Source of the DNA: Blasia pusilla
Taxonomy: Eukaryota
Assembly: GCA_050084515.1 (NCBI GenBank)
Contig: CM114271.1
Coordinates: 2,604,001-2,668,000, forward strand
DNA: 64,000 nucleotides
Reading direction: 5' to 3'
The translations under genes were made by a program, and so were the position numbers. Of this stretch, positions 1-64,000 are shown piece after piece. Numbering within the stretch: the first letter of the stretch is position 1; each line of letters begins with the position of its first letter. Below the pieces are notes generated by a model. It ran no database searches and was not told where the DNA came from. It saw only the letters and a program-made list of their open reading frames with translations.

Positions 1-3000
1 CGTGGCAGCTACGTGGCAGGGGATGTGGTTGGGATTGTATCAGGCAGCGTCCCCTCCACCTTCCACGAAAGGGAAAATATGGGGATCATGCCAAGTCTAC
101 AAGACGAATAGACGCGCGACAGCGCAACTTTTGAATTGATGAGTGGGCCCACCATCACCAGTTGTACTCCAAAGCAGCTTCAATTGTGCCACCGAGATGC
201 GGAGGCCTCGACACGTGTAAACTCGAGGAAAGCACGCTACACACGTCAGAGACCTTCGACTCGTCTAGCAGTCTTGGGTCCAAGTCCACACTCCTGCCCT
301 GGACTTTCAAGTCCATGCTGCCCTATCTAAAGTAGCGGGTGGCCTTCAATCCTGCCAACTTTGGCGGGAGCTGTTTACTGTAGGAGGTAAAACCCGGCCA
401 TTTGTCAGCAGGCATGCAGTTTCACATTCCACAGGATAATGCGAGCTTTTATTGGGCGTGATGCTGACATGGTGAATCACCTATTTTTTGTGCAGGGGCA
501 AGCCGTCTCTCAACGCTAAAGGACCCTAAAGGTAAAGGTTAGAAGAAAAGAAAAATAACCATTTGACTCATGCCTTTCCTTCCATCCATCCATGTAGAGT
601 GTGGGATTGTGTTCATGGGACAATTTGATCTAGTTGTTTATTCTTGGGGAAAATGGCCACATGCCCCAAAATGGATGTGAAATTTCAACTTTTGTTTGAT
701 ATTTGTTGCTAAAAGAATGACTTTGAGCGAAGTTGTTACGGCCCCTACAAGTTCTCTTCGTTTTTTTCCTCACCGTCTAGGCTATCCACGTGTCCTCCAC
801 ACGTGATTATTTTTGTCTCCTCTCACCGATCTCAAAGGGCCGCACACTGGTTTTTCTATAGATTTGCATATGGTAATAACAATAAAGTGTTATTTTTATT
901 TATTTACGGAGACAGATCATCTATATTACTATTAGGTCCGAAAGGGTCTTTCTAAAGGAGGAGAGTACAATTTCCCTCTTTGGGTGAAGGTTATCTTGTG
1001 GGAAAGTCCACCAGTAAATGACATGAGCAAATGATTCTATGTAAATGCCATATACTAACAAAATTGGGTTGTCACAAAGTCAATCTTGGTGGACGTGTAA
1101 GCAAATATTATACGTGATCCATATTAACCAAAGCAAGTGCATTGCACATGTGCTTGTTAGTTCTAGTATGTATAACGACGTGTGTGATGTAGATCGTGTT
1201 ATTTTGGAAGCAACAAAAGATGGAAGTGCAAAATCATGAAAGGAGATTTGAATATCATTATATTGATGGTCCTATGTATGCTACTTCCATGCCAGTGTTT
1301 CCCATTACCTTCACTTTTCAAATTTTCAAAAGACACAAACCAAAATGTTTAGCAAATGAGTGAATTATGAGTGTGTTCGGATGAAGGACTTTAATTGTCA
1401 ATCTAAAGTAGGTTGTGGACTTTGAGTTCAATGACTCTTTGAGGGCACAAATTTTTTGTTTGGCTTTGGATGAGTTCTCTCATCCACTTTTATTGTAGCT
1501 CTCCTTATTAGTCCAAAGGAAACCTCTTGCACAAAATATATAAGGTCCAAGCCACTCGACTACCCAACTATAAGGATAAGGCCTCTAGGGTCCTTTCCTC
1601 TTTCAATGTTTCGGTTTGATTTATTTACCATTACCATTTACTATAATCACTCATGGAATGATCCTCATAGGCTTCGTATTGGACCTCATAAAGTGGGAGA
1701 CGTGATCCCCAATAATAGTCAATGTCAAACCCTTTGGAGTGGAATTGTGTACATGCAAAAATAATACACAAGAGAAGATGTGCTCTTACTAGCTTGTCAT
1801 AGTGGGCCAAGGAAACCATGAAAATTTGACCCCCTAGAGGAATCAAAAGGAGTGGAGTTGTTACATGAAAACACCATGGAGTGTAATCACTTCAAGATGA
1901 GCGAGACTCGAACAACAAAAAGATGCATTAGTGCACCCATCCATTGCTTCCCACCTATAAATTATTTGTGTGTCTCATTTGGGGGGTCATAGACATGTAT
2001 AAATAACTTTCCTAAGCACGCCATTTGGAGTTGTTGAAATCCATGGAAAGTGGACGACTTCCCCCTTCCACTATACAATTAAAAAAAGTGTGTAAATTTC
2101 ACATGGAAGTTGAGATGCCCCATTTGCTCACCATCTCCAAATGAGAAACCCAAATGGGTACACCCCAAACCACTTTGGAGCGTCAAACAAACAAATCAAA
2201 TCAACACTAAGAAAACTCCAGTACCAAGAAAACAAACCTTACTTGGAATCATGCACCCCAATCGCCAACCAATCACCCAACATTCTTATTGGCTCTCTCT
2301 ATTACACAAGAGAGACCTATGAACCACTACGAACCAAACTCGTACTATAGTCATATGCAACGCCATCATGGAGTGTCGAATCATCTATGCAAGAACGACA
2401 CCCAATGACAACAAAAGGCAAGCATGAATGGCCAAGCTAACCCCCTCCCTCCCCCCTTATTAGCACACACGAGCTGAGGCTAGCCATTGGCGCTCTCCCT
2501 CCCTCTCTCTCTCTCCACCATGGCCAAGTGCACACAAAGAGGCTAACCCCCTTATAACTAAGCCCAAGCAACAAAGAGTCGTCATATGCAACGCTAAACG
2601 GGGATATTGTCAAATCATCAATGGAAGAGCGAGACCCAATGGCAACTAAAGCTGGAACTGTACAAACATCCATTTCTGCCACCTCACATTGGCCAAGTGC
2701 ATGAGAAAACCCACCGTTTGTCTTCCCCACAAGTTCGTCGTCAACGAACGAACGAACGAACGAAAGAGGAAAGGGAATGTACACTTATGACGTGGATCTG
2801 AAGAAGAGGGAGAGATCGAGAGTGTGCGCACACCCTTAAGGGCCATAGGCTGAGTTTTTTTGGTTGCTGTTTTGAACTTCAATGCGGTGTCCTTGGGTTC
2901 TACGACAGGAGGACCTGAGCGAGTAAGTATAGGGGTGGGGGGGGTAGTTACTGCATAGGCATGGACGGATCGGAGTTGACAGACGGAAGGACGGAGTCAT

Positions 3001-4099
3001 GGACGGCAGTGACGACGGTAGAACCCTAGCTAGTTAAGGGACTCGGGCCGACGCACGCGTACTTAAAATAGAAGAACGCTCTCCTCGATCGTAGCTACGT
3101 CATGGAGGCCACGTGGGGGGTGCGGGGTAGCGGTGGCGGCGCCTCTCGCCTCATGCAACATCCGAAAAGAGGCCCCCCTTCCGATAAAAGCACTTCTTAC
3201 AGGAACAGTCCCGTAGAAGCTTCGTGCAACAAAAATCCCCGGACTTGACAGGTACCGGTTTTGATGTCCATGTTTCCGATTTTCAAACCGGAGGTCAGCA
3301 GCTTTATTAAGTCCCCTTGACTCTTAGTCTCTCACTAACTCCATGCAGTTCGGGTTTTGTTCCTGCCATTATTTAAAAAAAAGAAAAAGAAAAGAAAGAG
3401 AGATTTATGGAAGGATCAACGGGCGACCATAAGGAGGAGTACGGTTATGAGATAAAAGAAGACACTGCAAAACGAGATCTGTGAGGTCTATAAGGGAGAC
3501 AAAGTTAAGTTGAGGGTGGGAACGTTAATTAGGCGAAATTAAAGGCAAACTGCTAATTTTTTTTGTTTCGTGGTGTTAATTTGCTCCGGGGGCATTTTGA
3601 ACGAAGGAGACGACAAGCACATCACGCTCTTGTAGGACAGGAGTTCTAGTAAGAAAAATAGCACACTAGGAGAAATGGCATGTGGGGCCATGTGGCATAC
3701 GATGGAGCCATGTGAAGGGCAGAAGAGAAAATAAAGTCCAGGCGAAAACCGATGGAAAGTCCCAAAGGGACCGCAGGGTCCCCGTGAATATCGGAGGTTT
3801 CTGTAAGAGATCTACTGGATCCCTCCTGTCATGCGCACATCCGCATATACATCCATGTATGCATTCATACATCCAGACCGCAGACTGGAAGGTTAGGGTG
3901 GGGCAGGCTAGCTTTGCAGCCGTCAATTGACGACCCGAGCGGATCTCCTTTTAGGGCATTTATTTATTATTAATATTTAGTTTTTGCCGGAGTGGATAGA
4001 AGAGTGCCAGTAGCGGTAGTAGTTCCGAGAAAGTGACCTGGGACTAGCCAGTCATCGGGTAGACACCTGGTCAAATTCCCGATTTTACCAGACCCACGT

Positions 4100-4969
4100 C
4101 CTCCTGCAGCTCTTCTTTTATTTTTCTTGTGTTCGCGAAGCCGGACAGACAGATCCGCCTCCTCCCCCTCCAATCCTGCCTGCGATCTCTACTACTTCCT
4201 CTCGTCATCAAATCCAGATGCACACCGCGATGATCTCTCTCTGACTGACTTGGCCGCCTCGCTGACTCCCTCTTCTTCACCGCCGAGGGTTCCCCCCACC
4301 ACCACCACCTGTCTCTCCCTCCCCCCCGTTCTTGAGCGTCTCTTGTGTGTCTCCGTCCATAATCCACTCCACTCCACTCCACTCCACTTCAGTGCAGTGC
4401 AATTTAGCGGTCTCTTCTCAAGAGACCTCCTATCCCGTCCCCTCACCTTCCCTCGCATTCCCTCGTCCTCCTCCCCTTTCAGTCGTCGCGTTTGCCGCTG
4501 AGCCCGGCTCCGGAGGATTTGGGCGTTGGTGTTGTTGTTGTTGTTGCGTTGGCGGTCCTCGGGGAGTCCAAAAGAGGGGAGAGAAAGGAGAAGGGGAAGG
4601 GATATGGAAGGGCAGTAGGAGTAGGCCGCAGAAGAAGACGCCAGCGGCCTCGCCAGCAAGAGCGAGAGAGAGAGAGAGAGAGAGAGCGATCCCGAGCAGT
4701 CCGAAACTCCTGTGGAGAAGAAAGAAAAGAGCGCACGGGCGTGAGGGATAGGAACAGGAGAGGGTTTGTTGGGGGGGGGGGGGCTGCGACATATCATCAA
4801 CACAACGGCGAGAGCACCAGTGCGAGTAATCAAACCGCAGGAACAGGACTGCGCGCGCGCGGCGCACACAGGGAGAGGAAGAGAGAGAGAGAAGAGAGAG
4901 AGAGGAAGAGGAGGAGGAGGAGGAGGAGGAGGAGGAGACGAGGAGAGACGCAGACTTCTCCAGAGATTG
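4100..4969 (+). promoter_or_regulatory. Probable long 5' leader (non-coding first exon) of the NF-YA gene, rich in CT/GA/GAG microsatellites; transcription start approximate
   Basis: A GC-rich stretch with (GA)n and (GAG)n runs ends at a consensus donor G|GTGAGT (GT at 4970). A matching acceptor TGCAG ends at 6005, upstream of the ATG at 6130. Confidence 0.55.
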
Positions 4970-5027
4970 GTGAGTCCAGGAACGATAGCCTGCGGATCTA
5001 GGATTTCGATAAGTCGTTGAGATCGAG

Positions 5028-5066
<39 letters not shown>

Positions 5067-6129
5067 TTGGGAGTGTGCAGAGGATTTGTTTAGGGGAAGG
5101 GAAGGGGGAGCGAGTTCTTTAGGGGTAAAGCTTCTCTATCCCGTGTCAGAGGGTGAAGATATATGCGCTTAATTTTGAATGATCTCTTGGTCTTACATCT
5201 GTGGGAGGCAGTCCTGGGATTGAGGTCGGTAGAGAAAGGTGGGACTCGATTTGCAGGGCGGCCGCGGAGAGGTTTGGGTTGCTGCGGAATGAGTAGAGAG
5301 GACGAGTGTGGTTAGGGCCATGGGGTGGTAAAGGGTTGCCGCAATCGTCTGTGGTTTGGGCAAAGCAGGAGGGAGAGGCAAGCTGTTCCGATTTGCGGAG
5401 TGGCATGTAGTATGTCGACATGCTTGGATGTTTGCATCCGGGGGTAGATATGGAAACTTGGTAGTCACGGCATGGTGGGATAATCGGGCTCCTCACGAGC
5501 GATGAGTAGTTCGTGCTCGCATTGTTCCTTCCTGGTTGCCGCGTTCTGGGTACTTCGTGGAAATGTTGGGACGGACGGTATCCGTATACGCCGAAGACGG
5601 GGAAGCGTTCATAGGCGAGAGGGTTCTGAGAAAGGTCCCGTTGTAATTGAAACGTTGCGTCGTGTGGCATTTGACTAACTGGTGGCTCGTGTTCGGTGGG
5701 GTGGGTCAGATTGTTTTCCACCGCTGGTGGATGTTCACTGGTGAGGAGGAATAAAACGAGCCAGTGGCATACCCAATTTCGTTCCGGGTATATGGCTTTG
5801 CCGACTTTGATTTGACTTCGTCGTGAAGGTGGTGGGATAGTGAGCCGGTATAGTTGCCTCGTCGATTTCTGAGTTGAGGAGTCGGGTGCATTTGGTCACG
5901 CAGGGATGGACCGAGTGGATAGTGTAGGGGTGAATGCGTTCCCCAAGTCATACCCTTTGAAGAGTGGATGTGAAGGTTGCGTCTTACACGGCTTGTACCG
6001 TGCAGGGGCAGGAGAAGGAAACTTTTTCCCAATGATACAGTGAGCAAACTTGCCTTCGAGAGTGACGACCGTACCTACTCATCTAACTAGTTGAGCCCAA
6101 AGTCCAAATCCGACGGCCCAGCTAGCAGA

Positions 6130-9100
6130 ATGCAAGCGATGCCCTCTCAACCAGGTTCGTTTACGAGTTGCAGATCCGCTATTCTTGTGAATGACATGTA
6201 GTCGTCCTCTGTACTTGCCTTTCTACATCCGCTGGTGATTATGTATCTCACTTAAAGAATATCGTCCGTCATCAGATTTTGGATGATGGATGCTATATTA
6301 CAAGAAGAGCTAATCAGTGAAATAACGAACCAGCTTCGCCAACCAAAAGAGCAGAGCGGGAGCATTTCCGTTTTCAGAGTGACTGGTAGCTCAGTAGGAC
6401 TCTGGATGCAAGCAAGTCTGGAACTGGAAGAAAAGCATGGCAGACAGAAGAGAGATCTACCTGTCGGGTAGATATTGCAACTTCCACTCCTGGTAACAAC
6501 TAGATGTCCAGTTAGAAGCAGTACATGTGAGTGAACCTACATGGTGTGGAGATACTAAATTGGACCCAGTTTTTGTGTAGGTTATGACAGCAGTGGTGTA
6601 GATGAGACCCAGCAACAACAGCAAGCACAATCGGCAGTTGTTCCTGGACCGGGCGAATACATGCTTCCTCACACTCAACTCGAACTCGGCCACTCCATGG
6701 TGTGCACTGTTACAGCCTCACAGTGCCTACCTGGGATGCAGATGATATTTTGAATGTAGGAAACTAGACGTAGGGAAGTTTGGACGACTCGGATGCGATG
6801 TCAGTTCTTCTCAGCACTGGCGATCGTGGCTAGCCAGTTTCAGGGGTGTGTTGGTTTTCGTCGTCAGTCTTGAATATGTCTTGCATTTGTCTGAATTATG
6901 TCGATTTATTTGTGTGTTACGTTCCTTTACAGGCACGAGCAGCATATCCGTATGCGGATCCTTATTTTGGAGGGATCGTTGCAGCCTACGGTGCACAAGC
7001 CATGGTAAGTCAGTTTCATATGTTGTTATTGGTGTGACATTTGGGAATTGGCCATTCAGGTAGCTGCCATCTCACCGCTGAACACTCTTCTAGAGGACTC
7101 CACTGTCGCGATCCGTTGTGGATTAGATGTGAACATGAGATAAATGGCTAGCTCGCAGTGACCTCCATCAATTGCAACCCCATGTGCAGTCGATGGGAAC
7201 AGTAGTTGTTGTCCAATACTCATGGTAAGCTAATTGTGGCGTTGCCGTATCCTCATGCAGATTCATCCTCATATGCTTGGAGTGCAACAAGCACGCATGC
7301 CCTTGCCTTCCGAGATGATGGAGGAAGAACCCGTGTATGTTAATGCCAAGCAGTATCATGGAATTCTGCGTCGCAGGCAATCTCGAGCCAAGGCAGAATC
7401 TGAGAACAAACTCATCAAGTCGCGCAAGGTATTGACAAGTGTCGGTTCACAGCAGCTGTAGGACATTGCCATTGTTTTGTGATTGCCAAGCGGGACAGCT
7501 TACGTGCTTCTCCTGCCGACCTTCTTTACTTGTAGGATATCCTGGGCACTAGCGTCTGATCGAGAATTCATCCTGGGACTATGTGGGCCTATCTGATCTT
7601 GGCACTTTTTCCGTGGTCTGGTTACTCGTGAGGAGACTTCGGAGTAAGGTTGGTACTTAGAAGTTAACCCATGCTAGAACGGGGAGTTACACATCCAACG
7701 CATCTTGCCTGACGAAGCCAAATAGATTCTTATGGTCTCACGTTGTGTGGCATGTTAAGTGCATGGACTGCAACCCAGTACTCTGGGATGTTGGGCGAAA
7801 GTCTAGTCTCTCCTCCCCAGATCGGACACTAGTATGACGCCTTAGCAGTTCTAACTTACAAGGTCCACTTCCTCCTGAGCTGTACCATAACTATGATGAT
7901 GCTGTGCATCATTAAGTGGGGGTGGTATTGGGAGATCTTGCCCGTGTGAGGCACGTGATCGAACTTGGGAGAGTCATGTACACTCTCGCTGCCCTTGCTG
8001 ATTTAGTCAAAAGTACATACCATCATTTGAACCTTTCATGCAAGGTTGACAATAATCTGCTGTAAGCTGGCAGAGGCGAGAGTGACTAAATCCGAGGTTT
8101 CACGAAAGCCAGCACAAGAATTGCTGATCCTCCGCAGGACCTCCATAGTAGGCCTGTGTTGGATGGCAGAAAAATATAACCCCGGAGACGAGGCTCTACT
8201 GGACGCATCATTATTGGACCATGCTCTATTTCACCATTCCGAAGGGTATATGGAACAAAGTAATCGAGAGGAAAGTTGCATGGATTGTAGTGGATACCCT
8301 GAGCAATAGGGTGCCACGAGCCATTTTAGTGTGATGGAATGCTGCGCATCGTTTGATATGTTACTAATAACTAGCAAACATTCTGGTCAAATTCGAGATA
8401 TTTTAACAGATCCATCCCCGCTGCATATTGCTCTTCCACCCTGCTGGATATCTTTAGCTCAAAGCCTGTTGCCAAGTGCTCTTTGTAGGGAAGAGGAGAA
8501 AAGGCAGTTAAAAAGTTGAGCTTCGTCCTCAAAGCAGAGGTCTTCAGGTGCGGGTCCCTCTGTACTTAGCTGGAGTGGTTGTTTATGAGGGACAGGGAGG
8601 AGAGCCTCTACAGTCTCTGCAAGGCAGTGGGCTCAGTGAGGTTTCTGTTGTGTCCGAGTACCATTGTCAAATACTGAAGCTGGTGAACCAAGAACTCACA
8701 CCAACCCAAACCAACTCGTTCTATTGGCGGGTAGTCAGTGCAATGGTAGTAAAGCTGTGTTTTTGTGCAGACAAAAAAATAATTTAGAGGGTCTGTTGGT
8801 GTGCTGATATGGTTTCTGTGTTGCATTGCAGCCTTATCTTCATGAATCTCGGCATCTGCATGCCTTAAGAAGGGCTAGGGGTTGTGGAGGCCGCTTTCTC
8901 AATACAAAAGCAAAGGAAGAGGCAGCCAAAGCGGAGGCTAACAGGAGGTCCTCTGAAGGGCAGTCATCCGAGGGCACCCACACGTCTGATTCTCAGGCCT
9001 CACACTCTGGGCAGGGATTGATGGGTCAAGGTATGCAGGGCGGAGGGATGTCTTCACAGGGGGTGCCAAGTTTGCAACAGATGGGACAATATCATGCCGG

Positions 9101-9293
9101 AATCATGAGCCATGCAGGTCATGTGGGAATGGTGTCAGGAGGTAACCAAGGCGGAGGCTATCATCATCAGTCTCAAGCATTCCACCCCTCTGCATTCCAT
9201 CCTCTTCCTGGTGGTGCGGATGGGAACGACAGTGCACAGAGTGGCTCCATGGTGTCCAATGGCTCTCAGCAGACAGCCGTCGCCACTCAATGA
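6130..9293 (+). CDS. NF-YA: Nuclear factor Y subunit A (CCAAT-binding factor B/HAP2), ~281 aa; exons 6130-6154, 6581-6699, 6933-7004, 7261-7428, 8832-9293
   Basis: All introns are GT-AG and the phases join in frame. The product has the plant NF-YA motifs [18 protein letters not shown] and RMPLP, and the core [25 protein letters not shown]...[28 protein letters not shown]. Confidence 0.95.
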
Positions 9294-10850
9294 AGTTGTT
9301 GATGCGTTGGGTCTGGTCGATGGTTGTTCTCAACCTAGCCCATGGACGTGGTTGATTTTCTGGCCTTCAAGTTCGGAGAGTTGTAGCTCTGCCCAAATGA
9401 GATTCCCTTGTCTACAGGTGGAAGAACTGGTCTTGAGACTTTCTGGTTACTTGTGTTCTCAAAGGAACATGGTAAGGATACTTTCTTGTCCACTTGAAGA
9501 GACGTCAGGAGAAGATAAAGCCCCGAGTATGGCAAGGTTCTTGCATTTTTGCCCACTAGCAAGTTTCCTCCGTTGGGAGCAGGGTACAGTCTCACAGTCA
9601 ACTCTTTCAAACTGATAAGGCAGAAGTTGGGAGACAATCAGAGACTGCCTCTCAAAGATGAAGAGAGATCCATGTGCCTGGTTGGTGGCTGTCAGACTTC
9701 CTCATTTGACGGTCTTCCTCAGTGGTAGATGCCAATGTGTGGAGAGCAGACATGTCCACCAGACCCGAGGAGAAATTCGCAAGTGACAGAATTTGGTGGC
9801 TAGTCTGCAAAGACTACCGGACAGGGACTATACGGTCCAAAGTCTTTGTACTCAATTTTCTATTGAGGCAGTTTGTGATAGGTTGTAGGTTGTGTGATTT
9901 CCTTATTGGAGTCCTGAAGATGGTAACGAGCTTATGGAGGAGGTCAAATTCCCTGTGTGACACCTGGAATGAATGTGAATGTTTTGAGGTCTGTAGAGGA
10001 GGATGACTAGTTCCAGCAGGGCATGGATTAAACACCGCCTCGTTCGTGATACCAACCTTCTGGTACATTAGTGGTGGGGATTGTCTTAGGTCATTTTTGA
10101 GATGGTTCAGGTTTCTTTAATATCCTTTCGAGATAGTGTAGAAAGTTGGTAGAGAGGTGTTCAATCCTATCAGTCATACACCACCTGGTTCTAGGAATTA
10201 GGGACACAACCTTGTAGAATTCACTTGTACATTGGTAGAAGTAGTGTTGTGTCCCTAGATGGTGTATACAAAAGAACTCAGGGCAGAGTGTCAAGTCGAC
10301 TGCAAAGTAGATGAAGACTTGTGTTGGTCCTTTTTTCTCTTGTACTGTAGAGGAATGGGTAATTTGCCACCCATCTGAGGCACAGGGTGATGTGAAAGAT
10401 GTAAGTGTATGTGAAGCAGTACTTCAAGAGAATTTCACTTGAGCTATTGTTTTGGTGTTCAAATGGGGCTCAGTGGAAGAGCCGCCAGCCTTTTGACCTT
10501 CTGTATGCTGCAGCTTGTTGCCCGTAGCCATGGGACATATTCTCCAGTCCCAGTAAGTGGGTCTTTTTAGCTCTGTAAATTGAGTTGTACAGACATGGGC
10601 TATAAATGTTACTTTTTCCAATCTCTTTGTAAGTGCTGCTCTTTGCCTTGTGTGTGGGACACAGGTCCGTGCTGCTGAGTTTCTTGAGTTCTGCTTACTT
10701 GAATCTCTCGGTCATCCACCAGCCTAGAAAGGGGATGGCAACGCTTCCGAAAGCTCTGAATGTTTATGGTTGAAAGTACTCAAACCTACTGATGCCCATG
10801 CCTAAATACTTCGAATTGTTCGTGTGAAGCCCACTAGAAGCCCCCAAAGA

Positions 10851-10886
10851 TCCCATTTGCATGTAGTGTTCTACATGCAAATGGGA
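10851..10886. repeat. Perfect hairpin, 16-bp stem and 4-nt loop
   Basis: TCCCATTTGCATGTAG-tgtt-CTACATGCAAATGGGA. Confidence 0.9.
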
Positions 10887-13399
10887 GCATTGAAATTTTT
10901 GACGGTTCACCCTCATCTGACGCGTGCCTACTGTGAAAATCACTAGACGAATGAGACCGTGAAACGCACCTCACTACTTCGTGTCCAATGCACTTCTCAA
11001 TCCCTTGAGCAGAGGGCGAACTTCGTCATCTGCATCGTCTCTTGACTTCGCGCGCGTGGACAGATGTGGAGGTGTTTAGTCGTCATCTCGCAAAGCGAAT
11101 GGGTCGATTCATCGTGCTCTTCTTCTATACATTCTCTCCTTAGAGTAAAGTGGTAGGACAACTACTTCTTCTGGAAGTGAAACGAAACCACTTCACTCGA
11201 AACTATAACACGTCCCCATATCCTCAGTCGTCGTTGTGTACCTTCCTCCTTACACGCTTACGTCGTCCTCCGTCCCACAGCCCTCGCCCCGAAAAACAAG
11301 CGGATGGAAAAGCACATAGACCCACTCATCCTCCGTACGCGTTCTGTCCAGCCCTCGCAAGCACCCCGAACGTGACGCGACACCACCCTTCCGAGCCTAA
11401 CCCTGAAGGGCCTGAACCTGAAGCCGCGATTCGGGAACCCGCATGTGTCAGAACGGGCAAATCGGACAACGCAAGCGACGAAATCGGGCCCGTTTTCCAT
11501 CATCCGGAATCCCGACTTCTCTCTGAAGTCATCTGTATGGATCCTGCAGTCCCAACCACGTGCTGGCAGACAAAACTTTGAGGTGTAGAGAGGCCCTCCT
11601 CCTCCTCCTCGCAGGCGATGGTGCGCTCTCTGTCTGTCGCGTCCGCCGCTGGAATCCGTAATCCACAACCACAAACAACAGCAACAACGATCAATGAAGG
11701 TCGTGAGCGTTGTCCGGTCATCTATTTCTGCGTGAATAAGAGTCGTCGTCATAATAATTGTTGTGTTGTCGTCGCAGGAGACGGACAGACAGACACACAC
11801 GCGCACTGACTAGTGACTCACTCACTCACAGCCACAACGCGACCACAACATGATGAAGTAAGCAACTCTCATATGAGTTCGTGTTGTCGCGCAAGACGGA
11901 CACATCTCCAGTAAAGAAAAAGGTGTGTGTGTGTGTTGTCGTTGGCTATGAAGGGCTAGTTAGCATGTTTCTTTTAATAATTTAGACATATTTCTTATTT
12001 TAAAATTTAAGTAGAATTTTTTTAGAAAATTTTAAATGAGTAATAGCATTTCATTTATTTATTTACTTCTCAATAAAAATTTAAATAATACCCAATTTCT
12101 CTATACAATTGCACTTTTCTATAAAAGTTTAAACAATTTTCACCTTCCCACCAAAATAACATCCACTACCTAACTTATTAGTTAATTGTAATTATTGAAA
12201 TTAATTTCCTTTTCCATTTCAATTCATTTTCCTAGTCACAAATGTGAATCAAAATTATTATTTTAAAAATAATCATGATTTGCGGGATAGAGTCAAGAGT
12301 CCACCCTCAAACGTACAAAACGTTGAGCCTTGAGGTCCTATGGGAGCCTGTCGCTACGCGAACAAATTTTTTTTGCTTTGCATGTTTTTAGCACTATTTT
12401 TTATTTCAAATTTTAAATATAATTTACAAGTTTTAAAATTCTAGAAGAGGAATAACATTTCACTCTTCTAAAAAATTCCACTCCTTCATTAAAATTTAAA
12501 TGATACCCTTCCCCCAAATAATTCCACCCATCCATAAAATTTAAACAATATCTAAACCTTCTCCATGAAAATTCATTTTCCCTTCCCACCAAATATGAAT
12601 GAAGGGAAAAAATGATTGCTAATCTTATAATGATCATATTATTTTATCTCGCTTATACCTAGGATCATCCATTTAAATATACTTAAATTATTATTTATTG
12701 ATTAATAAAAACATTTTCCTCTTCCATTGAGATTCATTTTCTCTATCCTATTAGAATCAAGGAAAAAATTCAAACATGTTGCTATTTTATCTTACTATCC
12801 CACTATTTTATTTTATTGTCCATATAGAGTCGCCCATCATAATGTACATTGCAAATTTGTGAAGGTCCACTAATTAATTCAGTTAAGTAATACTTTCAAT
12901 CTCCTTCCACCCATGTAAAGTCAAGCTATCTCAAGACCTTCCCAAGAGAATTAGTACGAGGCTTGCACATCTAAGAAGGAATTCTTTTGAGAGAATAGGG
13001 TGAATAGGGCTTCTCGCTTCGGAAATAAAATATTGTCTAGAAATAAAAATGGAATAAATGAAAAGGGATATTCAGATAAATTAAATAATTGGTACTATTA
13101 GAAAGAGGACTACCACTAGTTATGAATTTGAGGGACTTTTGAGTTCGGGGAGCTCTAGTCAGGAAGGGCATTCATCATCATGAATAGGAATTCATTTCAT
13201 TTGAAAAGATGAAATGACCATGAAGTCGATGGGGTAAAACTTGTCACAATGTGCGTACATTTATTCGTACAAGTTTGCAAAATAAATGGTGATGGAAAAT
13301 AGAATCTACAACGGAGAGTTACATGCATATGTCATGGATTGATGTGGTGAGTGAATCCAAGGGTGTTGGGGTTGTAGAAATTATTGATTAACATTTATA

Positions 13400-13990
13400 T
13401 TATGAAGCAAAGTTGGAACGTAGTAACTCAACTTTCAAGTCAATGCACCAAGAATGTGGTTGGAGTGTCCTCTGGACTAACACACAAATGAATAGACATT
13501 AAGCATAAATCCCACCTTGCGAACCATGGGGGTGAACCAAGAGTATGGAATAGATTGAGAAGTTGACGTTGGGGTTTTGACACTAAGCCAAGTCCAAGTA
13601 GTCAAAGTATGGACATCAACGTTGGATCTTGATCCATGGCTTAGAAATTTAGTTTCGATTAGAGACTCACTCAAGGTCCATTGGGAAAGTGGGATTGCCA
13701 GGCAGGCTGGTGGCGTTTCAGACTCTAGACTGTTGAGGAAGTTTGTCCCAAGTCTTGAGTAACTTTCTTGTGTTGGGGAGTAAAGGATTAGGTTAGCATT
13801 TGACCTTATCAAGACTTGTTAAGCTCAAGGGATGACTTGAAACCTAGACTCGAGAGATATAAGGTTGACCTACCCAAGTTATGGTGAACATGAATGTGTT
13901 CGGATGCACATCAATAAAAATATATTGACGTGTTAAACACATGCTTTCGCGATACACAAGATCGATATTCAAGAGAGTTGGTCCGTGACA
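13400..13990 (+). mobile_element. Old diverged LTR fragment of the chromovirus family at 42154-49126, in the opposite orientation; left limit approximate
   Basis: The reverse complement of the end at 13990 (TGTCACGGACCAACTCTCTTGAATATCGATCTTG...) aligns with the LTR terminus TGTCGTGCGCCTACTCTCCTTGAACGTTAATCTTG. AAGACTTGGGACA is also shared. Confidence 0.6.
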
Positions 13991-15889
13991 AACCTATCGA
14001 GTATGGTCTCCTTCATGTCTTCCCTCAAAATTCATCCCACCTACTCTTGATTTTTGCATCAATATCAAATGCATTTTAAGTTCTTAGTATCCTAATTGAC
14101 TTCATAGACTATGCATCAAAGTTCTTGGAATATGCCCTTTTTGCAAGATATAGAATGCCTTCATTGGTTATCTTATCTAAGGGATTTCCGAGTTTCTTTT
14201 GAGATTCTCTTCCGATATGTTATCCGACTGCCTTCATACCTTTTCAAGACTACTTCTCTCTCCTTAGAGTTTTTATATCAATAGGCTTTTTCATACTTAT
14301 GTTATGGCAATATTTGATGAACGTCTTGATCCTTATAATTTTTATGGAGATGATAGTGTCTTGGCTTTATGACAAGATACTTTGTGTATTTCTTTTGGAG
14401 GTTTGGGAATTTCCTCCATAGTCACGACTCTCTCAAGAATTTTTTTGGGGAATTGAGCTTTGATTTCTCCTACCATGAGTACATGAATTCTCCAAGAAAA
14501 TACACCTATCTTGATGGATCATATGGCCCATATTAGAGATCTAATAGTCCAAAAGAAATTGAGATCTTTCCGGGCTCTTCCTCCACTTGGTGCCCAAGAA
14601 AATTTTACTCCGTTTCAATTAATTGATTATAGGAGGGCTTGATATATTTTAAGAGCTTATCTTTGAGAGTTTGCAACAAATCCAAATTTCAAACATTTAC
14701 TCTCTTTTTCTGTTGTCATTACAATTGTGCACAAATATTGGCATTGATACATTGAGCCAAAGTGATGGGTGGCCACTCATCTCGTCATCCATTCGTGTAT
14801 GACCAACCACTAGTGTTTGCGTTAGTTTTTTTGAGTGATTAATTATGTAGCTCGTTGAGTGTTGGCTTAGCTTGTTGCCATTTTGTTTTTGTATTCCTTG
14901 GCTACAACCTTCTCCTCTTGGGATGCGTTTGGCTTTCCTTGTCTTCTTACAAGGTTTTTTTTTTATATATATAATAAAGTGATCTATTTCTTATTAATAG
15001 GATACATGATAAGAAGAGTGGTTCTAAACAAATGAGACTTGTAGATTGAACTATTATAATTATTTCTTTCACTTAGAAATAACTACAAAAATTTGGTTTG
15101 TTTTCAATGTAAATGAGAAATAATTAAATAGTAGATAAATGGAAAAAATTATTTCATTAATTTATGAAAGAAAAAAAATCAGATCATACAAAAATCGTGG
15201 AAATAAGGAATAGTAACTTACATACAGTAGATCTATGAATTTGTAGAAAATTTTAATTCTATTTATTATAGTAATTAAATTTTAAGGAATATTTTTACTT
15301 TTATAAAGGCTTGGTTGTTATGTGTTGTAATTCTTAATAGATGTAGAACATTAATTTTCCTTGCATTTTCTCTCCCCAAATTATTTAAAAAGATTTCTCA
15401 AATATTTATTCTTTGAATTTCCTTTTTGACATATAATATCACTACGATATTCACATGTTATTAGCTTTTGAGTCCTTTGAGGGTCAAATTGTGGATTTGC
15501 CATTATTTTGAGAAGTGACCATGGAATCTAGCAAAGTATTCAAAAATTTGTGAGTATTTTATGAGTACTACATGGAAATGAATTAGGAGTGTACGGAGGA
15601 GGAGAAGGAGGAGAAGATATAACGGTAGAAAATGAATTAGGAGGAGGAGGAGGAGAAGATATAACGGTAGAAAATATAGGAGATGGAAGCAAGGATTCAA
15701 ATAAGGTATGTGAGGATGACAAAGAAGTAGGATTCGGTAATTATGGGTCGAGATTATGACGAGTGAAAAAAGATGGACAAGGGATAAGAGGAGGAAAGGG
15801 AAGAAATATAGAGCGTAGAATGGATGTGAGATATTGAGGATTGCGTTATAATCAAGTTCATCAACTACATGAAATGCTACTTTTGGTGG

Positions 15890-15974
15890 TCACACAAAGT
15901 AGATCAACTTAATCAAGGTTACTCAATTGATTAAGATTAGCCTAACTAGGGTTAATTATCCATAATTACTTTGG

Positions 15975-16012
<38 letters not shown>

Positions 16013-16085
16013 GGAGGGAGAGGGAGAGGGAGAGATAGATCAATTATGCTTCTTTAACAATTTTCTGCATGGTTTCTGAGCGATT
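15890..16085 (+). mobile_element. Copia-type LTR 3' end and degenerate PBS remnant related to 30830-31090
   Basis: It shares AACTAGGGTTA with the 30830-31090 copy, and CAATTATGCTTCTTTAACAATTTTCTGCATGGTTTCTGAGCGAT aligns with CAATTATGCTTCTTTAGTAGTTTTCTACATGGTATTAGAGCGAT. Confidence 0.5.
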
Positions 16086-16921
16086 TGGTAGTGTTAGTTG
16101 AAATCCTTGACGTGGAAGGAGAGATGAGGCAAGTTTAGACACTATTTCACTTTGGGGACAAAAGATTTGAGTTAGAGCTTAGGTTGTGGGACGAAGTAGG
16201 TAAAGTTTTGAAAAAAAAAGGACTTATAAGACAATAGTTTCTTAGTTTCAACTACTTCTTATTTGTTTTGGTATTTTTTCTTTCTCCAATGTGTATCCAT
16301 AAACAGCGCATGGGGTTTGAGAACCCCTTCTTTCTTCGTTGACACATGTACATTTTTGCCTCTTTTGGTGGTGACACATGTAGTATTGAACATATGACTT
16401 AAACAAGTTGAGGCATAATAGATGGTAATATGCCCTTTCACCCGTGCATAGCTAGGGCAATATACTAGTCATTATGGAACCTAAACCTACCCCAAACACC
16501 CCTTTGACCCCTTAACTTAACCACCCCCAAACTTTACCCCCATTTGACCCCTTCATTTTACTACCCCAAAAGGGAGCTCTCTAAAAATGTCCACGTGTCC
16601 AAATCTCAAAAGGAGGAGGTCGAAAATAAAGAAAGTTAAAAAAGAATAGTAGAAATTTCTTCAGTATCAGTTTTGTCATTAGATTTGAAAGAGTATTCTC
16701 ATCAGTTATTCCCTCTGACCCGTTCAAATGCATTTCGGTTTCTCGTTTCCCTGCGATCGGCCCATGAAACAAAATCGTAAACGCCCACTGAATCGGCAGC
16801 TTCCCCTTTTCTGGATAACTCTGTGCTCAACGTCCCGCATTTTCGTGCAGATCAGCTCAGGAGCTCTGGCTTTAGGGAGCGGCTGGTCCACGGAATCGCC
16901 CATCCTCTTCGAGCTGCACCG

Positions 16922-19900
16922 ATGAGAACTCCAGAAGCTTTGAAGGTTTGTGCGTTTGCGCGTATGTGGGGCTGATGCGTGCGCTGAGACCATGCGCTGC
17001 TGGTGGATGCGCGGAGGTAGAGATGATGTGTGGATTTGCTGGACGTGTGGATGTGTATGTACGGCGAACTTTAGAGCGCAGATTGTGCAGAGAAGGGAGT
17101 GTTTGGATTAGATGGTGTTGAGAGAGCCTTGCCAGTGTGGGTCGAAACATGAGGGCGTGATTGGATGGGTTGGAATCGATTCCGGTCCTGTTTTTGGTTT
17201 TGTGGTTCTCGTAGTTGTGGCTTTATGGGTACCTCGTGGTGAGGCGGTTGTGGGTTTGTGCAGACAATGTGGGTCGGATTGCATGAGTTTGATTTGACGG
17301 GTTGGAATTCTGCTGCTGCTGCTGCTGTGTACTTTTTCTTCTTTTTGTAGCAGTCCTTCTTTGGAAACCTCGTGGTGAGGGAATTCTAGGTTTGTGCAGG
17401 CGATGGGTGAGAGCCATGACAATGTAGGTCGAAATGCAAGAGTTTGATGGTTGTGAAGAGGTTGGAATTCTGGGGCTGTAGTCCCAGGTTTCTGGGTACT
17501 TCGTGGTATGGCAACTTTGGATTTGTGCAGACAATGTGGGTTGCAATGGAGTTTGATTGGATGAGTTGGAATTCCAGTACTGTTCCTTTCTGTAGTTGTA
17601 AGTTTGCGAGTACCGTTTGGTGAGGAAATCGTGGGTTTGTGCAGAGGGAGAATAAGGGGGACAAGGAGATTGGGGAACAGTTTTCTCAAAAGGAGCAGTG
17701 CAGCAGATGGACGATAATGCGGTTGGGCTCTGAGTGGTTTGCAGGGGTGATAGGAAATGTGAGTCCATCCGTGAAGGTGGCTGTGAAGAGGCTGACGTCT
17801 GTTGATAAGCATGAGGATCTGGGGAAACGCATTGTGCTTTACCTTGTACCTCCTTCGAGTGCAGCTCTCACGTTTGGTGTCACTTTGTTGGCTGGCCAGG
17901 TAGTTTTTTCTGCTCATATCATAGAGTTTCAAATTCCGTTTGCTGTAGTTTATCTTCTGAAATTTTCTTAAGTGTAGTTGGAGCTTCATGATGTAAGCCA
18001 GCGTGTTTTGTTTAGGGTTTTACAATCTTTGTGACTTGATGGTCGCTGGAAATTACAGTAGCATTGAGTTAATGAACACGAAAGAAAGAAGAGATGACAT
18101 TAGAAGCAAAGCATCCATTTCTTCAGAAGATGTAAGTCTTGCATTTAGATTTTCGCTTTTCTGTCCAAGACTGTCCTGAGTGTTCTATGGAGGCTGTCAT
18201 AATATCTCCAACTTGACCATTGGAAGAGATTAGTGTGGCACTGTGTTCACCGGAAGGAGAGATATTTATTTTGTGTCTCTGTCAAATGGCTTCTGATTCT
18301 CTTCCTTAACTGTGATGAGGAGCAGAAGTGGGGACATTTGATAGAGCGGATTTTGATGGAGTTTGGGAGAGCAAGTTTATTGTAAGAGGTGGCTGATTGA
18401 GGGAAGGTAGAAGGGTGTCTCGAAGAAGTAGAAGTAGGAGTATTTTGCAAGTTCCATGACCCTTTTTCATGAGCACTGCCTGTGGACACTTGTTAGGGAA
18501 GGCAGCAGGTGCAGCTGTGCGAGTGTCATGTGCAACTCCGGTGTTGGGATCACTGATGGGGTGTATGGCTCTTTGCACCGCATCGGCAGCAGCTGCCCAG
18601 GTGGCTCTTTTTCCCCAATCAAGGCTGGTTCATTTGTTATAATTCTTGATATCAATGAAGTCTCTGTGTACCTGGAAAGTTGCTGCATGACCTCACGAGC
18701 ACTTGATGAGTCTCCCATTTTCTTCCAATGCTCTATTCTTTTGGAAGACACGCTCTTGCCATCGATGCTGGTGCTCTTTAAATTATTTGTAGCTTGGAAA
18801 TTACAAGTGGTAGATTATACAGCTTATCCTTGTGGGTATCTCATAGGGAAGGCCGTGGTGCCGGGGTTCATTGGGGATCTACATCAAGCATGCTTAATGA
18901 TTCCTCTTTTTTTAACATTGATTGTCTTATTGTCTCAACTGACGGCCCACAACTGTCCTGGTGATTGACAATATGGTGAGAAATGATGTAAGGAAATAAC
19001 CTTCCATGATTGCACCTTGAATACCTATAAACCATACTTCTTTTACTGTCTGATATTATTGCAGGTATCTTACAATCTTCGCCGATATTACAGTCTGGAT
19101 AATTCAAAGCAAGAGATTAAATTCCTCACGAGAGACGCGCTTCTGCTTAATGCTCTGTTTGGCGTTGTGGCATACAAGGTCTGATATACTTTGACCAAGT
19201 CTTTCTCGTTTGTTGCAAGTCATTTCTCACTTTTACGCTAGATGCTCTTGAGACATGACGCTCTTGGGACATGATGTGAGGTGGAACTGTGAAAAATTGG
19301 CAGAATGGAGATGAATGTAATCGAGATTGTGTTCGCACTCTGTTGTGATTGATTAAAGCCGATACAAAAATAGTAAAGGTCTGTTCTAAACTAAAAGCTG
19401 TAATCAAAAGATATGACGGTAACTGTGTCACTTAAAAAATGACTCTTAGTAATGTGTCGTTTCATATCTAAGTAGAGATGAAACGTTACCAGCAGTGATC
19501 AATGGTCATAAACGGAATATTGATCCTAATCTAATCTAGATCGTTCATATGGGTCAATCCGTGTGATCAACACTTGGATCGACTACTATCAGTCAGCAAT
19601 CTGCTGATTTGTTTCGCTGGACTAATTGATTTCCAACAGGAACTGGTCTTCCCTTTGTAGCCACAAGTAGTTAGAGTAGAAGGGTTGATTGACATTCTTT
19701 GTGAAGACAGTGGATGGTTACAAAAGGAACCTTTCACTTCCCTAAATGTTACACATAATTGTGAGTGTACATCTTTATGCTGAATGTTCTGATATGCTCC
19801 CTTTCCCAGTGGATAATTGTCTCACATGGACACTAGGATGCCCAAATAGGAAGCTTTGCAATCCACAAGACTGGTTAATTGGAAAGATCGGATGGTGCAT

Positions 19901-21030
19901 ACTGATGGAAATTTGTTGGAAGCAGGTACTTGGGGGTAGCTTTCGCAATTTAATGCCAAGCAGCGTAATACATCCGGGCGCACTCGGCTCTGTTTCCATA
20001 CCAGGTGTCCCTCTAATGGGAAGCTTTGTCCAATATTGTTTCTCCCTGATTTCGGATTGCCAGTGTTATAGTTATTGTATATTGTATGTCCTGATCTTGA
20101 ACCATTATCTTTCTGTCTTTGCTCACAGCTAGAGGATCCAAGTATGCTAATGAAGTTGAACAACTACTCATTCAAGACCTTTATAAACGACACGGCTGTC
20201 ATCATTGTGGATCGAGAGTTGGAGAAAGGTATCATATATTGTTTCTGCCAAATTTTTTACTTAGTGTGGTGGATGAAGTATCTTTGAGAGTCCAAGCCTA
20301 TGGGTAGAGCAATGGACATGCTGGAAACTTCTTGCAACGTCAGGCTGTTGGTGAAGGAACTAGATGCAAGTAAATTAGGTGGGCTCTTGGAGATTTAGTT
20401 TTCACTAGTATTGCAGATCAATACATGCAATTGGTATCTTCTCCTTGTGTCCAATCGATGTCTAGTAACATATCTTCTGTCACTGCTCAACAGCATTGCC
20501 GATCACATGCCACCCAATGTGGTAGCACATGGAAGAGGGTGGTCAAAAACTGTCACAGCAACTGAAGTGAACTCTTTTCTTGGGAGATTAAGATTCACGC
20601 TCCCATTCCTATCTGCACCTCCAAAGGTGGTGCAACAAAGACTCTACCCACAATGTACTGATTGTATGAAATTACAAAGTGCCGCATTGCGACACGGAAA
20701 GAGAGCGCCACTCGTCCTTCACATTAAACGAGGTCTACCCACGGTAAGATATTGTGAATAACTCATGATCCATGCTCATAAAAAAGTGTCACTTGCTTCA
20801 TCCTTCCATATTCCTGCACTTCCGAGGCATGATGAGGAACAGTTCTGGCACCATAAGTTTGCAGTGGAGCCCTGATTCATTCATGGAGTAAGTCAGTCAA
20901 TGCACAATTTTAACTTATTCTTAATGCTTACCTGTTGGCTTTTTATCAGGCCCCATACTTCACAGGTTTCTGTATCGGTGCCATGGGTATAGATGATGCC
21001 GGTGTGGATCTGGAGGATAAAAGTGGATGA
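16922..21030 (+). CDS. Uncharacterised ~333-aa protein with N-terminal hydrophobic helices and a C-terminal CxxC...DH...CxxC (HNH-like, Zn-binding) module; exons 16922-16945, 17645-17899, 18502-18600, 19065-19178, 19926-20004, 20129-20228, 20494-20743, 20950-21030
   Basis: GT-AG junctions give one continuous frame: ...LTFGVTLLAGQ|AAGAAVRVSCATPVLGSLMG...|...LLNALFGVVAYK|VLGGSFRNLMPSSVIHPGALGSVSIP|ARGSKYA...RHGCHHCGSRVGE|SIADHMPPN...QRLYPQCTDCMKLQ...LVLH...|APYFTGFCIG...*. Exon 1 and the exon-3 splice sites are the least certain. Confidence 0.75.
17080..17644 (+). repeat. Degenerate ~120-140-bp tandem repeat (about 4-5 units) inside intron 1
   Basis: The blocks CTCGTGGTGAGG, TTTGTGCAG, ACAATGTGGGT and GTTGGAATTC recur. 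TGTGCAG ends at ~17090, 17262, 17399, 17530 and 17644. Confidence 0.7.
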
Positions 21031-21299
21031 GGAGGACCACATTGGTCTATTCTGTAAGACAGAAACAGTTTTGACATGCTGATCCACAAAATCTATTCGA
21101 GGGTGATGTACAAGAGCTATTCCTTGAAGTTCAGTTTGATGTGACTAGTATTTTCTGATTGAAAATACTTATGTAGATTTTCCCTGAAATTCCACTGGTT
21201 TTTTGGACATGATACAGAGGGAGCACCCATATCTGGCAGTTATTTTGCCCAATGATTCAGATCTGAGGCTATGATTCTCATTATGAGCTGACTTGACTA

Positions 21300-23700
21300 A
21301 AGAAAGAAAGCCAGTGCTAGTAGATCTTTGAATCCCAAGCTGTTGACCATTTTGACAGGTGATGTCAAGGGCAATGAGCTTTGGGCAAAAGTGTATGTGT
21401 GTTGTACTAACATATACTGAAAAACAAGGCTTGCATGAAAGGGTGATGGGGGGGAATTCATTTGGCATAAAGAAAGGGAAACTCAGGAAGTTGAGGTTGT
21501 CAAGACCATACATCGTTGGGGTAAAAGAAAATAGGGAGAACGCCCCTTTTTTCTTTCAAGCCCTCTTCCCTACAAGCTCAACTCATCAACAGTAGAGACA
21601 GTCTTGGTGACACTTTGACATTATTACCACTAAGAGGATTTTTAGTAGTGGTGTCTTTAAGGGTCGAAGCTTGCTTCAAAAGTTTATTGGCCTGGGCATA
21701 TTGCAAAGGTATGGAGATTTGTTGCGTACAATAAAACGTGACAGTAGGTAAGGATGGTCCATTGTCAAGTATAGATATCGAACCTTGTAGGGAAAAAGTC
21801 CGTACACAATCAGCCAAGAAGCATGAATGGACCTCGCTGGTGGAGTGTTCAAAGAAGAGATGTTATGATAGATTTGCAAGTATTTGTAGGATCTTCATAT
21901 CAAATAATCTTAAGGAGGGTAGAGAGGAGACTAGACATCTTTATTTTTCGAGACAAAAGATTGGGGTGATATAGCAAAAGAAGAGAACTTAAAGCAATTT
22001 GAAGATCATCAATACTCATCTATGTGGAATAGATCCTTGGTTAATCCCCATGAAGTGGAGGTCAGGTCTTGGCTTTAAAGTGGGACGGGCAAACCTCAAA
22101 TTTAAGTCATGAATTTGTTTGGTAGATGACCATCATAAGTAAGTCCTGGTGAAAACTAAATTATTGACTTGCCCATTTTTGTATCAATAAAGCAATAAAG
22201 TGTTGGAATGTATGGACAATTATTTTGTAGGGTTGACGATGTGAATATCAATTGCTGGCAAGGAGAAAATGCAGCTTAGAATAACCTCCACAAGGAGAGG
22301 ATAGGTCAATAATGAGCCACCACTTGAAATGTAGCATCCACGGGACCATCTTGACAACTATGGTCGTCAAACTTCAATATCATAAACTCCTCTTCTAATC
22401 AATCATGGTGGGAATAAAGGATTGAAAGGGTCCATTGAAAAGCTTATATGCAAGGAATGAGACTTGCGAAGTGGCCACTCATATTCCTTGGTTCTCTAAA
22501 GATAGATGTACATGGTACTAAGTAGAAGTCGTTCTCCACATCCCCTTGGAGATCTACTACTTATCATGTACATTGAGAGAGACCCTCAAACAAGGTTGCA
22601 CAAAAACGGACAAGTCTATCCCTAAGGCGGAAATAGACCAACAAGTGTGGAAGTGGATTGCAAGAGGTGGGTCCACACTTATAGCTCGTAGTGGAAGGCA
22701 ATGTAGGGGCAGACAACGATAAGGGAAGAGGGAGTGGAGGTGGGGAAAGGAAGAAATAGGAATGTGTGGAACATGGAGGCAAATGGAGAGATGAGGAAAA
22801 ATAAGAGGTGGAGCCTACATGGACAAGTCCTTCCATAGGACAGACGTAAGTCCAAAGGAAATGGAAATTGTCCACCTGCAACCTTGCTCTCAAATCTAAT
22901 GGGATCGTTTCATTGCAATTGGTATGACAACTCCAAATTGATGCGGATTGAGATATGATTGGAAAGCCTGATAGAATTGGAGAGGGATGTTGAGACTTAG
23001 CATCCTCAAGAGCACCTCACCTATGATGGAACGAATATCTCCACCCTCCTTTGAAAATTCCAAAAGGTGCTCCGGCCCAAATACTTGGGTCATTGCTATT
23101 GGAACTTTCATTTGAGCTAGGCGAGAGGCAACTTGGAGCAACTCGGAAAAGCGACTAGTTGAGTCCTCTTGAGGAAAGTAATCATGAAAGTGTTTGTACA
23201 TTATACTAGACAAACCTTCAGTAGCAATCTAATGAGAACATTCAAGTGCCCATGTAAAGAGGGACGAGCCAAGGCAAATAACTTTATCAAGATGGAAGTC
23301 ACGTGTGAATTTAGGATGTCGACCGTGAGGCAAGGATGCTTTGGAGGACATCAAAAGTAAAAGTTGTGAAAGGCAACATGTGCATAGGGTGAAGAGTACA
23401 AGCGGCTTGCGAGTATCCACAAGCAAATCCGAGTGTCTTACTTTGTCGAAACCTGGTTGCTATAGGATAATTTGGTGGGAAACCAAGTCAAGTGCTACCT
23501 CTAGTATACACCATAAACTCACTCTAAAGAGACTCCTAATCATACCCGACGTTTTTAAATTTTTATTTTTTTTCCCTTTCTTGTCTTACAGTCTCAGGCC
23601 CATGTCGGACAATTTTTTGGTTTTGGATTACAATCTCTCTATAGTAGGCCTTCCCTCCTTAGATGTAGCGGTGACATAATAGTGGAAGAAGAAATGAAAG
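21300..23700 (-). mobile_element. Heavily degenerate non-LTR retrotransposon RT, CRE-clade-like; limits approximate
   Basis: The minus-strand peptide SKEGGDIRSIIGEVLLRMLS...LNPHQFGV (22896-23213) matches the K..GGIRPIAVGE.LRRL...L.P.QFGV RT segment. Decayed QGDP (~22345) and ADD-HIVGP (~22240) equivalents follow downstream. Confidence 0.6.
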
Positions 23701-25699
23701 ATATGATGAGACCTTATCCATATGGTCAAGTGCAGTCCTAGCTAACGGGAGAAGGGACGCATGATAGAGCTCATCTCAAACATCATGGGGGATCCTATGG
23801 GATAACCCCATACATGAAGAGCAAGTCTAAAAGAGATCTATGATGTTGCCAAGGTGGGACCTCAACCACTTCCATGAGTCAACAAGATATTCGATGTGTT
23901 AGATTCTTGGCAATTGAAAAGGTCTTAATTGTTGTCTAGTGGAATTGAGGCAATGTGATGGAATGGAAACTCCTCATGGTCCTCAAGTATTGCCAATGAC
24001 TTCAGATTGCCATTAGAATGGAACACAAGTACACATTAGTGAGAGTAGAGTCCAAACGAGGAGATGATAGTTTGATAGCATCACTTGAGAAAGCAAGACT
24101 TGGTGAAGGTTGTTTCTATTGATTTCTATTTATAGTCAATTTTGGTAAAAGAACATGCGACTCCTAGTAATGAAAGCAATCGTGGGCATGAAGTATTTAT
24201 TTAGATTAGCCCTCAACTTTGAGTTTACATGACGTACATTCTAGCACAACATGAAGTCTTTAACAAGTTTGGTTGTTTCAAAATACCATTTTAAGAGACA
24301 CTTTTGATACGGGTTTGAGTTTGAAATCTCTTATGCCTATTCATCTTATCCTCTTATGCTCTTTGATATTAAATAGTCTATAGCAGTTTGAAGTGATGCT
24401 AAAAGTTTTTATTTTGGAAATTTTTTTTGATATCAAACTTATATTGATTATGTGGTTGGTGAAAGGACACCATACAATTTCAAGGGACTTTCTTTCTCTT
24501 TTTTTTTTTCATTCACGTGGGAGTCTCCATGGTTGAAGTTTGGATGAATAAGTTGAATAGATGAATGAGGGAACTTGTACATGAACCAACCAACACTCTT
24601 CAAGCCATAAAGTAATTGAAATATGTAATGTTGGATGACACCATCTTTGAGAGTAGTGATGTTGAGAAATCCACTATTTATCACCTTTCAAACCCTCGCC
24701 CACGGAGTTAGTGCAACAAGTAATGTCAGATCACACCAAAATTTAACCTAGACTAGTTATGCTAAGAGATCTACCATTTGTTGACTTTGAGACCCTCACC
24801 CATAGATTTATGTTTTGTGAACACTTCTTTCGAGAGTTAGCCCCACAAATGAGCCTTTGCCCTTAGTGTTTTTTAATGAAGACTTCAATTTAATGTACTT
24901 CTACTACATATAGTTCAATTCACTCATTGGTAGTGGAAGTTTCCTTATTTCCTTGTGGTTTCTTTTCCTAGAGAAACCCTTTTTTCTTCTTTTTTCTCGT
25001 AGGTTTTGTTTTCTAAAACCAAAGAAAATCTCAAGTGATCAATGCCAATCTTCAATATCATTTCAGTCAATCTTTCCATACCCCCAAGGTTTTAAGAAAG
25101 TGATATTTGGACATACTTCACTATTCCAAAAATCCCCCAAGAAGGTCCCAAAAGAATGATTTATACACACATGTCACCAAGGGTAGTTAACGGCCTTTCC
25201 AACCTCAACCTCACTTGTAACTCTACTAGACTACAACTAACACACCAAATTGATGAAAATCTTTATCTCACATATGAAAGAGTCCATGTATACATACATC
25301 TTAGTTAAGTTATGAACACGTTCCTACACATACATATTACACTCTGGTATTTACATTTTGATGGAGCAAAACAAGAACCTCCTCAAGTCCCTTGTTATGT
25401 GTAGAGGTTGTTGTTTTTGGGGCTATTTTTTGGGGGGAAGAGTTGTTTCCTCTTCTGCAAACACAAAGAGAGAGACTGTACTCATTAAGTAGTGCATGTC
25501 GTAGCCTTGCGACCATAGACCCGCGCCCTGGTTGGACGGTGCTTGAGACTGGGATGGGTGTAGAGAGAGAAGCAAGTGAAGAAGGTACCATATGAGAGGA
25601 GGGAGACACTCTCATATAGTGTGAGTGCTGACCAAACAACGTGTTTGTGCGGAGCTTCCAAGTGTCAACCAAGAAGCTCTTCACCACACCATCTACTTT

Positions 25700-28600
25700 A
25701 CCTGATTGGGATCCCCAATAGACACATTACTTAAAGGTCTGTGACTTTGGGCAATGAATCAAGGCTACTGAATGTGTTGAACAATTCTGGTGCTACCCGA
25801 CTTAGCAATATCAAAGATATGCTCTTGCTCTGTGTGTTGTGAATTTTGCGCAGGAGACCAAGTAATGACTAGAGGTTTCGTCCCCATCGTCACACAAGGC
25901 GCAAGAGTTTAGTTGTGTTCCCATCCTCGCTTTTCTTATGGTTCAAGGGGATTGCCCCATCCTGAACTTGAACTTGAGCCGGGTTCCCAAGCAAGGGGTT
26001 CCCATAAATAGTTCTTCAGTTCTGCCCTCTCGCGATATACCGTCAAAAGAGAGAGGTCAGACATTTTCATGGCTTCCTCCATCTTTGTTCTGCTTTGTGA
26101 GCGTTTGCCCCCTTGCTTTGGTTATGGTATCCACGAATGCTTTCTCATCTTGCTCCCACAGTTCGAACTGCTTTGGGAGCTTGGATGCTTGCACAATCTC
26201 TTGAACCTTTTTCGCCCAAGATTTGGCATGTTTTTCGGGTCTTCTTTGGGTCCAGTTTTCCCAATCACCTCTTTAGGATAGCGATGGGAGTCCATTGTCT
26301 CCAGCTGCCTCCGCCATTTCAACTTGGCGATGTCGCGTCTATCCTCCAAGGGTTCCACACCTAGTTTTGATCTCACACCAACGCTGGCTGTTCGTGATGA
26401 AGTTGACATCATACCCAAACGCCTTGCCGCACGACTTCAAGCCTATCCCTTTGTTTGGTGTTGGCATCCCACACTGCTGCCCGTATTCCAGCGAGGGACG
26501 AATGGTATGCAAAATGACACAACGCTTTACTTCGATGTGATGTCCCAAGATCAGAGAAATCTGGACAGACCTTTCACCTTCTTGTGGCCTTTCTCGGTAG
26601 TCTTCTTAATGTGTGCATCCCACATGCAATCTTCCGAGAATTCTATGCCCAGATAGGTGTAGGTAGCCACACGGGGATCTCTTGGTCACCCGAGTACCCT
26701 TTGTTGGTCTTGGTCCTCCTCCTTACCATTGAAAATCATCACACCGCACTTCAAGACATTTGCCTCCATGCCCCACATGTCACACCAGATTTTGGTCGGG
26801 AGATCATCTCTTGGAGTTTCTCTCCTGTTTCCTCGAGGCCACCAAAGTCATCAGCAAACATCAGGGCAACAATAGAGAGCTGTTGCCCACCCGTATGCCT
26901 AGTCCACTATCCTCCATTTCTTCCAATAGGGAATTCACGAAAATGTTGAAGAGGATGGGGAGAGCGGGCATCCTTGAGCCACTCCTTGCTTGATGTCGAA
27001 TGTCCCACTCTTTTGGCCATTCACCAGAACTCTACTCTCCTTGTGTTCGGTACATCTTCTCCACCACCCTCCACATTTTCCCTCTCGCCCCGCCTTCCAC
27101 AAGGCTATAAGAAAGCCCGTCCACGCCATACAATGTCATATGCCTTCTTGAGGTCCAAGAAGAAGCAATAGGTGGGTTTCCCTCTTTTTCCTACCCTGGA
27201 TGATCTGATGAAGGTGAAGATGTGGTCCACGCATCCTCGGGCTTGCCGGAAGCCAACCTGGCCTTGATGATGAAATTCTCCTCCGGTGCACAGAGATCCT
27301 ATTGTTGAGTATACGGCAAAGGAGCTTCCCGACTACACTCAAGCAATGTAATACCCCTGTAGTTTCAGGGTCTTCTCCCTCACCCTTCTTGAAGAGGTTC
27401 ACGATGACTCCCATCCGCCATCTTTGTGGGATGACTTCTGCCCGCTTGAGACCAGGTTGAAGAGACTCACTAGAGAACGAGCCATAGCAAAGATCGCCAT
27501 ACTTTATGACTCATTCACAAGCTCATCACCACCGCCTGCTTTGTGGTTCACAAGTTCTTTGATCGCTGCTCCCACCTCAGCCAGGAGAACCAATCATTAT
27601 ATCGTTGCCCATCTCAACCTCATCATCTGCCTTGTCCCGTTGTATCTTTACAAAATCCTCCACCACCCTCTCAAAGTTTTGCTCTTCAAGGGATGTCCGA
27701 GCGGGCTTCCTGCCTAACTCCTTGTAATGGCCTTCCAACACATGTCGGATCTGTTTAGCTGTGGTCACCATTCCACTGTCTTTTCTCTTCAAGGCCTTTA
27801 CGTCGTTTCGCCCCTGGCCTTGCTCAATTTCTGCACTTCCATCCAGAACTTTTTCTGATTCTCAGTGAAATTCTCATTGATGGATGAGTATGTGGCTTGG
27901 TTCATTTTCTTCTTGTGCATGCGCACGAGAAGATGAGTTTCCTTGCGTAGGGCCACATACTCTGCCCACAAGGATGCATCGTCCCTGGCTTGGGCACTTG
28001 TGACATACGCTTCCCTTCGTTTGGCAATGGCTGCCTTGAGTTCCAAGGACCACCATTTGATGGCTCTGCCGCATATTATCAATTTCCTGCCGACAGCAAT
28101 CTCGGCAGCATCTGTCACTCCACGCTCCCATCATGCCAGCACCATGTCCACAGTTGTTCTTGTGAACCCAAAGGTCTTGACGGTAGATTCAATGAAAGTG
28201 TCAAATGCCAAGAGATTTTCTTCCAGCTTGCCAATGTACACCTTCTTGTTGCCCTCATCTTGGAAGTCCTCTATCCTCCATTTCTTGATCACCCTCTTCA
28301 CTGGTTTGGTCGAGCATTTTAGCCTTTGCTGCAACTCTGTCCAGACCAATGAATGATCTAATCTTCAAATGTCTGTCGCATCCATTGTGATCTTCCCACT
28401 GCGTGTGTAGAGTTCCTCATCCACAGCTATGTAGTCCATAATGGAGCTCTCATTCTCCTTGAAGTTGACCCTAGTCCAAGCCGGGGATCCCACCTTATGC
28501 CTATCATTAAGTGCCATCGTTGAAGTTCCCTCAACATCGTGATCAGCCGTGTGCCATTGCCATTCACTCTCACATCTCCAAACATCCCGATCTCCGCTGG

Positions 28601-29820
28601 GGATCGGGTGCCTTGCCCCACCCAGCTGTTGAAGTCTCCCAGCAAGACTATGTTCCCCTTTGTCTAGAACCCAAGGCAATCAGTTTTCACACTATCAAAC
28701 GCTGCCCTCTGTTCAGCAGATTCACTGTTTGTAGGCATGTAAGTACACCCGATATACATATCCCACGAGTTGCACTCAGCTTGGACTTTGACCCATATGT
28801 GTTCATACTCGAGCCCTGTGCTCATGATCTCACACTGCCCACCATGAAGTCTCGATGAAGAACCCGACACCCTTCATACCTTTTGTTGTTCTTTGGAGTG
28901 CACATCTTTCCAAACCATGCATAGTGTGGTACATGGGGTATCTCCATTAACTTGGTTTCCCAAGTTTCTGACCCCCATATATGTATTTGATTTTTCAGCA
29001 AAACTTCAGCAACCTCCATTTGCTTCATTGCATGGGTCGAGTCCACAAAAGTTCAGTACCCAAACGGAGACTGTCACTAAGTGGGTTGGGGATCGGCGGG
29101 CACGCTTTTGGCGTCGGTGTGGCTTCTTGCGACATGGAACCTCTTCATGTGCAGGCTCTTCATCGCTGGTCCCTTGAGAACACTAAAGACATTAGGTGTG
29201 TAGATCACCAGCGGTTTTGTGGAGATGGGCCTTTCCTTCAAGCTGGAACCACCTCGACTACCATAGCCCTCAGTTGTAGGCACATCTCAGATCTTGAGAC
29301 ACCTGGTTTTTGTGGCAAGCCAAGTATTGGCCTCCTCGCCCTTGATTGACGCCTTGAAGATACATTGATTGCCGTTCATCATCCGAGTAACCCTAGCAGA
29401 GCTGTGAATTCAAAGCCCAAAGCTGCACAAGACATGATCTTAAATGAGACAAAGTCTTGTGGGGACGACACGAAAATGATCATGTGGAACCGTGGTCTCC
29501 TCCTGTAGACCAGATTGAACTCGCTGCCCAGGTCCGAACTCTGGGGGGCCTTTGAGCGTCTCACATAAACATGCCGGTATTCCCCACCCAGCTTGGGGAT
29601 GTTGGGCTTTGGTATGCGCCTTTGATAGGTGAACTGATACTCCTCACAAGCTTGGGAGGATGGAGATATGTTGGGCTCAAGGCCGCTGATTATATGTAGA
29701 AGTTTGGCAAACAACTGATTTAGGATCTGGGGAGAATGTTTAAGCTCCCAGTCCGAGAGTCCAGACAGGGACTCGCTGTCCTATTTGTGCGGAGGGGCTG
29801 CCTCCAAGCGGCAGGGTGCC
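25700..29820 (-). mobile_element. APE-type LINE (RTE/RTEX-like) with frameshifted ORF2 (endonuclease + RT) and a short ORF1-like region; 3' limit uncertain
   Basis: APE motifs SETW, LGDFNSWVG and IMDYIAV lie at 28365-29046. RT motifs IVNLFKKG...LSVVGKL, QGVAQGCPLSP and YLGIEFS, and a C-terminal LGVEPLEDRRDIAKLKW, lie at 26100-27420. Many 1-2-nt indels. Confidence 0.85.
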
Positions 29821-30009
<189 letters not shown>

Positions 30010-30458
30010 CTTTCTCAAGTCACCTTTCTCTTGTTGAGCCTTTGGAGCACATCTCTTGCTTGTGTGAGGTAGAAGCTAGTGTGTTAGAGTCGGAATTCTC
30101 TCATGGCGATGGCGCAGGATGGATATGGCTTGATATGCCACTATCAATTTGAGAGTGAAGTTGGTGGTGTAAGCTATTTTAACTTCAATTTTACATGAGA
30201 AAGATGTCAAGGAGCAAGGGAAACTTGTTGTATGCAGATGGGCAAGCGAGTTGATTTATTGGAAAGCCCTTGAGGCATTTTGCTTACATCTTTTCTTTTT
30301 TTTTCCTTTCGAAAGATCGTATGTGAAAATGTTGCTCTTTTTTGTTGCTTTTTATGTTTAGCGGACCAATGAAAGGTAGTAGCAAAGTGACGGGAGCAAT
30401 GATCATGTGTAGTATGTAGGTAGCAACATTGAGACTAAAGAAAGCCGCGTAAGTCGGA

Positions 30459-30780
30459 TGTCTTGCGCCTACTCCTCTTGAACATCAATCTAATATATTG
30501 CCGAAGCACACGTTCAAAAGGTCACGCTCACTCTGCTGATTTGCACCCAAACATCTCGCCAAACACACTATGATTAGTCTTGATTTGAATCAATCAGCCT
30601 TCTAACTCCACGAATACTCAACTTGGATAATACATCACGCTCAAAAGGTCCTAATTTCTCACTTCCTAACACGAAAAAATCTTTAAAGACTTGGGACATA
30701 CTTTCTAGATAGTCTAGGCATCTAAAATGACGCTTACACACCTAGCGGTCCCAAATGTTCAATATATTGAAGACTAAGTT
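30459..30780 (-). mobile_element. Truncated, diverged LTR of the chromovirus family
   Basis: It begins TGTCTTGCGCCTACTCCTCTTGAAC and contains AAAGACTTGGGACATACTT and CCTAGCGGT, as in the LTR at 42154. Confidence 0.65.
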
Positions 30781-30829
30781 GCAGTCAAGCTCATCAGATA
30801 TCTGAACCGCTACATTTGAAACTCACACA

Positions 30830-32145
30830 AAGTAGGGAAGCTTAATCTTGGTTAGTCAGTTAAGCGCGATTATTTTAACTAGGGTTAGTTAATCACAGTT
30901 AGTCTAACTCGAGACTGTGGTTAAGATTAGGGTTAGGTTTGCTTGTACATACCCTATATAATTAAGAAGGGGACCAACCTCCATTCATTCTCTCATTGCA
31001 AATTTTTTTTCTCCATGGTGGTGTGTGAGTGTGAGAGCCGTTTCCCACCAATTATGCTTCTTTAGTAGTTTTCTACATGGTATTAGAGCGATACGAGAAC
31101 ATCAGTTGAAATTAAATGGTGTTAAAGGAGAGAAGAGAGGCAAGAGAAGGCAAAGTTACAGTTTGGGAGAAGGAAATTTTGTTCATAAGTCAGTGGGTGC
31201 AGATTTCAGGTGGAGTTATGACAGTGACAAAACTTTGCAGGCATTTTTAAGGGCTTTCCCGTTCGATTTTTCCATCTGGGTCCGCAACAGTCAAAAAAAT
31301 GCCAATGAGTTCATGATTTCATGTAGAGCGCATCGAGAGCTTTCCAACGCATCCAAAATCGCTCAATTTTGACATTATGAGCTCTTGCAGTATAAATTTG
31401 AATGTAGGAAAGTGCAATTAGTGAAGAAAAGTTGTGAAGTTTGCTCTCTATATGCTAATTTCAACTAGTTCTTTCATAAAATTGATCAATTTTGGCAAAT
31501 TTCAAGTCCATTTCTATTGTGGAGTAGTCTATGCTTCAATTGGAGCAGTGGAGAGCTTGAAATTATAGTTTTATGAGTAAAATCGCTCCTCATGAAATAT
31601 TCCTCAACAACAATCAGAAGCAAGAAGCTAGATAAGCAAAATTACAATGTCTAGAAGTTTCGTATGAAACAATTTCTCATGGGTTAAGAACTATGAGATC
31701 TTGTTACAAGTGATAAGGCAAAGCTAGAAGGTGACTCAATAGACTTGAATGTTTACGCTTGGAAAAAAGGCGCAAGGCAAGTAATTCACTACATTTCAAT
31801 AACGATCAGTTTGCCAATGATAGGTCACATTCCAGATGTTGATAGTCCGAAGGAGGCCTAGGATGCATTGGAAAAGCTGTTCCAGACATCTACAAAGGCC
31901 AGAAAGCTTCAATTGAAATAACAATTGAACAAAGTGAGGAAAGAATCGTAGAGCATCAATGACTATATTTTGAGTGTGACATATTGTTGATAAATTGAAC
32001 AATACTGGAGTGAGAGTAGAAGATGATGATCTGATTCAGTTCACTCTTCAAGGCCTTCCAAAGGATTACAAATCCTTTGAGACATCTATCTTTGTAAGAG
32101 AGAGGTATCCAACCTTTCAAGAGTTAGTCCCACTGTTAATCAGTA
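30830..32145 (+). mobile_element. Ty1/Copia relic: LTR end (CA at 31076-31077), Met-tRNA-type PBS and pseudogenised gag
   Basis: ...CTACA|TGGTATTAGAGC at 31078-31089 is one mismatch from TGGTATCAGAGC. A gag-like NYNV*KFRMKQFLMG*EL*DLV starts at ~31641 and FTLQGLPKDYKSF lies at ~32040. Confidence 0.7.
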
Positions 32146-32319
32146 ACCTCACAAGCTAAATGATTCAGTAGTATGGAGCCGGTGAAAGATCCTGCAATCG
32201 TGCTCACAGGAGATGGCACTCGGCATCAAGGTTGCACGGAAACGGACAAGTCCGTCCATGGGACGCACATCACCACGGACATGGAACACCAGATGCGAGC
32301 ACGGGTTTTTATGTAACCC

Positions 32320-32730
32320 ATATCGAGCGCACGGGCTCCACTTGCGAGCTCCGATGAAAAGTGCAGGCCTCAGTCGCGACGCGGGCGGCAAGCAAGCGCA
32401 ACGTGCGGGCTAGGTCGCATGCTTGTTGCGGGCTAGGATGCCGGCCGCGAAGCACGCGTCCGGGCTGATTACGGGTCAATTGTGGGCCTCCGAGCCCGCA
32501 AGCGGGCTGCTTGCGGGCGAGGGCGCGGGCTCCCATGCGGGCTGCCCAACCCACTCACGGGCTCGTCGCGGGCCTTGGAGCCCTTGTGTAGGCTAGGTCG
32601 CGAGCCGCCAAGCCCATGTGTGGGCTGATTGCGGACCTAAGAGCCTAATGCGGGCTCGCATGCGGGTCACTAGGCCCTAGAGCCTGTTTGCGGGCTACGT
32701 CACGGGCCGCGGAGCCCTCGAGCGGACTGC
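32320..32730 (+). repeat. GC-rich degenerate array of GCGGGC(T)/GAGCCC motifs
   Basis: Many copies of (T/C)GCGGGCT and GAGCCC within ~400 bp, sharply more GC-rich than the flanks. Confidence 0.6.
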
Positions 32731-32747
32731 TTTCCTTAGTCCATTGT

Positions 32748-33750
32748 TTTCGTGCGTCTACTCTTCTTGAACGTTAATCTTTGTTTGTTGCGGGAGCGTG
32801 CGTTCGGTAGGTCACGCTCTCAACGTTGATCTGCATCCAAACACGCACTCTCGTTAGTTGGGTTTAGATCAATCAGCGGGCTAACTTTCTGAGGTCTCGT
32901 CTCGGTCTCTTATCGAGCTCAACCTTCCTAGTTTCGTAGTTTATAACATAGGAAAGTCTCGAAAGACTTGGGACAGACTTTCTGGTCGGTTCAGGAACCT
33001 TAAACGGCGTTTTGTGCCAAGAAATTCCAAATGTTCCATGGACATCAAATGAGTCCCTAATTGAGACTCACACAAAATGAATGAAGGGTCGGAATCCAAG
33101 TGTGGCGTATAAAGTCCACTCCCTTGGATCAGATTTGGGTTTTGAGTTCCAAGGCCATACTCTCGTGCCCTTGAGACGCCGTTTGGTGCTCAAAGTGGGG
33201 TTTGTGTTCCAAGACATCTTGGAAAGACTCCATCTTACTAGTACGTTTGGGGATCTCCGGGGTCCTCCTAACTTTAGGGAAAGACAGCCGGGCCCCTCAA
33301 ATTGGCCCTCAACCCGATTGCTCTCACAATCATTTTTGGACAATATCTCAGTCTGTACTAATGCGTTTGTTGAGATCTTTGGTGCGTTGGAAGCGTCTCA
33401 AGATAAGGTTTCTAACGCGCCCTTACTTGGAGCTAAAATTTATGTTTCAAAACATAGTCAAATTCCCCAAACGCTAGTCGTGTTCCAAAACTAGTTCTCA
33501 CCTCTTTAGCAATCAACCTTCCAAGACTCAACTCATCACACGTCTTGGTTCTCGTTTGGTCTAGGTTTCCTGATCGTGACCACTACCGCATGAAACGTAC
33601 AACTTTGTTCTGCGTTTTGTCCCTTGGACTTTTCCAAGAGACCTTCCAAAAGCCTCTCCAAAGCGCGATCATTGTCGCGTGAGTCCACTTGAGTTCTGAT
33701 GTTCCGCTTGGTGCCTATCTGGTGTTCGTTTGGTTATGAGGGTCCCGAAA
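32748..33750 (-). mobile_element. Solo LTR (~1.0 kb) of the chromovirus family with 5-bp TSD ATTGT
   Basis: Collinear with LTR 42154-43170 over its whole length. ATTGT occurs at 32743-32747 and 33751-33755. The termini have decayed to TTTC...GAAA. Confidence 0.9.
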
Positions 33751-36700
33751 ATTGTGGGATCTTGGTGTACATGCATGAGTCCATTTTTGTGTTTGTGGAC
33801 CTACGTATATGTTGGGAAGATTGATAATGTGTGTTGTGTAGACATATAGACATAATCATCGATGGGGATTATGTATGCGCATAATATGGATGACCATAAG
33901 GGGATAAGTAGATTGGGGAAGGAGGAGGATCCGAAGAAAGAGTGAGAATAAGGGTAGAAAGACAAGAATTGCAAGCAAGGTTGAGATGAGATATATAAGG
34001 ATGGCAAAGTAGTAGGATTCGGTAGTAATGGATTGAGATTATGATGAATAAGAAGGGACAAAGAGGGGAATAGAGGAGGATAAGGAAGAAAAGTATGGAG
34101 GATAATGGTTGTATGAGTATATAGAGGAAATTTGCAAAGCTATGATGAGGAGGGGAATAAGGGGGAGAGCTTACAGTTGAAGGAGGGTATATAACACAAG
34201 ATAAGAAAGTAAATGGATTCTTCATGTTCATATCCATAGAACCAAAAATAGACATGTCATTTAAGACAAGAGCATACTTATGAACCGTAATTTTATGAAA
34301 ATATGAGGATAAAGACCATAATAAAAATAATAGAATCCATCCAAAAATAGATTTAGAAGGAAAGAATAAGATTAGACAAAAATACATTCATGATTGAAAG
34401 TATTTTTGTCTAATCCCTAAGACAAAAATATTTAGAATAGCCTAAACTATAAGAAACATAAGAAGCACGTGATAAGGAGAAGTGACATGTATGGTATCAA
34501 AAGAAGTGGCACAAGAATATGAATTTATAATGCTTTTAAGGAGATAGCAAATATAGGGATGGGCGAAGTAGTAAGATAAAGTGCTGAAAGAGCAAGGAAG
34601 ACATATGAGAGGAATTGGCCTAAAACAAACTTGTAAAAAAATAGGTGCCAATAGAGAAAGAAAAAAAAACTAGAAAAATCACTTGGTATGATAAGAATGA
34701 GCTTGTAAAGACAATCGTAACAAGACCAAGCATACCAAAAACCGATATTCCAAGAGAAAGTTACAAAGGAAATTGCAAACACAAAAAAGAGGATGTGAGG
34801 AGGAAGTGAAAGCCGTCCACCGACGTTCGGTATGAAGAGATATAGTCGTAATGTTAGGCCCAACAACTACCAAAATATTGAGAAAATCAAGAGGAATCCT
34901 TCGAACCGATTTTAGCTCGGAATCACACTATAAGAAGAGCGCAATATTTGAAATTGCATTTAGGAATCTATTAGCATATGCATGAGAGTAGAAGGTCCAT
35001 ATATCCCAAAATTTTGGAAAATCTCAACATAAGTGGAAAAAAGGAAAACCCAAAATTCAAGCTTGAGAAGATGAACAAGTTTAGACTAATTTCAAAAATA
35101 TGAGAGCACAGTTGAAATGGTTACAAGCGAAACCCTCAATGATCCTCCATCTGCTCCTCAACGGTTGTCATTCCATTCCTCCTCTCCACTCCAACTTCAT
35201 TAATTTCCTCTCCAAATCCAACCCAACTAGCATTATAGATACATAACCCCAAAAAAATTGACCATTACTAACATAGGGAAGTTCCATTCCAAATAAAAAT
35301 TGTGAAATAAAAAATATCCACGAAGTCAAGAAGGTGTATAAAGTGATGTTGACGTAATTTTACGTCCCCATTCTTATCTTTTTTTATGATCTCCTTTACC
35401 ATTTTAATGTTTTTTTCAAAAATTTATTTATTTCTTTGCACAAACTTTATTTTATTTTTTCTTTTCTTTTTCATTACTTTTGTAAACGTGCATAACCCTA
35501 ATAAGGGTTATTTTAAACTCCTTTTATGAACAAACATTGAAGAACATAGTCACCAAATAAAAATAACAATTGCAAAACCACAAGAGTCAACGGACCCAAA
35601 GACCACAACAATCAAAGAATTAAAAAACATTAAATTCATAAATATAACATTAATTTGAAATTATTTCTTTCCTATATCGCTTTCCTACAAAATCATAAGA
35701 AACATCATCCTCTTTCAAAAGTCGCGAGCAAAGGACTAACCCCAATATGATGGTGGTGTTGACTACGAGTTTTCCTCGTCCATTTTTGTCGCGAAGACTC
35801 ATACGCTTTCTCTACCCTAAAACGCTTTCCTGACAAGAAAATTCAAGAGGTTTTTTTAAAGACTCTCAGATGTTGCGGTATTCGACAGTTTCCACTTTGC
35901 TGATCATTCATTCGCACATGCGAGAAGTGTTTGTCGTCGTCGCAGTATCATTGCATGTTACGCTACGCGGAGCTGCGCTGTGTTTGCAAATGTGTTCTGT
36001 GCATTTTTGGTTTCCTGTTGTTGGGAAAACGTGGCGTCGTGTCTTTCAATTTTCCGGATCGTATCGTGCTGCTGAAGTCTCGGTCGGTCGGTATTGCCGG
36101 ACGGATAGATGGATAGATAGATAGATACACTTGCAACAAAAGTTTCGCGCGCGCTTTTAGTCGGGCCGACGTGACATCGTGTGTCGTTCAAATCTCCACG
36201 GGTTCTGTCGTTGCTTGCGTCTGGGTATTACGTCCATTGCGATCGTTTGCGGTCTCGTCGTATGGCTCTGCTTCTTTCGGTACTCAGCGAAAGTGTTCAT
36301 TCATACGTAGTGGCGTTCACATCTTCCCATCATGATGCTGCGAACGCCAAAACCCTAAATCTGGCCTTCTTGTCCTAGCAAATCGTAGGATTGTGGATGT
36401 GCATTCACATTCTCCATGTCTTGGATACACTGGAATCTCTCAGTGATCTCTTCGCATTTGCTCCCGCCAATCGCAGACCTGCCAAGTGTTGTGCATACAC
36501 TCTCCATCGCTTGCGAAAGACAGGAAATCCTAAACCGTCTATTGGCATTCGTTCCCACGAATAATATACTTATTGATGTTGCGTATGCACATTGAGCATC
36601 TCTGCCCGACGCGAATTTCACTTGCGACGTGAGTGGTCATTTCACTATGTATTATGGGAATGTGGTCCCAGAACTCGAAATGATATTTTGCAGTGGTTTT

Positions 36701-37333
36701 AGGACTCGTCAGTCTGAATAAAGACCATGGGCGTCGGGATCCTGCAGAAGCTTCCTACTGTATTACTGAATCATCTCTTTACGTGGTTACAGACAGTAGC
36801 CATGTAGTGCACAATTTCCAGGTATTAGCAGGAACTAATTTCTTCTCATTTCAAGATTGCAGACACCATGATTTCCCCATCGTCTTTGGGTCTGGATGCT
36901 CCACAAATTCCCTTCTGCAACGGTACAGGAAACCCTAAACTTTCTCTTTGAGTTACCGCAAATCGTAAACATGTAGATGTGGCGTATGTACAACGTTCAT
37001 CTCTAGCAGAAACGAGTTTCTTTTTAGTTCAGGAGTGCTAGTCCCAAAATTAAGTAGGGCGTTGCCGTATGAATCTATATTTGTACAAGCTGAAGTGTAT
37101 TGTACGGTGAGGCTTCGGACCTCATGAGGCTTTTCGCCATTCAAGATAATCACTACGATGAAAACCTGCGAAGCCATGTTTACGCGAGCAACTTTGCATG
37201 CCCTAATCTCAATAGCTGGTACCTTGCGATACAGAAGTGCGATCAGAGAATATTACACAACTGATGTCAAATGGAAGCCATCTGAATGGAATGGGTACAG
37301 ATGTGCAGCAGATTGTAGAGAGATGGAGCCTAT

Positions 37334-39603
37334 TCACTGTGCAGAATGGGGGTGGTGCAATGGGAGATACGAGCCACGGTGCCCATTTCTGATCCGGATG
37401 GACTTCTTGGAACCCAGCCACTTCTTCTTGGCAGCTTTTTTCTTTCGTCTAGTCGTGATGAAAGAATAAAGCGGACTCGCTCCGAAGCATGCGAGCAGCA
37501 ACACCACAATCACCGCACAAATGAGCATGACGTTTCGAAATCCATGTTCCAATGTGGGGTCTATTTGCTTCGTCCATGGCACTCCGCCCACATTCATGCC
37601 AAAAGCTGCACATTCCAACAGAAAAGAGCAGTGATCAGTGATCATCCAGGAACCGATTATAGATGGCTGTTACCCTACTTACGATTGGAATTGTTCTCTC
37701 CCACAGTCGACATGATGGAAATGGGAACATCCGACTTGAGGATGGTGAAGCGATGGCTACGGATGGTTAGCACAACAATCCGAATGTACGATGAGTGGGC
37801 CAGCGTTCATCCCTAAGCTGGATGCGGTGGCACAGGCGGATGGTGGGAAATTACCTCCGGTTACGATCGATAATGGAAGGAAGATCATCGACAAAAACGA
37901 GAGGTAGTAGAGCTTGCGATTGATCTGTTCGTTCTGCCAGCTATCTAGACCGGCTTGAATGGCTGCTATTCTGTTGGCAATGAAGCCCACGTTCTCTTTC
38001 AGCTTGCGCAGACGCTGCACCAGGACATCCAGCTCGACGATGTCCTCCGCCGTGCACCATCTCTTGCCTGCGCACTTATCCTTCATTCGCGGGAACACCT
38101 GTTCCCCATGCGCTATGACCTGCAGCAGTCGCTGCAAGTCCAGATGCATCTTAGGAAACCTTCTGTCATCCAGCATCTCCTTCCTCACGACGTAACCTCC
38201 TGAAATGTTCACCACGTAACGCTTTCAACGACAGATGCTTAAGATTCTTGCTGTTCTTCAAAAGCGCTCCGTCTATCTGCGACTCTCGTTGCAAATCAGG
38301 CCTCCACATTTTGAGCCTAGTCCAAAATCTACACATGTGCTTCGCATTTATTTCTCCGAAAGTGGCACAGGAAATCCCAGTGACAGGACCGACAGTTCCA
38401 ATCGCTACCTTCGAATCTATCACGCACGGTGAACATGCTCACGGCAATGGACGACGGAGCGAATTGACGCGACATGATCTCAGAACTAAGACGAGGAAGC
38501 GAAGAAAAGGAACAAAGCGCAGGGAAAGATATAGTCAGGAGCGGGAGAAACGAAGCCATCCCTAAACATTTAGTACAGAGTCCAAAATCTATGCATATTC
38601 GTTGCATTGGCTTCTCCGACAAGTGCATTAGAAAAATTGCAGTCGGTGACAGTACTGACGACAGTTCCAATCGCCACCACGCACAGAGAACGTGTTGGCT
38701 GCAATGATCTACGGAGCGAATTTGCGAGACATACATGATCTCAGAGGAGAGAGGCAGCGAAGTATACCACAAATGAGTACACGGCGCAATAGAGGAGACC
38801 GTGAGGAGCGGAAACAGCGGCAGTGGAATGGGGGACTTACCAGTGTCTAATTCTCGCTCAACATCGTCCAGATCCATCTCGAGCTTGATGACTATGTCCT
38901 GGAGCTGGTCGACGTGCGTGTCGATGATATGTACAAGTAAATTTGACACGCACTTCGGCACCGGATTGTCGGCGTGCTCGGGATGGTTCATTGTCAACAA
39001 GAAGTCCAGCACATGTTCTTGGATCGCAATCCCCCGGGAACTGAGCGGTCCAGGTAAGGGTAGCATCGTATCCAGTTCGGTTTCCAATCTTGGCACCTCT
39101 GTGAGCAAAGACTCCGTCATCACAGATGAGAATTCCAGCCTCGGTATCCTTCCCAGAGAAACGCTGATCACCCTGTCATCCGTGACGAGGGCCGCGATTT
39201 TGTGGGTGAACTCGCTGGTGGTCGGGCCAGCGGAATTGACTCGGAACACCAGTGCACCATCAATCGATCCACAATATGGGCCGTTGCTGACGAGAGCAAG
39301 AATCTCTTGGAGCTTCAAGGGAGGGCAGAAGAGATCGATGAGATATTGAGCGGCCAATGTCAGCCTTTGGTCGGATCTTGGAAGCTCCACGTGAAACCAG
39401 GAGAAGCCTTCCATCTCCCTCTGCTTCAGGTCCCACTCTTTGCTGCTGAATTTACCATGCCCATCGAAAGTGTACGCCGTCTTCTTCACTGCACCTGGAA
39501 ATACGAGCTTATGCTGCCTCCTACCACTGTCCGGTGAAGTTGCGTTGAGCAATTCTGTCTCCGTGTTCGGATCGTCATTGGCGTAGTCGCGATCCTGATC
39601 CAT
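37334..39603 (-). CDS. CorA/ZntB-like divalent cation (Mg2+/Zn2+) transporter, ~459 aa; exons 39603-38841, 38199-37855, 37605-37334
   Basis: GT-AG introns join in phase: MDQDRDY...SWFHVELP...DVERELDT|GGYVVRKEMLDDRRFPKMHL...QINRKLYYLSFLSMIFLPLSIVTG|AFGMNVGGVPW...second TM helix. The CorA GMN signature follows TM1. A 5'-UTR intron acceptor lies at 39649-39650. Confidence 0.92.
38318..38750. repeat. Diverged direct duplication (~260-bp period) in CorA intron 1
   Basis: AGTCCAAAATCTA, TTCTCCGA, GACAGTTCCAATCGC, ACGGAGCGAATT and CATGATCTCAGA each occur twice in the same order. Confidence 0.75.
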
Positions 39604-40019
39604 GGTTTCTTCCCGACACAACACCACTTCCACTCAGTTCTCACTGGCCTGCAAAGTGCTGCGCCGGCATTCGATCACGCAGAGTGCAGATCTCTAAAAC
39701 CCATCATTACCAGCCATGTCTCGAATTCTCGCCCGGAGTCGGGTGGCGTCCGGTCCGATTCTGCAGCCCAATCGAACAACAGGAGTCTACATCTCAGAAC
39801 CTTCCTTTCCGGTTAATCTTTCACCCCATGATTGTGCAGAATCCCAACTCCCTTACCTACACAAACGCACTTCCCGACGCTTCCAGCATCCCGTCACCCC
39901 AATTCTCTCCCGCGCTCAATTCTGCTCCGCCACTCTACCTTCCTCCTCATCAACTTTCCTCGGCTTCTGCTATCCTCCTACTCCTCAGTCCCGCCCTCCG
40001 TCCCCGCGAGCTACCCATC

Positions 40020-40061
<42 letters not shown>

Positions 40062-40960
40062 GTCTCTCTTTCTTCCTCCTCCTTGTCCCTCAATGACGCA
40101 AATCTCGAGGGCTGCTGCGCTGTGGACGCATTAGTGTCGCACTGAGGAGGAGGCAGAGAGCACCGGATCGCTTTGTCGCGATCCCATCCGCGTTATTCTT
40201 CCCTGTGCTCTCAGTCTCTCGCTACTTTCTCCTCCTCTTACCCTTCTGCGATCATCCCCATCGCCACTTCTTCTCTCCTCTCACCGAGCGATGCGGTCGC
40301 AGCAGCGGGGAAATCGTGGAGGCGAGGAAGCTCCGCCAAAGCGCGCTCTCGATTGATCGCTGGATTGATCGAGTACAGATTGCTTGCTTGATCCCTCCGG
40401 TTCATGGCGCACGCGAGCGAGTGACAGTAGACGGACATAAACAGAGGCTCCGGGCTGTTTCCTCAGAGCTACACCAATCGCCTGCGACGGTCGTGAGGAA
40501 TGTTCCCCTTGGATTCCTCCATGGGCTCCTTCGCTTGGGCTTCCCGCGATGCTTCCCAACCAACCGCCACGCATCTCCCTTCTGCGGTCGCATCGCGCAT
40601 ATCAACCGATCCCCAGTCCGCACCTCCTGCCATTTGCTCTCCTCCTCCTCCTCCTCCTCCTCCTCCTCTCGGGGCTCTTCTCCACATGTGTCTCCTTCCT
40701 CCCTCTCCGTCGTTTCCTCACAGTTCTGTACTCCCCTAATTCTTTTCCTCCGCCGCACAACAGTAATAATTCCCCTTTCTCCTTCGCAGACTTTCCTTTT
40801 CTCTCTCTCTCTCTCTTTCTCTGTGTCTGTCTTAAGTCGCTCTTGGACTTCCATTCGCGAAGCGCTGGCGATTTCTTTGGTGTGTGCTGTCTTCGGCTGC
40901 TGATCACGCTCTTGCGCAGGGACTCGATCGTCGTCTCTGGTGGGGGTTTTTCGTTCGAAG

Positions 40961-41051
40961 TCGGTCGCTAACTCGTCGTCGTCCGTCCGGAGTGGGTCGC
41001 TAGCTCGCCGTCGTTCGTTCGGAGTGGGTCGCTAACTCGTCGACGTCCGGA
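40961..41051. repeat. ~32-bp tandem repeat (about 3 units) at the upstream edge of the CorA leader
   Basis: GGTCGCTAACTCGTCGTCGTCCGTCCGGAGTG / GGTCGCTAGCTCGCCGTCGTTCGTTCGGAGTG / GGTCGCTAACTCGTCGACGTCCGGAG. Confidence 0.8.
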
Positions 41052-41559
41052 GCCCGCGGACGAAGGAGTTTCGAAGGACTCGGAAATTCGTGTAAATAAT
41101 AATAACATAACCTTTCTGATTTGATGACTGGATCTCGAGCCCGCGGACGGATTTTTGAGGAACGATTTGGATCATGATTCTTTTCTTATTATTACGAAAC
41201 CTCTCTTCGATTTTGGCACTTGTCCTGTCGACTCCTTATTCAAACAAAGGATCTTGAATAATTCAATTGTCTATTAATAATGGGTAATTTAAGATTTAAT
41301 ATTTTTCATTTCTAACTAGTGACCTGTTAATTTAAGCAAACGAGGAATTGGTCAATTTAAATCTATAAGTTACTTGGAGGATGCAGTTGTTTTTAACTCT
41401 CTTCTATATGTCAAGTGTCACAATATTTTTTGAAAATACTTTTGGTCATTTTAAGGGGGTCGTATATAAATTGGTAAGGAGAATGAGTTTAAACATGAGC
41501 TGTTAATAAGGTCCTTTACAAGTCCTTACTAGTAGCCTTTGAATTGTGGAAGGAGAAAC

Positions 41560-42000
41560 TAATTGGATAATCTTCTATGGGCAAAAGGAATTTATTAGTT
41601 TAAAATAATTTCAGAAAATGTCGTAAGAAAAGTGATTGACAACAGAAAAGAAAGGAAGATGGGGAAATAAGATTTTGTGGGCAAGAGGGATAAATTTTAT
41701 TAAAGTAATTTTAGAAATTGGTGCAAAAAAATTTATTTCAAAGTAGAATGTATGTGATAAACTAAGATGGGAAAAGATAATATTTTATGGGCAAGAGTAA
41801 TTCAATTGTTTAAAATAAGTTCATAAAAATTGTGTAAAAATTTTAACTCAAAGTATATATATGACACGAATAAACGAGGAGGGAGAAGACATCTTTTACA
41901 TGCGAGGGGAATTCATCTGTTTAAAATAATTTTAAGTAAATGGTGTAAGAAGATAAGTTTCAAAGTAGAATATACATGACATGAATAAAAGAAGATGGGG
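41560..42000. repeat. AT-rich degenerate tandem repeat, ~110-120-bp period, 3-4 units
   Basis: AAGATGGG, TGGGCAAGAG, TTTAAAATAA and TCAAAGTA recur. Confidence 0.55.
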
Positions 42001-42153
42001 GACCTATCTTCTTATACGAGGCGGGTCTTATTAAGTTGGAGAGCAGCAAGGCCACAACCCACTTAGGGGAGAGGGGGAAACCCCTAAATCTAACCTTACC
42101 AATAGAAGAAATGCCATTAGCAACGGTTAAAGAATCATGACAAGCAGTAGGAG

Positions 42154-45100
42154 TGTCGTGCGCCTACTCTCCTTGAACGTTAATCTTGTTTGTTGCGGAA
42201 GCGTGCGTTCAGTAGGTCACGCTCTCAACGCATCCAAACACGCACTTTGGTTAGCCGGGACTTGGATCAATCAGCGGGATTACTTTCCGAGCTCTCGTCT
42301 CGGACTCTCTCTTCAAGCTCAACCTTCCTAGTTTCACGGTTTCCAACACGGGCAAGTCTCGAAAGACTTGGGACATACTTACAGTCGGTTCGGGGAACTG
42401 AAAACGGCGTTTCGCGCCTAGCGGTTCCAACAGTCCGATGAACATCCAATGAGTTCCTCACCAAGACTTGTACGAAGTGAATCTCGGGTTGGAATCCAAG
42501 TGTGGCGTACAAAGTCCACTCCCTTGGATCAGGTTTGGGTTTCGGGTTTCCGCGCCAAACTCCCGTTTCATCCCATGCCTCTGAAACGCTGTTTGGCGCC
42601 CAAAGTGGGGTTTCGTTTCCCGAGACATCTCAGAGAAGGTACTCCCCTTGCTAGTACTTCTGGGGATCTCCGGGGCCCCTACATTTAGGAAAGACACCGG
42701 GCCTCATTGGCCCTCAACCCGATTGCTCTCTGAATCGTTTTCGGCCAATATCTCAGCCTGTACTTATGCGTTTGCTGAGATCTTTAGTGCGTTGGAAGCG
42801 TCTCAAGATCAGCTTTCCAACGCGCCCTTATTTGTCCCGAACGCATCTCGGAGCTCAACGTTATGGTCCTAAACACAGTCAGATTCTCCCAAACGCTAGC
42901 CGTGTTCCAAACTGGTTCTCACCTCTTTGGCAACCAACCTCCAAGACTCAACTCATCTCAAGTCTCGGCTCGCGTTTGGTCTAGGTTTCCTGGTCGCGAC
43001 CACTAACGCATGAAACGCACAACTCTGTTCCGCGTTTCGTCTCTTAGACTTTTCCAAGAGACTCTTCCAAACGCCTCTCCAAAGCGCAAACCTCGCGGCA
43101 TGAGTTCCTTTGAGTTCTGATGTTTCGCTTGGCGCGTATTTGGTGTTGTTTGGTTATGAGGGTCGCGACACTCACCCCTCCTTAGAAGGTTGATGTCCTC
43201 ATCAACGCAAACCTTATTGATGTTAAGTTCTGGGAAGCCAACCCCTTAACACAGAATCGCGTTCTGGTAGCTAACCCGCAATTCCTCTTTTTGGCTTAAG
43301 TCTTAGGTTGTCGCTTGCAGCACTTAGACTTATTAGCTTCTCTTTCTCACGAGCCTAGACTAGTTCTGCGGAACTAATCTAACTATCAAAATAAGCTCAC
43401 TAAGTGCGCAACCTAACACTTCACTCACTATTTGTAAACAACCACTTTGTCTACCTAGCCAACTCATTACTACTTTTGGGTCACTTGTACTCCACCTAGG
43501 CGCGTCACTAAGTTCAGTCATGAAACATGAATGAGATCACCACAAACCCCAAGACAGACTCATCTCCCTTCCGACGTTAGGGCGAGCCCAAATGCTAGTA
43601 CTTCAACACTTGGTCCTAATCTAGATGCCTTATCCGAATACAAGCTCTCACCTCAAATACTCATTGTTTGGTCTCCTTGACTTACATCCTAAGCATATGA
43701 AGAACTACTCATTGCCTTGCACAAACCAAACTCAAAATTACAATACAAGCATCGAATCTCCAAATCCATGTCTTCTTTATTGCAACAACTAAACCTTTCT
43801 AGTTACAACGGGTTATCGGCCCAAGCTTTCCGGTCACAAGTTATGTCCATTGCTTCACCATGTACTAACGCACGTGCCTTTCTTGCATCCATCTGAAGTC
43901 ACACAATGCTTCTTACGCATGTTCTAGATCCGCCTCCGCAATCCAAGTCGCCTCTTTCACATGATAGCCTTTCCACTTAACCAAGTACTAGTACTTGGTG
44001 GCCCTACGTCTGGAACGCAGAATAGTCTCAACCTCGAACTCTGGTTCCTCATTTTTGATGACCGGTTGTGGTCTCAACATCCTCCTTCGCTCCGGACGCA
44101 CATTGTCTTGAAGATACTTCTTCAATAATGACACATGGAAAGTCAGGTGAATCTTGAACTCGTTTGGCAACTCCAATGTGTACACATCCTCAAACGGCCT
44201 TGCCTTGATCACATACGGTCCAGCATACTTGGCTGACAATTTCGCGGACAATTCCTTCGGAAGAGTGAGATTCTTAACACTCAACCACACTTGTTCCCCA
44301 ACTTGGAAACTCACTTGGCGCCGACTTTTGTTAGCATGCTTTACGTACCTTAGTTGAGCCTTGGCGAGACTTTCTCTCGCTTCGCTCTGGTCGTTCTGCA
44401 TTTCCACTAACAAACATTCCGCCGTTGCTTGACGAGTGTGTGTCGATGTATTGCCCTTCGAAAAGAGCTAAGTCAAGAGGCCCTTCGGTTCTCTTTGATA
44501 CGCCAGAAGAAACGAAGATTCTCCGGTTGCAGAATGCTTAGTCGAGTTGTAACAATACTCAGCCATACTTAACCACTTGGCCCAATCTCTTTGGTCCGCA
44601 CTCACGTAATTCCATAAGTATTGGTTTACGATCGAGTTTAATTTTTCCGTTTGCCCATCCGTTTGAGGATGGAAGGCCGTACTAAAGCTGAGTTTGGTCT
44701 GGAACCTCATGAATAGATGTTTCCAAAAGGCACTGGTAAACTTTGGATCCCGATCGGACACAATGCTCCTAGGCAATCCGTGCGCACGCCACCAACCATC
44801 CAGGAATAGTCGGGGAAGTCGTGTAGGCCGTCGGACTCTCTCGTCGGCACAAACCTCCCCAACTTGCTAAACCGATCAACTATCACAAGTATAGCGTTGT
44901 ATCCCTCAGATTTTGGAAGACTCGTAATGAAATCCATGCTAATGCTTTGCAAGGGTCCCTCCGGGATTGGCAAAGGATGAAGTAAACCTTGTTTCTTCGC
45001 ATAAGACACGCGGTTTGCCTGGCGGAGTCACATGTTTTCACATATTGAGCAACATCTTCCTTCATGTTGGGCCGGAAGAACCTCTTAGAAAAAAAAAAAA

Positions 45101-48100
45101 AGCAAGAGTGGATTTCTCCCTTTGTGTCCCGCCAAAGGTCCATCATGACATTCCACAAACACCTTGGTCCATAGCTTGCCTTGGCCTACATAGATCTGCT
45201 CTGCTTAAACCTTAGCAAGCCGTGTCTCAAACTCAGATTGGCCACCTTCTCGCCCGCTTTAACTTCCCAAGGTACTCCTCGCTTGCTCATCCTTCATGTA
45301 TCCTTCACTTAATCCTTCTTTCCAGGTCTGTTTCATTAGGGAACATTGCTCTCAACACTTGTGTCGATGGCATGTGTTCATCCTGCGACTTAACGATCTG
45401 GAATGACATTATCTTTCCCGGCTTATGGATTAGCTCCACATTCATCAACGCCAAGGTATCATGCCACGAAGTTGTTTTTGCGCCACGCGATCCTGGGTCT
45501 CAAAATACTTGAGCGATATGTTATCGGTGAATACTCGAGTCTGTGAAGTCCCAAATAGTGACGCCACTTCCTCAAGCAATGAACCACCATAAAAACTCTT
45601 TCTCATGAGTAGGCCGTCTCCTTTCGTGTCGGTCAACTTCTTGCTTTCGTATGCTCTGGTCTCCCTTTTGCACCAACATTCTTGCAATCGCGAAATCACT
45701 AGCATCCGTGTGCACCTCGACGGTTGTTCAAACTCCGGAAGCTTGAGCGGTTCTGCGAGAGGATCTCTTTGACTCGATTGAACGCTTTATCCACTTCCTC
45801 GGTCCATGTAGTATTGGAAAACTTTGCGGTCCAATCCGTGAGAGGTTTCACTATGCCCGAAAAGTTCTTCACGTATGTCCGGTAAAACTGGACATCTCCA
45901 ATGAACCTTCTCATCCCCTTCACCGTGGAAGGCGGTTCCCATTCGGCAATCGCGCTCACCTTTTCCATGTCTGGACTCACTCCATCCGCACTAACCACAT
46001 GCCCCAAGAACTTGATCTTCGTCAAACCGAACTCACTCTCTTATCCGCATTCGCATACGACTTGTTCGCCTAAGTTTCTCAAACACCGTCTTCAAATGTC
46101 GAGCGTGCTCCTCTAGTGTCTTCGAATAGATGAGTATGTCATCTATATAGATGATCATAAACTCATCCGTCTCCTTGTGAAAGATGGAGTTCATCAAAGT
46201 GGTAAACGTCGGAGGCGCATTACAAAGACCGAAAGGCATTACTACAAACTCGAACGAACCGTATCTCGTCCCTGAGCAGTCTTCTCTACATCCGCCGGCA
46301 ATCCGAATCTGATAATATCCTGATTTCAGGTCAATCCGGCTGAAATACTTGGCACCCGACAATCGATCAAAGAGGTCATCCATCCTCGGTAGAGGATAGT
46401 TATTCCTTACCGTCACTTTATTCAGCGCCCGATAATCAACACAGAGTCTCAACTTCCCATCCTTCTTCTTTACAAAGAGGACGGGCGCCCCATAAGGTGA
46501 CTTGCTTGTTCGGATGTAACCCCTCTCTAGGAGTTCACCCAACTGTTTCTTCAACTCAGCAAGTTCCTCTTGATTCAACCTATATGGTGCCTTTGAAGGT
46601 GGTTGAGATCCTGGTATCACCTCAATCTTATGATCAACCGCCCTATGTGGTGGCAACTCAGTCGGAAGCTCCTTAGTCAACACATCTTCAAATTCTTTCA
46701 CAACTCTCTTGAGTGTTTCAGGGATCCCCCTTGAAGCTGAGTTCTGATCTCTGCGAAGCATCTGAGTGCGAAGCATCTGTATCAACGAGCAACATCACAT
46801 TGCGATTAGCAATCTTGGATCCTAGGTAAACCAAATTGGGCGTTCTCTTGGTGACTTGTAGAGATGTATCTAGATCTCCCTCCGATAAATGCTTAGCGGC
46901 AAACGCAATCATACTCGGTTTACTAACCTTGGGCCTAACACATTCCTTAGCCATATGCCCGGGTTCGCCACAATTGTAGCAAATCACTTTGGCATTCGCT
47001 GACTTCGTAAACGGCGGCCCCTTTGGCTTCGCGTTGAGTTCCACTCGTTTCGCCGCTGGGGCAAGAGACCCTCCATGGTCACGCTCACCCCCATTCCAAA
47101 CCCTCTTGGATGTCCCTTTGTTCTTCTGTAACTTAGAAAAACTTTTTGTCTCAAAGGGTTTCGGGTGTTGGACTTCATCGTCCCCAATCCGCTCGGCTAG
47201 TCTCAAGAGGTCCGCGCACGTCTCTGGGATGTGAGGCATACGAAAGAGAGCCTTCTTGGCACTCGGTTTGAGCCCACTTAGGAAGATCACCTTTTTAGTA
47301 TGTTCATCCGTGGAAAGTGCACTTATGAGCGCACTAAACTCTCGCACATAAGCGCCAAGTGATCCACTCGGCGCAACCTCACCACCTCCATGCCATCGCG
47401 GTACTCTGATATTCGGAGTGAATCGGTTCCCAATCAACTCCTTGAAATCTTCCCAACTCAACGTTTTCCCACGACCTAGATGTTCTTTGCGGTGAGCCGT
47501 CCACCAATGGAGAGCGTGATCCTTCGTAAACGTGACCGCTCTGATCACCTTGTCTTGTTCATCTGCTTTTGCGCTCGAAATAGAGTTCGAGTTCCGTTAG
47601 AAACTCGCTCACTTTCCGAACGCCCCATTCCTATGAATGGCGTTGGCAAATTAGTCTTACAAAGCTTCTTGCCGTAACTAGAGGCTCCATTTGACTTGAA
47701 TTCGATATCACCTTGCTCTGTTCAGCCATCTGGTCCGCCATCACCTTCATCAATCCCATCATTTGGGTATAAAAGGCCGGATCGTTTAAGTTTGGACCCA
47801 AAGGTCCCGCGGAAAGATTTTCGGTTGGAACATCCTCATGTCAGGACTCGGCACTTCGAGTCATAAATTCCACCTCCGGCTCTCGGTCCGTCATTGATTC
47901 GTCTCTTGGCTTTTTGCTTTGACTCGCGGTTTCCTCGATTCTTCGCCCTTGGTCGCCATTTTTCGTCGCCTTTTCTCAGATCTCCTCCTCGCCTCTTGCG
48001 TTCCTCCTCGGCGTCGCGGTCTTCCGGCTACCTTGAGTTCTCCCCAAACTTCCAGATCTTCAACGACCCCAAGTTCACGCTCATCAAGGAATTTCTCTGA

Positions 48101-49126
48101 TACCACGTGTCGTGCGCCTACTCTCCTTGAACGTTAATCTTGTTTTTTGCGGAAGCGTGCGTTCAGTAGGTCACGCTCTCAACGCATCCAAACACGCACT
48201 TTGGTTAGCCGGGACTTGGATCAATCAGCGGGATTACTTTCCGAGCTCTTGTCTCGGACTCTCTCTTCAAGCTCAACCTTCCTAGTTTCACGGTTTCCAA
48301 CACGGGCAAGTCTCGAAAGACTTGGGACAGACTTTCTGGTCGGTTCAGGAACCTGAAACGGCGTTTCGCGCCTAGCGGTTCCAACAGTCCGATGAACATC
48401 CAATGAGTTCCTCACCAAGACTGCACGAAGTGAATCTCGGGTTGGAATCCAAGTGTGGGCGTACAAAGTCCACTCCCTTGGATCAGGTTTGGGTTTGGGT
48501 TTCGCGCCAAACTCCCGTTTCATCCCATGCCTCAAACGCTATTTGTTTGGCGCCCAAAGTGGGTTTCGTTTCCGAGACATCTCAGAGAAGGTACTCCCCT
48601 TACTAGTACTTCTGGGGATCTCGGGGCCCCTACATTTAGGGAAAGACACCGGGCCCCTCCAATTGGCCCTCAACCCGATTGCTCTCTGAATCGTTTTCGG
48701 CCAATATCTCAGCCTGTACTTATGCGTTTGCTGAGATCTTTAGTGCGTTGGAAGCGTCTCAAGATCAGCTTTCCAACGCGCCCTTATTTGTCCCGAACGC
48801 ATCTCGGAGCTCAACGTTATGGGCCTAAACACAGTCAAATTCTCCCAAACGCTAGCCGTGTTCCAAACTGGTTCTCACCTCTTTGGCAACCAACCTCCAA
48901 GACTCAACTCATCTCAAGTCTCGGCTCGCGTTTGGTCTAGGTTTCCTGGTCGCGACCACTAACGCATGAAACGCACAACTCTGTTCCGCGTTTCGTCTCT
49001 TAGACTTTTCCAAGAGACTCTTCCAAACGCCTCTCCAAAGCGCAAACCTCGCGGCATGAGTTCCTTTGAGTTCTGATGTTTCGCTTGGCGCGTATTTGGT
49101 GTTGTTTGGTTATGAGGGTCGTGACA
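42154..49126 (-). mobile_element. Full-length Ty3/Gypsy chromovirus LTR retrotransposon (gag-PR-RT-RH-INT-chromodomain), frameshifted
   Basis: LTRs at 42154-43170 and 48108-49126 (TGTC...GACA) are near identical. TSD AGGAG at 42149-42153 and 49127-49131. PBS TGGTATCAGAG on the minus strand (48105-48095). PPT AAGGAGGGGTGAG (43183-43171). Motifs [47 protein letters not shown] and FEVETIL...YLVKWKGY. Confidence 0.97.
43912..47900 (-). pseudogene. gag-pol of the chromovirus, broken into many frames
   Basis: ORF pieces 46718-47548 (gag/PR), 46033-46785 (RT), 45699-46025, 44468-45009 (integrase) and 43988-44413 (GPY/F region and start of chromodomain). Confidence 0.9.
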
Positions 49127-51101
49127 AGGAGGGCCTCTAACAATCACGTTTCCCATAGCTTGAGCCCATTGTACATGCTCATTGGCTTGGGCACACTACA
49201 AAGTGTTGGACACTCGTTGTCAACAATATAAGAGTTGTCACGTCTCTTAGGATAGATCGGTGAGATCTAGTAGAGAGCCTTCGTGAGTAGCGGAGGACAG
49301 GCCCAGTAGGTCGAGGATGACCTGTTGAGTATGTGATCAACTTTCTATTTTTGGTAAGTGGCCCTTGACCTCCTACATGAGGTCAAGAGCCAAGGAGGTG
49401 ACTTGGGAGCATAGGTTACCATGGAGAGAGCTTGGGAGGAGGAAGGGGTATACCTCAAGGAGAGAGATTTAATCTTATTTTACAAAGAGAGAGTGAGAGA
49501 GCTTCTGTTTTTGCACGTTGGGGACCGTGTTCCCCGTTTAGCAGCTCACCGGAGCAAGGGCTGCTTTGATTGTTCTTTGCATTTGCCGATTTTTCGTGTG
49601 GAAGAGTGGCGCGCGGAAGCGTTGCCCAATTTCTGATAGGGATTGATTATGGGGGCAGGTTGCCCCATGCCGGTGCTCTCGGGAGCACCATGTAGCTTGC
49701 TGATTTGTATTTTTACAGGTTTTACATTTTTTTGAGGAGAAATCAGGGCGGAAGCGCAACCAAATTTTATGTAGGAGAAAGAGACATTGGGCTTCACGAC
49801 TGTCCCTGTCAGTTTTTACTCAAATGTTTGATTCCAAATATTTTTTATGATGTTGTAGATTTTGAAGTTTTGCACATTGTACAACAAACAATGCGCAATT
49901 TGAAGTTGCGAGCAAAAAGTTATGGTCAATCTTGCAAAACTTCCATTGCTAGGCGATTTTTAGGGTTAAATTGTTCAAACCCTAAACCAGCCGCCGCGCC
50001 AGCGGCAATTGTCTCCGTCATAGTCACCGTTAAGTTTCAACCATCACCGTCGATGCTCAACCGTCACCGTCACCGTCACCATCAACAGTCCGTCGTCACC
50101 ATTAATGGTCAACCGTCACCGTCAACGGTCCACCGTCCATCGTCGGTCGCTGCCGTCGCCTAGCGCTGCTCATAGCCACGTTCGGCCGTTGTCCACCCTT
50201 TGGTTTCTATTGCCGCCATTATGGAGTGGAGGGTCTTCCACGACCACCGTTGATTCTCTGACTTGCGCCGCCACCACGTACTTTGGTTTGGCCGCCACCG
50301 TCATCGCAGTTTCGTCATCAACCAGTGATGGTAGGTGACCTCGAGTTATGGTGTTTGAGTTTTTCATTTCATGTTTCTATGTTGTGATTGGTAGCTTCTC
50401 AACAACGATCGAGAACCGTGCCGTGACACCCATAGCCGCAACGCGCTGCCGATTGCCGCGTCGTGCCGCTCGTGGCCGCACCGCATTGTCTCGATCGCGG
50501 AGCCGCTCCTTCACTAAGGAGCAGAGCGTGTGAATTTTTGATTGAGTAGGGTATGCCGCCAAGTGCCGCACGCCATTCCTGAGTGCCGTGCCGTTTGTAG
50601 CCGCTCCGTGCCGCGAGTGCCGCACTGGACCATTGGACCTGCAACGCACATCGAGGAGGTTTGAGCACCGTCAATACGAGAGGAGTACGACTTGCTCATT
50701 GGAGGAGTTGTCTTTACGACCAAGTTGGGGTCGAGATTTGCAATTACCGAGGAGCGACATCAATATTATTGTCAGGTTACCCATTCTGGTCTCTTACCCT
50801 TCACGTATGAGGGATTTCCGAATATTGGGAAGTTATTTGGGATATTGGGTTTCGTGTTGATGCTAGGAGCATCGATGATGTATGGGTTTAGGGGACATAG
50901 ACTTGTGTGGGATGTCCAAAGTTGAGGATGGTTTGTTGATGAGATGATAGATAAGTGATTTTCCCCACCACGCTGCTTGTTGCCGCACAACACACGTCTT
51001 AGTGAGAGAGTGTAGATTGAGTGCCGCATGTTTAGTTTGAGTGATTGAGGGATTACTCGCGAGATTGAGAGTGATCGTGTGAGAGGGGCACAAGGGCCAT
51101 C

Positions 51102-53670
51102 ATGGCATCCTTTCGGGATTTTGAGAGGCGAGGTAGTGGACCTGAGAGTAGCTCAAGAGGGTTTACCCGGAGTGGTGCGAGGTTTCGAGGGTCTCCATGT
51201 GAAGGACCACCTCGATCTCCTTTTGTGTCATCTTCAAACGAGGGGGAGCGTGTAGAGGAGTGTGTTAGTGATCCACCGTACACATTGAGTGGTCGTTGGG
51301 CGTACGAGATGGACGACCGGGATAGAGGACCACGTAGGTTTTCGGATGCTATAGGCACTATAGAGCTACACGACTTCATTGCGGAGTTTAAGAGTTGGTG
51401 TGACTCACAACGGGCTAGGTATTGTAAAGAGTTCAACATGTTTACGACATGGAACGGTATGTTCTATTATTTAGAGGGGGCGCCCATGGACGATTACCAT
51501 GAGTTCTCCCACAGTTATGCCCAAGAGATTGAGGCATTGCGACTCTACTATGACCCACACTATGTGTCATAGACGGAGCCGTTCCCAGATGAGGAGGAGG
51601 AGTCAAGAGAGGTTATTTCCTCTTCCACTAGTGACATTTTAGGAGGGGTCTCTCTCACTGGAGCAGTTGCACCGTCTAGTCGGATTCGTCCCACGTTCAA
51701 CCTGTGGTTGAGTTCTTTGTTGAGTTGAGGGCAAGCTACCAGGAGGTACGGACGGAGAAGTTGCGGAGCATCCACAACTTCCAGAGGCGCCCGAGTGAGA
51801 GTTTGCTTGAGGCTTACACTCACTTGCGCCGGTTGATCAACGTCACTCAGGGGTGACAAAGGCTCAGGCTATCCAGTCATGGTACGCGATGTTGGACCGG
51901 ACCCTACAGACACGGGTACGGGAGGGGATGCTTCTTATGAACACCTCCCCTATATTGAGAGATGTTGTTAGGACTGTCAAGAACATTGAGCGCAATATGG
52001 AGGAGGAGAGCGTAGCCACCATGGGTTCTAGGCGAGAGCAGTCACGATTGTCTGCACCACATGTGCAGCAATGTGGACTTCGAGATAGGTCGAGTGTGGC
52101 ACCACGAGCTGAGGGAAGATACCGGGAGGGCGTGCCACAGAGACATGCGCCCTCATATGCGGCTTTGCAGCAGCCGCCTACTATTACTTGTTGGTCATGT
52201 GGTGGAGCCCATCATCAGCGCGATTGCACTCGTCAGGGTCACGGATGTATGCCTCAGCATGGAGGAGGAGATGTTGCTACACCAAGAGGTTATCAATGTG
52301 ACTATTGTCAGAGGTATGGTCATACACGCGCCAGGTGTTTCAGTTTACATCTTGAGTTACATGCGGACCAAGGGCTAGAGAGGGCACCAGAGCGAGTAGC
52401 CAGTCCGGGTGCGCTAGAGATCATGCACCAAGTGGTCTTGTTGGGGGACGAGGAGCTCGAGTTGCTCGACATGGTGGTGGAGCTGCTTATGGAGGAGGTA
52501 GAGTACAACCACCTAGACGCGCCGACAGAGACACCGGACGTGAGGCTGGGATGGCTGTTCAGATACAGCAGCTACATGAGCAAATTGCCGCTATGGCATT
52601 GAGGTTACTCGATGCCGGATCCGTAGAATCGACATCATATGGAGCAACCAGAGTTATGGAGGATCCTGGTTGGATGTGCGGGGTTGCCCAGATGGAGGCC
52701 GCCGCGGTTGTGACGCGTGGAGCAACCGCAAAGTTGGATCCACAGCGAGGGGAAGCCATGAAACACACTAGGCTTCCTCAGTCTTTCACGTTGTCCAAGG
52801 CGATGAGGACTCCATCCATGGGTCCTTATCAGAGTTCCTGGAGAGTTGGTGATGTTGTTAGTGTGCAGGCACGGAGAGCGATGGGAGAAGCAAGTGCGAC
52901 GACTCCTATTGTTGATGCTCATGAGGTGCATGTTTCGAGCACGTTGTTGGGGGCGGCCACTGTTGTGTACCGCACTCCTTTATTTTCTGCTTCCGATGTT
53001 ATGACGTTGGGGGGTACGTCGGCGAGGCTTTTCGGCTGGCCGCTTCACTATGTGAGCGCAGAGGTGGAGTTCCTGCATCATGTTCAGAGGTGATTGCAGA
53101 GGAGGTGATGGACCTGCCCTTGGAGCGAGTGATCGGCGCGTCCATGTCAGATTCATGGCAGGCTGTGGCTGCTAGGATGGCGGAGATGCCCGCTAGATCC
53201 GCGATAGAGCGTGCCATGGCTTCTCCTGGTGTTGTGTTGTTGGATAACTAGGGAGAGGTCTTCCACTTGGTGAGTCCCGGAGGTAGAGCTTTTAAGCCGC
53301 AGCGCGTCTTGTTGGATTTAGGAGCGCAACCCCTGATGTTGGGGAAAACGTCATTTAGAGGATTGGGCTTGACGAGAGTCAATGTGGAGCGTTGTCCATT
53401 CTGTGTACAGACATCCTTGGATGGCGCGAGTACCACACAGTATATCACCCGAGAGGAGTTCGTGGTGAGGATTCGCCCTGGACATCCTACAGATAAGTCG
53501 GTGGTGCGAGCCAAGGCGATAGTGATTGATGCAGAGTCCTACGACGTCTTAGTTGGTGGAGCAATGTTATACCCGATGGGGTTTTCCCTGGATTACTGGG
53601 AGGAGTCAGCGTCCTACACACCAGGATGGCAGTCAGATGATGGGCGCCTTAGCTCATTACACGTTTGATT
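51102..53670 (+). pseudogene. gag with two Cys/His knuckles and an aspartic protease (decayed)
   Basis: CWSCGGAHHQRDC and CDYCQRYGHTRARC lie in ORF 51853-52602. The protease RVLLDLGAQPLML...YDVLVG lies in ORF 53267-53668. Confidence 0.8.
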
Positions 53671-54027
53671 CACAAGTGCAATGATCGAGCGATGGCCAAG
53701 AGAGTGGCGACCTTAGCAACATTTAGCAGTGCCATCACTTGGCCTAGTGATTTGATTGAGGGACATGTCCATGCAGAAGATACCCCCGTTCGGGACATTT
53801 CTATGGAGAGGAGTGTTATGGTAGGCGCATCATTCCGTGGAGGAGAGGTGCGGTTGTGGGGCTCGACTGAGGAGCTTCGACGATTTGCAAATGAGCACGT
53901 GCAGACCGCGTGGAGCGAGATGTTTGCACCAAAGCGTGATGGGTCTGAGGAACCCGAGGTAGCAGGGAGTGCTACGCTGACACCCTTGGATACCACACCC
54001 ATTGTGTGGCGTATTCTGGAGGAGGAT

Positions 54028-54980
54028 ATTCATGTGTTAGATCTCTTTGGAGGGATAAGCACCGGGTTAGCTGTTGTTTTGCAAGCAGGAGTGCGACTGC
54101 ATCAGTACCTGTATGTGGAGAGTGATGATGTTGCAAGGCGCCTCTCACTACGACATGTGGCGCAGTTATGCCTACGTTTTCCCAACTTGTTGTCTGCATT
54201 CGCAGTACAGGGGTTCCAGAGTTCCCTACCGAGGGATATTTCGTTGCTGGGGGTGCAGGACTTGGAGCGGGTAGGGACCATTGATTTGGTCATTGCAGGT
54301 TGGCCATGTCAAGGTCAATCGAGTGCTGGACGAGGCATCGGGTTGGTTGACACTCGATCCATGTTATTTTGGGAGATGTTGAGGGTCTTGAGATATTTGC
54401 AGGAGCATCAGTCCCATTCTCCGACTTACATTCTGGAGAATGTACCGATCTTGGGCGATTCAAGGTCACGGGTGGTGACGAGTGCACATCAGGTGCGTGC
54501 CTAGATCGGCCTAGCATTAGTTTTGAATGCGGCGAGTGTGGGTTCTCGAGCACATTGCCCGCGTCTATGGTGGACAAACATGGTACCACACGAGGTGTTG
54601 CGGAGGGCGTATGCAAGAGTAGAGCACCCCTCCCACTTGTTAGTGGATTCCATTCAGGATCCGGGCATCGATCATAGGCAATAAGGCACGATGATCGACC
54701 ATCATTGACTGTGGTCAACAGGGTAGGCCGGCCACGAGCAACTTTTCCCACGTTTGTGAATTTTCCCGGTTCCTATGCATACAAGGAGGCCAATCTTGGC
54801 TTCGTTTGGGATGATCAGGTTCAGAGGTTGGTGGAGCCCAACGCCGACGAGAGAGAGTGGGCGATGGGATTTCCCACAAGAGTGATGGCACTACCGTCAG
54901 TGTCAGAGGCATCACGACGCCATGTCTTGGGTCACGCAATGGACCTGAACTGCTTGACATGGATCTTCAGCTTGGGAGTG
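54028..54980 (+). pseudogene. C5-cytosine DNA methyltransferase domain embedded in pol (one premature stop at 54502-54504, one frameshift at ~54665)
   Basis: Motifs occur in canonical order: I VLDLFGG, II YVE, III RDIS, IV DLVIAGWPCQG, V DTRSMLF, VI YILENV, VIII SRAH(C)PRLWWTN, IX EREWAMGF, X LGHAMD. Confidence 0.93.
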
Positions 54981-55319
54981 GCTGGAGCAACGTTGCATGA
55001 GATTGCGACACATCACAGCGGTTGCGTTGGTGAGCCCCATGCCTACCGAGACGGTGGAGGCAGTGGCTGGGGGCGAGACTCGAGGAGATCGACACACCAA
55101 GGGAGATCAGGAGAGACACCCTTGGACTTCTTGGGATGTTTTGCAGGTACGCTAGGAGATGATAGCCACAGCGTCGAGCGTGGTTTAGGGCAATTCATGT
55201 GGAGGAGATCAGAGTTTGCAGTTGGTTGCAGGAGAGCGGCCAAGTGTTGGTGTTCGAGATAGGGTTGCACCATAGCAACCATCGATACCCGCGTCGGAGA
55301 GTCCTACCGCAGTCACGAT

Positions 55320-58240
55320 GGAGACTTGGGAGCCAGATATGGGCCCTAAGTTTATAGGAGAAGAGCGGCACCGGATACATCAGTTCCTTAGGAGTTATAG
55401 AAGCTGCTTTGCATTTAGCATGGAGTATTTGGGTACTCTGAAGGGATCATGGATCCACATTGAGTTGTCGAGTGATACGCCAATCTTCCAACAATCCTAC
55501 AGGTATAGTGATATGGAGAGGGCTCTGATTCAGAGTAGAAGCCAGGACTTGGTTGGAGCATGACGAGTGGAGATGTCGCATGGGGAGTATGCATCTGCCA
55601 TTGTCATGCATGCCAAGAAGGATGTGCATGGCAACTGGATGGATAGGCGGATGTGTGGGGATTATCGGCTTATCAATCGGCGGACGAAGTCTGATAGGTA
55701 TTCCAAGCCCACTCCAGAGGAGATCTTTGATGCGATTGGTCACCCAAAGGTCTTTAGTTCATTGGATTTGTGAGCCGGATACCATTAGCTGCCTATCAGA
55801 TTGGAGCACAAGCAAAAGACGGCATTTTGGGGCATCGATCCTCACGGGAAGGATTGTTTATACCAGTGGCCGTTCTTGCCATTTGGGTTAAAGAATGCCC
55901 CGGCTGAGTTTCAGAGGGTCATGGATAGGATCTTGGCAGGTCAGGATTTTGCTAGGTGTTACAATGATGACATCGTAGTCTTTAGTGCCACAGTTGAAGA
56001 GCATGAGCGACATCTAGAGGAGGTGTTTCGACGATTGCAGTTACATGGGCTGAAGCTACATCCAAGAAAGTGTAAGTTCTTCTACGACCAGATTGAGTAC
56101 TTGGGTCATACGATATACCCATGTGGCCTTGGTGTTCAGCAGACAAAGGTAGAGGCTATTTCACGCATTCCCCGCCCTACAGATGTGAGCCGCGTTCGTG
56201 CATTCATGGGATTGGCGAACTTCTATCGGCGGTACGTCAAGCAATTCAGTTTGATTGCGAAGCCACCGACCTTGCTGACCAAGATGGATCATGAGTGGCA
56301 CTGGGGGGATGAGCAGGAGCAAGCATTTCAGCTGCTCAAGGACAGATTGACGTCTGCGCCCATCTTGAGGAGACCGATCAGGGGGGGTTCCTTTCCAATT
56401 GCACATAGATTGGAGCATGTTGGGGCTTGGAGTGGCGCTCACCCAACATGATGATGAGGGTAGAGAGTTCGTGATGGCTTATGCTAGCCGTTCGAACAAC
56501 GTTGCAGAGGCCAAGTATAGCTCGTATGAGGATGAGTGTTTGGCTATGATGTGGGCTGTCGCACATTTTAGGTGTTACTTATTCGGAAATCCCTTTACCA
56601 TCATCACTGATTATCAACCACTAAATTGGTTGATGGAGTCCGAAAAGCTTACACGGAAGCTTGCAAGATGGGCTCTGTTGCTACAGGAGTACGATTTTTA
56701 GGTGGTACATCGACCAGGGATGGTCAACTAGGATGCAGATGGGCTAAGTTGTAACCCATGCCCGAGTGAGCGAGGTGAGACTGGAGCTTGATGGCATGGA
56801 GAGAGTGATGAGGAGTTAGTGCCAGGATGGCACGCGTCAACCTATTTAGGCTTGTTGGCTATGGAGAGCCAAAGTGTGGAGACTTTGATAGCGAGGTCTG
56901 ATGGAGAGTCCTTGGATCCCAAGGCCAATGAGGAGACGACATGTGGCCGAGATATTCATGATGATGGAGTAGTCTTGGAGTATCTGCGTACTGGCAGCGT
57001 TGCGATTACAATGGGTGCTAGAGAGCGGGATTGGGTCCTATAGCGGGCTAAACGGTTCCGCTGGGAGGGGACACATGTGTTGCAAGTGTGGGAGAATGAT
57101 AGAGTGCGTGTAGTGCCTCATCCTTTGCACAGAGCACATTTGGTGCATCATGCCCACAAGGAGTTTGGTCATTTTGGAGTGAAGCAGACATATAGCTTGC
57201 TCCAGATTCAATATTGGTATCGAGGCATGCAGAGTGACGTTTAGCAGTTTGTTGTCAGATGCATGGTGTGTGATTGAGTCTAAGCATCGTTCAATGCTCT
57301 AACTCCACATTTGCATCCACTTCTGATCATGGGTTTAGGTTATAGATGGAGTTTGGATTTTGCAGGACCTTTGCCTTTGACGGAGCACCATAGTGGTTAT
57401 GTATTGGTGATGGTCGAGCACTTCTCAAAGTGGATAGAGTTGGTTGCATTGCCTGACAAAGCGAGTGAAGGAGTAGCGTATGCCTTCCTAGATCGAGTGC
57501 TGAGTCATTACGGCGCACCAACTGAGGTGTTGACAGACCAGGGTACAGAGTTTCGCGGAGAGTTTCAGGCCTTATATGATTAGGCACTGATCGACCACCG
57601 CACTACTTCGCGAGATCATCCTGAGTCGGATGGACTAGCGGAGTGGGTTGTGCAGACGGTGAAGAGAGGACTACGCAAGTATGGCTTGAAGAGAGGTCAT
57701 CTAGGAGATTGGGACCTTCAGTTTCCGTGGTTGGCGATGGGATACAGATTCAGCAGGCAGACATCCTTAGCGTCTTTCTCACCGTACTTGTTGCTTTATG
57801 GCCGTGAGCCAGATTTACCTACGGCCATTCGTTGAGATACTGGTGAGGTGTTGAACCTTGATGACCCTGATGTATGGATGCAAGCATGTTCTGAGAGGGT
57901 TGAGTTGTTTCGAAGAGTCATGCCCATGGCGTTTGAGAACTTGGCGATTGCGCAACATCGGGATACGTTGAGGTATGCGACTATTCGGGGAGGTGGTTAT
58001 CGACCTCCTATCCGGAGGTTTCATCAAGGAGACTATGTCTACTTGCAGCACACGGCATCCACGACGTTGGATGTGACTACAAGGCACACCATCTTGAGAG
58101 TGCGTGAGGTTTTGCCATATGGTGTTCTCTTATTAGAGGGACGCGATGGTATGGTTTGGAAGGACCATGTGCGTAACTATGCGCCATGTCATCTTCCGAA
58201 CATTGATGGTACAATTGATCCGAGCTTAGCAATAGTTCCT
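55320..58240 (+). pseudogene. Reverse transcriptase, RNase H and DDE integrase of the DNMT-carrying element (stops and frameshifts)
   Basis: RT: RRMCGDYR, LPFGLKNAPAEFQR, CYNDDIVVFS. RNase H: DWS...AYASR...ECLAMMWAV...TDYQPL. Integrase: WSLDFAGP...LTDQGTEF. Confidence 0.92.
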
Positions 58241-58249
58241 CTAGGCTTG

Positions 58250-58393
58250 CGGTGTATGTTTTGTGGTTCCGCCCGTGGTGCAGCTACTATGCTAGTATGT
58301 GATGGATGTTCGAGAGGATGGCATATGGCATGTTTGACGCCATCTCTCACTAGGATTCCTCAGGGACGATGGATGTGTCCCAAATGTACATAG
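58250..58393 (+). other. PHD finger (C4HC3) at the integrase C-terminus
   Basis: RCMFCGSARGAATMLVCDGCSRGWHMACLTPSLTRIPQGRWMCPKCT*, in frame with the integrase tail (ORF 57848-58393). Confidence 0.93.
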
Positions 58394-60074
58394 AGTAGGT
58401 AGTTCTACATTTCGACTTGTGTCTTTGACATGGATGACAAGAAGTCGACTAACGATAGGGCCACATGAGCACCCGATCTTCTTGCTCTTAGCGTCCAAGA
58501 GATGTATATCATGGTAGGTAGGGATAGATGGCTATCTGGAATTAGAGGGACCTAACCACCAGCTAAGGGGGCGATTGGAGATATTTTGGTACTTCTTGTC
58601 TTGTTGTTTGGATGTCATGAGTTAGTAGGGGATCGTGCGTGTTTGTGTGTGTGTTCAGTGACAGCAATTTATGTTGTGTAGCGATGTGTATGCGCACGAC
58701 AGTTGTCACGTCTCTTAGGATAGATCGGTGAGATCTAGTAGAGTGTCTTCATGAGTACAGACTGAGTAGGTCGAGCATGACCTGCTTAGGCCGCGGGAAA
58801 CTTGAGATAGCAGGTTTCCCCTTCGTTTCGGCTCATTTGGAGCCGTATTGAGGAACTTACTATTTTAGGTAAGTACCATTTTGAGTATGTGATCAAGTTT
58901 CTATTTTTGGTAAGTGGCCCTTGACCTCCTACATCAGGTCAAGAGCCAAGGAGGTGACTTGGGAGCATAGGTTACCATGGAGAGAGCTTGGGAGAGGGGA
59001 GGGGTATACCTCAAGGAGAGAGAGCTTGAGAGCTCATTCTCTCTTTGTTGAACTTCTTGGCATAAGGCGGCGGAGCTATGGTCCCTTGCCTTGTGAGTGT
59101 AACCCAAGCCTCTCATTAGGAGAATGGGTTTGGTTTGTCATAAGAGAGAGTGCACACCTTTGAGAGCTATGGTGTGAGATGGTGTAGAGAGAGATTGGAT
59201 CTCACTTTATTGGTGATATTTTGGTACTTCTTGTCTCATTGTTTGGATGCGATGAGTTAGCATGGGATCATGCATGTTTTTGTGTGTGTTTGGTGACAGC
59301 AATGTAAGTTGTGTAGCGATGTGTATGCGCACGACAGAGTACACTAGCTCAAGATAACCCATTTCTCAAGTGGAGAAGATGTGCACAATTAATAAAAAAA
59401 GCATCAAACCTCTCACCCGTAAGCTCATGAATTTCAATAACTAATGGGACAAAATTATATTCTTTGCAAAGACAACTATAATGTAAAGTCCTCTTCCATG
59501 CCTCTGTCGGCGATGTTCCTTATATCTCCCTCATGAAATCATATGTGCCCAAATTGACTCCCATGTAAAATATGTAAATACAACATAAGTTACCATCACG
59601 TTAGCCTCTCGTGGCATGTATATGTCATGTATTTCTTGAGTGAAAAAGATGGGTGAACTCGGCAAGGAAAACATCAACCGATTCAAACCTCTCACCAAGA
59701 GCCCCATAATCTCAATAGCCCTCGCACCTATTCATCCTCGGGTTAAAGGGTTAGACGTGGGTTATGTTTGAAGAAGGGCTCGTGCAAAAAAGGCAACATC
59801 TGAGGGGACTCGAACTTGGGACGTACACCTTCTTAGTGATTGTACCATCCACTCCACTTGAGTTTCATGCATGAAAGGCATGGAATTAATAAAACTCTTA
59901 ACAGTTATCCAAAATAGAATATGTGGCTTCAAGATCTTGACCTCGAGTTAACTAATCCGAGGATGAATAGGCTGAAGGTCAATAGCTAATTTTCACGAAT
60001 AGTTGAGTCTATGGCACCCACACTAGCGGGGGATCCGGGAAGCAAGTCATGATCGCGGGTCCAAGGAGGAAATA

Positions 60075-60538
60075 TGTCACGTCTTTTAGGATAGATCGAC
60101 GAGATCTAGTAGATCGCCCTCGAGGATAGTGGAGGATAGCCTTAGGAGGTCGAGGATGATCTACTAAGGCCACGGTAACCTGAGAGAGAAGGTTTCCCCT
60201 TTCCCTTCATTTGAAGCCATATAGAGAAACCTTACTATTTCGCGTAAGTTTCCGTTTTGAACATAGTTGACTTTATAATTTGGGAAGTGGCCCTTGACCT
60301 TCTACAACATGTCAAGAGCCAATGAGGTGACCTGCAAGCATATGTTATCAGAAAGAGAACCTCCAAGCATAGGTTATTGTAGAGAGAGTTTGGAAGAGGG
60401 AAGGGGTATACCCAAAGAGAAAGGGTTTGGGAGCTCATTCTCTCTTTGTTGAACCTCTTGGCATAAGGCGTCGGAGCTATGGTCCTCCTTGACTTGTGTG
60501 TGAAACCCAAGCCTCTAATTAGGAGAGTGGGTTTGGTT

Positions 60539-60607
<69 letters not shown>

Positions 60608-60620
60608 ATTCTAAGAGACA
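60075..60620 (+). mobile_element. Third, more diverged copy of repeat A of the DNMT-element family, with a (GA)n expansion
   Basis: It starts TGTCACGTCTTTTAGGATAGATCG and is collinear with 58704-59137. It then has (GA)n at 60541-60604 and ends ...AAGAGACA. No B segment is present. Confidence 0.85.
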
Positions 60621-62002
60621 TATAAACATTAAAAGTATAGTCAATATGGAGGATTTAAAATTGTTATATACATACAAGTAATTATGGAAATTCCAATTTT
60701 TTGATCCTAAATTATTCAATTACTTGTTAAACAAAAATCATAGTGGATAGAAGACGATTCAAAAATCCACGAAGTAAGGGGGATTCCAAGAGTTCATCAT
60801 AGCGAAGGAAACACTTTGCTTGATTTTATTCATCAACAAGTAGGAGTGGACTAAAGTAGAAGGTGGAAAAGCCCTTTGATTCTTTATGGAATATGGAAAT
60901 GTGATGTCTACATATGTCATCTCACATGAAACCCTTTTATCCAAACCTTACGTTTATCCTACTTTATGGTAGCGGGCTCAAGCTGTAGGAGACACCAACA
61001 CTAGAGGCCCACTTAGTAGTAATCATAGTTCCTTAGGAATTGTTGATAATGTCTCTATTGTTGTTAAGTTTAGTCGATAGGGGAAATACCTCCTTCTTCC
61101 TTTTCAGGGTCGGTTGTGGCCTTTATATGCTTGACTCTTTGAGTCAAGCATATATTATTTGTTTCTTTTGTTTTTATGATGGGTTTTCCATCATGCATAT
61201 TTATTAAGGTTCATCTTTCCTCTACTACTTTACTACCTAGCCCATCCAAGACCAAGTTTACCCTTGACATTTTCCTCTTTTTCACCTACCCCATATGCAA
61301 CATAGAATCTTTATTAATATCAATATGATTAGTTCTTCCTTCATCTCCAAGTACTCCCCATCACTTTTCTTCATCCAGTCCGTGGGTGTTAAACATCTTG
61401 ACTTGGTTTATTGATCTATCAATTTATTAACTCTTATTTAGAGAAAAATACAAATATTGAAAGAGAGGTTGTAAGCCTCATAATGAAGACGACTCATTGT
61501 CGTAAACGACAAAAAACGGATCTAACTGTGTGTTTGAACTGGTCAGCGTTTGACAACTACTGCAGTCCATCGTGAAGCGACAGAGAAACCCGCCGGGGCC
61601 CACAGCCTACAGACCGCTCTGGCACAATGGTTGAATGACACGCAGCTCTTGAACTACTGCAGTAGACGGTGGGTACGAGGTCACAGGATCCACGACCACA
61701 GTCCGATCTATGACTGTGGTTGACGGAACCACGGTTGGAAAGCTACTGCAGTAGGTCTCCAACCGTGCGACAGGAAACTCACCGGGCCGGCCAACAGACT
61801 GCAGACGGGAGCCGGTACGTCGTTAAAGGACACTCAGGGCAGCTCCCCACAGACATAGTCATGGTCCTTGTCGTCGCGCAGGGGGGGACGCGGAACTGGA
61901 GGGCCGACGGACTTAGGGACCCATCTACAATAGATAGATACGCGTTTGAGAGTGACGTAGATTCCTCTCTATTGCATTCCATGAGGAACGGACAGAAACT
62001 CT

Positions 62003-62095
62003 AGGATGGATGTACCTACGTGGTTGAACACGTCAGCGTTTGAGTGACAGAGTAGGATGGATCTACCTACGTGGTTGAACACGTCAGCATCTGAG
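62003..62095. repeat. Direct duplication, ~50-bp period
   Basis: AGGATGGAT(G/C)TACCTACGTGGTTGAACACGTCAGC occurs twice. Confidence 0.85.
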
Positions 62096-62151
62096 AACCA
62101 CTGCAGTTGAGAAGGAAGAGGCTAAGATCATGCCAGGCAGGCTGGCTGACT

Positions 62152-62850
62152 TGGCAACCCCAATGGGGTGGCTCAAAGCTCCTCTAACAACCCATTTTAC
62201 GGTTGGAGAAGACTATGGCAACCCTAGTAGGGCGTGTCAAAGCTCTGATTTTACCACTATAGAATGTTCTGGCAACCGTACTAGGGTGGCTCAAAGCTCA
62301 TATAGCAACCGATTTTACGGTTGGAGGAAACTCTCTCAACCCCAATAGGCTATCTCAAAGCTCCTCTAACAATCAATTTTACGGCTAAAGGAAACTCTAG
62401 CAACCCTACTAGGGCAGTTCAAAGCTCCTCTAACAATGGATTTTGCCGTTGGAGAAAACTCTCGAAACCCTAGTAGGGGGCGTCAAACCTCCTCTACCAA
62501 CCAATTTTACGACTGGAGAAAAATATGGCAACCGTAAGGCATCTCAGAGCTCCTCCAACAACCAATTTTATGGTTGAAGAAAACTCTGGCAACCCTTGTA
62601 GGGTGACTCAAAGCTCTTCTAACAACCAAGTTTACAATTGGAGAAAAAATTGGCAACCCTAGTAGGGTGGCTCAAAGCTCCACTTTTGACAACTAATTTT
62701 ATGGCTGGAGAAAAATATTGCAACCCTGGTAAGGCAGCTCAAAGCTCCTCCAACAACCAATTTTGTGGTGGAAGCAAACTCTGGCAACCCTTGTAGGGTG
62801 ACTCAAAGCTCTTCTTCTAACAACCAAGTTTACAATTGGAGAAAAATTAT
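62152..62850. repeat. Minisatellite, ~11 units of ~64 bp with internal palindromes
   Basis: Consensus TGGCAACCCTAGTAGGGTGGCTCAAAGCTCCTCTAACAACCAATTTTACGGTTGGAGAAAACTC, with units starting at ~62152, 62216, 62270, 62334, 62398, 62462, 62526, 62587, 62651, 62718 and 62781. Confidence 0.92.
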
Positions 62851-64000
62851 GGAAGGATTACTCCCCTCATGGTGACACCTCTTTGTTTGACATTTGGTAT
62901 CAAACATGTTCCCCCCTCAATATATGTTTCACTACCAAGTTTGAAAGTATGGGTTTAGTCTTGTATCCATCACGCATTGTAAATCATTTGATGTTCGGAT
63001 ACTTTGCTAGTAGTTGGAAGAAGAGATCCTCTTTGCGAAAATTGCAATAAATTACAATATCTTTGATGCAAATTCTCCATGAGATTATATCCATTGAGTA
63101 TTAGCTTGAGCTATATGATAAGATGGATCTTCATATTTTTAAGCCCTAGCAGCCAGTAGTAAATTTGGGAATTATTAATTTGGTAAGTTAGTCTAAGGAG
63201 ACAAGAAGTTGGGTTAGGCAAAGACGGGGAACCAGAATTGTATGAGTGTTTATTAGCTGTAAAGTTTGATTATGGGCTTTTGTATGTTTTGACAAATTAT
63301 GAGTGGTAGTAATTATTCGGAACACTCCTAAGAGGAAAAATCCATCAACATGTTCTTGTGAGAGATCGATCCAACAACGTCATTTGAAAGCATGGAGTTA
63401 CAACATTAGTATAGTTGATAAAGAGGTACTAACCACAATAGGATTAAAGACTAAAGGCACTTCTAGCATCATGGATGAGTAACACCAATTCAAGAATTGA
63501 CAATCCATGACGTACAATGCGAGAATAGTGATTAGGTTAGAACGATGATGAGATGCTGGAAAAACTGTGTAATCAAGTTGAATCAACTATAACTAGTTGA
63601 GAAGAATGCATAATTTTTTATCATAAAGAAGACAAGAGGTTTTCTTCTCCTTTGAATGCACGAGAATAGATATAATGTTCTTCCCAAAGAGAAAACTTCT
63701 CCTAAATCCTTGCATTACATTATTTCATTTCCACTGTTTGATGATTTGTAGTACAACGTGTTTGGTGGTTTAAGTATGTTTATAATTCCAACTATCTTCC
63801 TATCTTAGATCTTGTTTATATGCCGATTGATACTCCACATTTGCTCTTTGCCACTTCTAAACCTTAAACCTTCATTTTAGTGATGGTGCTCGGATTGTGT
63901 GTACTAAAAAGTATTTGTATAACATCTAGAGATGTTCACTAACTTCTTTCCTCCATGGGTTACCTTGATAAAGTACAATCTAAATGTGAGGTTAGAAATT

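What the first reader, a model, noticed from the sequence alone, without database searches (positions are those of the whole stretch)
49236..59340. Split direct repeat termini (A1...B1-GT-A2-B2) on a DDE-integrase Gypsy element
Seen: the left end carries only segment A (49236-~49484, with two internal deletions). The right end is B1 (58576-58701), GT, A2 (58704-~59210), then B2 (59211-59336). B1 and B2 are both 126 bp, start TGG(A/T)GATATTTTGG and end GCGCACGACA. A purine tract AAGGGGGCGA directly precedes B1. The whole unit is bounded by TGTC...GACA and a GAGT duplication. B1-GT-A2 is an internal copy of the end-to-start (circle) junction. Known: A1-ORFs-B1-A2-B2 is the hallmark layout of PAT/TOC1/Ngaro tyrosine-recombinase elements, not of canonical Gypsy elements. 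Inference: this family may use a non-canonical reverse-transcription and strand-transfer scheme.
Basis: partly seen in the sequence, partly recalled or inferred. Interest (0 to 1): 0.8.

Follow-up and report, generated by a model that had tools for sequence, protein, structure and literature searches.

The report
Gypsy retrotransposon cut inside its repeats
This is an old, dead copy of an abundant jumping-gene family of a moss- or liverwort-like plant whose DNA copy appears to join its own two ends and then be cut open at a built-in palindrome before it inserts, a route that departs from the textbook way LTR retrotransposons and retroviruses integrate.

Summary
The layout is real and family-wide: A-internal-B-GC-A-B with 4-bp target duplications (19 of 24 complete copies exact), a DDE integrase, no tyrosine recombinase, plus Dnmt3-like and PHD domains. 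The short A1 here is copy-specific damage. Reverse transcription looks canonical, not PAT/Ngaro-like: a Tf1-type self-priming site follows A1 (covarying between families) and a purine tract precedes B1, so the true LTR is B-GC-A. The A2|B2 joint is exactly that LTR's end fused to its start. It comes in two forms (818 and 306 genome-wide) that follow neither the tree nor linkage, so it is made anew each cycle. The integrase ends lie inside the LTR as the palindrome GACA-GC-TGTC; three independent B-GC-B copies look like cut-and-filled by-products. Best reading: the cDNA ends are joined and integrase opens the left palindrome. The mirror product expected from a symmetric circle was not found, so the step is directional, for an unknown reason. 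The layout was noted once, unexplained, for KnitGypsy-Dnmt3 (de Mendoza 2018), and this scan found it before on two other genomes (e1-7364823, e1-7364106). No cDNA or biochemical evidence yet. Close relatives exist in Marchantia polymorpha.

The parts
49232..49235 (.). left target-site duplication GAGT
   Evidence: matches 59337-40
49236..49482 (+). A1: left end (TGTC...), the part of the LTR downstream of the internal palindrome; two copy-specific deletions, the second removing the predicted transcription start and self-primer
   Evidence: full-length ~514-nt A1 in other copies
49483..49497 (+). primer-binding site for Tf1-type self-priming (complement of 59033-59047; one G-U-type mismatch in this copy)
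   Evidence: perfect 15-nt complement in 21 of 30 left ends, control max 9
51075..52602 (+). gag-like region with zinc-knuckle-like motifs, broken by stops and frameshifts
   Evidence: weak zf-C2H2_10 E 8e-4; equivalent ORF of L034 weak Retrotrans_gag E 0.011
53252..53668 (+). probable aspartic protease (LLDLGA motif); inferred from position and motif only
   Evidence: no Pfam hit
53653..55262 (+). C5 cytosine methyltransferase of Dnmt3 type (PC and ENV motifs), broken
   Evidence: PF00145 E 2e-10; best solved relatives DNMT3C/3B/3A E ~4e-6
55529..56701 (+). reverse transcriptase and RNase H, broken
   Evidence: PF00078 E 2e-22, PF17917 E 9e-34
57044..57835 (+). integrase: zinc-binding domain and rve core; D, D(35)E readable across the stops
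   Evidence: PF17921 E 2e-8, PF00665 E 1e-11; translation
57836..58393 (+). integrase C-terminal part ending in a PHD finger
   Evidence: PF00628 E 1e-11
58565..58573 (+). polypurine tract AAGGGGGCG directly before B1
   Evidence: same tract before an unrelated B in family 2 and in metagenome relatives
58574..58701 (+). B1: start of U3 (ATTGG...GCACGACA); inherited master copy of B
58698..58707 (.). internal palindrome GACA-GC-TGTC (here decayed to GACA-GT-TGTC): the two integrase ends head to tail
   Evidence: kept in family 2 and metagenome relatives with unrelated A
58704..59209 (+). A2: rest of U3, R and U5; TATA-like motif at 59005, predicted start and self-primer at 59033-59047
59205..59214 (+). 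A2|B2 joint: end of U5 (TTTA) fused to start of U3 (ATTGG); short form here
59209..59336 (+). B2: right end (...GACA), second copy of B
   Evidence: B1 and B2 share copy-private variants (21 against shuffle mean 8.5, max 15)
59337..59340 (.). right target-site duplication GAGT

Best explanation
A Ty3/Gypsy LTR retrotransposon whose integrase ends have moved from the tips of the LTR to a palindrome inside it. (1) RNA starts inside A1 about 28 nt after a TATA-like motif and ends mostly inside A2 (inferred; RNA depth fits the end, the start is not shown). (2) Its first ~12-15 nt pair with the site just after A1 and prime the minus strand, as in Tf1; the purine tract primes the plus strand (sites shown, priming inferred). 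(3) Ordinary strand transfers then give a linear cDNA with two B-GC-A LTRs, whose tips (ATTGG... and ...TTTA) carry no TG/CA integrase ends (follows from 2). (4) The right tip is joined to the left tip, blunt (27%) or over a shared A (73%), anew in every cycle (shown statistically; the joining agent is inferred: I slightly favour a template jump by RT over host end-joining, because the joint is so precise). (5) Integrase cuts the left LTR's palindrome GACA^GC-TGTC on both strands after CA, which yields in one step two recessed CA-3' ends with 2-nt 5' overhangs, and inserts them with a 4-bp duplication, giving A-internal-B-GC-A-B (inferred from the ends, the duplication and by-products). The preference for the left palindrome may reflect that the left LTR becomes double-stranded long before the right one (guess).
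For: Layout in copies picked without reference to it: 30 of 30 left ends start at A with no adjoining B; 26 of 30 right ends are B-A-B. Exact 4-bp TSD in 19 of 24 complete family-1 copies, 3 of 4 letters in the other 5, and in 7 of 9 family-2 copies. rve integrase present, no recombinase hit in 51 ORFs. Self-priming: perfect 15-nt complement starting exactly at the A1 end in 21 of 30, control max 9; family 2 has an unrelated A and a different PBS that matches its own A over 8-12 nt in 8 of 11 left ends; metagenome copy L137 17 nt. Joint made anew: 38 short, 13 long of 51; the 13 long rows need 13 changes on the tree (shuffled mean 11.8); no linkage (min p 0.023, the same as shuffles) while 11 of 14 transversion sites have p<1e-3; the same letters show no length change at the A1|PBS boundary (30 of 30) or in the ATT after the purine tract (57 of 57); genome-wide 818 short, 306 long, 1162 A|PBS; the long form is also in Illumina reads. 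By-products: three insertions with different flanks read PPT-B-GC-ATTGG-B, all long, none short, as if a cut and filled palindrome had been joined to the PPT-defined tip. Palindrome kept while A and most of B turn over. RNA: sense depth about 6-7 times higher over B1 than B2 and falling across the end of A2. Precedent for step 5 in vitro: foamy virus and HIV-1 integrases cut palindromic LTR-LTR junctions (PMC1180852, passages; PMC1905944, abstract).
Against: No cDNA, circle or cleavage was observed; all is read from inserted copies. The directionality is unexplained: the two palindromes have the same sequence for 126 nt on one side and 514 nt on the other. The RNA data mix many diverged copies (most reads 90-95% alike), part of the A depth comes from A1, and no step is seen at the predicted start. 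The tree is star-like (12 of 48 inner branches starred), so the tree test alone is weak. The one family-2 by-product sits after A (A-B-GC-B), not after the PPT as I predicted. Self-complement was absent or short in 3 of 11 family-2 left ends (one of them mis-picked by my script) and not convincing in five of the eight metagenome left ends tested. The four copies that end at B1 have TSDs of 3/4, none, none and 3/4, so they say little.
Confidence: 0.72

Rival explanations
1. PAT/Ngaro-type scheme: the RNA runs from A1 into B2, and the cDNA ends are rebuilt by pairing with the internal B1-A2 junction; a DDE integrase replaces the recombinase.
For: The repeat order is the same as in PAT, Ngaro and VIPER elements (PMC6681497, PMC4157794, PMC8969392; passages). 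B1 and B2 share private variants, which this model also predicts. Some RNA does cross into B2.
Against: It does not need a PBS or PPT, yet A ends exactly at a covarying self-priming site and B starts exactly at the purine tract. It predicts an inherited A2|B2 joint, but the joint shows no phylogenetic or linkage signal. RNA depth drops at B2.
Confidence: 0.1
2. A plain covalent 2-LTR circle, made by host end-joining, is opened by integrase at either palindrome with equal chance.
For: The element is an exact circular permutation of a 2-LTR circle of B-GC-A. The three PPT-B-GC-B copies suggest that the right palindrome can be cut.
Against: Half of the insertions should then read A-B-GC-A-internal-B. 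None was seen: 0 of 30 left ends, 0 of 11 family-2 left ends, 0 of 20 new A-B picks, 0 of 26 joints in the first 10.6 Mb of C1 (exact-match motifs only, and only 10 of those 26 joints had an intact palindrome upstream, so sensitivity is about 40%); 1 of 27 PBS sites had a palindrome upstream and it is a head-to-tail dimer. A circle with a biased cut remains possible and is part of the best explanation.
Confidence: 0.07
3. Same anatomy, but the ends are exchanged without a free join: integrase cuts the left palindrome, holds the released B piece, and B is ligated to the U5 end only during host repair of the insertion.
For: Explains the directionality and the two joint forms equally well; B-GC-B and A-B-GC-B by-products show B pieces being joined to other ends.
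Against: Needs a 128-bp piece and a 10-kb piece to stay in one complex and to be rejoined almost without loss: 51 of 52 joints have one of only two forms (L104 is the exception).
Confidence: 0.08
4. One-off deletion, tandem insertion, recombination or mis-assembly.
For: This copy's A1 is damaged; some copies show assembly-like noise.
Against: More than a thousand exact joints in the genome, distinct TSDs, a second family, short-read metagenome contigs of other organisms and Illumina RNA reads all show the layout.
Confidence: 0.01

Closest known systems
KnitGypsy-Dnmt3 of Klebsormidium nitens (de Mendoza et al. 2018, PMC5890265; passages of the main text and a term search of 3 supplementary files; the figure itself not seen)
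   Same: Gypsy domain set with a Dnmt3-like methyltransferase in Pol; the Fig. 4c legend says the repeat structure is that of a DIRS element (A-coding-B-A-B) while the domains are those of Gypsy.
   Different: The passages I saw give no mechanism, PBS, PPT, palindrome, TSD or PHD ('phd' 0 occurrences in the text). No Klebsormidium sequence was compared here, so orthology is untested.
PAT / TOC1 / Kangaroo / Ngaro / VIPER tyrosine-recombinase retrotransposons (passages)
   Same: Order A1-internal-B1-A2-B2; an internal copy of the two ends head to tail.
   Different: They use a tyrosine recombinase and make no TSD; this element has an rve integrase, TG/CA ends, 4-bp TSDs, a PBS and a PPT.
Tf1/Sushi and plant Tcn1 self-priming Gypsy elements (PMC4600332, PMC6317226, PMC11042837; passages)
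   Same: PBS complementary to the 5' end of the element's own RNA; Gypsy domain order.
   Different: They carry ordinary terminal LTRs and mostly a chromodomain; here the integrase ends in a PHD finger and the integrase ends lie inside the LTR. Clade membership not tested.
Integrase cleavage of 2-LTR circle junctions in foamy virus and HIV-1 (PMC1180852 passages; PMC1905944 abstract); the 1984 circle-precursor model of Panganiban and Temin (seen only as a citation)
   Same: A palindrome of two integrase ends is cut on both strands to give processed ends.
   Different: There the palindrome is formed by joining the cDNA tips, and its use as precursor is described as unsubstantiated; here it is genome-encoded inside U3, and the tips that are joined are not integrase ends.
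IS3/IS911-type transposon circles (recalled, no call)
   Same: A DDE enzyme integrates from abutted ends separated by a few bases.
   Different: DNA transposons; their junction is made by the transposase in each cycle, not inherited.

Membership tests
Ty3/Gypsy LTR retrotransposons | gag, protease, RT, RNase H, integrase in that order | tested here: met
   RT, RH, integrase order by Pfam; gag weak, protease by motif only
Ty3/Gypsy LTR retrotransposons | DDE (rve) integrase, TG...CA ends, 4-6-bp TSD | tested here: met
Ty3/Gypsy LTR retrotransposons | PBS after the 5' repeat and PPT before the 3' repeat | tested here: met
Ty3/Gypsy LTR retrotransposons | two complete, identical LTRs at the two ends of the insertion | tested here: not met
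   30 of 30 left ends lack B; 26 of 30 right ends are B-A-B. It is Gypsy by its proteins but not a canonical LTR element by its ends.
PAT/Ngaro/VIPER (DIRS order) | split direct repeats A1-internal-B1-A2-B2 | tested here: met
PAT/Ngaro/VIPER (DIRS order) | tyrosine recombinase | tested here: not met
   no recombinase family among Pfam hits of all 51 stop-to-stop ORFs of 70 aa or more on both strands; a badly broken gene could be missed, but intact database relatives list rve and no PF00589
PAT/Ngaro/VIPER (DIRS order) | no target-site duplication | tested here: not met
   19 of 24 exact 4-bp TSDs
KnitGypsy-Dnmt3 lineage | Dnmt3-like C5 methyltransferase inside Gypsy Pol | tested here: met
   single ORFs with PF00145, RT/RH, rve and PHD among relatives, e.g. 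P0144, P0159, P0183
KnitGypsy-Dnmt3 lineage | DIRS-like repeat layout | tested here: met
   legend text
KnitGypsy-Dnmt3 lineage | RT and DNMT group with the Klebsormidium sequences | not tested
   no hit named Klebsormidium among the 240 listed; most hits are unnamed
Tcn1/Tf1-Sushi chromoviruses | self-priming PBS | tested here: met
Tcn1/Tf1-Sushi chromoviruses | chromodomain at the integrase C-terminus | tested here: not met
   PHD finger instead; no Chromo hit
Tcn1/Tf1-Sushi chromoviruses | placement in the clade by RT phylogeny | not tested
   no reference set of named elements was at hand

The most novel reading that the evidence does not exclude
A widespread green-lineage clade of DNMT/PHD Gypsy elements (liverworts and mosses shown or indicated; integrase-PHD relatives also in green algae) never uses the tips of its linear cDNA for integration. 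It joins them and has integrase open a genome-encoded internal palindrome in a directional way. This would be a natural retroelement for which an end-joined (circle-type) cDNA is the obligatory precursor of integration, and a functional halfway point between LTR and split-repeat DIRS elements.
Probability: 0.6. Interest if true: 0.88.

Novelty: new variant of a known kind. Interest (0 to 1): 0.76.

Why it matters
The rule that the linear cDNA tips are the integrase substrate is central to LTR-retrotransposon and retrovirus biology; whether end-joined circles can be true precursors has been argued since 1984 and rests on in vitro cleavage. A family with over a thousand joints in one genome whose every copy seems to pass through such a joint would make the question testable in vivo, in Marchantia polymorpha, which holds relatives 74-78% identical over the integrase-PHD region (their ends were not examined). 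It also offers a simple route by which split direct repeats can arise from ordinary LTRs. In practice, LTR finders would set the ends of these elements wrongly (A1...A2 without TSD), so the clade is probably mis-annotated in bryophyte genomes (inference).

Tried and rejected
Scars at the internal palindrome as proof of cutting: 11 of 38 B-A-B copies have indels in that 20-nt bin against a mean of 3.1 in 15 control bins, but four control bins reach 8-10, and scarred copies carry more indels elsewhere (3.2 against 1.1), so assembly noise is not excluded; not used as support. One scar (L265) is an 8-nt copy of the element's own left flank, a single case. A tRNA primer: no TGG follows A1 in any of 30 left ends; rejected in favour of self-priming. 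A transcription-start step in RNA depth: not seen. RNA folding with the start set at the predicted initiator A paired the 5' end with an alternative purine run, not the PBS, in 3 of 3 copies; with the start 3 nt earlier it paired with the PBS in 3 of 3, so folding is start-dependent. One search folded the wrong stretch and was not used. The look-up of sequencing runs listed no RNA holder on record. A long-gap pattern for B-GC-A-PBS could not be run; the question was answered by DNA queries and by crossing position lists. The family-2 survey script stopped after 27 of 30 loci. Of 80 metagenome loci only the 42 of 7 kb or more were scanned and 13 were read by eye; most were too short or collapsed at the repeats. 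The REM1 paper of Chlamydomonas (recalled as a PHD-bearing Gypsy) is not held. Literature: ten searches found the layout on a Gypsy element only in PMC5890265; passages of 10.64898/2026.05.21.726589, PMC7466625 and PMC11871058 do not describe it. Subscription papers, Repbase entries and bioRxiv supplements could not be searched and may describe it.

Full report
1. Observation. The window holds a 10,101-bp element from 49236 to 59336 between two GAGT. A1 lacks two stretches of a full A. The inside is a broken Gypsy gag-pol: Dnmt3-like methyltransferase (PF00145; best solved relatives DNMT3), RT, RNase H, zinc-binding and rve integrase, and a terminal PHD finger. None of 51 ORFs of 70 aa or more gives a recombinase hit. 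The genome is 390 Mb in 26 contigs. The nearest named relatives of the integrase-PHD region are from Marchantia polymorpha (78%, 74%), Calypogeia fissa (73%) and Sphagnum fallax (63%), with green-algal ones at 42-50%, so the host is probably a bryophyte (inference).

2. The layout belongs to the family. All 40 scored hits of the B-A-B block, of 6848 candidates, are full length; that query selects for the layout, so I drew samples that do not. Left ends picked by the end of A plus the 5' UTR: 30 of 30 begin at A with no adjoining B (one is the query's own copy). Right ends picked by the 3' UTR plus most of B1: 26 of 30 are B-A-B, two stop at B1, one has a damaged junction and stops, one is B-GC-B. 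Of 34 B-A-B copies whose upstream 10 kb I read, 24 had both ends in range; 19 have an exact 4-bp duplication and 5 match in 3 of 4 letters (shuffle mean 1.3). Four solo A-B units with exact duplications were among 20 new A-B picks, as A1/A2 recombination would leave. A second family in the same genome (RT about 70% identical, B 106 nt, A 368 nt, A without similarity to family 1) has the layout in 25 of 27 right ends read, no B before any of 11 left ends, and exact duplications in 7 of 9 B-A-B copies. Metagenome contigs of other organisms with RT 55-69% identical show it too: five separate insertions with both A and B pairs (L137, L145/146, L159, L186/187, L201/204), three with exact duplications read by eye.

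3. Where the primers sit. Directly after A1 lies a 15-nt perfect complement of A positions 338-352 in 21 of 30 copies; 600 control offsets reach at most 9 nt. A TATA-like motif lies 28 nt before that stretch. Family 2 has a different PBS that matches its own A near position 194 over 8-12 nt in 8 of 11 left ends, again about 30 nt after a TATA-like motif; L137 shows 17 nt. This is the signature of self-priming as described for Tf1 and Tj1 (PMC4600332, passages). The purine tract abuts B1 in 57 of 57 right ends and is the same before the unrelated B of family 2. By the standard rules of LTR reverse transcription, the repeat made on the cDNA therefore runs from the PPT to the PBS: B-GC-A. Its tips are ATTGG and TTTA, not TG and CA. 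The TG/CA ends lie inside it as GACA-GC-TGTC, kept in both families and in the metagenome relatives (16-bp perfect palindrome in L137), and 3607 times in the genome against 312 for the control.

4. The joint that is made anew. A2|B2 is the U5 tip followed at once by the U3 tip. It has two forms that differ by one A: 38 and 13 of 51 sampled (57 right ends less three without B2, L104, L110 and the duplicate L020), 818 and 306 exact matches genome-wide, beside 1162 A|PBS boundaries. The 13 long rows need 13 changes on a tree built without the joint (shuffled mean 11.8; well-supported branches force at least 6). The tree is star-like, so I added a linkage test on 49 rows (L006 and L007 dropped as rearranged): the joint form is linked to none of 92 variable sites (min p 0.023, equal to the shuffled median), whereas 11 of 14 transversion sites have a partner at p<1e-3. 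The same letters show no length change at A1|PBS (30 of 30) or after the PPT. Family 2 shows the same two forms (2 long and one other 1-nt insertion among 25), and the long form occurs in Illumina RNA reads. B1 and B2 of one copy share private variants more than shuffled pairs (21 against 8.5, max 15 in 2000; 47 copies). So B2 is a fresh copy of B1 and is attached in each cycle. A PAT/Ngaro scheme, in which the joint is part of the template, predicts the opposite.

5. Traces of the cut. Three insertions with different flanks read PPT-B-GC-ATTGG-B; the short counterpart has no match. This is what a palindrome cut after CA, filled in over its GC overhang and joined to the PPT-defined tip would give, and it suggests that the free tip begins with A, so that the short joint overlaps one A. 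Three identical deletions without microhomology are the less likely alternative (inference). The analogous family-2 search gave one match, but in the context A-B-GC-B, which I had not predicted. Indel scars at the palindrome are frequent (11 of 38) but may be assembly noise.

6. Direction. The element is a circular permutation of a 2-LTR circle of B-GC-A opened at the left palindrome. Opening the right one would give A-B-GC-A-internal-B. That form was not found in any sample: 0 of 30 and 0 of 11 left ends, 0 of 20 A-B picks, 0 of 26 joints on 10.6 Mb of C1; the one PBS of 27 with a palindrome upstream belongs to a head-to-tail dimer. A symmetric circle is thus unlikely. After the second strand transfer the left LTR is double-stranded long before the right one, which could let integrase commit to it; this is a guess.

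7. RNA. Three RNA-seq runs under the species label of the best holder (6-12% of each read) give mostly sense reads over the 3' UTR, B1 and A2, falling across the end of A2; depth over B1 is 5.8-7.0 times that over B2. This fits a 3' end in A2, but the reads come from many diverged copies, part of the A depth is from A1, reads that run from B into host flank can be placed on either B, and no step marks the predicted start.

8. Mechanism, shown and inferred. Shown: layout, duplications, integrase type, primer-site positions and covariation, non-heritable joint, absence of the mirror form in samples. Inferred: self-priming itself, the linear B-GC-A intermediate, the joining agent (RT template jump slightly favoured over host end-joining; Tf1 cDNA ends are known to be ragged, PMC11042837 passages), and the staggered cut. 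Integrases of foamy virus and HIV-1 can cut palindromic junctions in vitro.

9. Novelty. The layout on a Gypsy element with Dnmt3 was stated in one figure legend for Klebsormidium (PMC5890265) without a mechanism in the passages I read; ten searches of the held library found nothing further. Two earlier notes of this scan on other genomes reach a similar reading; I had formed mine before seeing them (notes), and they are not independent support. I rate it a new variant of a known kind: a Gypsy element by its proteins and primers, with an integration route that, if confirmed, no characterised LTR element is known to me to use. Interest 0.76.

Noticed in passing
window 53653-55262 and 57836-58393: The element carries both a Dnmt3-like C5 methyltransferase between protease and RT and a PHD finger at the end of integrase; relatives with the same set in one ORF exist. 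A methyl writer and a chromatin reader on one retrotransposon, here in a land plant rather than an alga.
   Followed up: partly
window 60075-60553: A diverged (75%) A-only relic 740 bp to the right of the element, running into an (AG)n microsatellite; no B follows it.
   Followed up: partly
window 42153-43170 and 48107-49126: A pair of ~1020-bp repeats, 96.7% identical, with an RT on the minus strand between them (45756-46254): an ordinary-looking LTR element 110 bp left of this one; older copies of the repeat at 30459-30754 and 32750-33744.
   Followed up: no
window 62106-62846: Degenerate tandem array with a period of about 64 bp.
   Followed up: no
L265 / L273 (G000:C3:1994700-2005525): The internal B1|A2 junction of one complete copy is replaced by 8 nt identical to the host sequence left of A1, as if a break at the palindrome had been repaired from A1 after insertion.
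   Followed up: partly
L278 (G000:C1:7357300-7360700): Three tandem 1036-bp units, each holding the end of A joined to B: a fragment of the element caught in a satellite-like repeat.
   Followed up: no
L276, L277 (G000:C1:3141900-3152600): Head-to-tail dimer A-PBS...PPT-B-GC-A-PBS..., the only PBS of 27 with a palindrome upstream.
   Followed up: partly
L011, L084, L098, L265, L258: AGGG is the target duplication in 4 of 24 complete copies and one solo unit; a mild target preference is possible.
   Followed up: no
L279 (G000:C2:39156450-39157150): A family-2 end with an extra B: A-B-GC-B.
   Followed up: partly
L186, L201, L205, L206: The more distant metagenome relatives have AT-rich, heavily decayed repeats and palindromes, as from strong C-to-T decay.
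   Followed up: no

Follow-up and report, generated by a model that had tools for sequence, protein, structure and literature searches.

A stretch of 64,000 nucleotides from Blasia pusilla (the window) contains a Ty3/gypsy-like element of 10.1 kb (49236-59336, + strand), inside which lies a C5-cytosine DNA methyltransferase (DNMT) domain predicted to be of the DNMT3 type. We hold it very likely that the element is identified correctly and belongs to the Gypsy-DNMT3 family, and likely that the explanation offered here, in which the window carries a dead copy of this family, holds as a whole. Through this family, a type of element known only a little, and from algae, extends to land plants.

Directly outside the TG...CA ends of the element lies a target duplication of 4 bp, GAGT, and a second full element, L022, is flanked in the same position by AAGG on both sides; the evidence on ends and duplications comes from these two full elements (n = 2). 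Such ends with a short target-site duplication are typical of Ty3/gypsy elements, as is the order of the domains: gag, protease (PR), reverse transcriptase (RT), RNase H and, last, a DDE integrase (IN), with the DNMT between PR and RT and a PHD finger after IN as extras (Table 1). A CCHC knuckle is visible in the window translation of gag (CWSCGGAHHQRDC), and the gag counterpart in the metagenome locus L001 matched zf-CCHC at 1.2e-7. The protease stretch RVLLDLGAQP lies at 53303-53332; the protease region of the window gave no Pfam match, and its counterpart in the open relative L026 matched Asp_protease_2 at E 2e-4, which is under the curated cut-off. The integrase matched Integrase_H2C2 (2e-8) and rve (1.3e-11). 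An earlier note on this DNA had spoken of a gypsy retrotransposon, which holds for the domain order but not for the repeats. Instead of two like LTRs, both the window element and L022 have terminal repeats in the order A-coding-B-A-B, with A alone on the left and B-A-B on the right. B1 is directly followed by a 2-base spacer, GT (58702-58703), and the series B1-spacer-A2 reads as if the element's right end had been joined to its left. A1 is shorter than A2 and beyond 49467 does not match 59024-59208; the extension of A2 to 59208 was judged from a third A-like copy (60075-60553) that covers 58704-59150. The purine-rich tract before B1 is a possible plus-strand primer site. An identity as a DIRS-like element was rejected, as this would call for a tyrosine recombinase and no target duplication, whereas rve, Integrase_H2C2 and the 4-bp duplication are present.

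Table 1. Features of the element in the window (positions are those of the whole window).
Feature	Position	Strand	Remarks
Target-site duplication, left (GAGT)	49232..49235	+	Identical to 59337-59340
Terminal repeat A1, begins TGTCACG	49236..49467	+	Versus A2 (58704-59023): 96.5% over 143 nt, 85.9% over 92 nt
gag with CCHC knuckle, several frames	51159..52602	+	tblastn with Marchantia, Sphagnum and L001 ORF1 proteins
Aspartic protease region	52961..53668	+	Collinear with PR region of relatives; stop at 53249 inside the aligned stretch
DNMT3-type C5-cytosine methyltransferase domain (predicted type), broken	53704..54983	+	PF00145 2.3e-10, motifs, PDB searches
Conserved in-frame stop, readthrough-type context TAG CAA CCA	55273..55281	+	Between ORF1 and ORF2
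Reverse transcriptase	55282..56400	+	RVT_1 1.9e-22; 74% identity to L001 ORF2; stops at 55561, 55771, 55786
RNase H	56369..56701	+	RT_RNaseH 9.2e-34
Integrase	57044..57835	+	H2C2 57044-57244, DDE core 57284-57583, C-terminal part to 57835; several stops
PHD finger, C-terminus of integrase ORF	58253..58387	+	PF00628 1.2e-11
Purine-rich tract before B1	58544..58573	+	Nearly the same 30 bases ahead of B1 in L022
Repeat B1, ends ...GACA	58574..58701	+	89% identity to B2 over 129 nt
Repeat A2, begins TGTCACG	58704..59208	+	Match to A1
Repeat B2, right end of element, ends ...GACA	59209..59336	+	
Target-site duplication, right (GAGT)	59337..59340	+	

The methyltransferase domain between protease and RT, which the earlier note had reported with its motifs in normal order, was recovered by profile search and by alignment. 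The frame 53653-54504 matched Pfam PF00145 at E 2.3e-10 with 40.9 bits (cut-off 22), the match spanning only profile positions 49-120 of 324, and the open relative L026 reached 51.1 bits. Both in the window translation and in an alignment with 19 relatives the motifs follow the normal order I, IV, VI, VIII, IX, X. Motifs I (LDLFGG, 54037-54054), IV (GWPCQG, 54298-54315) and VI (ENV, 54436-54444) are followed by motif VIII (GSRAHCPRLWWTN) and, in another frame, by motifs IX/X (EREWAMGFP...LGHAMD, up to 54944). The match is far above chance expectation: the domain is matched by 2417 library representatives at E <= 1e-3 and by 458 at E <= 1e-10. No intron interrupts the methylase region, which shares its strand with PR upstream and with RT, RNase H, rve and PHD downstream.

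The window copy itself is long dead. All three lesions described previously were seen again: a TAG at 54502-54504, a frame change at about 54663-54681 and an R-to-C change in motif VIII at 54556-54558, where the AHRxR of relatives gives way to Cys in the window (HCPR vs HRxR). The domain further holds a stop at 54675, an R-to-W change in motif IX (54858-54860) and an excess of 1 base at 54984/5, and the loss of 1 base after 53704 puts PR and DNMT into different frames in this copy. With a stop and a frame change interrupting the domain, the window copy cannot make the enzyme; over its whole length it has no fewer than 15 in-frame stops and 7 changes of frame.

The PDB ranking and the predicted fold both place the methylase with the DNMT3 type. 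When PDB sequences were searched with the family profile, DNMT3A/B/C scored 2e-23 to 2e-21, ahead of DRM (4.5e-13 to 1.2e-9), M.HhaI (6.5e-9) and DNMT2 (2.9e-6), and no DNMT1 or chromomethylase chain was among the 57 PDB chains listed. A sequence search of the PDB likewise ranked DNMT3A/B/C highest. A natural open relative was modelled with AlphaFold (pLDDT 83.5) and compared using Foldseek, and the matches listed down to rank 50 were DNMT3A/B/C chains only, with a target TM of 0.79-0.84 for the catalytic-domain chains. DRM was rejected, since DRM enzymes have motifs VI-X ahead of I-V. The catalytic domain of animal DNMT3A/3B is the best match by profile (2e-23) and by fold; the two share an unrearranged motif order I-X, and the element family has AHRxRxxW-N in motif VIII, as in DNMT3A. 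However, identity to the animal enzymes is only about 20%, and the element DNMT lacks PWWP and ADD and is instead fused to Gag-PR, while the H3-tail reader, a PHD finger, is on a separate protein of the element.

Motifs I, IV, VI, VIII, IX and X are kept among relatives that are only 30-65% identical. The earlier note had proposed a search for intact PR-DNMT-RT copies and a dN/dS estimate. Open relatives such as L026 were found, and the dN/dS of the DNMT was 0.12 for L026 versus L027 (dS 0.26) and 0.19 for L001 versus L008 (dS 1.59); selection and open frames were thus seen in relatives from sources other than the genome of the window.

Relatives with the collinear arrangement gag-PR-DNMT-RT-RNaseH-IN-PHD were found in Marchantia, Calypogeia, Sphagnum, Closterium, which is a close algal relative of land plants, and metagenome contigs. 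In the latter, the order PR/DNMT-RT is kept wherever the domains are present in 32 of 32 loci (L001-L032), which include many near-duplicates and amount to about 5 independent lineages. In two Marchantia proteins, a single chain runs from DNMT through RVT_1 to RNase H. Marchantia polymorpha gene models make up 16 of the 28 homologue matches, so the family is already in public protein sets and is less unheard-of in land-plant LTR lineages than the earlier note had assumed. The land-plant host named there was confirmed: a CorA-like gene in the window (38332-39633, - strand) is 85% identical to Marchantia paleacea, which identifies the host, as judged from this gene, as a liverwort. Identity of the same gene to Sphagnum is 63-64% and to a lycophyte 61-62%.

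The family is very abundant and transcribed in this liverwort. In a genomic run labelled as the same species (X15), 164,214 of 12,434,590 sampled reads (1.3%) fell on 49500-58560 at a mapping threshold of at least 80% likeness to the window element. Summed depth was about 1720-2400 in the DNMT bins versus about 2500-3150 in the RT. Depth thus holds over the methylase, which argues that family members carry the domain and argues against copies without it and against a domain with ends of its own. Three RNA runs gave 6481, 6321 and 6809 reads on the element, and cover was mostly one-stranded: in the bin 53742-54044, first mates on the - versus the + strand stood at 80.2 v 6.4, 73 v 2.4 and 92.3 v 2.8. 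Provided that the libraries follow the usual stranded protocol, as we assume here, the family RNA is sense. Reads at 80-95% likeness derive from other copies, and the mapping does not discriminate which copies are expressed or whether these are open.

These data bear on the possibility that the window copy captured a host DNMT3 fragment as a one-off event, or that a separate element is nested between PR and RT. The only hint in this direction is the difference in frame between PR and DNMT, but this is a lesion that most copies do not share, as 899 of 1547 genomic reads carry one more base, an A, after 53704. Read depth is continuous over PR, DNMT and RT, the same order recurs in the collinear relatives and in the 32 metagenome loci, and no repeats or duplication were found flanking the methylase domain. 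We therefore rejected a one-off capture or nested insertion, which we regard as extremely improbable. The domain is integral to the element, in line with the earlier note, which had itself named absence of the domain from other members and nesting with own ends as grounds for doubt.

The same note had placed the methylase inside pol. The domain is part of the element, but it closes the first reading frame rather than simply lying within pol: an in-frame stop separates DNMT from RT in the window and, at the matching alignment position, in 28 of 32 related loci, which makes the methylase the C-terminus of a Gag-PR-DNMT ORF1, with RT-RNaseH-IN-PHD as ORF2. The open relative L026 has an ORF1 of 1369 aa (Asp protease, DNMT) and an ORF2 of 1047 aa (RVT_1, RNase H, integrase, PHD) that share a frame, and the stop that parts them is the only one in 7.2 kb. 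Gene models of ORF1 that end at the stop were found in Marchantia (5), in Calypogeia (1) and in 3 unnamed cases. In the window, the stop and its context are those of the type I readthrough motif of the tobamovirus type, UAG followed by CAR YYA, a described readthrough motif according to the relevant passages of PMC3542737. The exact fit is found only in the window and L001 (TAG CAA CCA) and in L026 and L027 (TAG CAG TTA).

Alternatively, the stop may be no readthrough site, with ORF2 being made via splicing, reinitiation or a subgenomic RNA, or it may be a shared product of decay. The 28 stops comprise 20 TAG and 8 TAA, 27 of them followed by CAR YYN, and most other loci read CAA CCC after the stop, with C rather than A as the sixth base; both the TAA stops and the CCC speak against readthrough, and RNA-only joints do occur elsewhere in the element, for instance from 55440 to 56513. 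Yet no RNA joint across the stop was among the 15 joints listed (there were 107 further joints), and ORF2 is in frame with ORF1 in L001, L026, L027 and L008, which supports readthrough. Shared decay is difficult to reconcile with the position of the stop, which coincides in the alignment between lineages with a DNMT identity of only 44-65%, L026 among them. We consider these alternatives rather unlikely and favor a leaky stop.

How does this element relate to known systems? The passages of PMC5890265 on KnitGypsy-Dnmt3 of Klebsormidium nitens describe a Gypsy element with DIRS-like repeats and a DNMT in pol (Ka/Ks < 0.2), which is methylated and mostly silent in K. nitens. Compared with these passages, both elements are of the gypsy-type LTR class with an intron-free, non-rearranged DNMT3-type domain in the coding region, and both families have A-coding-B-A-B repeats and a DNMT under purifying selection. 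The combination of gypsy-type domains with DIRS-like A-coding-B-A-B repeats that marks the Gypsy-DNMT3 lineage in figure legends 1e and 4c of PMC5890265 is present here as well. The window family differs in having a land-plant (liverwort) host, where it takes up 1.3% of sampled reads, versus the 'fewer copies' stated for KnitGypsy-Dnmt3 in that text. No K. nitens sequence was among the named homologue matches. By repeat layout and DNMT3 type it is plausible that the window element represents a land-plant branch of the Gypsy-DNMT3 elements first described in Klebsormidium, and the link to charophyte elements suggested in the earlier note is plausible to the same degree. SymbioDIRS-Dnmt3 of Symbiodinium, which methylates CG de novo in yeast according to the same source, shares with the window family a DNMT3-type domain in the polyprotein, A-coding-B-A-B repeats and two coexisting domain orders. 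It is a DIRS element with a tyrosine recombinase, however, whereas a DDE integrase, TG...CA ends and a target duplication characterize the window element.

The second domain order, RT-RNaseH-DNMT-IN-PHD, forms a sister architecture in Scenedesmus and many metagenome contigs, and one branch of the DNMT tree parts the two orders (SH-aLRT 97). This split, together with the recurrent capture of DNMTs by retroelements described in parts of PMC5890265 and bioRxiv 10.64898/2026.05.21.726589, would fit a gain of DNMT3 by the liverwort and moss elements independently of KnitGypsy-Dnmt3, or their arrival by horizontal transfer. Against this, the odd repeats are shared with the published charophyte element along with the gypsy-type domains, Closterium has the same PR/DNMT-RT order, and the DNMT tree unites the window with Calypogeia and Marchantia (SH-aLRT 99), matching the placement of the host. 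Convergence or transfer therefore seems quite unlikely to us, and common descent with the charophyte elements is the reading we retain.

The PHD finger was found in 14 of 30 long relatives. Its nearest solved counterparts are those of CHD4, PHF12, DPF2, KDM5A/B, KAT6A, PHF21A, AIRE, ATXR5 and UHRF1, which mostly read the H3 tail unmodified at K4, rather than H3K9me. Chromoviruses likewise have a gypsy-type pol whose integrase bears a histone-tail reader at its C-terminus; their reader is a chromodomain, which steers insertion, whereas that of the window element is a PHD finger, and to our knowledge chromoviruses carry no methylase. The EpiLTRs of Cymbomonas and Euglena are LTR elements that, like the window element, have a DNA methyltransferase and a chromatin reader. 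As described in the sections of bioRxiv 10.64898/2026.05.21.726589 on these elements, they possess an adenine methylase and a chromodomain along with a DNMT whose sister is DNMT4, and the Cymbomonas DNMT is attached to pol at its 3' end. The window element instead combines a DNMT3-type domain with a PHD finger and lacks an adenine methylase.

We propose that working copies encode a methylase that is, on balance, probably catalytically active. Its place ahead of the leaky stop would give it a Gag-like level of production, with RT-IN-PHD being produced by occasional readthrough. The enzyme may then methylate newly made DNA of its own element de novo, at integration or close to it, and the PHD finger of the integrase would steer insertion to chromatin with the H3 tail unmodified at K4. 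As a result, a copy would arrive pre-methylated, either sufficiently quiet for the host to tolerate it or bearing the marks of host DNA. Among the putative roles, self-methylation of new copies is the most likely, although as the role under selection we advance it only tentatively, at somewhat less than an even chance. CpG observed/expected is 0.76 in the element versus 0.66 in the window at large; being no lower than that of the window, it is uninformative on which enzyme methylates the element.

The methylase might instead serve something other than methylation of its own DNA, by acting on host or rival-transposon DNA or on RNA, or as a non-catalytic DNA-binding or oligomerising module like DNMT3L. 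Bulk production from ORF1 alongside Gag and PR would suit a structural or RNA-directed role, and the only published assay of the charophyte enzyme reported in the passages of PMC5890265, carried out in yeast, detected no methylation, a result that its authors call inconclusive. On the other hand, nearly all relatives preserve the catalytic Cys in motif IV, the ENV and the motif VIII RxR, and the best fold match is DNA-bound DNMT3A/B. DNMT3L is not known to have kept these three features, and DNMT2, a tRNA enzyme, scores far lower (2.9e-6 vs 2e-23). We judge such roles fairly unlikely and prefer methylation of the element's own DNA.

A wider reading, which we think unlikely to hold in full, is that an old gypsy-type lineage, present throughout the green plants, is equipped with two epigenetic tools, namely a methylase of the DNMT3 type and a PHD finger of the H3K4-unmodified-reading kind. 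Split over two element proteins, this pair would recreate the logic of animal DNMT3A/3L, which is to read H3K4me0 and then methylate. The liverwort methylase would have moved into ORF1 before the leaky stop and so into Gag-like amounts, in a family that makes up more than 1% of the genome and is still transcribed. If the proposal is true, the DNMT3 encoded by these transposons would make a real contribution to de novo methylation in the cells of liverworts, and fresh copies would land in silent chromatin with their methylation already in place.

Stop-to-stop frames on the + strand, read from about 51.1 to 58.4 kb of the window, gave a retrotransposon domain series that runs from gag to a C-terminal PHD finger and includes a C5 cytosine methyltransferase (DNMT). 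The DNMT motifs I, IV, VI, VIII and IX/X were all located by translation and alignment and stand in the normal order, and the methylase frame scores above the PF00145 cut-off. The DNMT-bearing gypsy element of the window is thus confirmed as observed.

Features of the DNMT-bearing element in the window (A1, B1, A2 and B2, terminal repeat units)
Feature	Position	Strand	Evidence or sequence
A1	49236-49467		self-comparison
gag with CCHC knuckle (first in series)		+	translation
Protease-like stretch	53303-53332	+	RVLLDLGAQP, translation
C5 cytosine methyltransferase	53704-54983	+	PF00145, E 2.3e-10, 40.9 bits (cut-off 22)
DNMT motif I	54037-54054		LDLFGG
DNMT motif IV	54298-54315		GWPCQG
DNMT motif VI	54436-54444		ENV
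DNMT motif VIII	Cys at 54556-54558		GSRAHCPRLWWTN
DNMT motif IX/X	up to 54944		EREWAMGFP...LGHAMD
RVT_1		+	Pfam 1.9e-22
RT_RNaseH		+	Pfam 9.2e-34
Integrase_H2C2		+	Pfam 2e-8
rve		+	Pfam 1.3e-11
C-terminal PHD finger	58253-58387	+	Pfam 1.2e-11
B1	58574-58701, then two bases GT		self-comparison
A2	58704-59208		self-comparison
B2	59209-59336		self-comparison

The earlier note had called this copy dead because of a TAG within the methylase, a frameshift and an arginine-to-cysteine change in motif VIII. All three defects are real (TAG at 54502-54504, frame change near 54663-54681, and the Cys codon of motif VIII), and the decay exceeds them, with stops and frame changes along the coding part. Measured against nearly open relatives, the window copy carries in-frame stops at 53249, 54502 and 54675 in the protease and DNMT regions, at 55561, 55771, 55786, 56699, 56729 and 56789 further 3', and lastly at 57041, 57242, 57275, 57281, 57581 and 57833, together with at least seven frame changes.

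To which type the methylase belongs was assessed by profile ranking against the PDB and by fold search. A single-sequence search of the PDB returned DNMT3A, 3C and 3B chains first (5.8e-7 to 3e-5), followed by DRM and then M.HhaI. With a profile of 15 family sequences DNMT3A/B/C scored 2e-23 to 2e-21, compared to 4.5e-13 for tobacco DRM, 1.2e-9 for DRM2, 6.5e-9 for HhaI and 2.9e-6 for DNMT2, and none of the 57 matches listed was a chain named as DNMT1 or chromomethylase. An AlphaFold model was made for the natural open frame of a related locus (L001:3195-4508) with an alignment of 26 rows. It reached a mean pLDDT of 83.5, mostly above 90 for residues 10-350. Only DNMT3A, 3B and 3C chains were among the Foldseek matches in the PDB listed to rank 50, and the model fitted DNMT3 catalytic-domain chains with a target TM of 0.79-0.84 at about 20% identity. 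Because its motifs keep the unrearranged order, the domain is not a DRM.

Relatives of only 30-65% identity retain the catalytic motifs. Over the whole methylase a dN/dS ratio was obtained for five of ten pairs of loci; dS was saturated in two pairs. The ratio was 0.12 for L026 and L027 (dN 0.031, dS 0.261) and 0.19 for L001 and L008 (dN 0.295, dS 1.586), while the pairs with dS near saturation gave 0.175 (L008 and L026; dN 0.507, dS 2.890) and 0.249 (L008 and L027; dN 0.510, dS 2.049). Protease ratios ranged from 0.13 to 0.31 in the three of six pairs that yielded one, and RT pairs gave none owing to saturated dS or stops in the compared stretches. For KnitGypsy-Dnmt3, the element of Klebsormidium nitens, a Ka/Ks below 0.2 is published (PMC5890265, excerpt).

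That the DNMT is the element's own coding part, as the earlier note proposed, holds; its placement inside pol needs amending. L026, an open relative, has a single frame (976-8226) with one stop only, at 5083-5085, which divides it into an ORF1 of 1369 aa with aspartic protease and DNMT and an ORF2 of 1047 aa with RVT_1, RNase H, integrase and PHD. An in-frame stop lies at the matching aligned place both in the window, as TAG at 55273-55275, and in 28 of 32 related loci from metagenome contigs (TAG in 20, TAA in 8), many of which are near-duplicates that represent about five independent lineages. The stretch with the stop is missing from the remaining loci (L010, L014, L018 and L020). Gene models of Marchantia (P0005, P0006, P0007, P0008 and P0018), Calypogeia (P0003) and unnamed organisms (P0010, P0021 and P0024) terminate at this stop. 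The methylase therefore belongs to ORF1, ahead of a conserved stop.

The sequence 3' of the stop is CAA CCN or CAG TTA in 27 of the 28 loci, L028 having TAG TAG CCA. The contexts in the window and L001 (TAG CAA CCA) and in L026 and L027 (TAG CAG TTA) fit UAG CAR YYA, the readthrough motif of the tobamovirus type (PMC3542737, excerpt). Judged by its sequence context, the conserved stop is probably a site of programmed readthrough. Most product would then be Gag-PR-DNMT, with RT-RNaseH-IN-PHD made in minor amount.

The PHD finger occupies the integrase C-terminus, where chromoviruses instead carry a chromodomain that steers insertion. Its nearest solved counterparts are the PHDs of CHD4, PHF12, DPF2, KDM5A and KDM5B (PHD1), KAT6A, PHF21A, AIRE, ATXR5 and UHRF1. 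Most of these read the H3 tail unmodified at K4 or R2, and for this reason we infer that the finger may be an integrase-targeting module, which would steer the integrase towards chromatin without H3K4 methylation. Among the literature matches listed, nothing relevant was found on PHD fingers of gypsy integrases.

Self-comparison of the window revealed four repeat units at the element ends rather than the two of an LTR element. A1 and A2 are 96.5% identical over 143 nt and 85.9% over 92 nt, B1 and B2 89% over 129 nt. Owing to the arrangement of the repeats, B1-GT-A2 reads as the right end of the element fused to its left end. A purine-rich 30-mer lies immediately 5' of B1. The element starts with TGTCACG and ends with GACA, and GAGT stands immediately outside each terminus. 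The DDE integrase and the 4-bp duplication show that insertion is of the gypsy kind. The same layout was found in the second full element on which it was checked, L022 from a metagenome contig (A1 at 1679-2017, B1, two bases, A2, and B2 ending at 10805), which also has TG...CA ends, an AAGG duplication and a nearly identical 30-mer 5' of B1. In L008, A1 and A2 are visible before the end of the locus cuts the element off. The ends of the window element are thus not ordinary LTRs, which amends the earlier reading. Their layout, A-coding-B-A-B, is the one that de Mendoza et al. (PMC5890265, excerpt) give for SymbioDIRS-Dnmt3 from Symbiodinium. Inspection by eye of the sequence 3' of A1 gave no convincing tRNA match for a primer-binding site. 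Another A-like repeat, the third, lies at 60075-60553, 740 bases 3' of the element, and is 76-86% alike to 58704-59150; it continues into a (CT)n tract (60541-60604), has no adjoining coding part and may be left over from a different member of the family.

From a genomic run with the same species label, about 1% was mapped to 49500-58560 at 80% likeness, and 164,214 of 12,434,590 reads (1.3%) were placed. The leader and gag had a summed depth of about 1000-2200, the methylase of 1720-2400, RT of 2500-3150 and IN-PHD of 2800-3800, so most copies contain the methylase. Only 78 placed reads were at least 99% alike to the window copy and 120,758 were below 90%; the family is therefore old and diverse. 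Differences in the reads comprised C-to-T at 626 and G-to-A at 611 places versus A-to-G at 323 and T-to-C at 297, an excess of about twofold. Relative to the window, 899 of 1547 genomic reads have one extra base after 53704, which brings PR and DNMT into a common frame in those copies. CpG observed/expected, at 0.76 in the element versus 0.66 elsewhere in the window, is not informative as a mark of methylation.

In three raw-read RNA runs with the same species label, 6481, 6321 and 6809 reads fell on the element, covering all of it including the methylase. First mates were overwhelmingly on the - strand, which indicates sense transcripts of other family members if the libraries are of the usual stranded type. 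Three joints (51007-51061, 55440-56513 and 56197-56229, skipping 53, 1072 and 31 bases) occurred in two to three RNA runs each and were absent from the genomic reads of the 1% DNA sample; they may reflect splicing inside the element or expressed deleted copies missed by that sample.

A word-based search for longer proteins gave 28 matches of 32-58% identity: 16 gene models of Marchantia polymorpha, one protein each of Calypogeia fissa and Sphagnum fallax, two of Closterium and eight unnamed. Aligned back to the window, they are collinear with the element from gag through PHD, and in two Marchantia models DNMT is followed by RVT_1 and then RNase H within a single chain. With the DNMT domain as query, an exhaustive search reached 2417 representatives at E <= 1e-3, of which 458 have E <= 1e-10. 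Pfam scanning of 30 long representatives among them detected RT_RNaseH in 24, Integrase_H2C2 in 23, rve in 22, DNA_methylase in 21, RVT_1 in 20 and PHD in 14. A further search by profile, again for longer proteins, contributed just two weak Tetraselmis matches and no protein from Klebsormidium, its candidate list being crowded. Cluster look-up of 30 proteins named an organism for five (Scenedesmus one, Closterium four; these include P0164 as well as the representative of the P0136 cluster and its member P0329), Klebsormidium not being among the names.

When pieces of the window were mapped onto 61 relatives, two domain orders emerged. The order of the window (PR-DNMT, or DNMT ahead of RT) was found in 14, from Marchantia, Calypogeia, Sphagnum, Closterium and some unnamed sources. 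RT-RNaseH-DNMT-IN(-PHD) was found in 44, such as P0042, P0049, P0181, a Scenedesmus sp. 'pol' and many metagenome contigs, and three were assignable to neither class. In an unrooted tree of 38 element DNMTs, from which L026 was left out, a single branch (SH-aLRT 97) splits the two orders, and the window falls in a clade of seven rows (SH-aLRT 99) with Calypogeia, Marchantia, L001 and L008.

The window also holds host genes. A CorA-like magnesium-transporter gene lies on the - strand at 37757-39633, with Pfam CorA on the exon next to 38332-39633, and an NF-YA (CBFB_NFYA) exon on the + strand at 8808-9293. The CorA-like stretch 38332-39633 is 85% identical to Marchantia paleacea (best), 63-64% to Sphagnum and 61-62% to a lycophyte; on these identities, the host is a liverwort other than M. 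paleacea. Just upstream of the DNMT-bearing element, an ordinary Ty3/gypsy element without methylase occupies 42153-49126 on the - strand (gag, CCHC, RVT_1, SH3_Tf2-1). Its 1.0-kb LTRs (42153-43170 and 48107-49126) are 96.8% alike, a further LTR copy (82% alike) lies at 32750-33744, and the right LTR stops 105 bases short of the target duplication of the methylase element. A tandem array of nine copies of an approximately 64-base unit (62-94% identity) spans 62150-62850, and long (GA)n/(CT)n microsatellites recur at 29824-30006, 40022-40081 and 60541-60604.

DNMT-bearing elements have been published for Symbiodinium and Klebsormidium nitens (PMC5890265, excerpt). SymbioDIRS enzymes performed de novo CG methylation in yeast; activity of the Klebsormidium domain was not seen there, a result its authors call 'inconclusive' (PMC5890265, excerpt). 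In the excerpted texts, PMC12344493 and bioRxiv 10.64898/2026.05.21.726589 cite only that work for 'streptophytes'. In Marchantia, transposons are reported to be up-regulated in Mpmet, a host methyltransferase mutant (bioRxiv 10.1101/363937, excerpt). The literature searched names no DNMT-bearing retrotransposon for any land plant, Marchantia, other liverworts and mosses included. Its main texts also do not mention the six Marchantia gene ids that were queried; the supplementary trees of PMC5890265 and PMC12344493 may show such elements. The window element is a land-plant, high-copy, transcribed representative of the known Gypsy-DNMT3 elements. With low confidence, we favour a role of the enzyme in methylating new copies of its own element.

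All 16 Marchantia gene models from the word-based search belong to the element family, which matters for annotation. The UniRef name of one of them, P0007 of Marchantia polymorpha, begins 'DNA (cytosine-5', so ORF1 products of the element may pass for host methyltransferases in gene-family surveys. The element provides concrete handles, namely a methylase 5' of a conserved, putatively leaky stop, a PHD on the integrase and a non-LTR layout with target duplication. These data extend methylase-bearing retrotransposons from dinoflagellates and one charophyte alga to liverworts and a moss. As the group of hosts of this high-copy, transcribed element includes Marchantia polymorpha, for which genetic tools and methylome methods exist, what a transposon gains from carrying the enzyme that would normally silence it becomes testable.

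Follow-up and report, generated by a model that had tools for sequence, protein, structure and literature searches.

The PHD finger encoded in the window (the whole stretch of Blasia pusilla DNA analysed here, 64,000 nucleotides long) is a C-terminal accessory domain of the integrase in a Viridiplantae-wide lineage of Ty3/gypsy retrotransposons. The same element carries a DNMT3-like methyltransferase. The pairing of a chromatin reader with a DNA-methylation writer is real; it is of a known kind, and the two domains are unlikely to be directly coupled. New here, in that we did not find them in the literature searched, are the predicted leaky stop between the two domains, the split repeats with 4-bp target duplications and an internal CA-RY-TG junction in an element that has a DDE integrase, and the range of the DNMT+PHD lineage among green plants.

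The explanation that we prefer as a whole, and whose chances we put slightly above even, is that Gag-PR-DNMT and INT-PHD are separately dosed, that the integrase cuts a junction between the ends of the element, and that the finger tethers it to H3 tails. The architecture, copy number, selection, repeats, target-site duplications (TSDs) and conserved stop on which it is based are observed, and from them we infer all four steps of the mechanism.

A gypsy element with split repeats

It is near certain that the element, which extends from 49236 to 59336, is a Ty3/gypsy retrotransposon. It starts with TGTCA, ends with GACA and has GAGT on either flank (Table 1). Its domain order, gag-PR-DNMT3-like, UAG, RT-RH-INT-PHD, includes the PR-RT-RH-INT order of Ty3/gypsy elements, and further traits of this group are present: a DD35E integrase, H2C2, TG...CA ends and a 4-bp TSD. 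The integrase of a sister copy has the Ty3 and PFV integrases as its best matches, both in sequence and in fold. Paired identical LTRs are absent, however, and split repeats arranged as A1-body-B1-A2-B2 are found instead; no obvious tRNA primer-binding site starting with TGG was seen by eye after A1. The element is therefore gypsy by its enzymes but non-canonical by its ends. The window copy itself is dead and decayed. The window also contains nested and adjacent elements.

Table 1. Features of the retrotransposon in the window (positions counted from the first base of the window)
Feature	Position	Strand	Basis or remark
Left 4-bp target-site duplication GAGT	49232..49235	+	same 4 bases at right end
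Repeat A1, left terminus, TGTCA start, partly deleted in the window copy	49236..49504	+	84% and 96.5% to A2, in two pieces
gag remnant, broken, two CCHC-type zinc knuckles	51306..52437	+	tblastn vs ORF1 of intact relative L051; knuckles in translation
Aspartic protease, LLDLGA at 53309, stops	53171..53686	+	tblastn E 1e-28 to L051 ORF1
DNMT3-like C5 methyltransferase domain	53998..55022	+	PF00145; one stop and one frameshift in the window copy
Conserved in-frame TAG followed by CAA-CCA, between DNMT and RT	55273..55281	+	CAR-YYA leaky-stop context
Reverse transcriptase and connection, 3 stops	55282..56376	+	PF00078; tblastn 58% to L051 ORF2
RNase H, integrase (H2C2, DD35E), beta-strand C-terminal domain	56390..58168	+	PF17917, PF17921, PF00665; 9 stops in frame
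C4HC3 PHD finger, of the unmodified-H3-reader type by sequence	58253..58387	+	PF00628; stop TAG at 58391-58393
Polypurine-tract-like AAGGGGG, directly 5' of repeat B1	58565..58571	+	sequence; putative function
Repeat B1, CA at end	58574..58701	+	89% to B2
2-nt spacer of internal junction CA-GT-TG, two element ends facing each other	58702..58703	+	sequence
Repeat A2, TGTCA start	58704..59208	+	~91% to 5' terminus of other copies over 505-519 bp
Repeat B2, right terminus, GACA end	59209..59336	+	repeat comparison
Right 4-bp target-site duplication GAGT	59337..59340	+	matches left GAGT

Repeat A1 is complete in other copies, where it measures about 505 bp, and matching 4-bp TSDs are found in 7 of the 9 other copies in which both ends were read (the exceptions are L021, which is nested, and L029). 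The B1/A2 junction, CA-NN-TG, has a purine-pyrimidine spacer (GC, AC, GT or AT) in 16/16 copies, and the same holds for all 11 genomic matches called as junctions. The split-repeat layout, whole or partial, occurs in 5 of the 16 metagenome loci examined (L063, L071, L099, L109 and L111), and the intact relative L051 has a B|A-type junction with a G-run 5' of it. We propose, as the third step of the mechanism, that plus-strand synthesis would begin, during reverse transcription, from the purine tract that precedes B and yield a circle or a tandem with a B|A junction, and that the DDE integrase would then cut at CA-NN-TG and insert A-body-B-A-B, with a 4-bp duplication. Opening the B|A junction of such a circular or tandem intermediate would give exactly an A-body-B-A-B insertion with a 4-bp TSD. 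If this is true, the opening of a palindromic circle junction by a DDE integrase differs from standard LTR elements.

Other classifications were considered. DIRS, PAT and Ngaro elements use a tyrosine recombinase and are not known to make a TSD; the DDE integrase and the 4-bp TSDs rule out membership of these groups. Nor is the element a chromovirus: the PF00385 chromodomain is absent from P0001, and the frame ends one residue past the finger. Phygy elements prefer NCGN targets (PMC6317226); there is no such target among the terminal flanks listed, where CpG decay could hide some, and the tree has no Phygy reference.

The genome contains at least 1,921 copies of the family (exact matches to one internal pattern) and 2,838 matches to the B end of the element. 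The copies show about 90% identity to one another, C-to-T changes being found mainly in CG and CHG; they are present on all large contigs, and on the listed part of contig 1 the insertions look dispersed. Tools that look for pairs of LTRs are likely to overlook or wrongly delimit thousands of copies in this genome, because the repeats are split. Two stranded RNA runs from one study cover the whole element, mainly on the sense strand, with a depth that increases toward the 3' half. Most of the reads are 85-95% alike and none reaches 99%, so that they would originate from other copies or from a related species. A search of sequencing runs returned no RNA run among the matches listed, with shares of at most 0.06.

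The PHD finger and its predicted ligand

The finger is at the end of a stop-to-stop frame of 185 aa (57836-58393, + strand). Its translation matches Pfam PF00628, the family against which it was to be checked, with E 1.2e-11, 44.9 bits (cut-off 24) and eight ligands. RNase H and the integrase (H2C2 at 57149-57271; DD35E formed by D 57356, D 57536 and E 57641) share its frame, which confirms that a C4HC3 PHD closes the integrase frame. The finger was also said to be intact, which is correct for the finger alone: the RH-INT-PHD frame of the window copy has nine stops 5' of it. The unbroken INT-PHD fusion is seen in open frames of 786 and 584 aa in other copies, and in one of 1,047 aa in L051. 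The position of the finger matches that of the chromodomain of chromoviruses only roughly: it is indeed at the C-terminus of the integrase, but a beta-strand C-terminal domain (CTD) precedes it, and a relative from Chlamydomonas eustigma has a PHD plus a separate SH3 and chromodomain further 3'. An alignment-based model (pLDDT 75) predicts an integrase fold, then the beta CTD (model residues 466-510), then the finger.

We give practically no credit to the idea that a fragment of a host gene, a chance nested insertion or a domesticated gene accounts for the finger. The nested and adjacent elements of the window would make a chance fusion conceivable, but all 150 scored genomic matches (from 14,055 candidates) span the CTD and the finger at 83% or more, 119 of the 120 public homologs listed carry PF00628 (the query contained the finger), and the window copy is full of stops. 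These family data rule the idea out. The ligands of the finger are intact in 20 of 30 matches, a biased sample in which the copies were chosen by likeness to the finger.

Among the best 60 of 89 PDB matches, those at the top are CHD4, PHF12, KDM5A/B-PHD1, DPF, KAT6A, BHC80, AIRE, ATXR5 and UHRF1, most of which we take to be readers of unmodified H3. In PHD fingers that read K4me3, the cage Trp stands two positions before the His ligand. It is there in none of the 144 parsed fingers (134 have G, 6 A, 2 F and 2 P), nor, by eye, in 12 further unparsed ones. K4me3 reading is reported to require this Trp, and the PHDs of AIRE, BHC80 and UHRF1 to read unmodified H3 (PMC3214078). Judged from its residues, the finger is not a K4me3 reader.

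K4me0 readers of the AIRE/BHC80 type have an Asp before Cys1, for K4, and an Asp after Cys3, for R2 (PMC3214078). The latter is present in 137 of the 144 fingers, including that of the window copy, and an acidic residue precedes Cys1 in 102 of them (66 have Asp at -3). The finger of the window family has several basic residues and no acid in the five positions before Cys1, so its discrimination of K4 may be weak. It is probably an A1-R2 binder whose selectivity for K4 is uncertain.

In intact relatives, dN/dS is 0.05-0.06 for the PHD and 0.11-0.12 for the DNMT: both domains are under purifying selection. The values in decayed metagenome copies are an uninformative 0.91 for the PHD, on 48 codons only (L065/L102), and 0.54-0.59 for the DNMT. 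The finger is a conserved part of the integrase, and its likeness to H3-tail readers makes integration targeting our best guess for its predicted function. In the fourth step of the mechanism, the PHD would tether the intasome to H3 tails with free A1 and R2 and with K4 either unmethylated or loosely read, and insertions would be steered off H3K4me3 promoters.

It could be instead that the finger makes no choice of chromatin state, and is either a general anchor to A1-R2 of H3, K4-blind like UHRF1, or a component of the intasome that has a structural role or binds nucleic acid. This would fit the basic residues and the lack of acid before Cys1 in the window family, the presence of copies on all large contigs, and the fact that the PHD of UHRF1 recognizes R2 and is hardly selective for K4 (PMC3214078). 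We consider this unlikely, since most relatives (102/144, 66 with Asp at -3) have kept the acid before Cys1, and since intergenic insertion is 2.6x expected in a PHD-bearing Chlamydomonas Gypsy of unrelated domain order, a bias that selection could also explain (PMC9940879).

A conserved stop between the methyltransferase and the reverse transcriptase

The DNMT of the window matches PF00145 with E 2.3e-10. Motifs I (54037), IV (GWPCQG, with its PC, 54298), VI (ENV, 54430), VIII, IX (54834) and X (54927) are present, and the window copy is broken. For the DNMT of sister copy P0003, the closest solved relatives are DNMT3A/3B/3C (E 1e-12). The catalytic Cys and the EN are retained in 193 of 218 DNMT domains, and the Pro preceding this Cys is substituted, mostly by Glu, in most relatives. 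A single-sequence AlphaFold model of the domain had a pLDDT of 30 and was left unused. Two annotated Marchantia proteins, Mp_2g26090 and MARPO_0091s0058, belong to elements of this kind and should not be taken for host DNMT3 genes.

The original prediction placed a reader and a writer in one retroelement. This holds insofar as the DNMT lies upstream in the same element, but the two do not share an open frame, with a conserved UAG lying between the DNMT and the PHD. In the intact relative L051, two ORFs of the same frame, gag-PR-DNMT (1,369 aa, with a protease segment that matches PF13650 under the curated cut-off) and RT-RH-INT-PHD (1,047 aa), are separated by TAG-CAG-TTA. The sequence is TAG-CAA-CCA in the window and in 17/17 aligned copies, and UAG-CAA-CCA is in frame in 1,778 of the 1,921 genome-wide matches. 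At the matching place, 23 of 29 metagenome loci have TAR-CAR (19 TAG-CAR and 4 TAA-CAA); three others differ, and three are frameshifted and unreadable at the stop. Many relatives have CCC as the second triplet (CAA-CCC), one base off CAR-YYA, and in some (P0018, P0019, P0111) DNMT and RT are fused without a stop. Chance deamination of CAG to TAG is ruled out as the origin of the stop, with one CAG in the first 100 matches and TAG in 92.6% overall.

The type I (TMV) readthrough signal, UAG-CAR-YYA, is in frame and conserved in the window family. In plants it is reported to give about 6-10% readthrough (PMC2754532), and retroelements are said to need about 20:1 Gag:Pol (PMC2194720). With such a conserved leaky-stop context, the DNMT would be made at the level of Gag, and INT-PHD rarely. 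The first step of the mechanism would be the translation of the sense RNA mainly as Gag-PR-DNMT; few ribosomes would pass UAG-CAR-YYA and add RT-RH-INT-PHD, so that INT-PHD would be scarce, while the DNMT, abundant and associated with the particle, would act on the new cDNA (self-marking). In the second step, the protease would cut the domains apart. The TMV-type leaky stop and the in-frame stops of MuLV, SIRE1 and Tca2 likewise set a product ratio (PMC2754532, PMC2194720), but the stop of the window family comes after the protease and the DNMT, which would make an epigenetic enzyme part of the product that is plentiful. Retrotransposons that carry a DNMT are known; from the conserved stop follows an answer, open to testing, as to the dosage and the place of the enzyme.

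Another hypothesis, highly improbable in our opinion, is that the stop is programmed but bypassed by way of an internal promoter, splicing or re-initiation, with targeting as in the preferred explanation. The flanks of the gag-stop-pol junction of Tca2 direct no readthrough in yeast (PMC2194720), the last base of the hexamer is variable, and RNA depth is higher toward the 3' half, but a 3' bias is common in RNA-seq, the two ORFs share a reading frame, distant families likewise have CAR after the stop, and no splice joint passes over the stop among the joints listed (34 further ones are outside this list).

In the preferred explanation, the PHD and the DNMT are co-inherited but would act at separate steps. 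A related and rather doubtful reading is that, in an ancient gypsy lineage of green plants, the leaky stop provides DNMT3 at capsid stoichiometry, that each particle marks the cDNA inside it by methylation before this integrates, that the DDE integrase opens a palindromic circle junction, and that the PHD, as a reader of H3K4me0, directs the pre-methylated copy to silent chromatin; the cooperation of reader and writer would then be one of timing, not of contact.

Lineage and known relatives

The PHD is present in 42 of the 43 DNMT-seeded proteins in which 180 aa or more follow an integrase (of the 150 in the set, 18 have shorter tails and 89 no integrase). At the DNA level, both PHD and DNMT are found in 22/22 metagenome loci with enough flank, of 77. 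On a tree of RT-RH (209 rows, FastTree, SH supports only), the elements that have both form one lineage. The co-occurrence on the RT tree that had been anticipated is therefore found, but it reflects shared descent in one clade, with losses in both directions, and is not independent evidence. The DNMT precedes RT in streptophyte members, and it lies between RH and INT in chlorophyte members (Chlamydomonas, Pleodorina, Tetrabaena and Haematococcus, a group at SH 99). The tree of the DNMTs (FastTree, no host DNMT3 out-group) agrees with that of RT-RH, the DNMTs upstream of RT being one group (SH 100); the DNMTs as a whole would have a single origin.

The DNMT has been lost and the PHD kept in P0074/P0079/P0103 and in P0394, and the reverse is seen in the Closterium group and in P0224. 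The PHD persists next to decayed DNMT catalytic motifs in P0078, P0099, P0034, P0039, P0061 and P0063; the C. reinhardtii protein is an example of an intact finger beside a decayed DNMT. As far as these sequences tell, the two domains are separable and were lost independently in both directions; the natural losses of either one are ready contrasts for the targeting question.

These observations bear on a version of the module that the original prediction suggested: the PHD would recognize H3K4me0 and bring in or stimulate the DNMT3 of the element, as the ADD domain does for animal DNMT3, methylation being written at the landing site. It would be consistent with the near-universal co-occurrence (42/43 and 22/22), with a finger that looks to be of the unmodified-H3 class, with the purifying selection on both domains, and with the chlorophyte elements, whose DNMT directly precedes INT-PHD in one frame. 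We nevertheless find this coordination very unlikely. The finger has its match in PF00628, and with E allowed up to 0.01 Pfam returns PHD families only, none of them an ADD. Unlike an ADD, which adjoins the catalytic domain of the DNMT, it is 3.2 kb and one stop away: the DNMT ends ORF1, the PHD ends the downstream ORF past the conserved UAG, and separate, differently dosed products are predicted in the window family. Moreover, losses went both ways, the PHD was retained beside decayed DNMTs, and the domain order is switched between clades.

The nearest named relatives of the window family are from Calypogeia and Marchantia, and the sequences compared place the DNMT+PHD lineage in both chlorophytes and streptophytes (including bryophytes, Coleochaete and Closterium). 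The family is in the same 42-row group (SH 84) as rows from Klebsormidium nitens, inside a 63-row group (SH 97; FastTree). KnitGypsy-Dnmt3 from this alga (de Mendoza et al. 2018, PMC5890265) is described as having Gypsy domains, repeats of the DIRS type and, within pol, a domain related to DNMT3, like the window element. The window family shares with Gypsy-DNMT3 an unrearranged DNMT3-related domain in the polyprotein, DIRS-type split repeats and the grouping of its RT with K. nitens proteins, whose rows are not tied to the sequences of that paper. There, KnitGypsy-Dnmt3 is presented as having been acquired along the K. nitens lineage, whereas the lineage found here is wider (Calypogeia, Marchantia, Coleochaete, Closterium, chlorophytes): what looked like a Klebsormidium acquisition becomes a Gypsy-DNMT3 lineage that extends from chlorophytes to bryophytes. 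A streptophyte and dinoflagellate range is restated in the text available of PMC12344493. PHD has no mention in the main text and supplements of PMC5890265 that were searched, although Fig. 4c could show one; one K. nitens protein in the streptophyte part of our RT-RH tree (P0399) bears a PHD. The accessible parts of the same paper describe no leaky stop, and report that KnitGypsy-Dnmt3 expressed in yeast gave no methylation, a result that its authors deem inconclusive. A literature search, whose coverage largely excludes subscription papers, theses and Repbase notes as well as figures and supplements on bioRxiv, yielded no paper on Gypsy-DNMT3 of bryophytes or chlorophytes or on the stop of these elements, and PMC5890265 alone on split repeats in gypsy elements.

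EpiLTRs (bioRxiv 10.64898/2026.05.21.726589) are likewise reported to unite a reader with writers in a single LTR element; unlike the window element, they carry a chromodomain, a Dam and a DNMT that is sister to DNMT4; the text available of this preprint separates them from streptophyte Gypsy-DNMT3. Chromoviruses, as described in REXdb (PMC6317226), resemble the window element by a histone-reader domain at the C-terminus of the integrase; they differ in that the window element has no chromodomain, has split repeats rather than paired LTRs, and has a DNMT.

The PHD by itself is unsurprising: its presence on retrotransposons is in print and is described as common (PMC6673714, PMC9940879, PMC8557442, bioRxiv 2021.11.30.470311). 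For REM1, for Gypsy-7a_cRei (PMC9940879), and for the CR1 and Chlamys elements (PMC6673714, PMC8557442), an accessory PHD has been proposed to guide insertion or to act on chromatin, as here; unlike for the window element, no DNMT is mentioned in the available text of these papers. No literature support was found for Selgy elements as PHD carriers. According to its legend, Gypsy-7a has the PHD before INT (PMC9940879), as opposed to the C-terminal finger of the window family, and this order is also that of the out-group proteins P0401 and P0405.

Family copies and the internal junction

The copies of the studied element's family in the same genome (L011–L030) share approximately 90% pairwise identity, and the two A repeats, A1 and A2, of one copy are 91–99% identical (main matches, L011–L030), which suggests a family history of old, repeated bursts. 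Family pieces are nested or adjacent in at least 5 of these 20 loci.

The internal junction, where B1 meets A2, may be read as the palindrome GACA-GC-TGTC (58698–58707), a reading that also applies to the metagenome loci L063, L071 and L099. Since the intact relative L051 has the spacer GT, spacers other than GC do occur. The spacers AC, GT and AT could be deamination products of CAGCTG. Among family copies, the C-to-T rate is highest in CTG (0.137), followed by CG (0.091), CAG (0.087), CCG (0.055) and CHH (0.021).

Neighbouring elements and genes

The two LTRs of the neighbouring canonical gypsy element are 96.7% identical to each other, and about 110 bp separate the end of this element from the start of the studied one. 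No B repeat was detected with the A-like segment downstream, which is possibly a solo remnant. As for genes, the Atlas cluster of the CorA-like gene is for the most part Streptophyta, and the 17-residue motif is presumably the NF-YA DNA-binding motif.

Genes and neighbouring elements in the window
Feature	Position	Strand	Details
Exon encoding a 17-residue motif	8808–9293	+	
Solo LTR	32750–33748		81%; related to the LTRs of the gypsy element
CorA-like transporter gene	37757–39633	−	introns; weak Pfam match
Canonical gypsy element, distinct from the studied one	42153–49126	−	gag, zinc knuckle, RT; 1-kb LTRs
A-like segment, related family	60075–60553	+	75% to A2

Domain layouts of related proteins

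The Marchantia proteins P0329 (Mp_2g26090) and P0335 (MARPO_0091s0058), which rank among the closest named relatives of the studied element, are element proteins with the domains PR-DNMT-RT-RH. A cluster of plant/algal elements also contains P0299, whose label, "uncultured Synechococcales cyanobacterium", probably reflects bin contamination.

P0401 and P0405, gypsy proteins outside the green-lineage DNMT+PHD clade, combine a PHD finger with a Dam domain (PF05869). In P0401, whose finger is placed between RH and INT, this gives a second arrangement of reader plus writer. The chlorophyte-type members P0038, P0040, P0060, P0088, P0140 and P0224 have extra domains of one kind or another: a G-patch can separate DNMT from INT, a Tudor domain of the PTM/DIR17-like type can be present, or SH3 and a chromodomain can follow the PHD finger.
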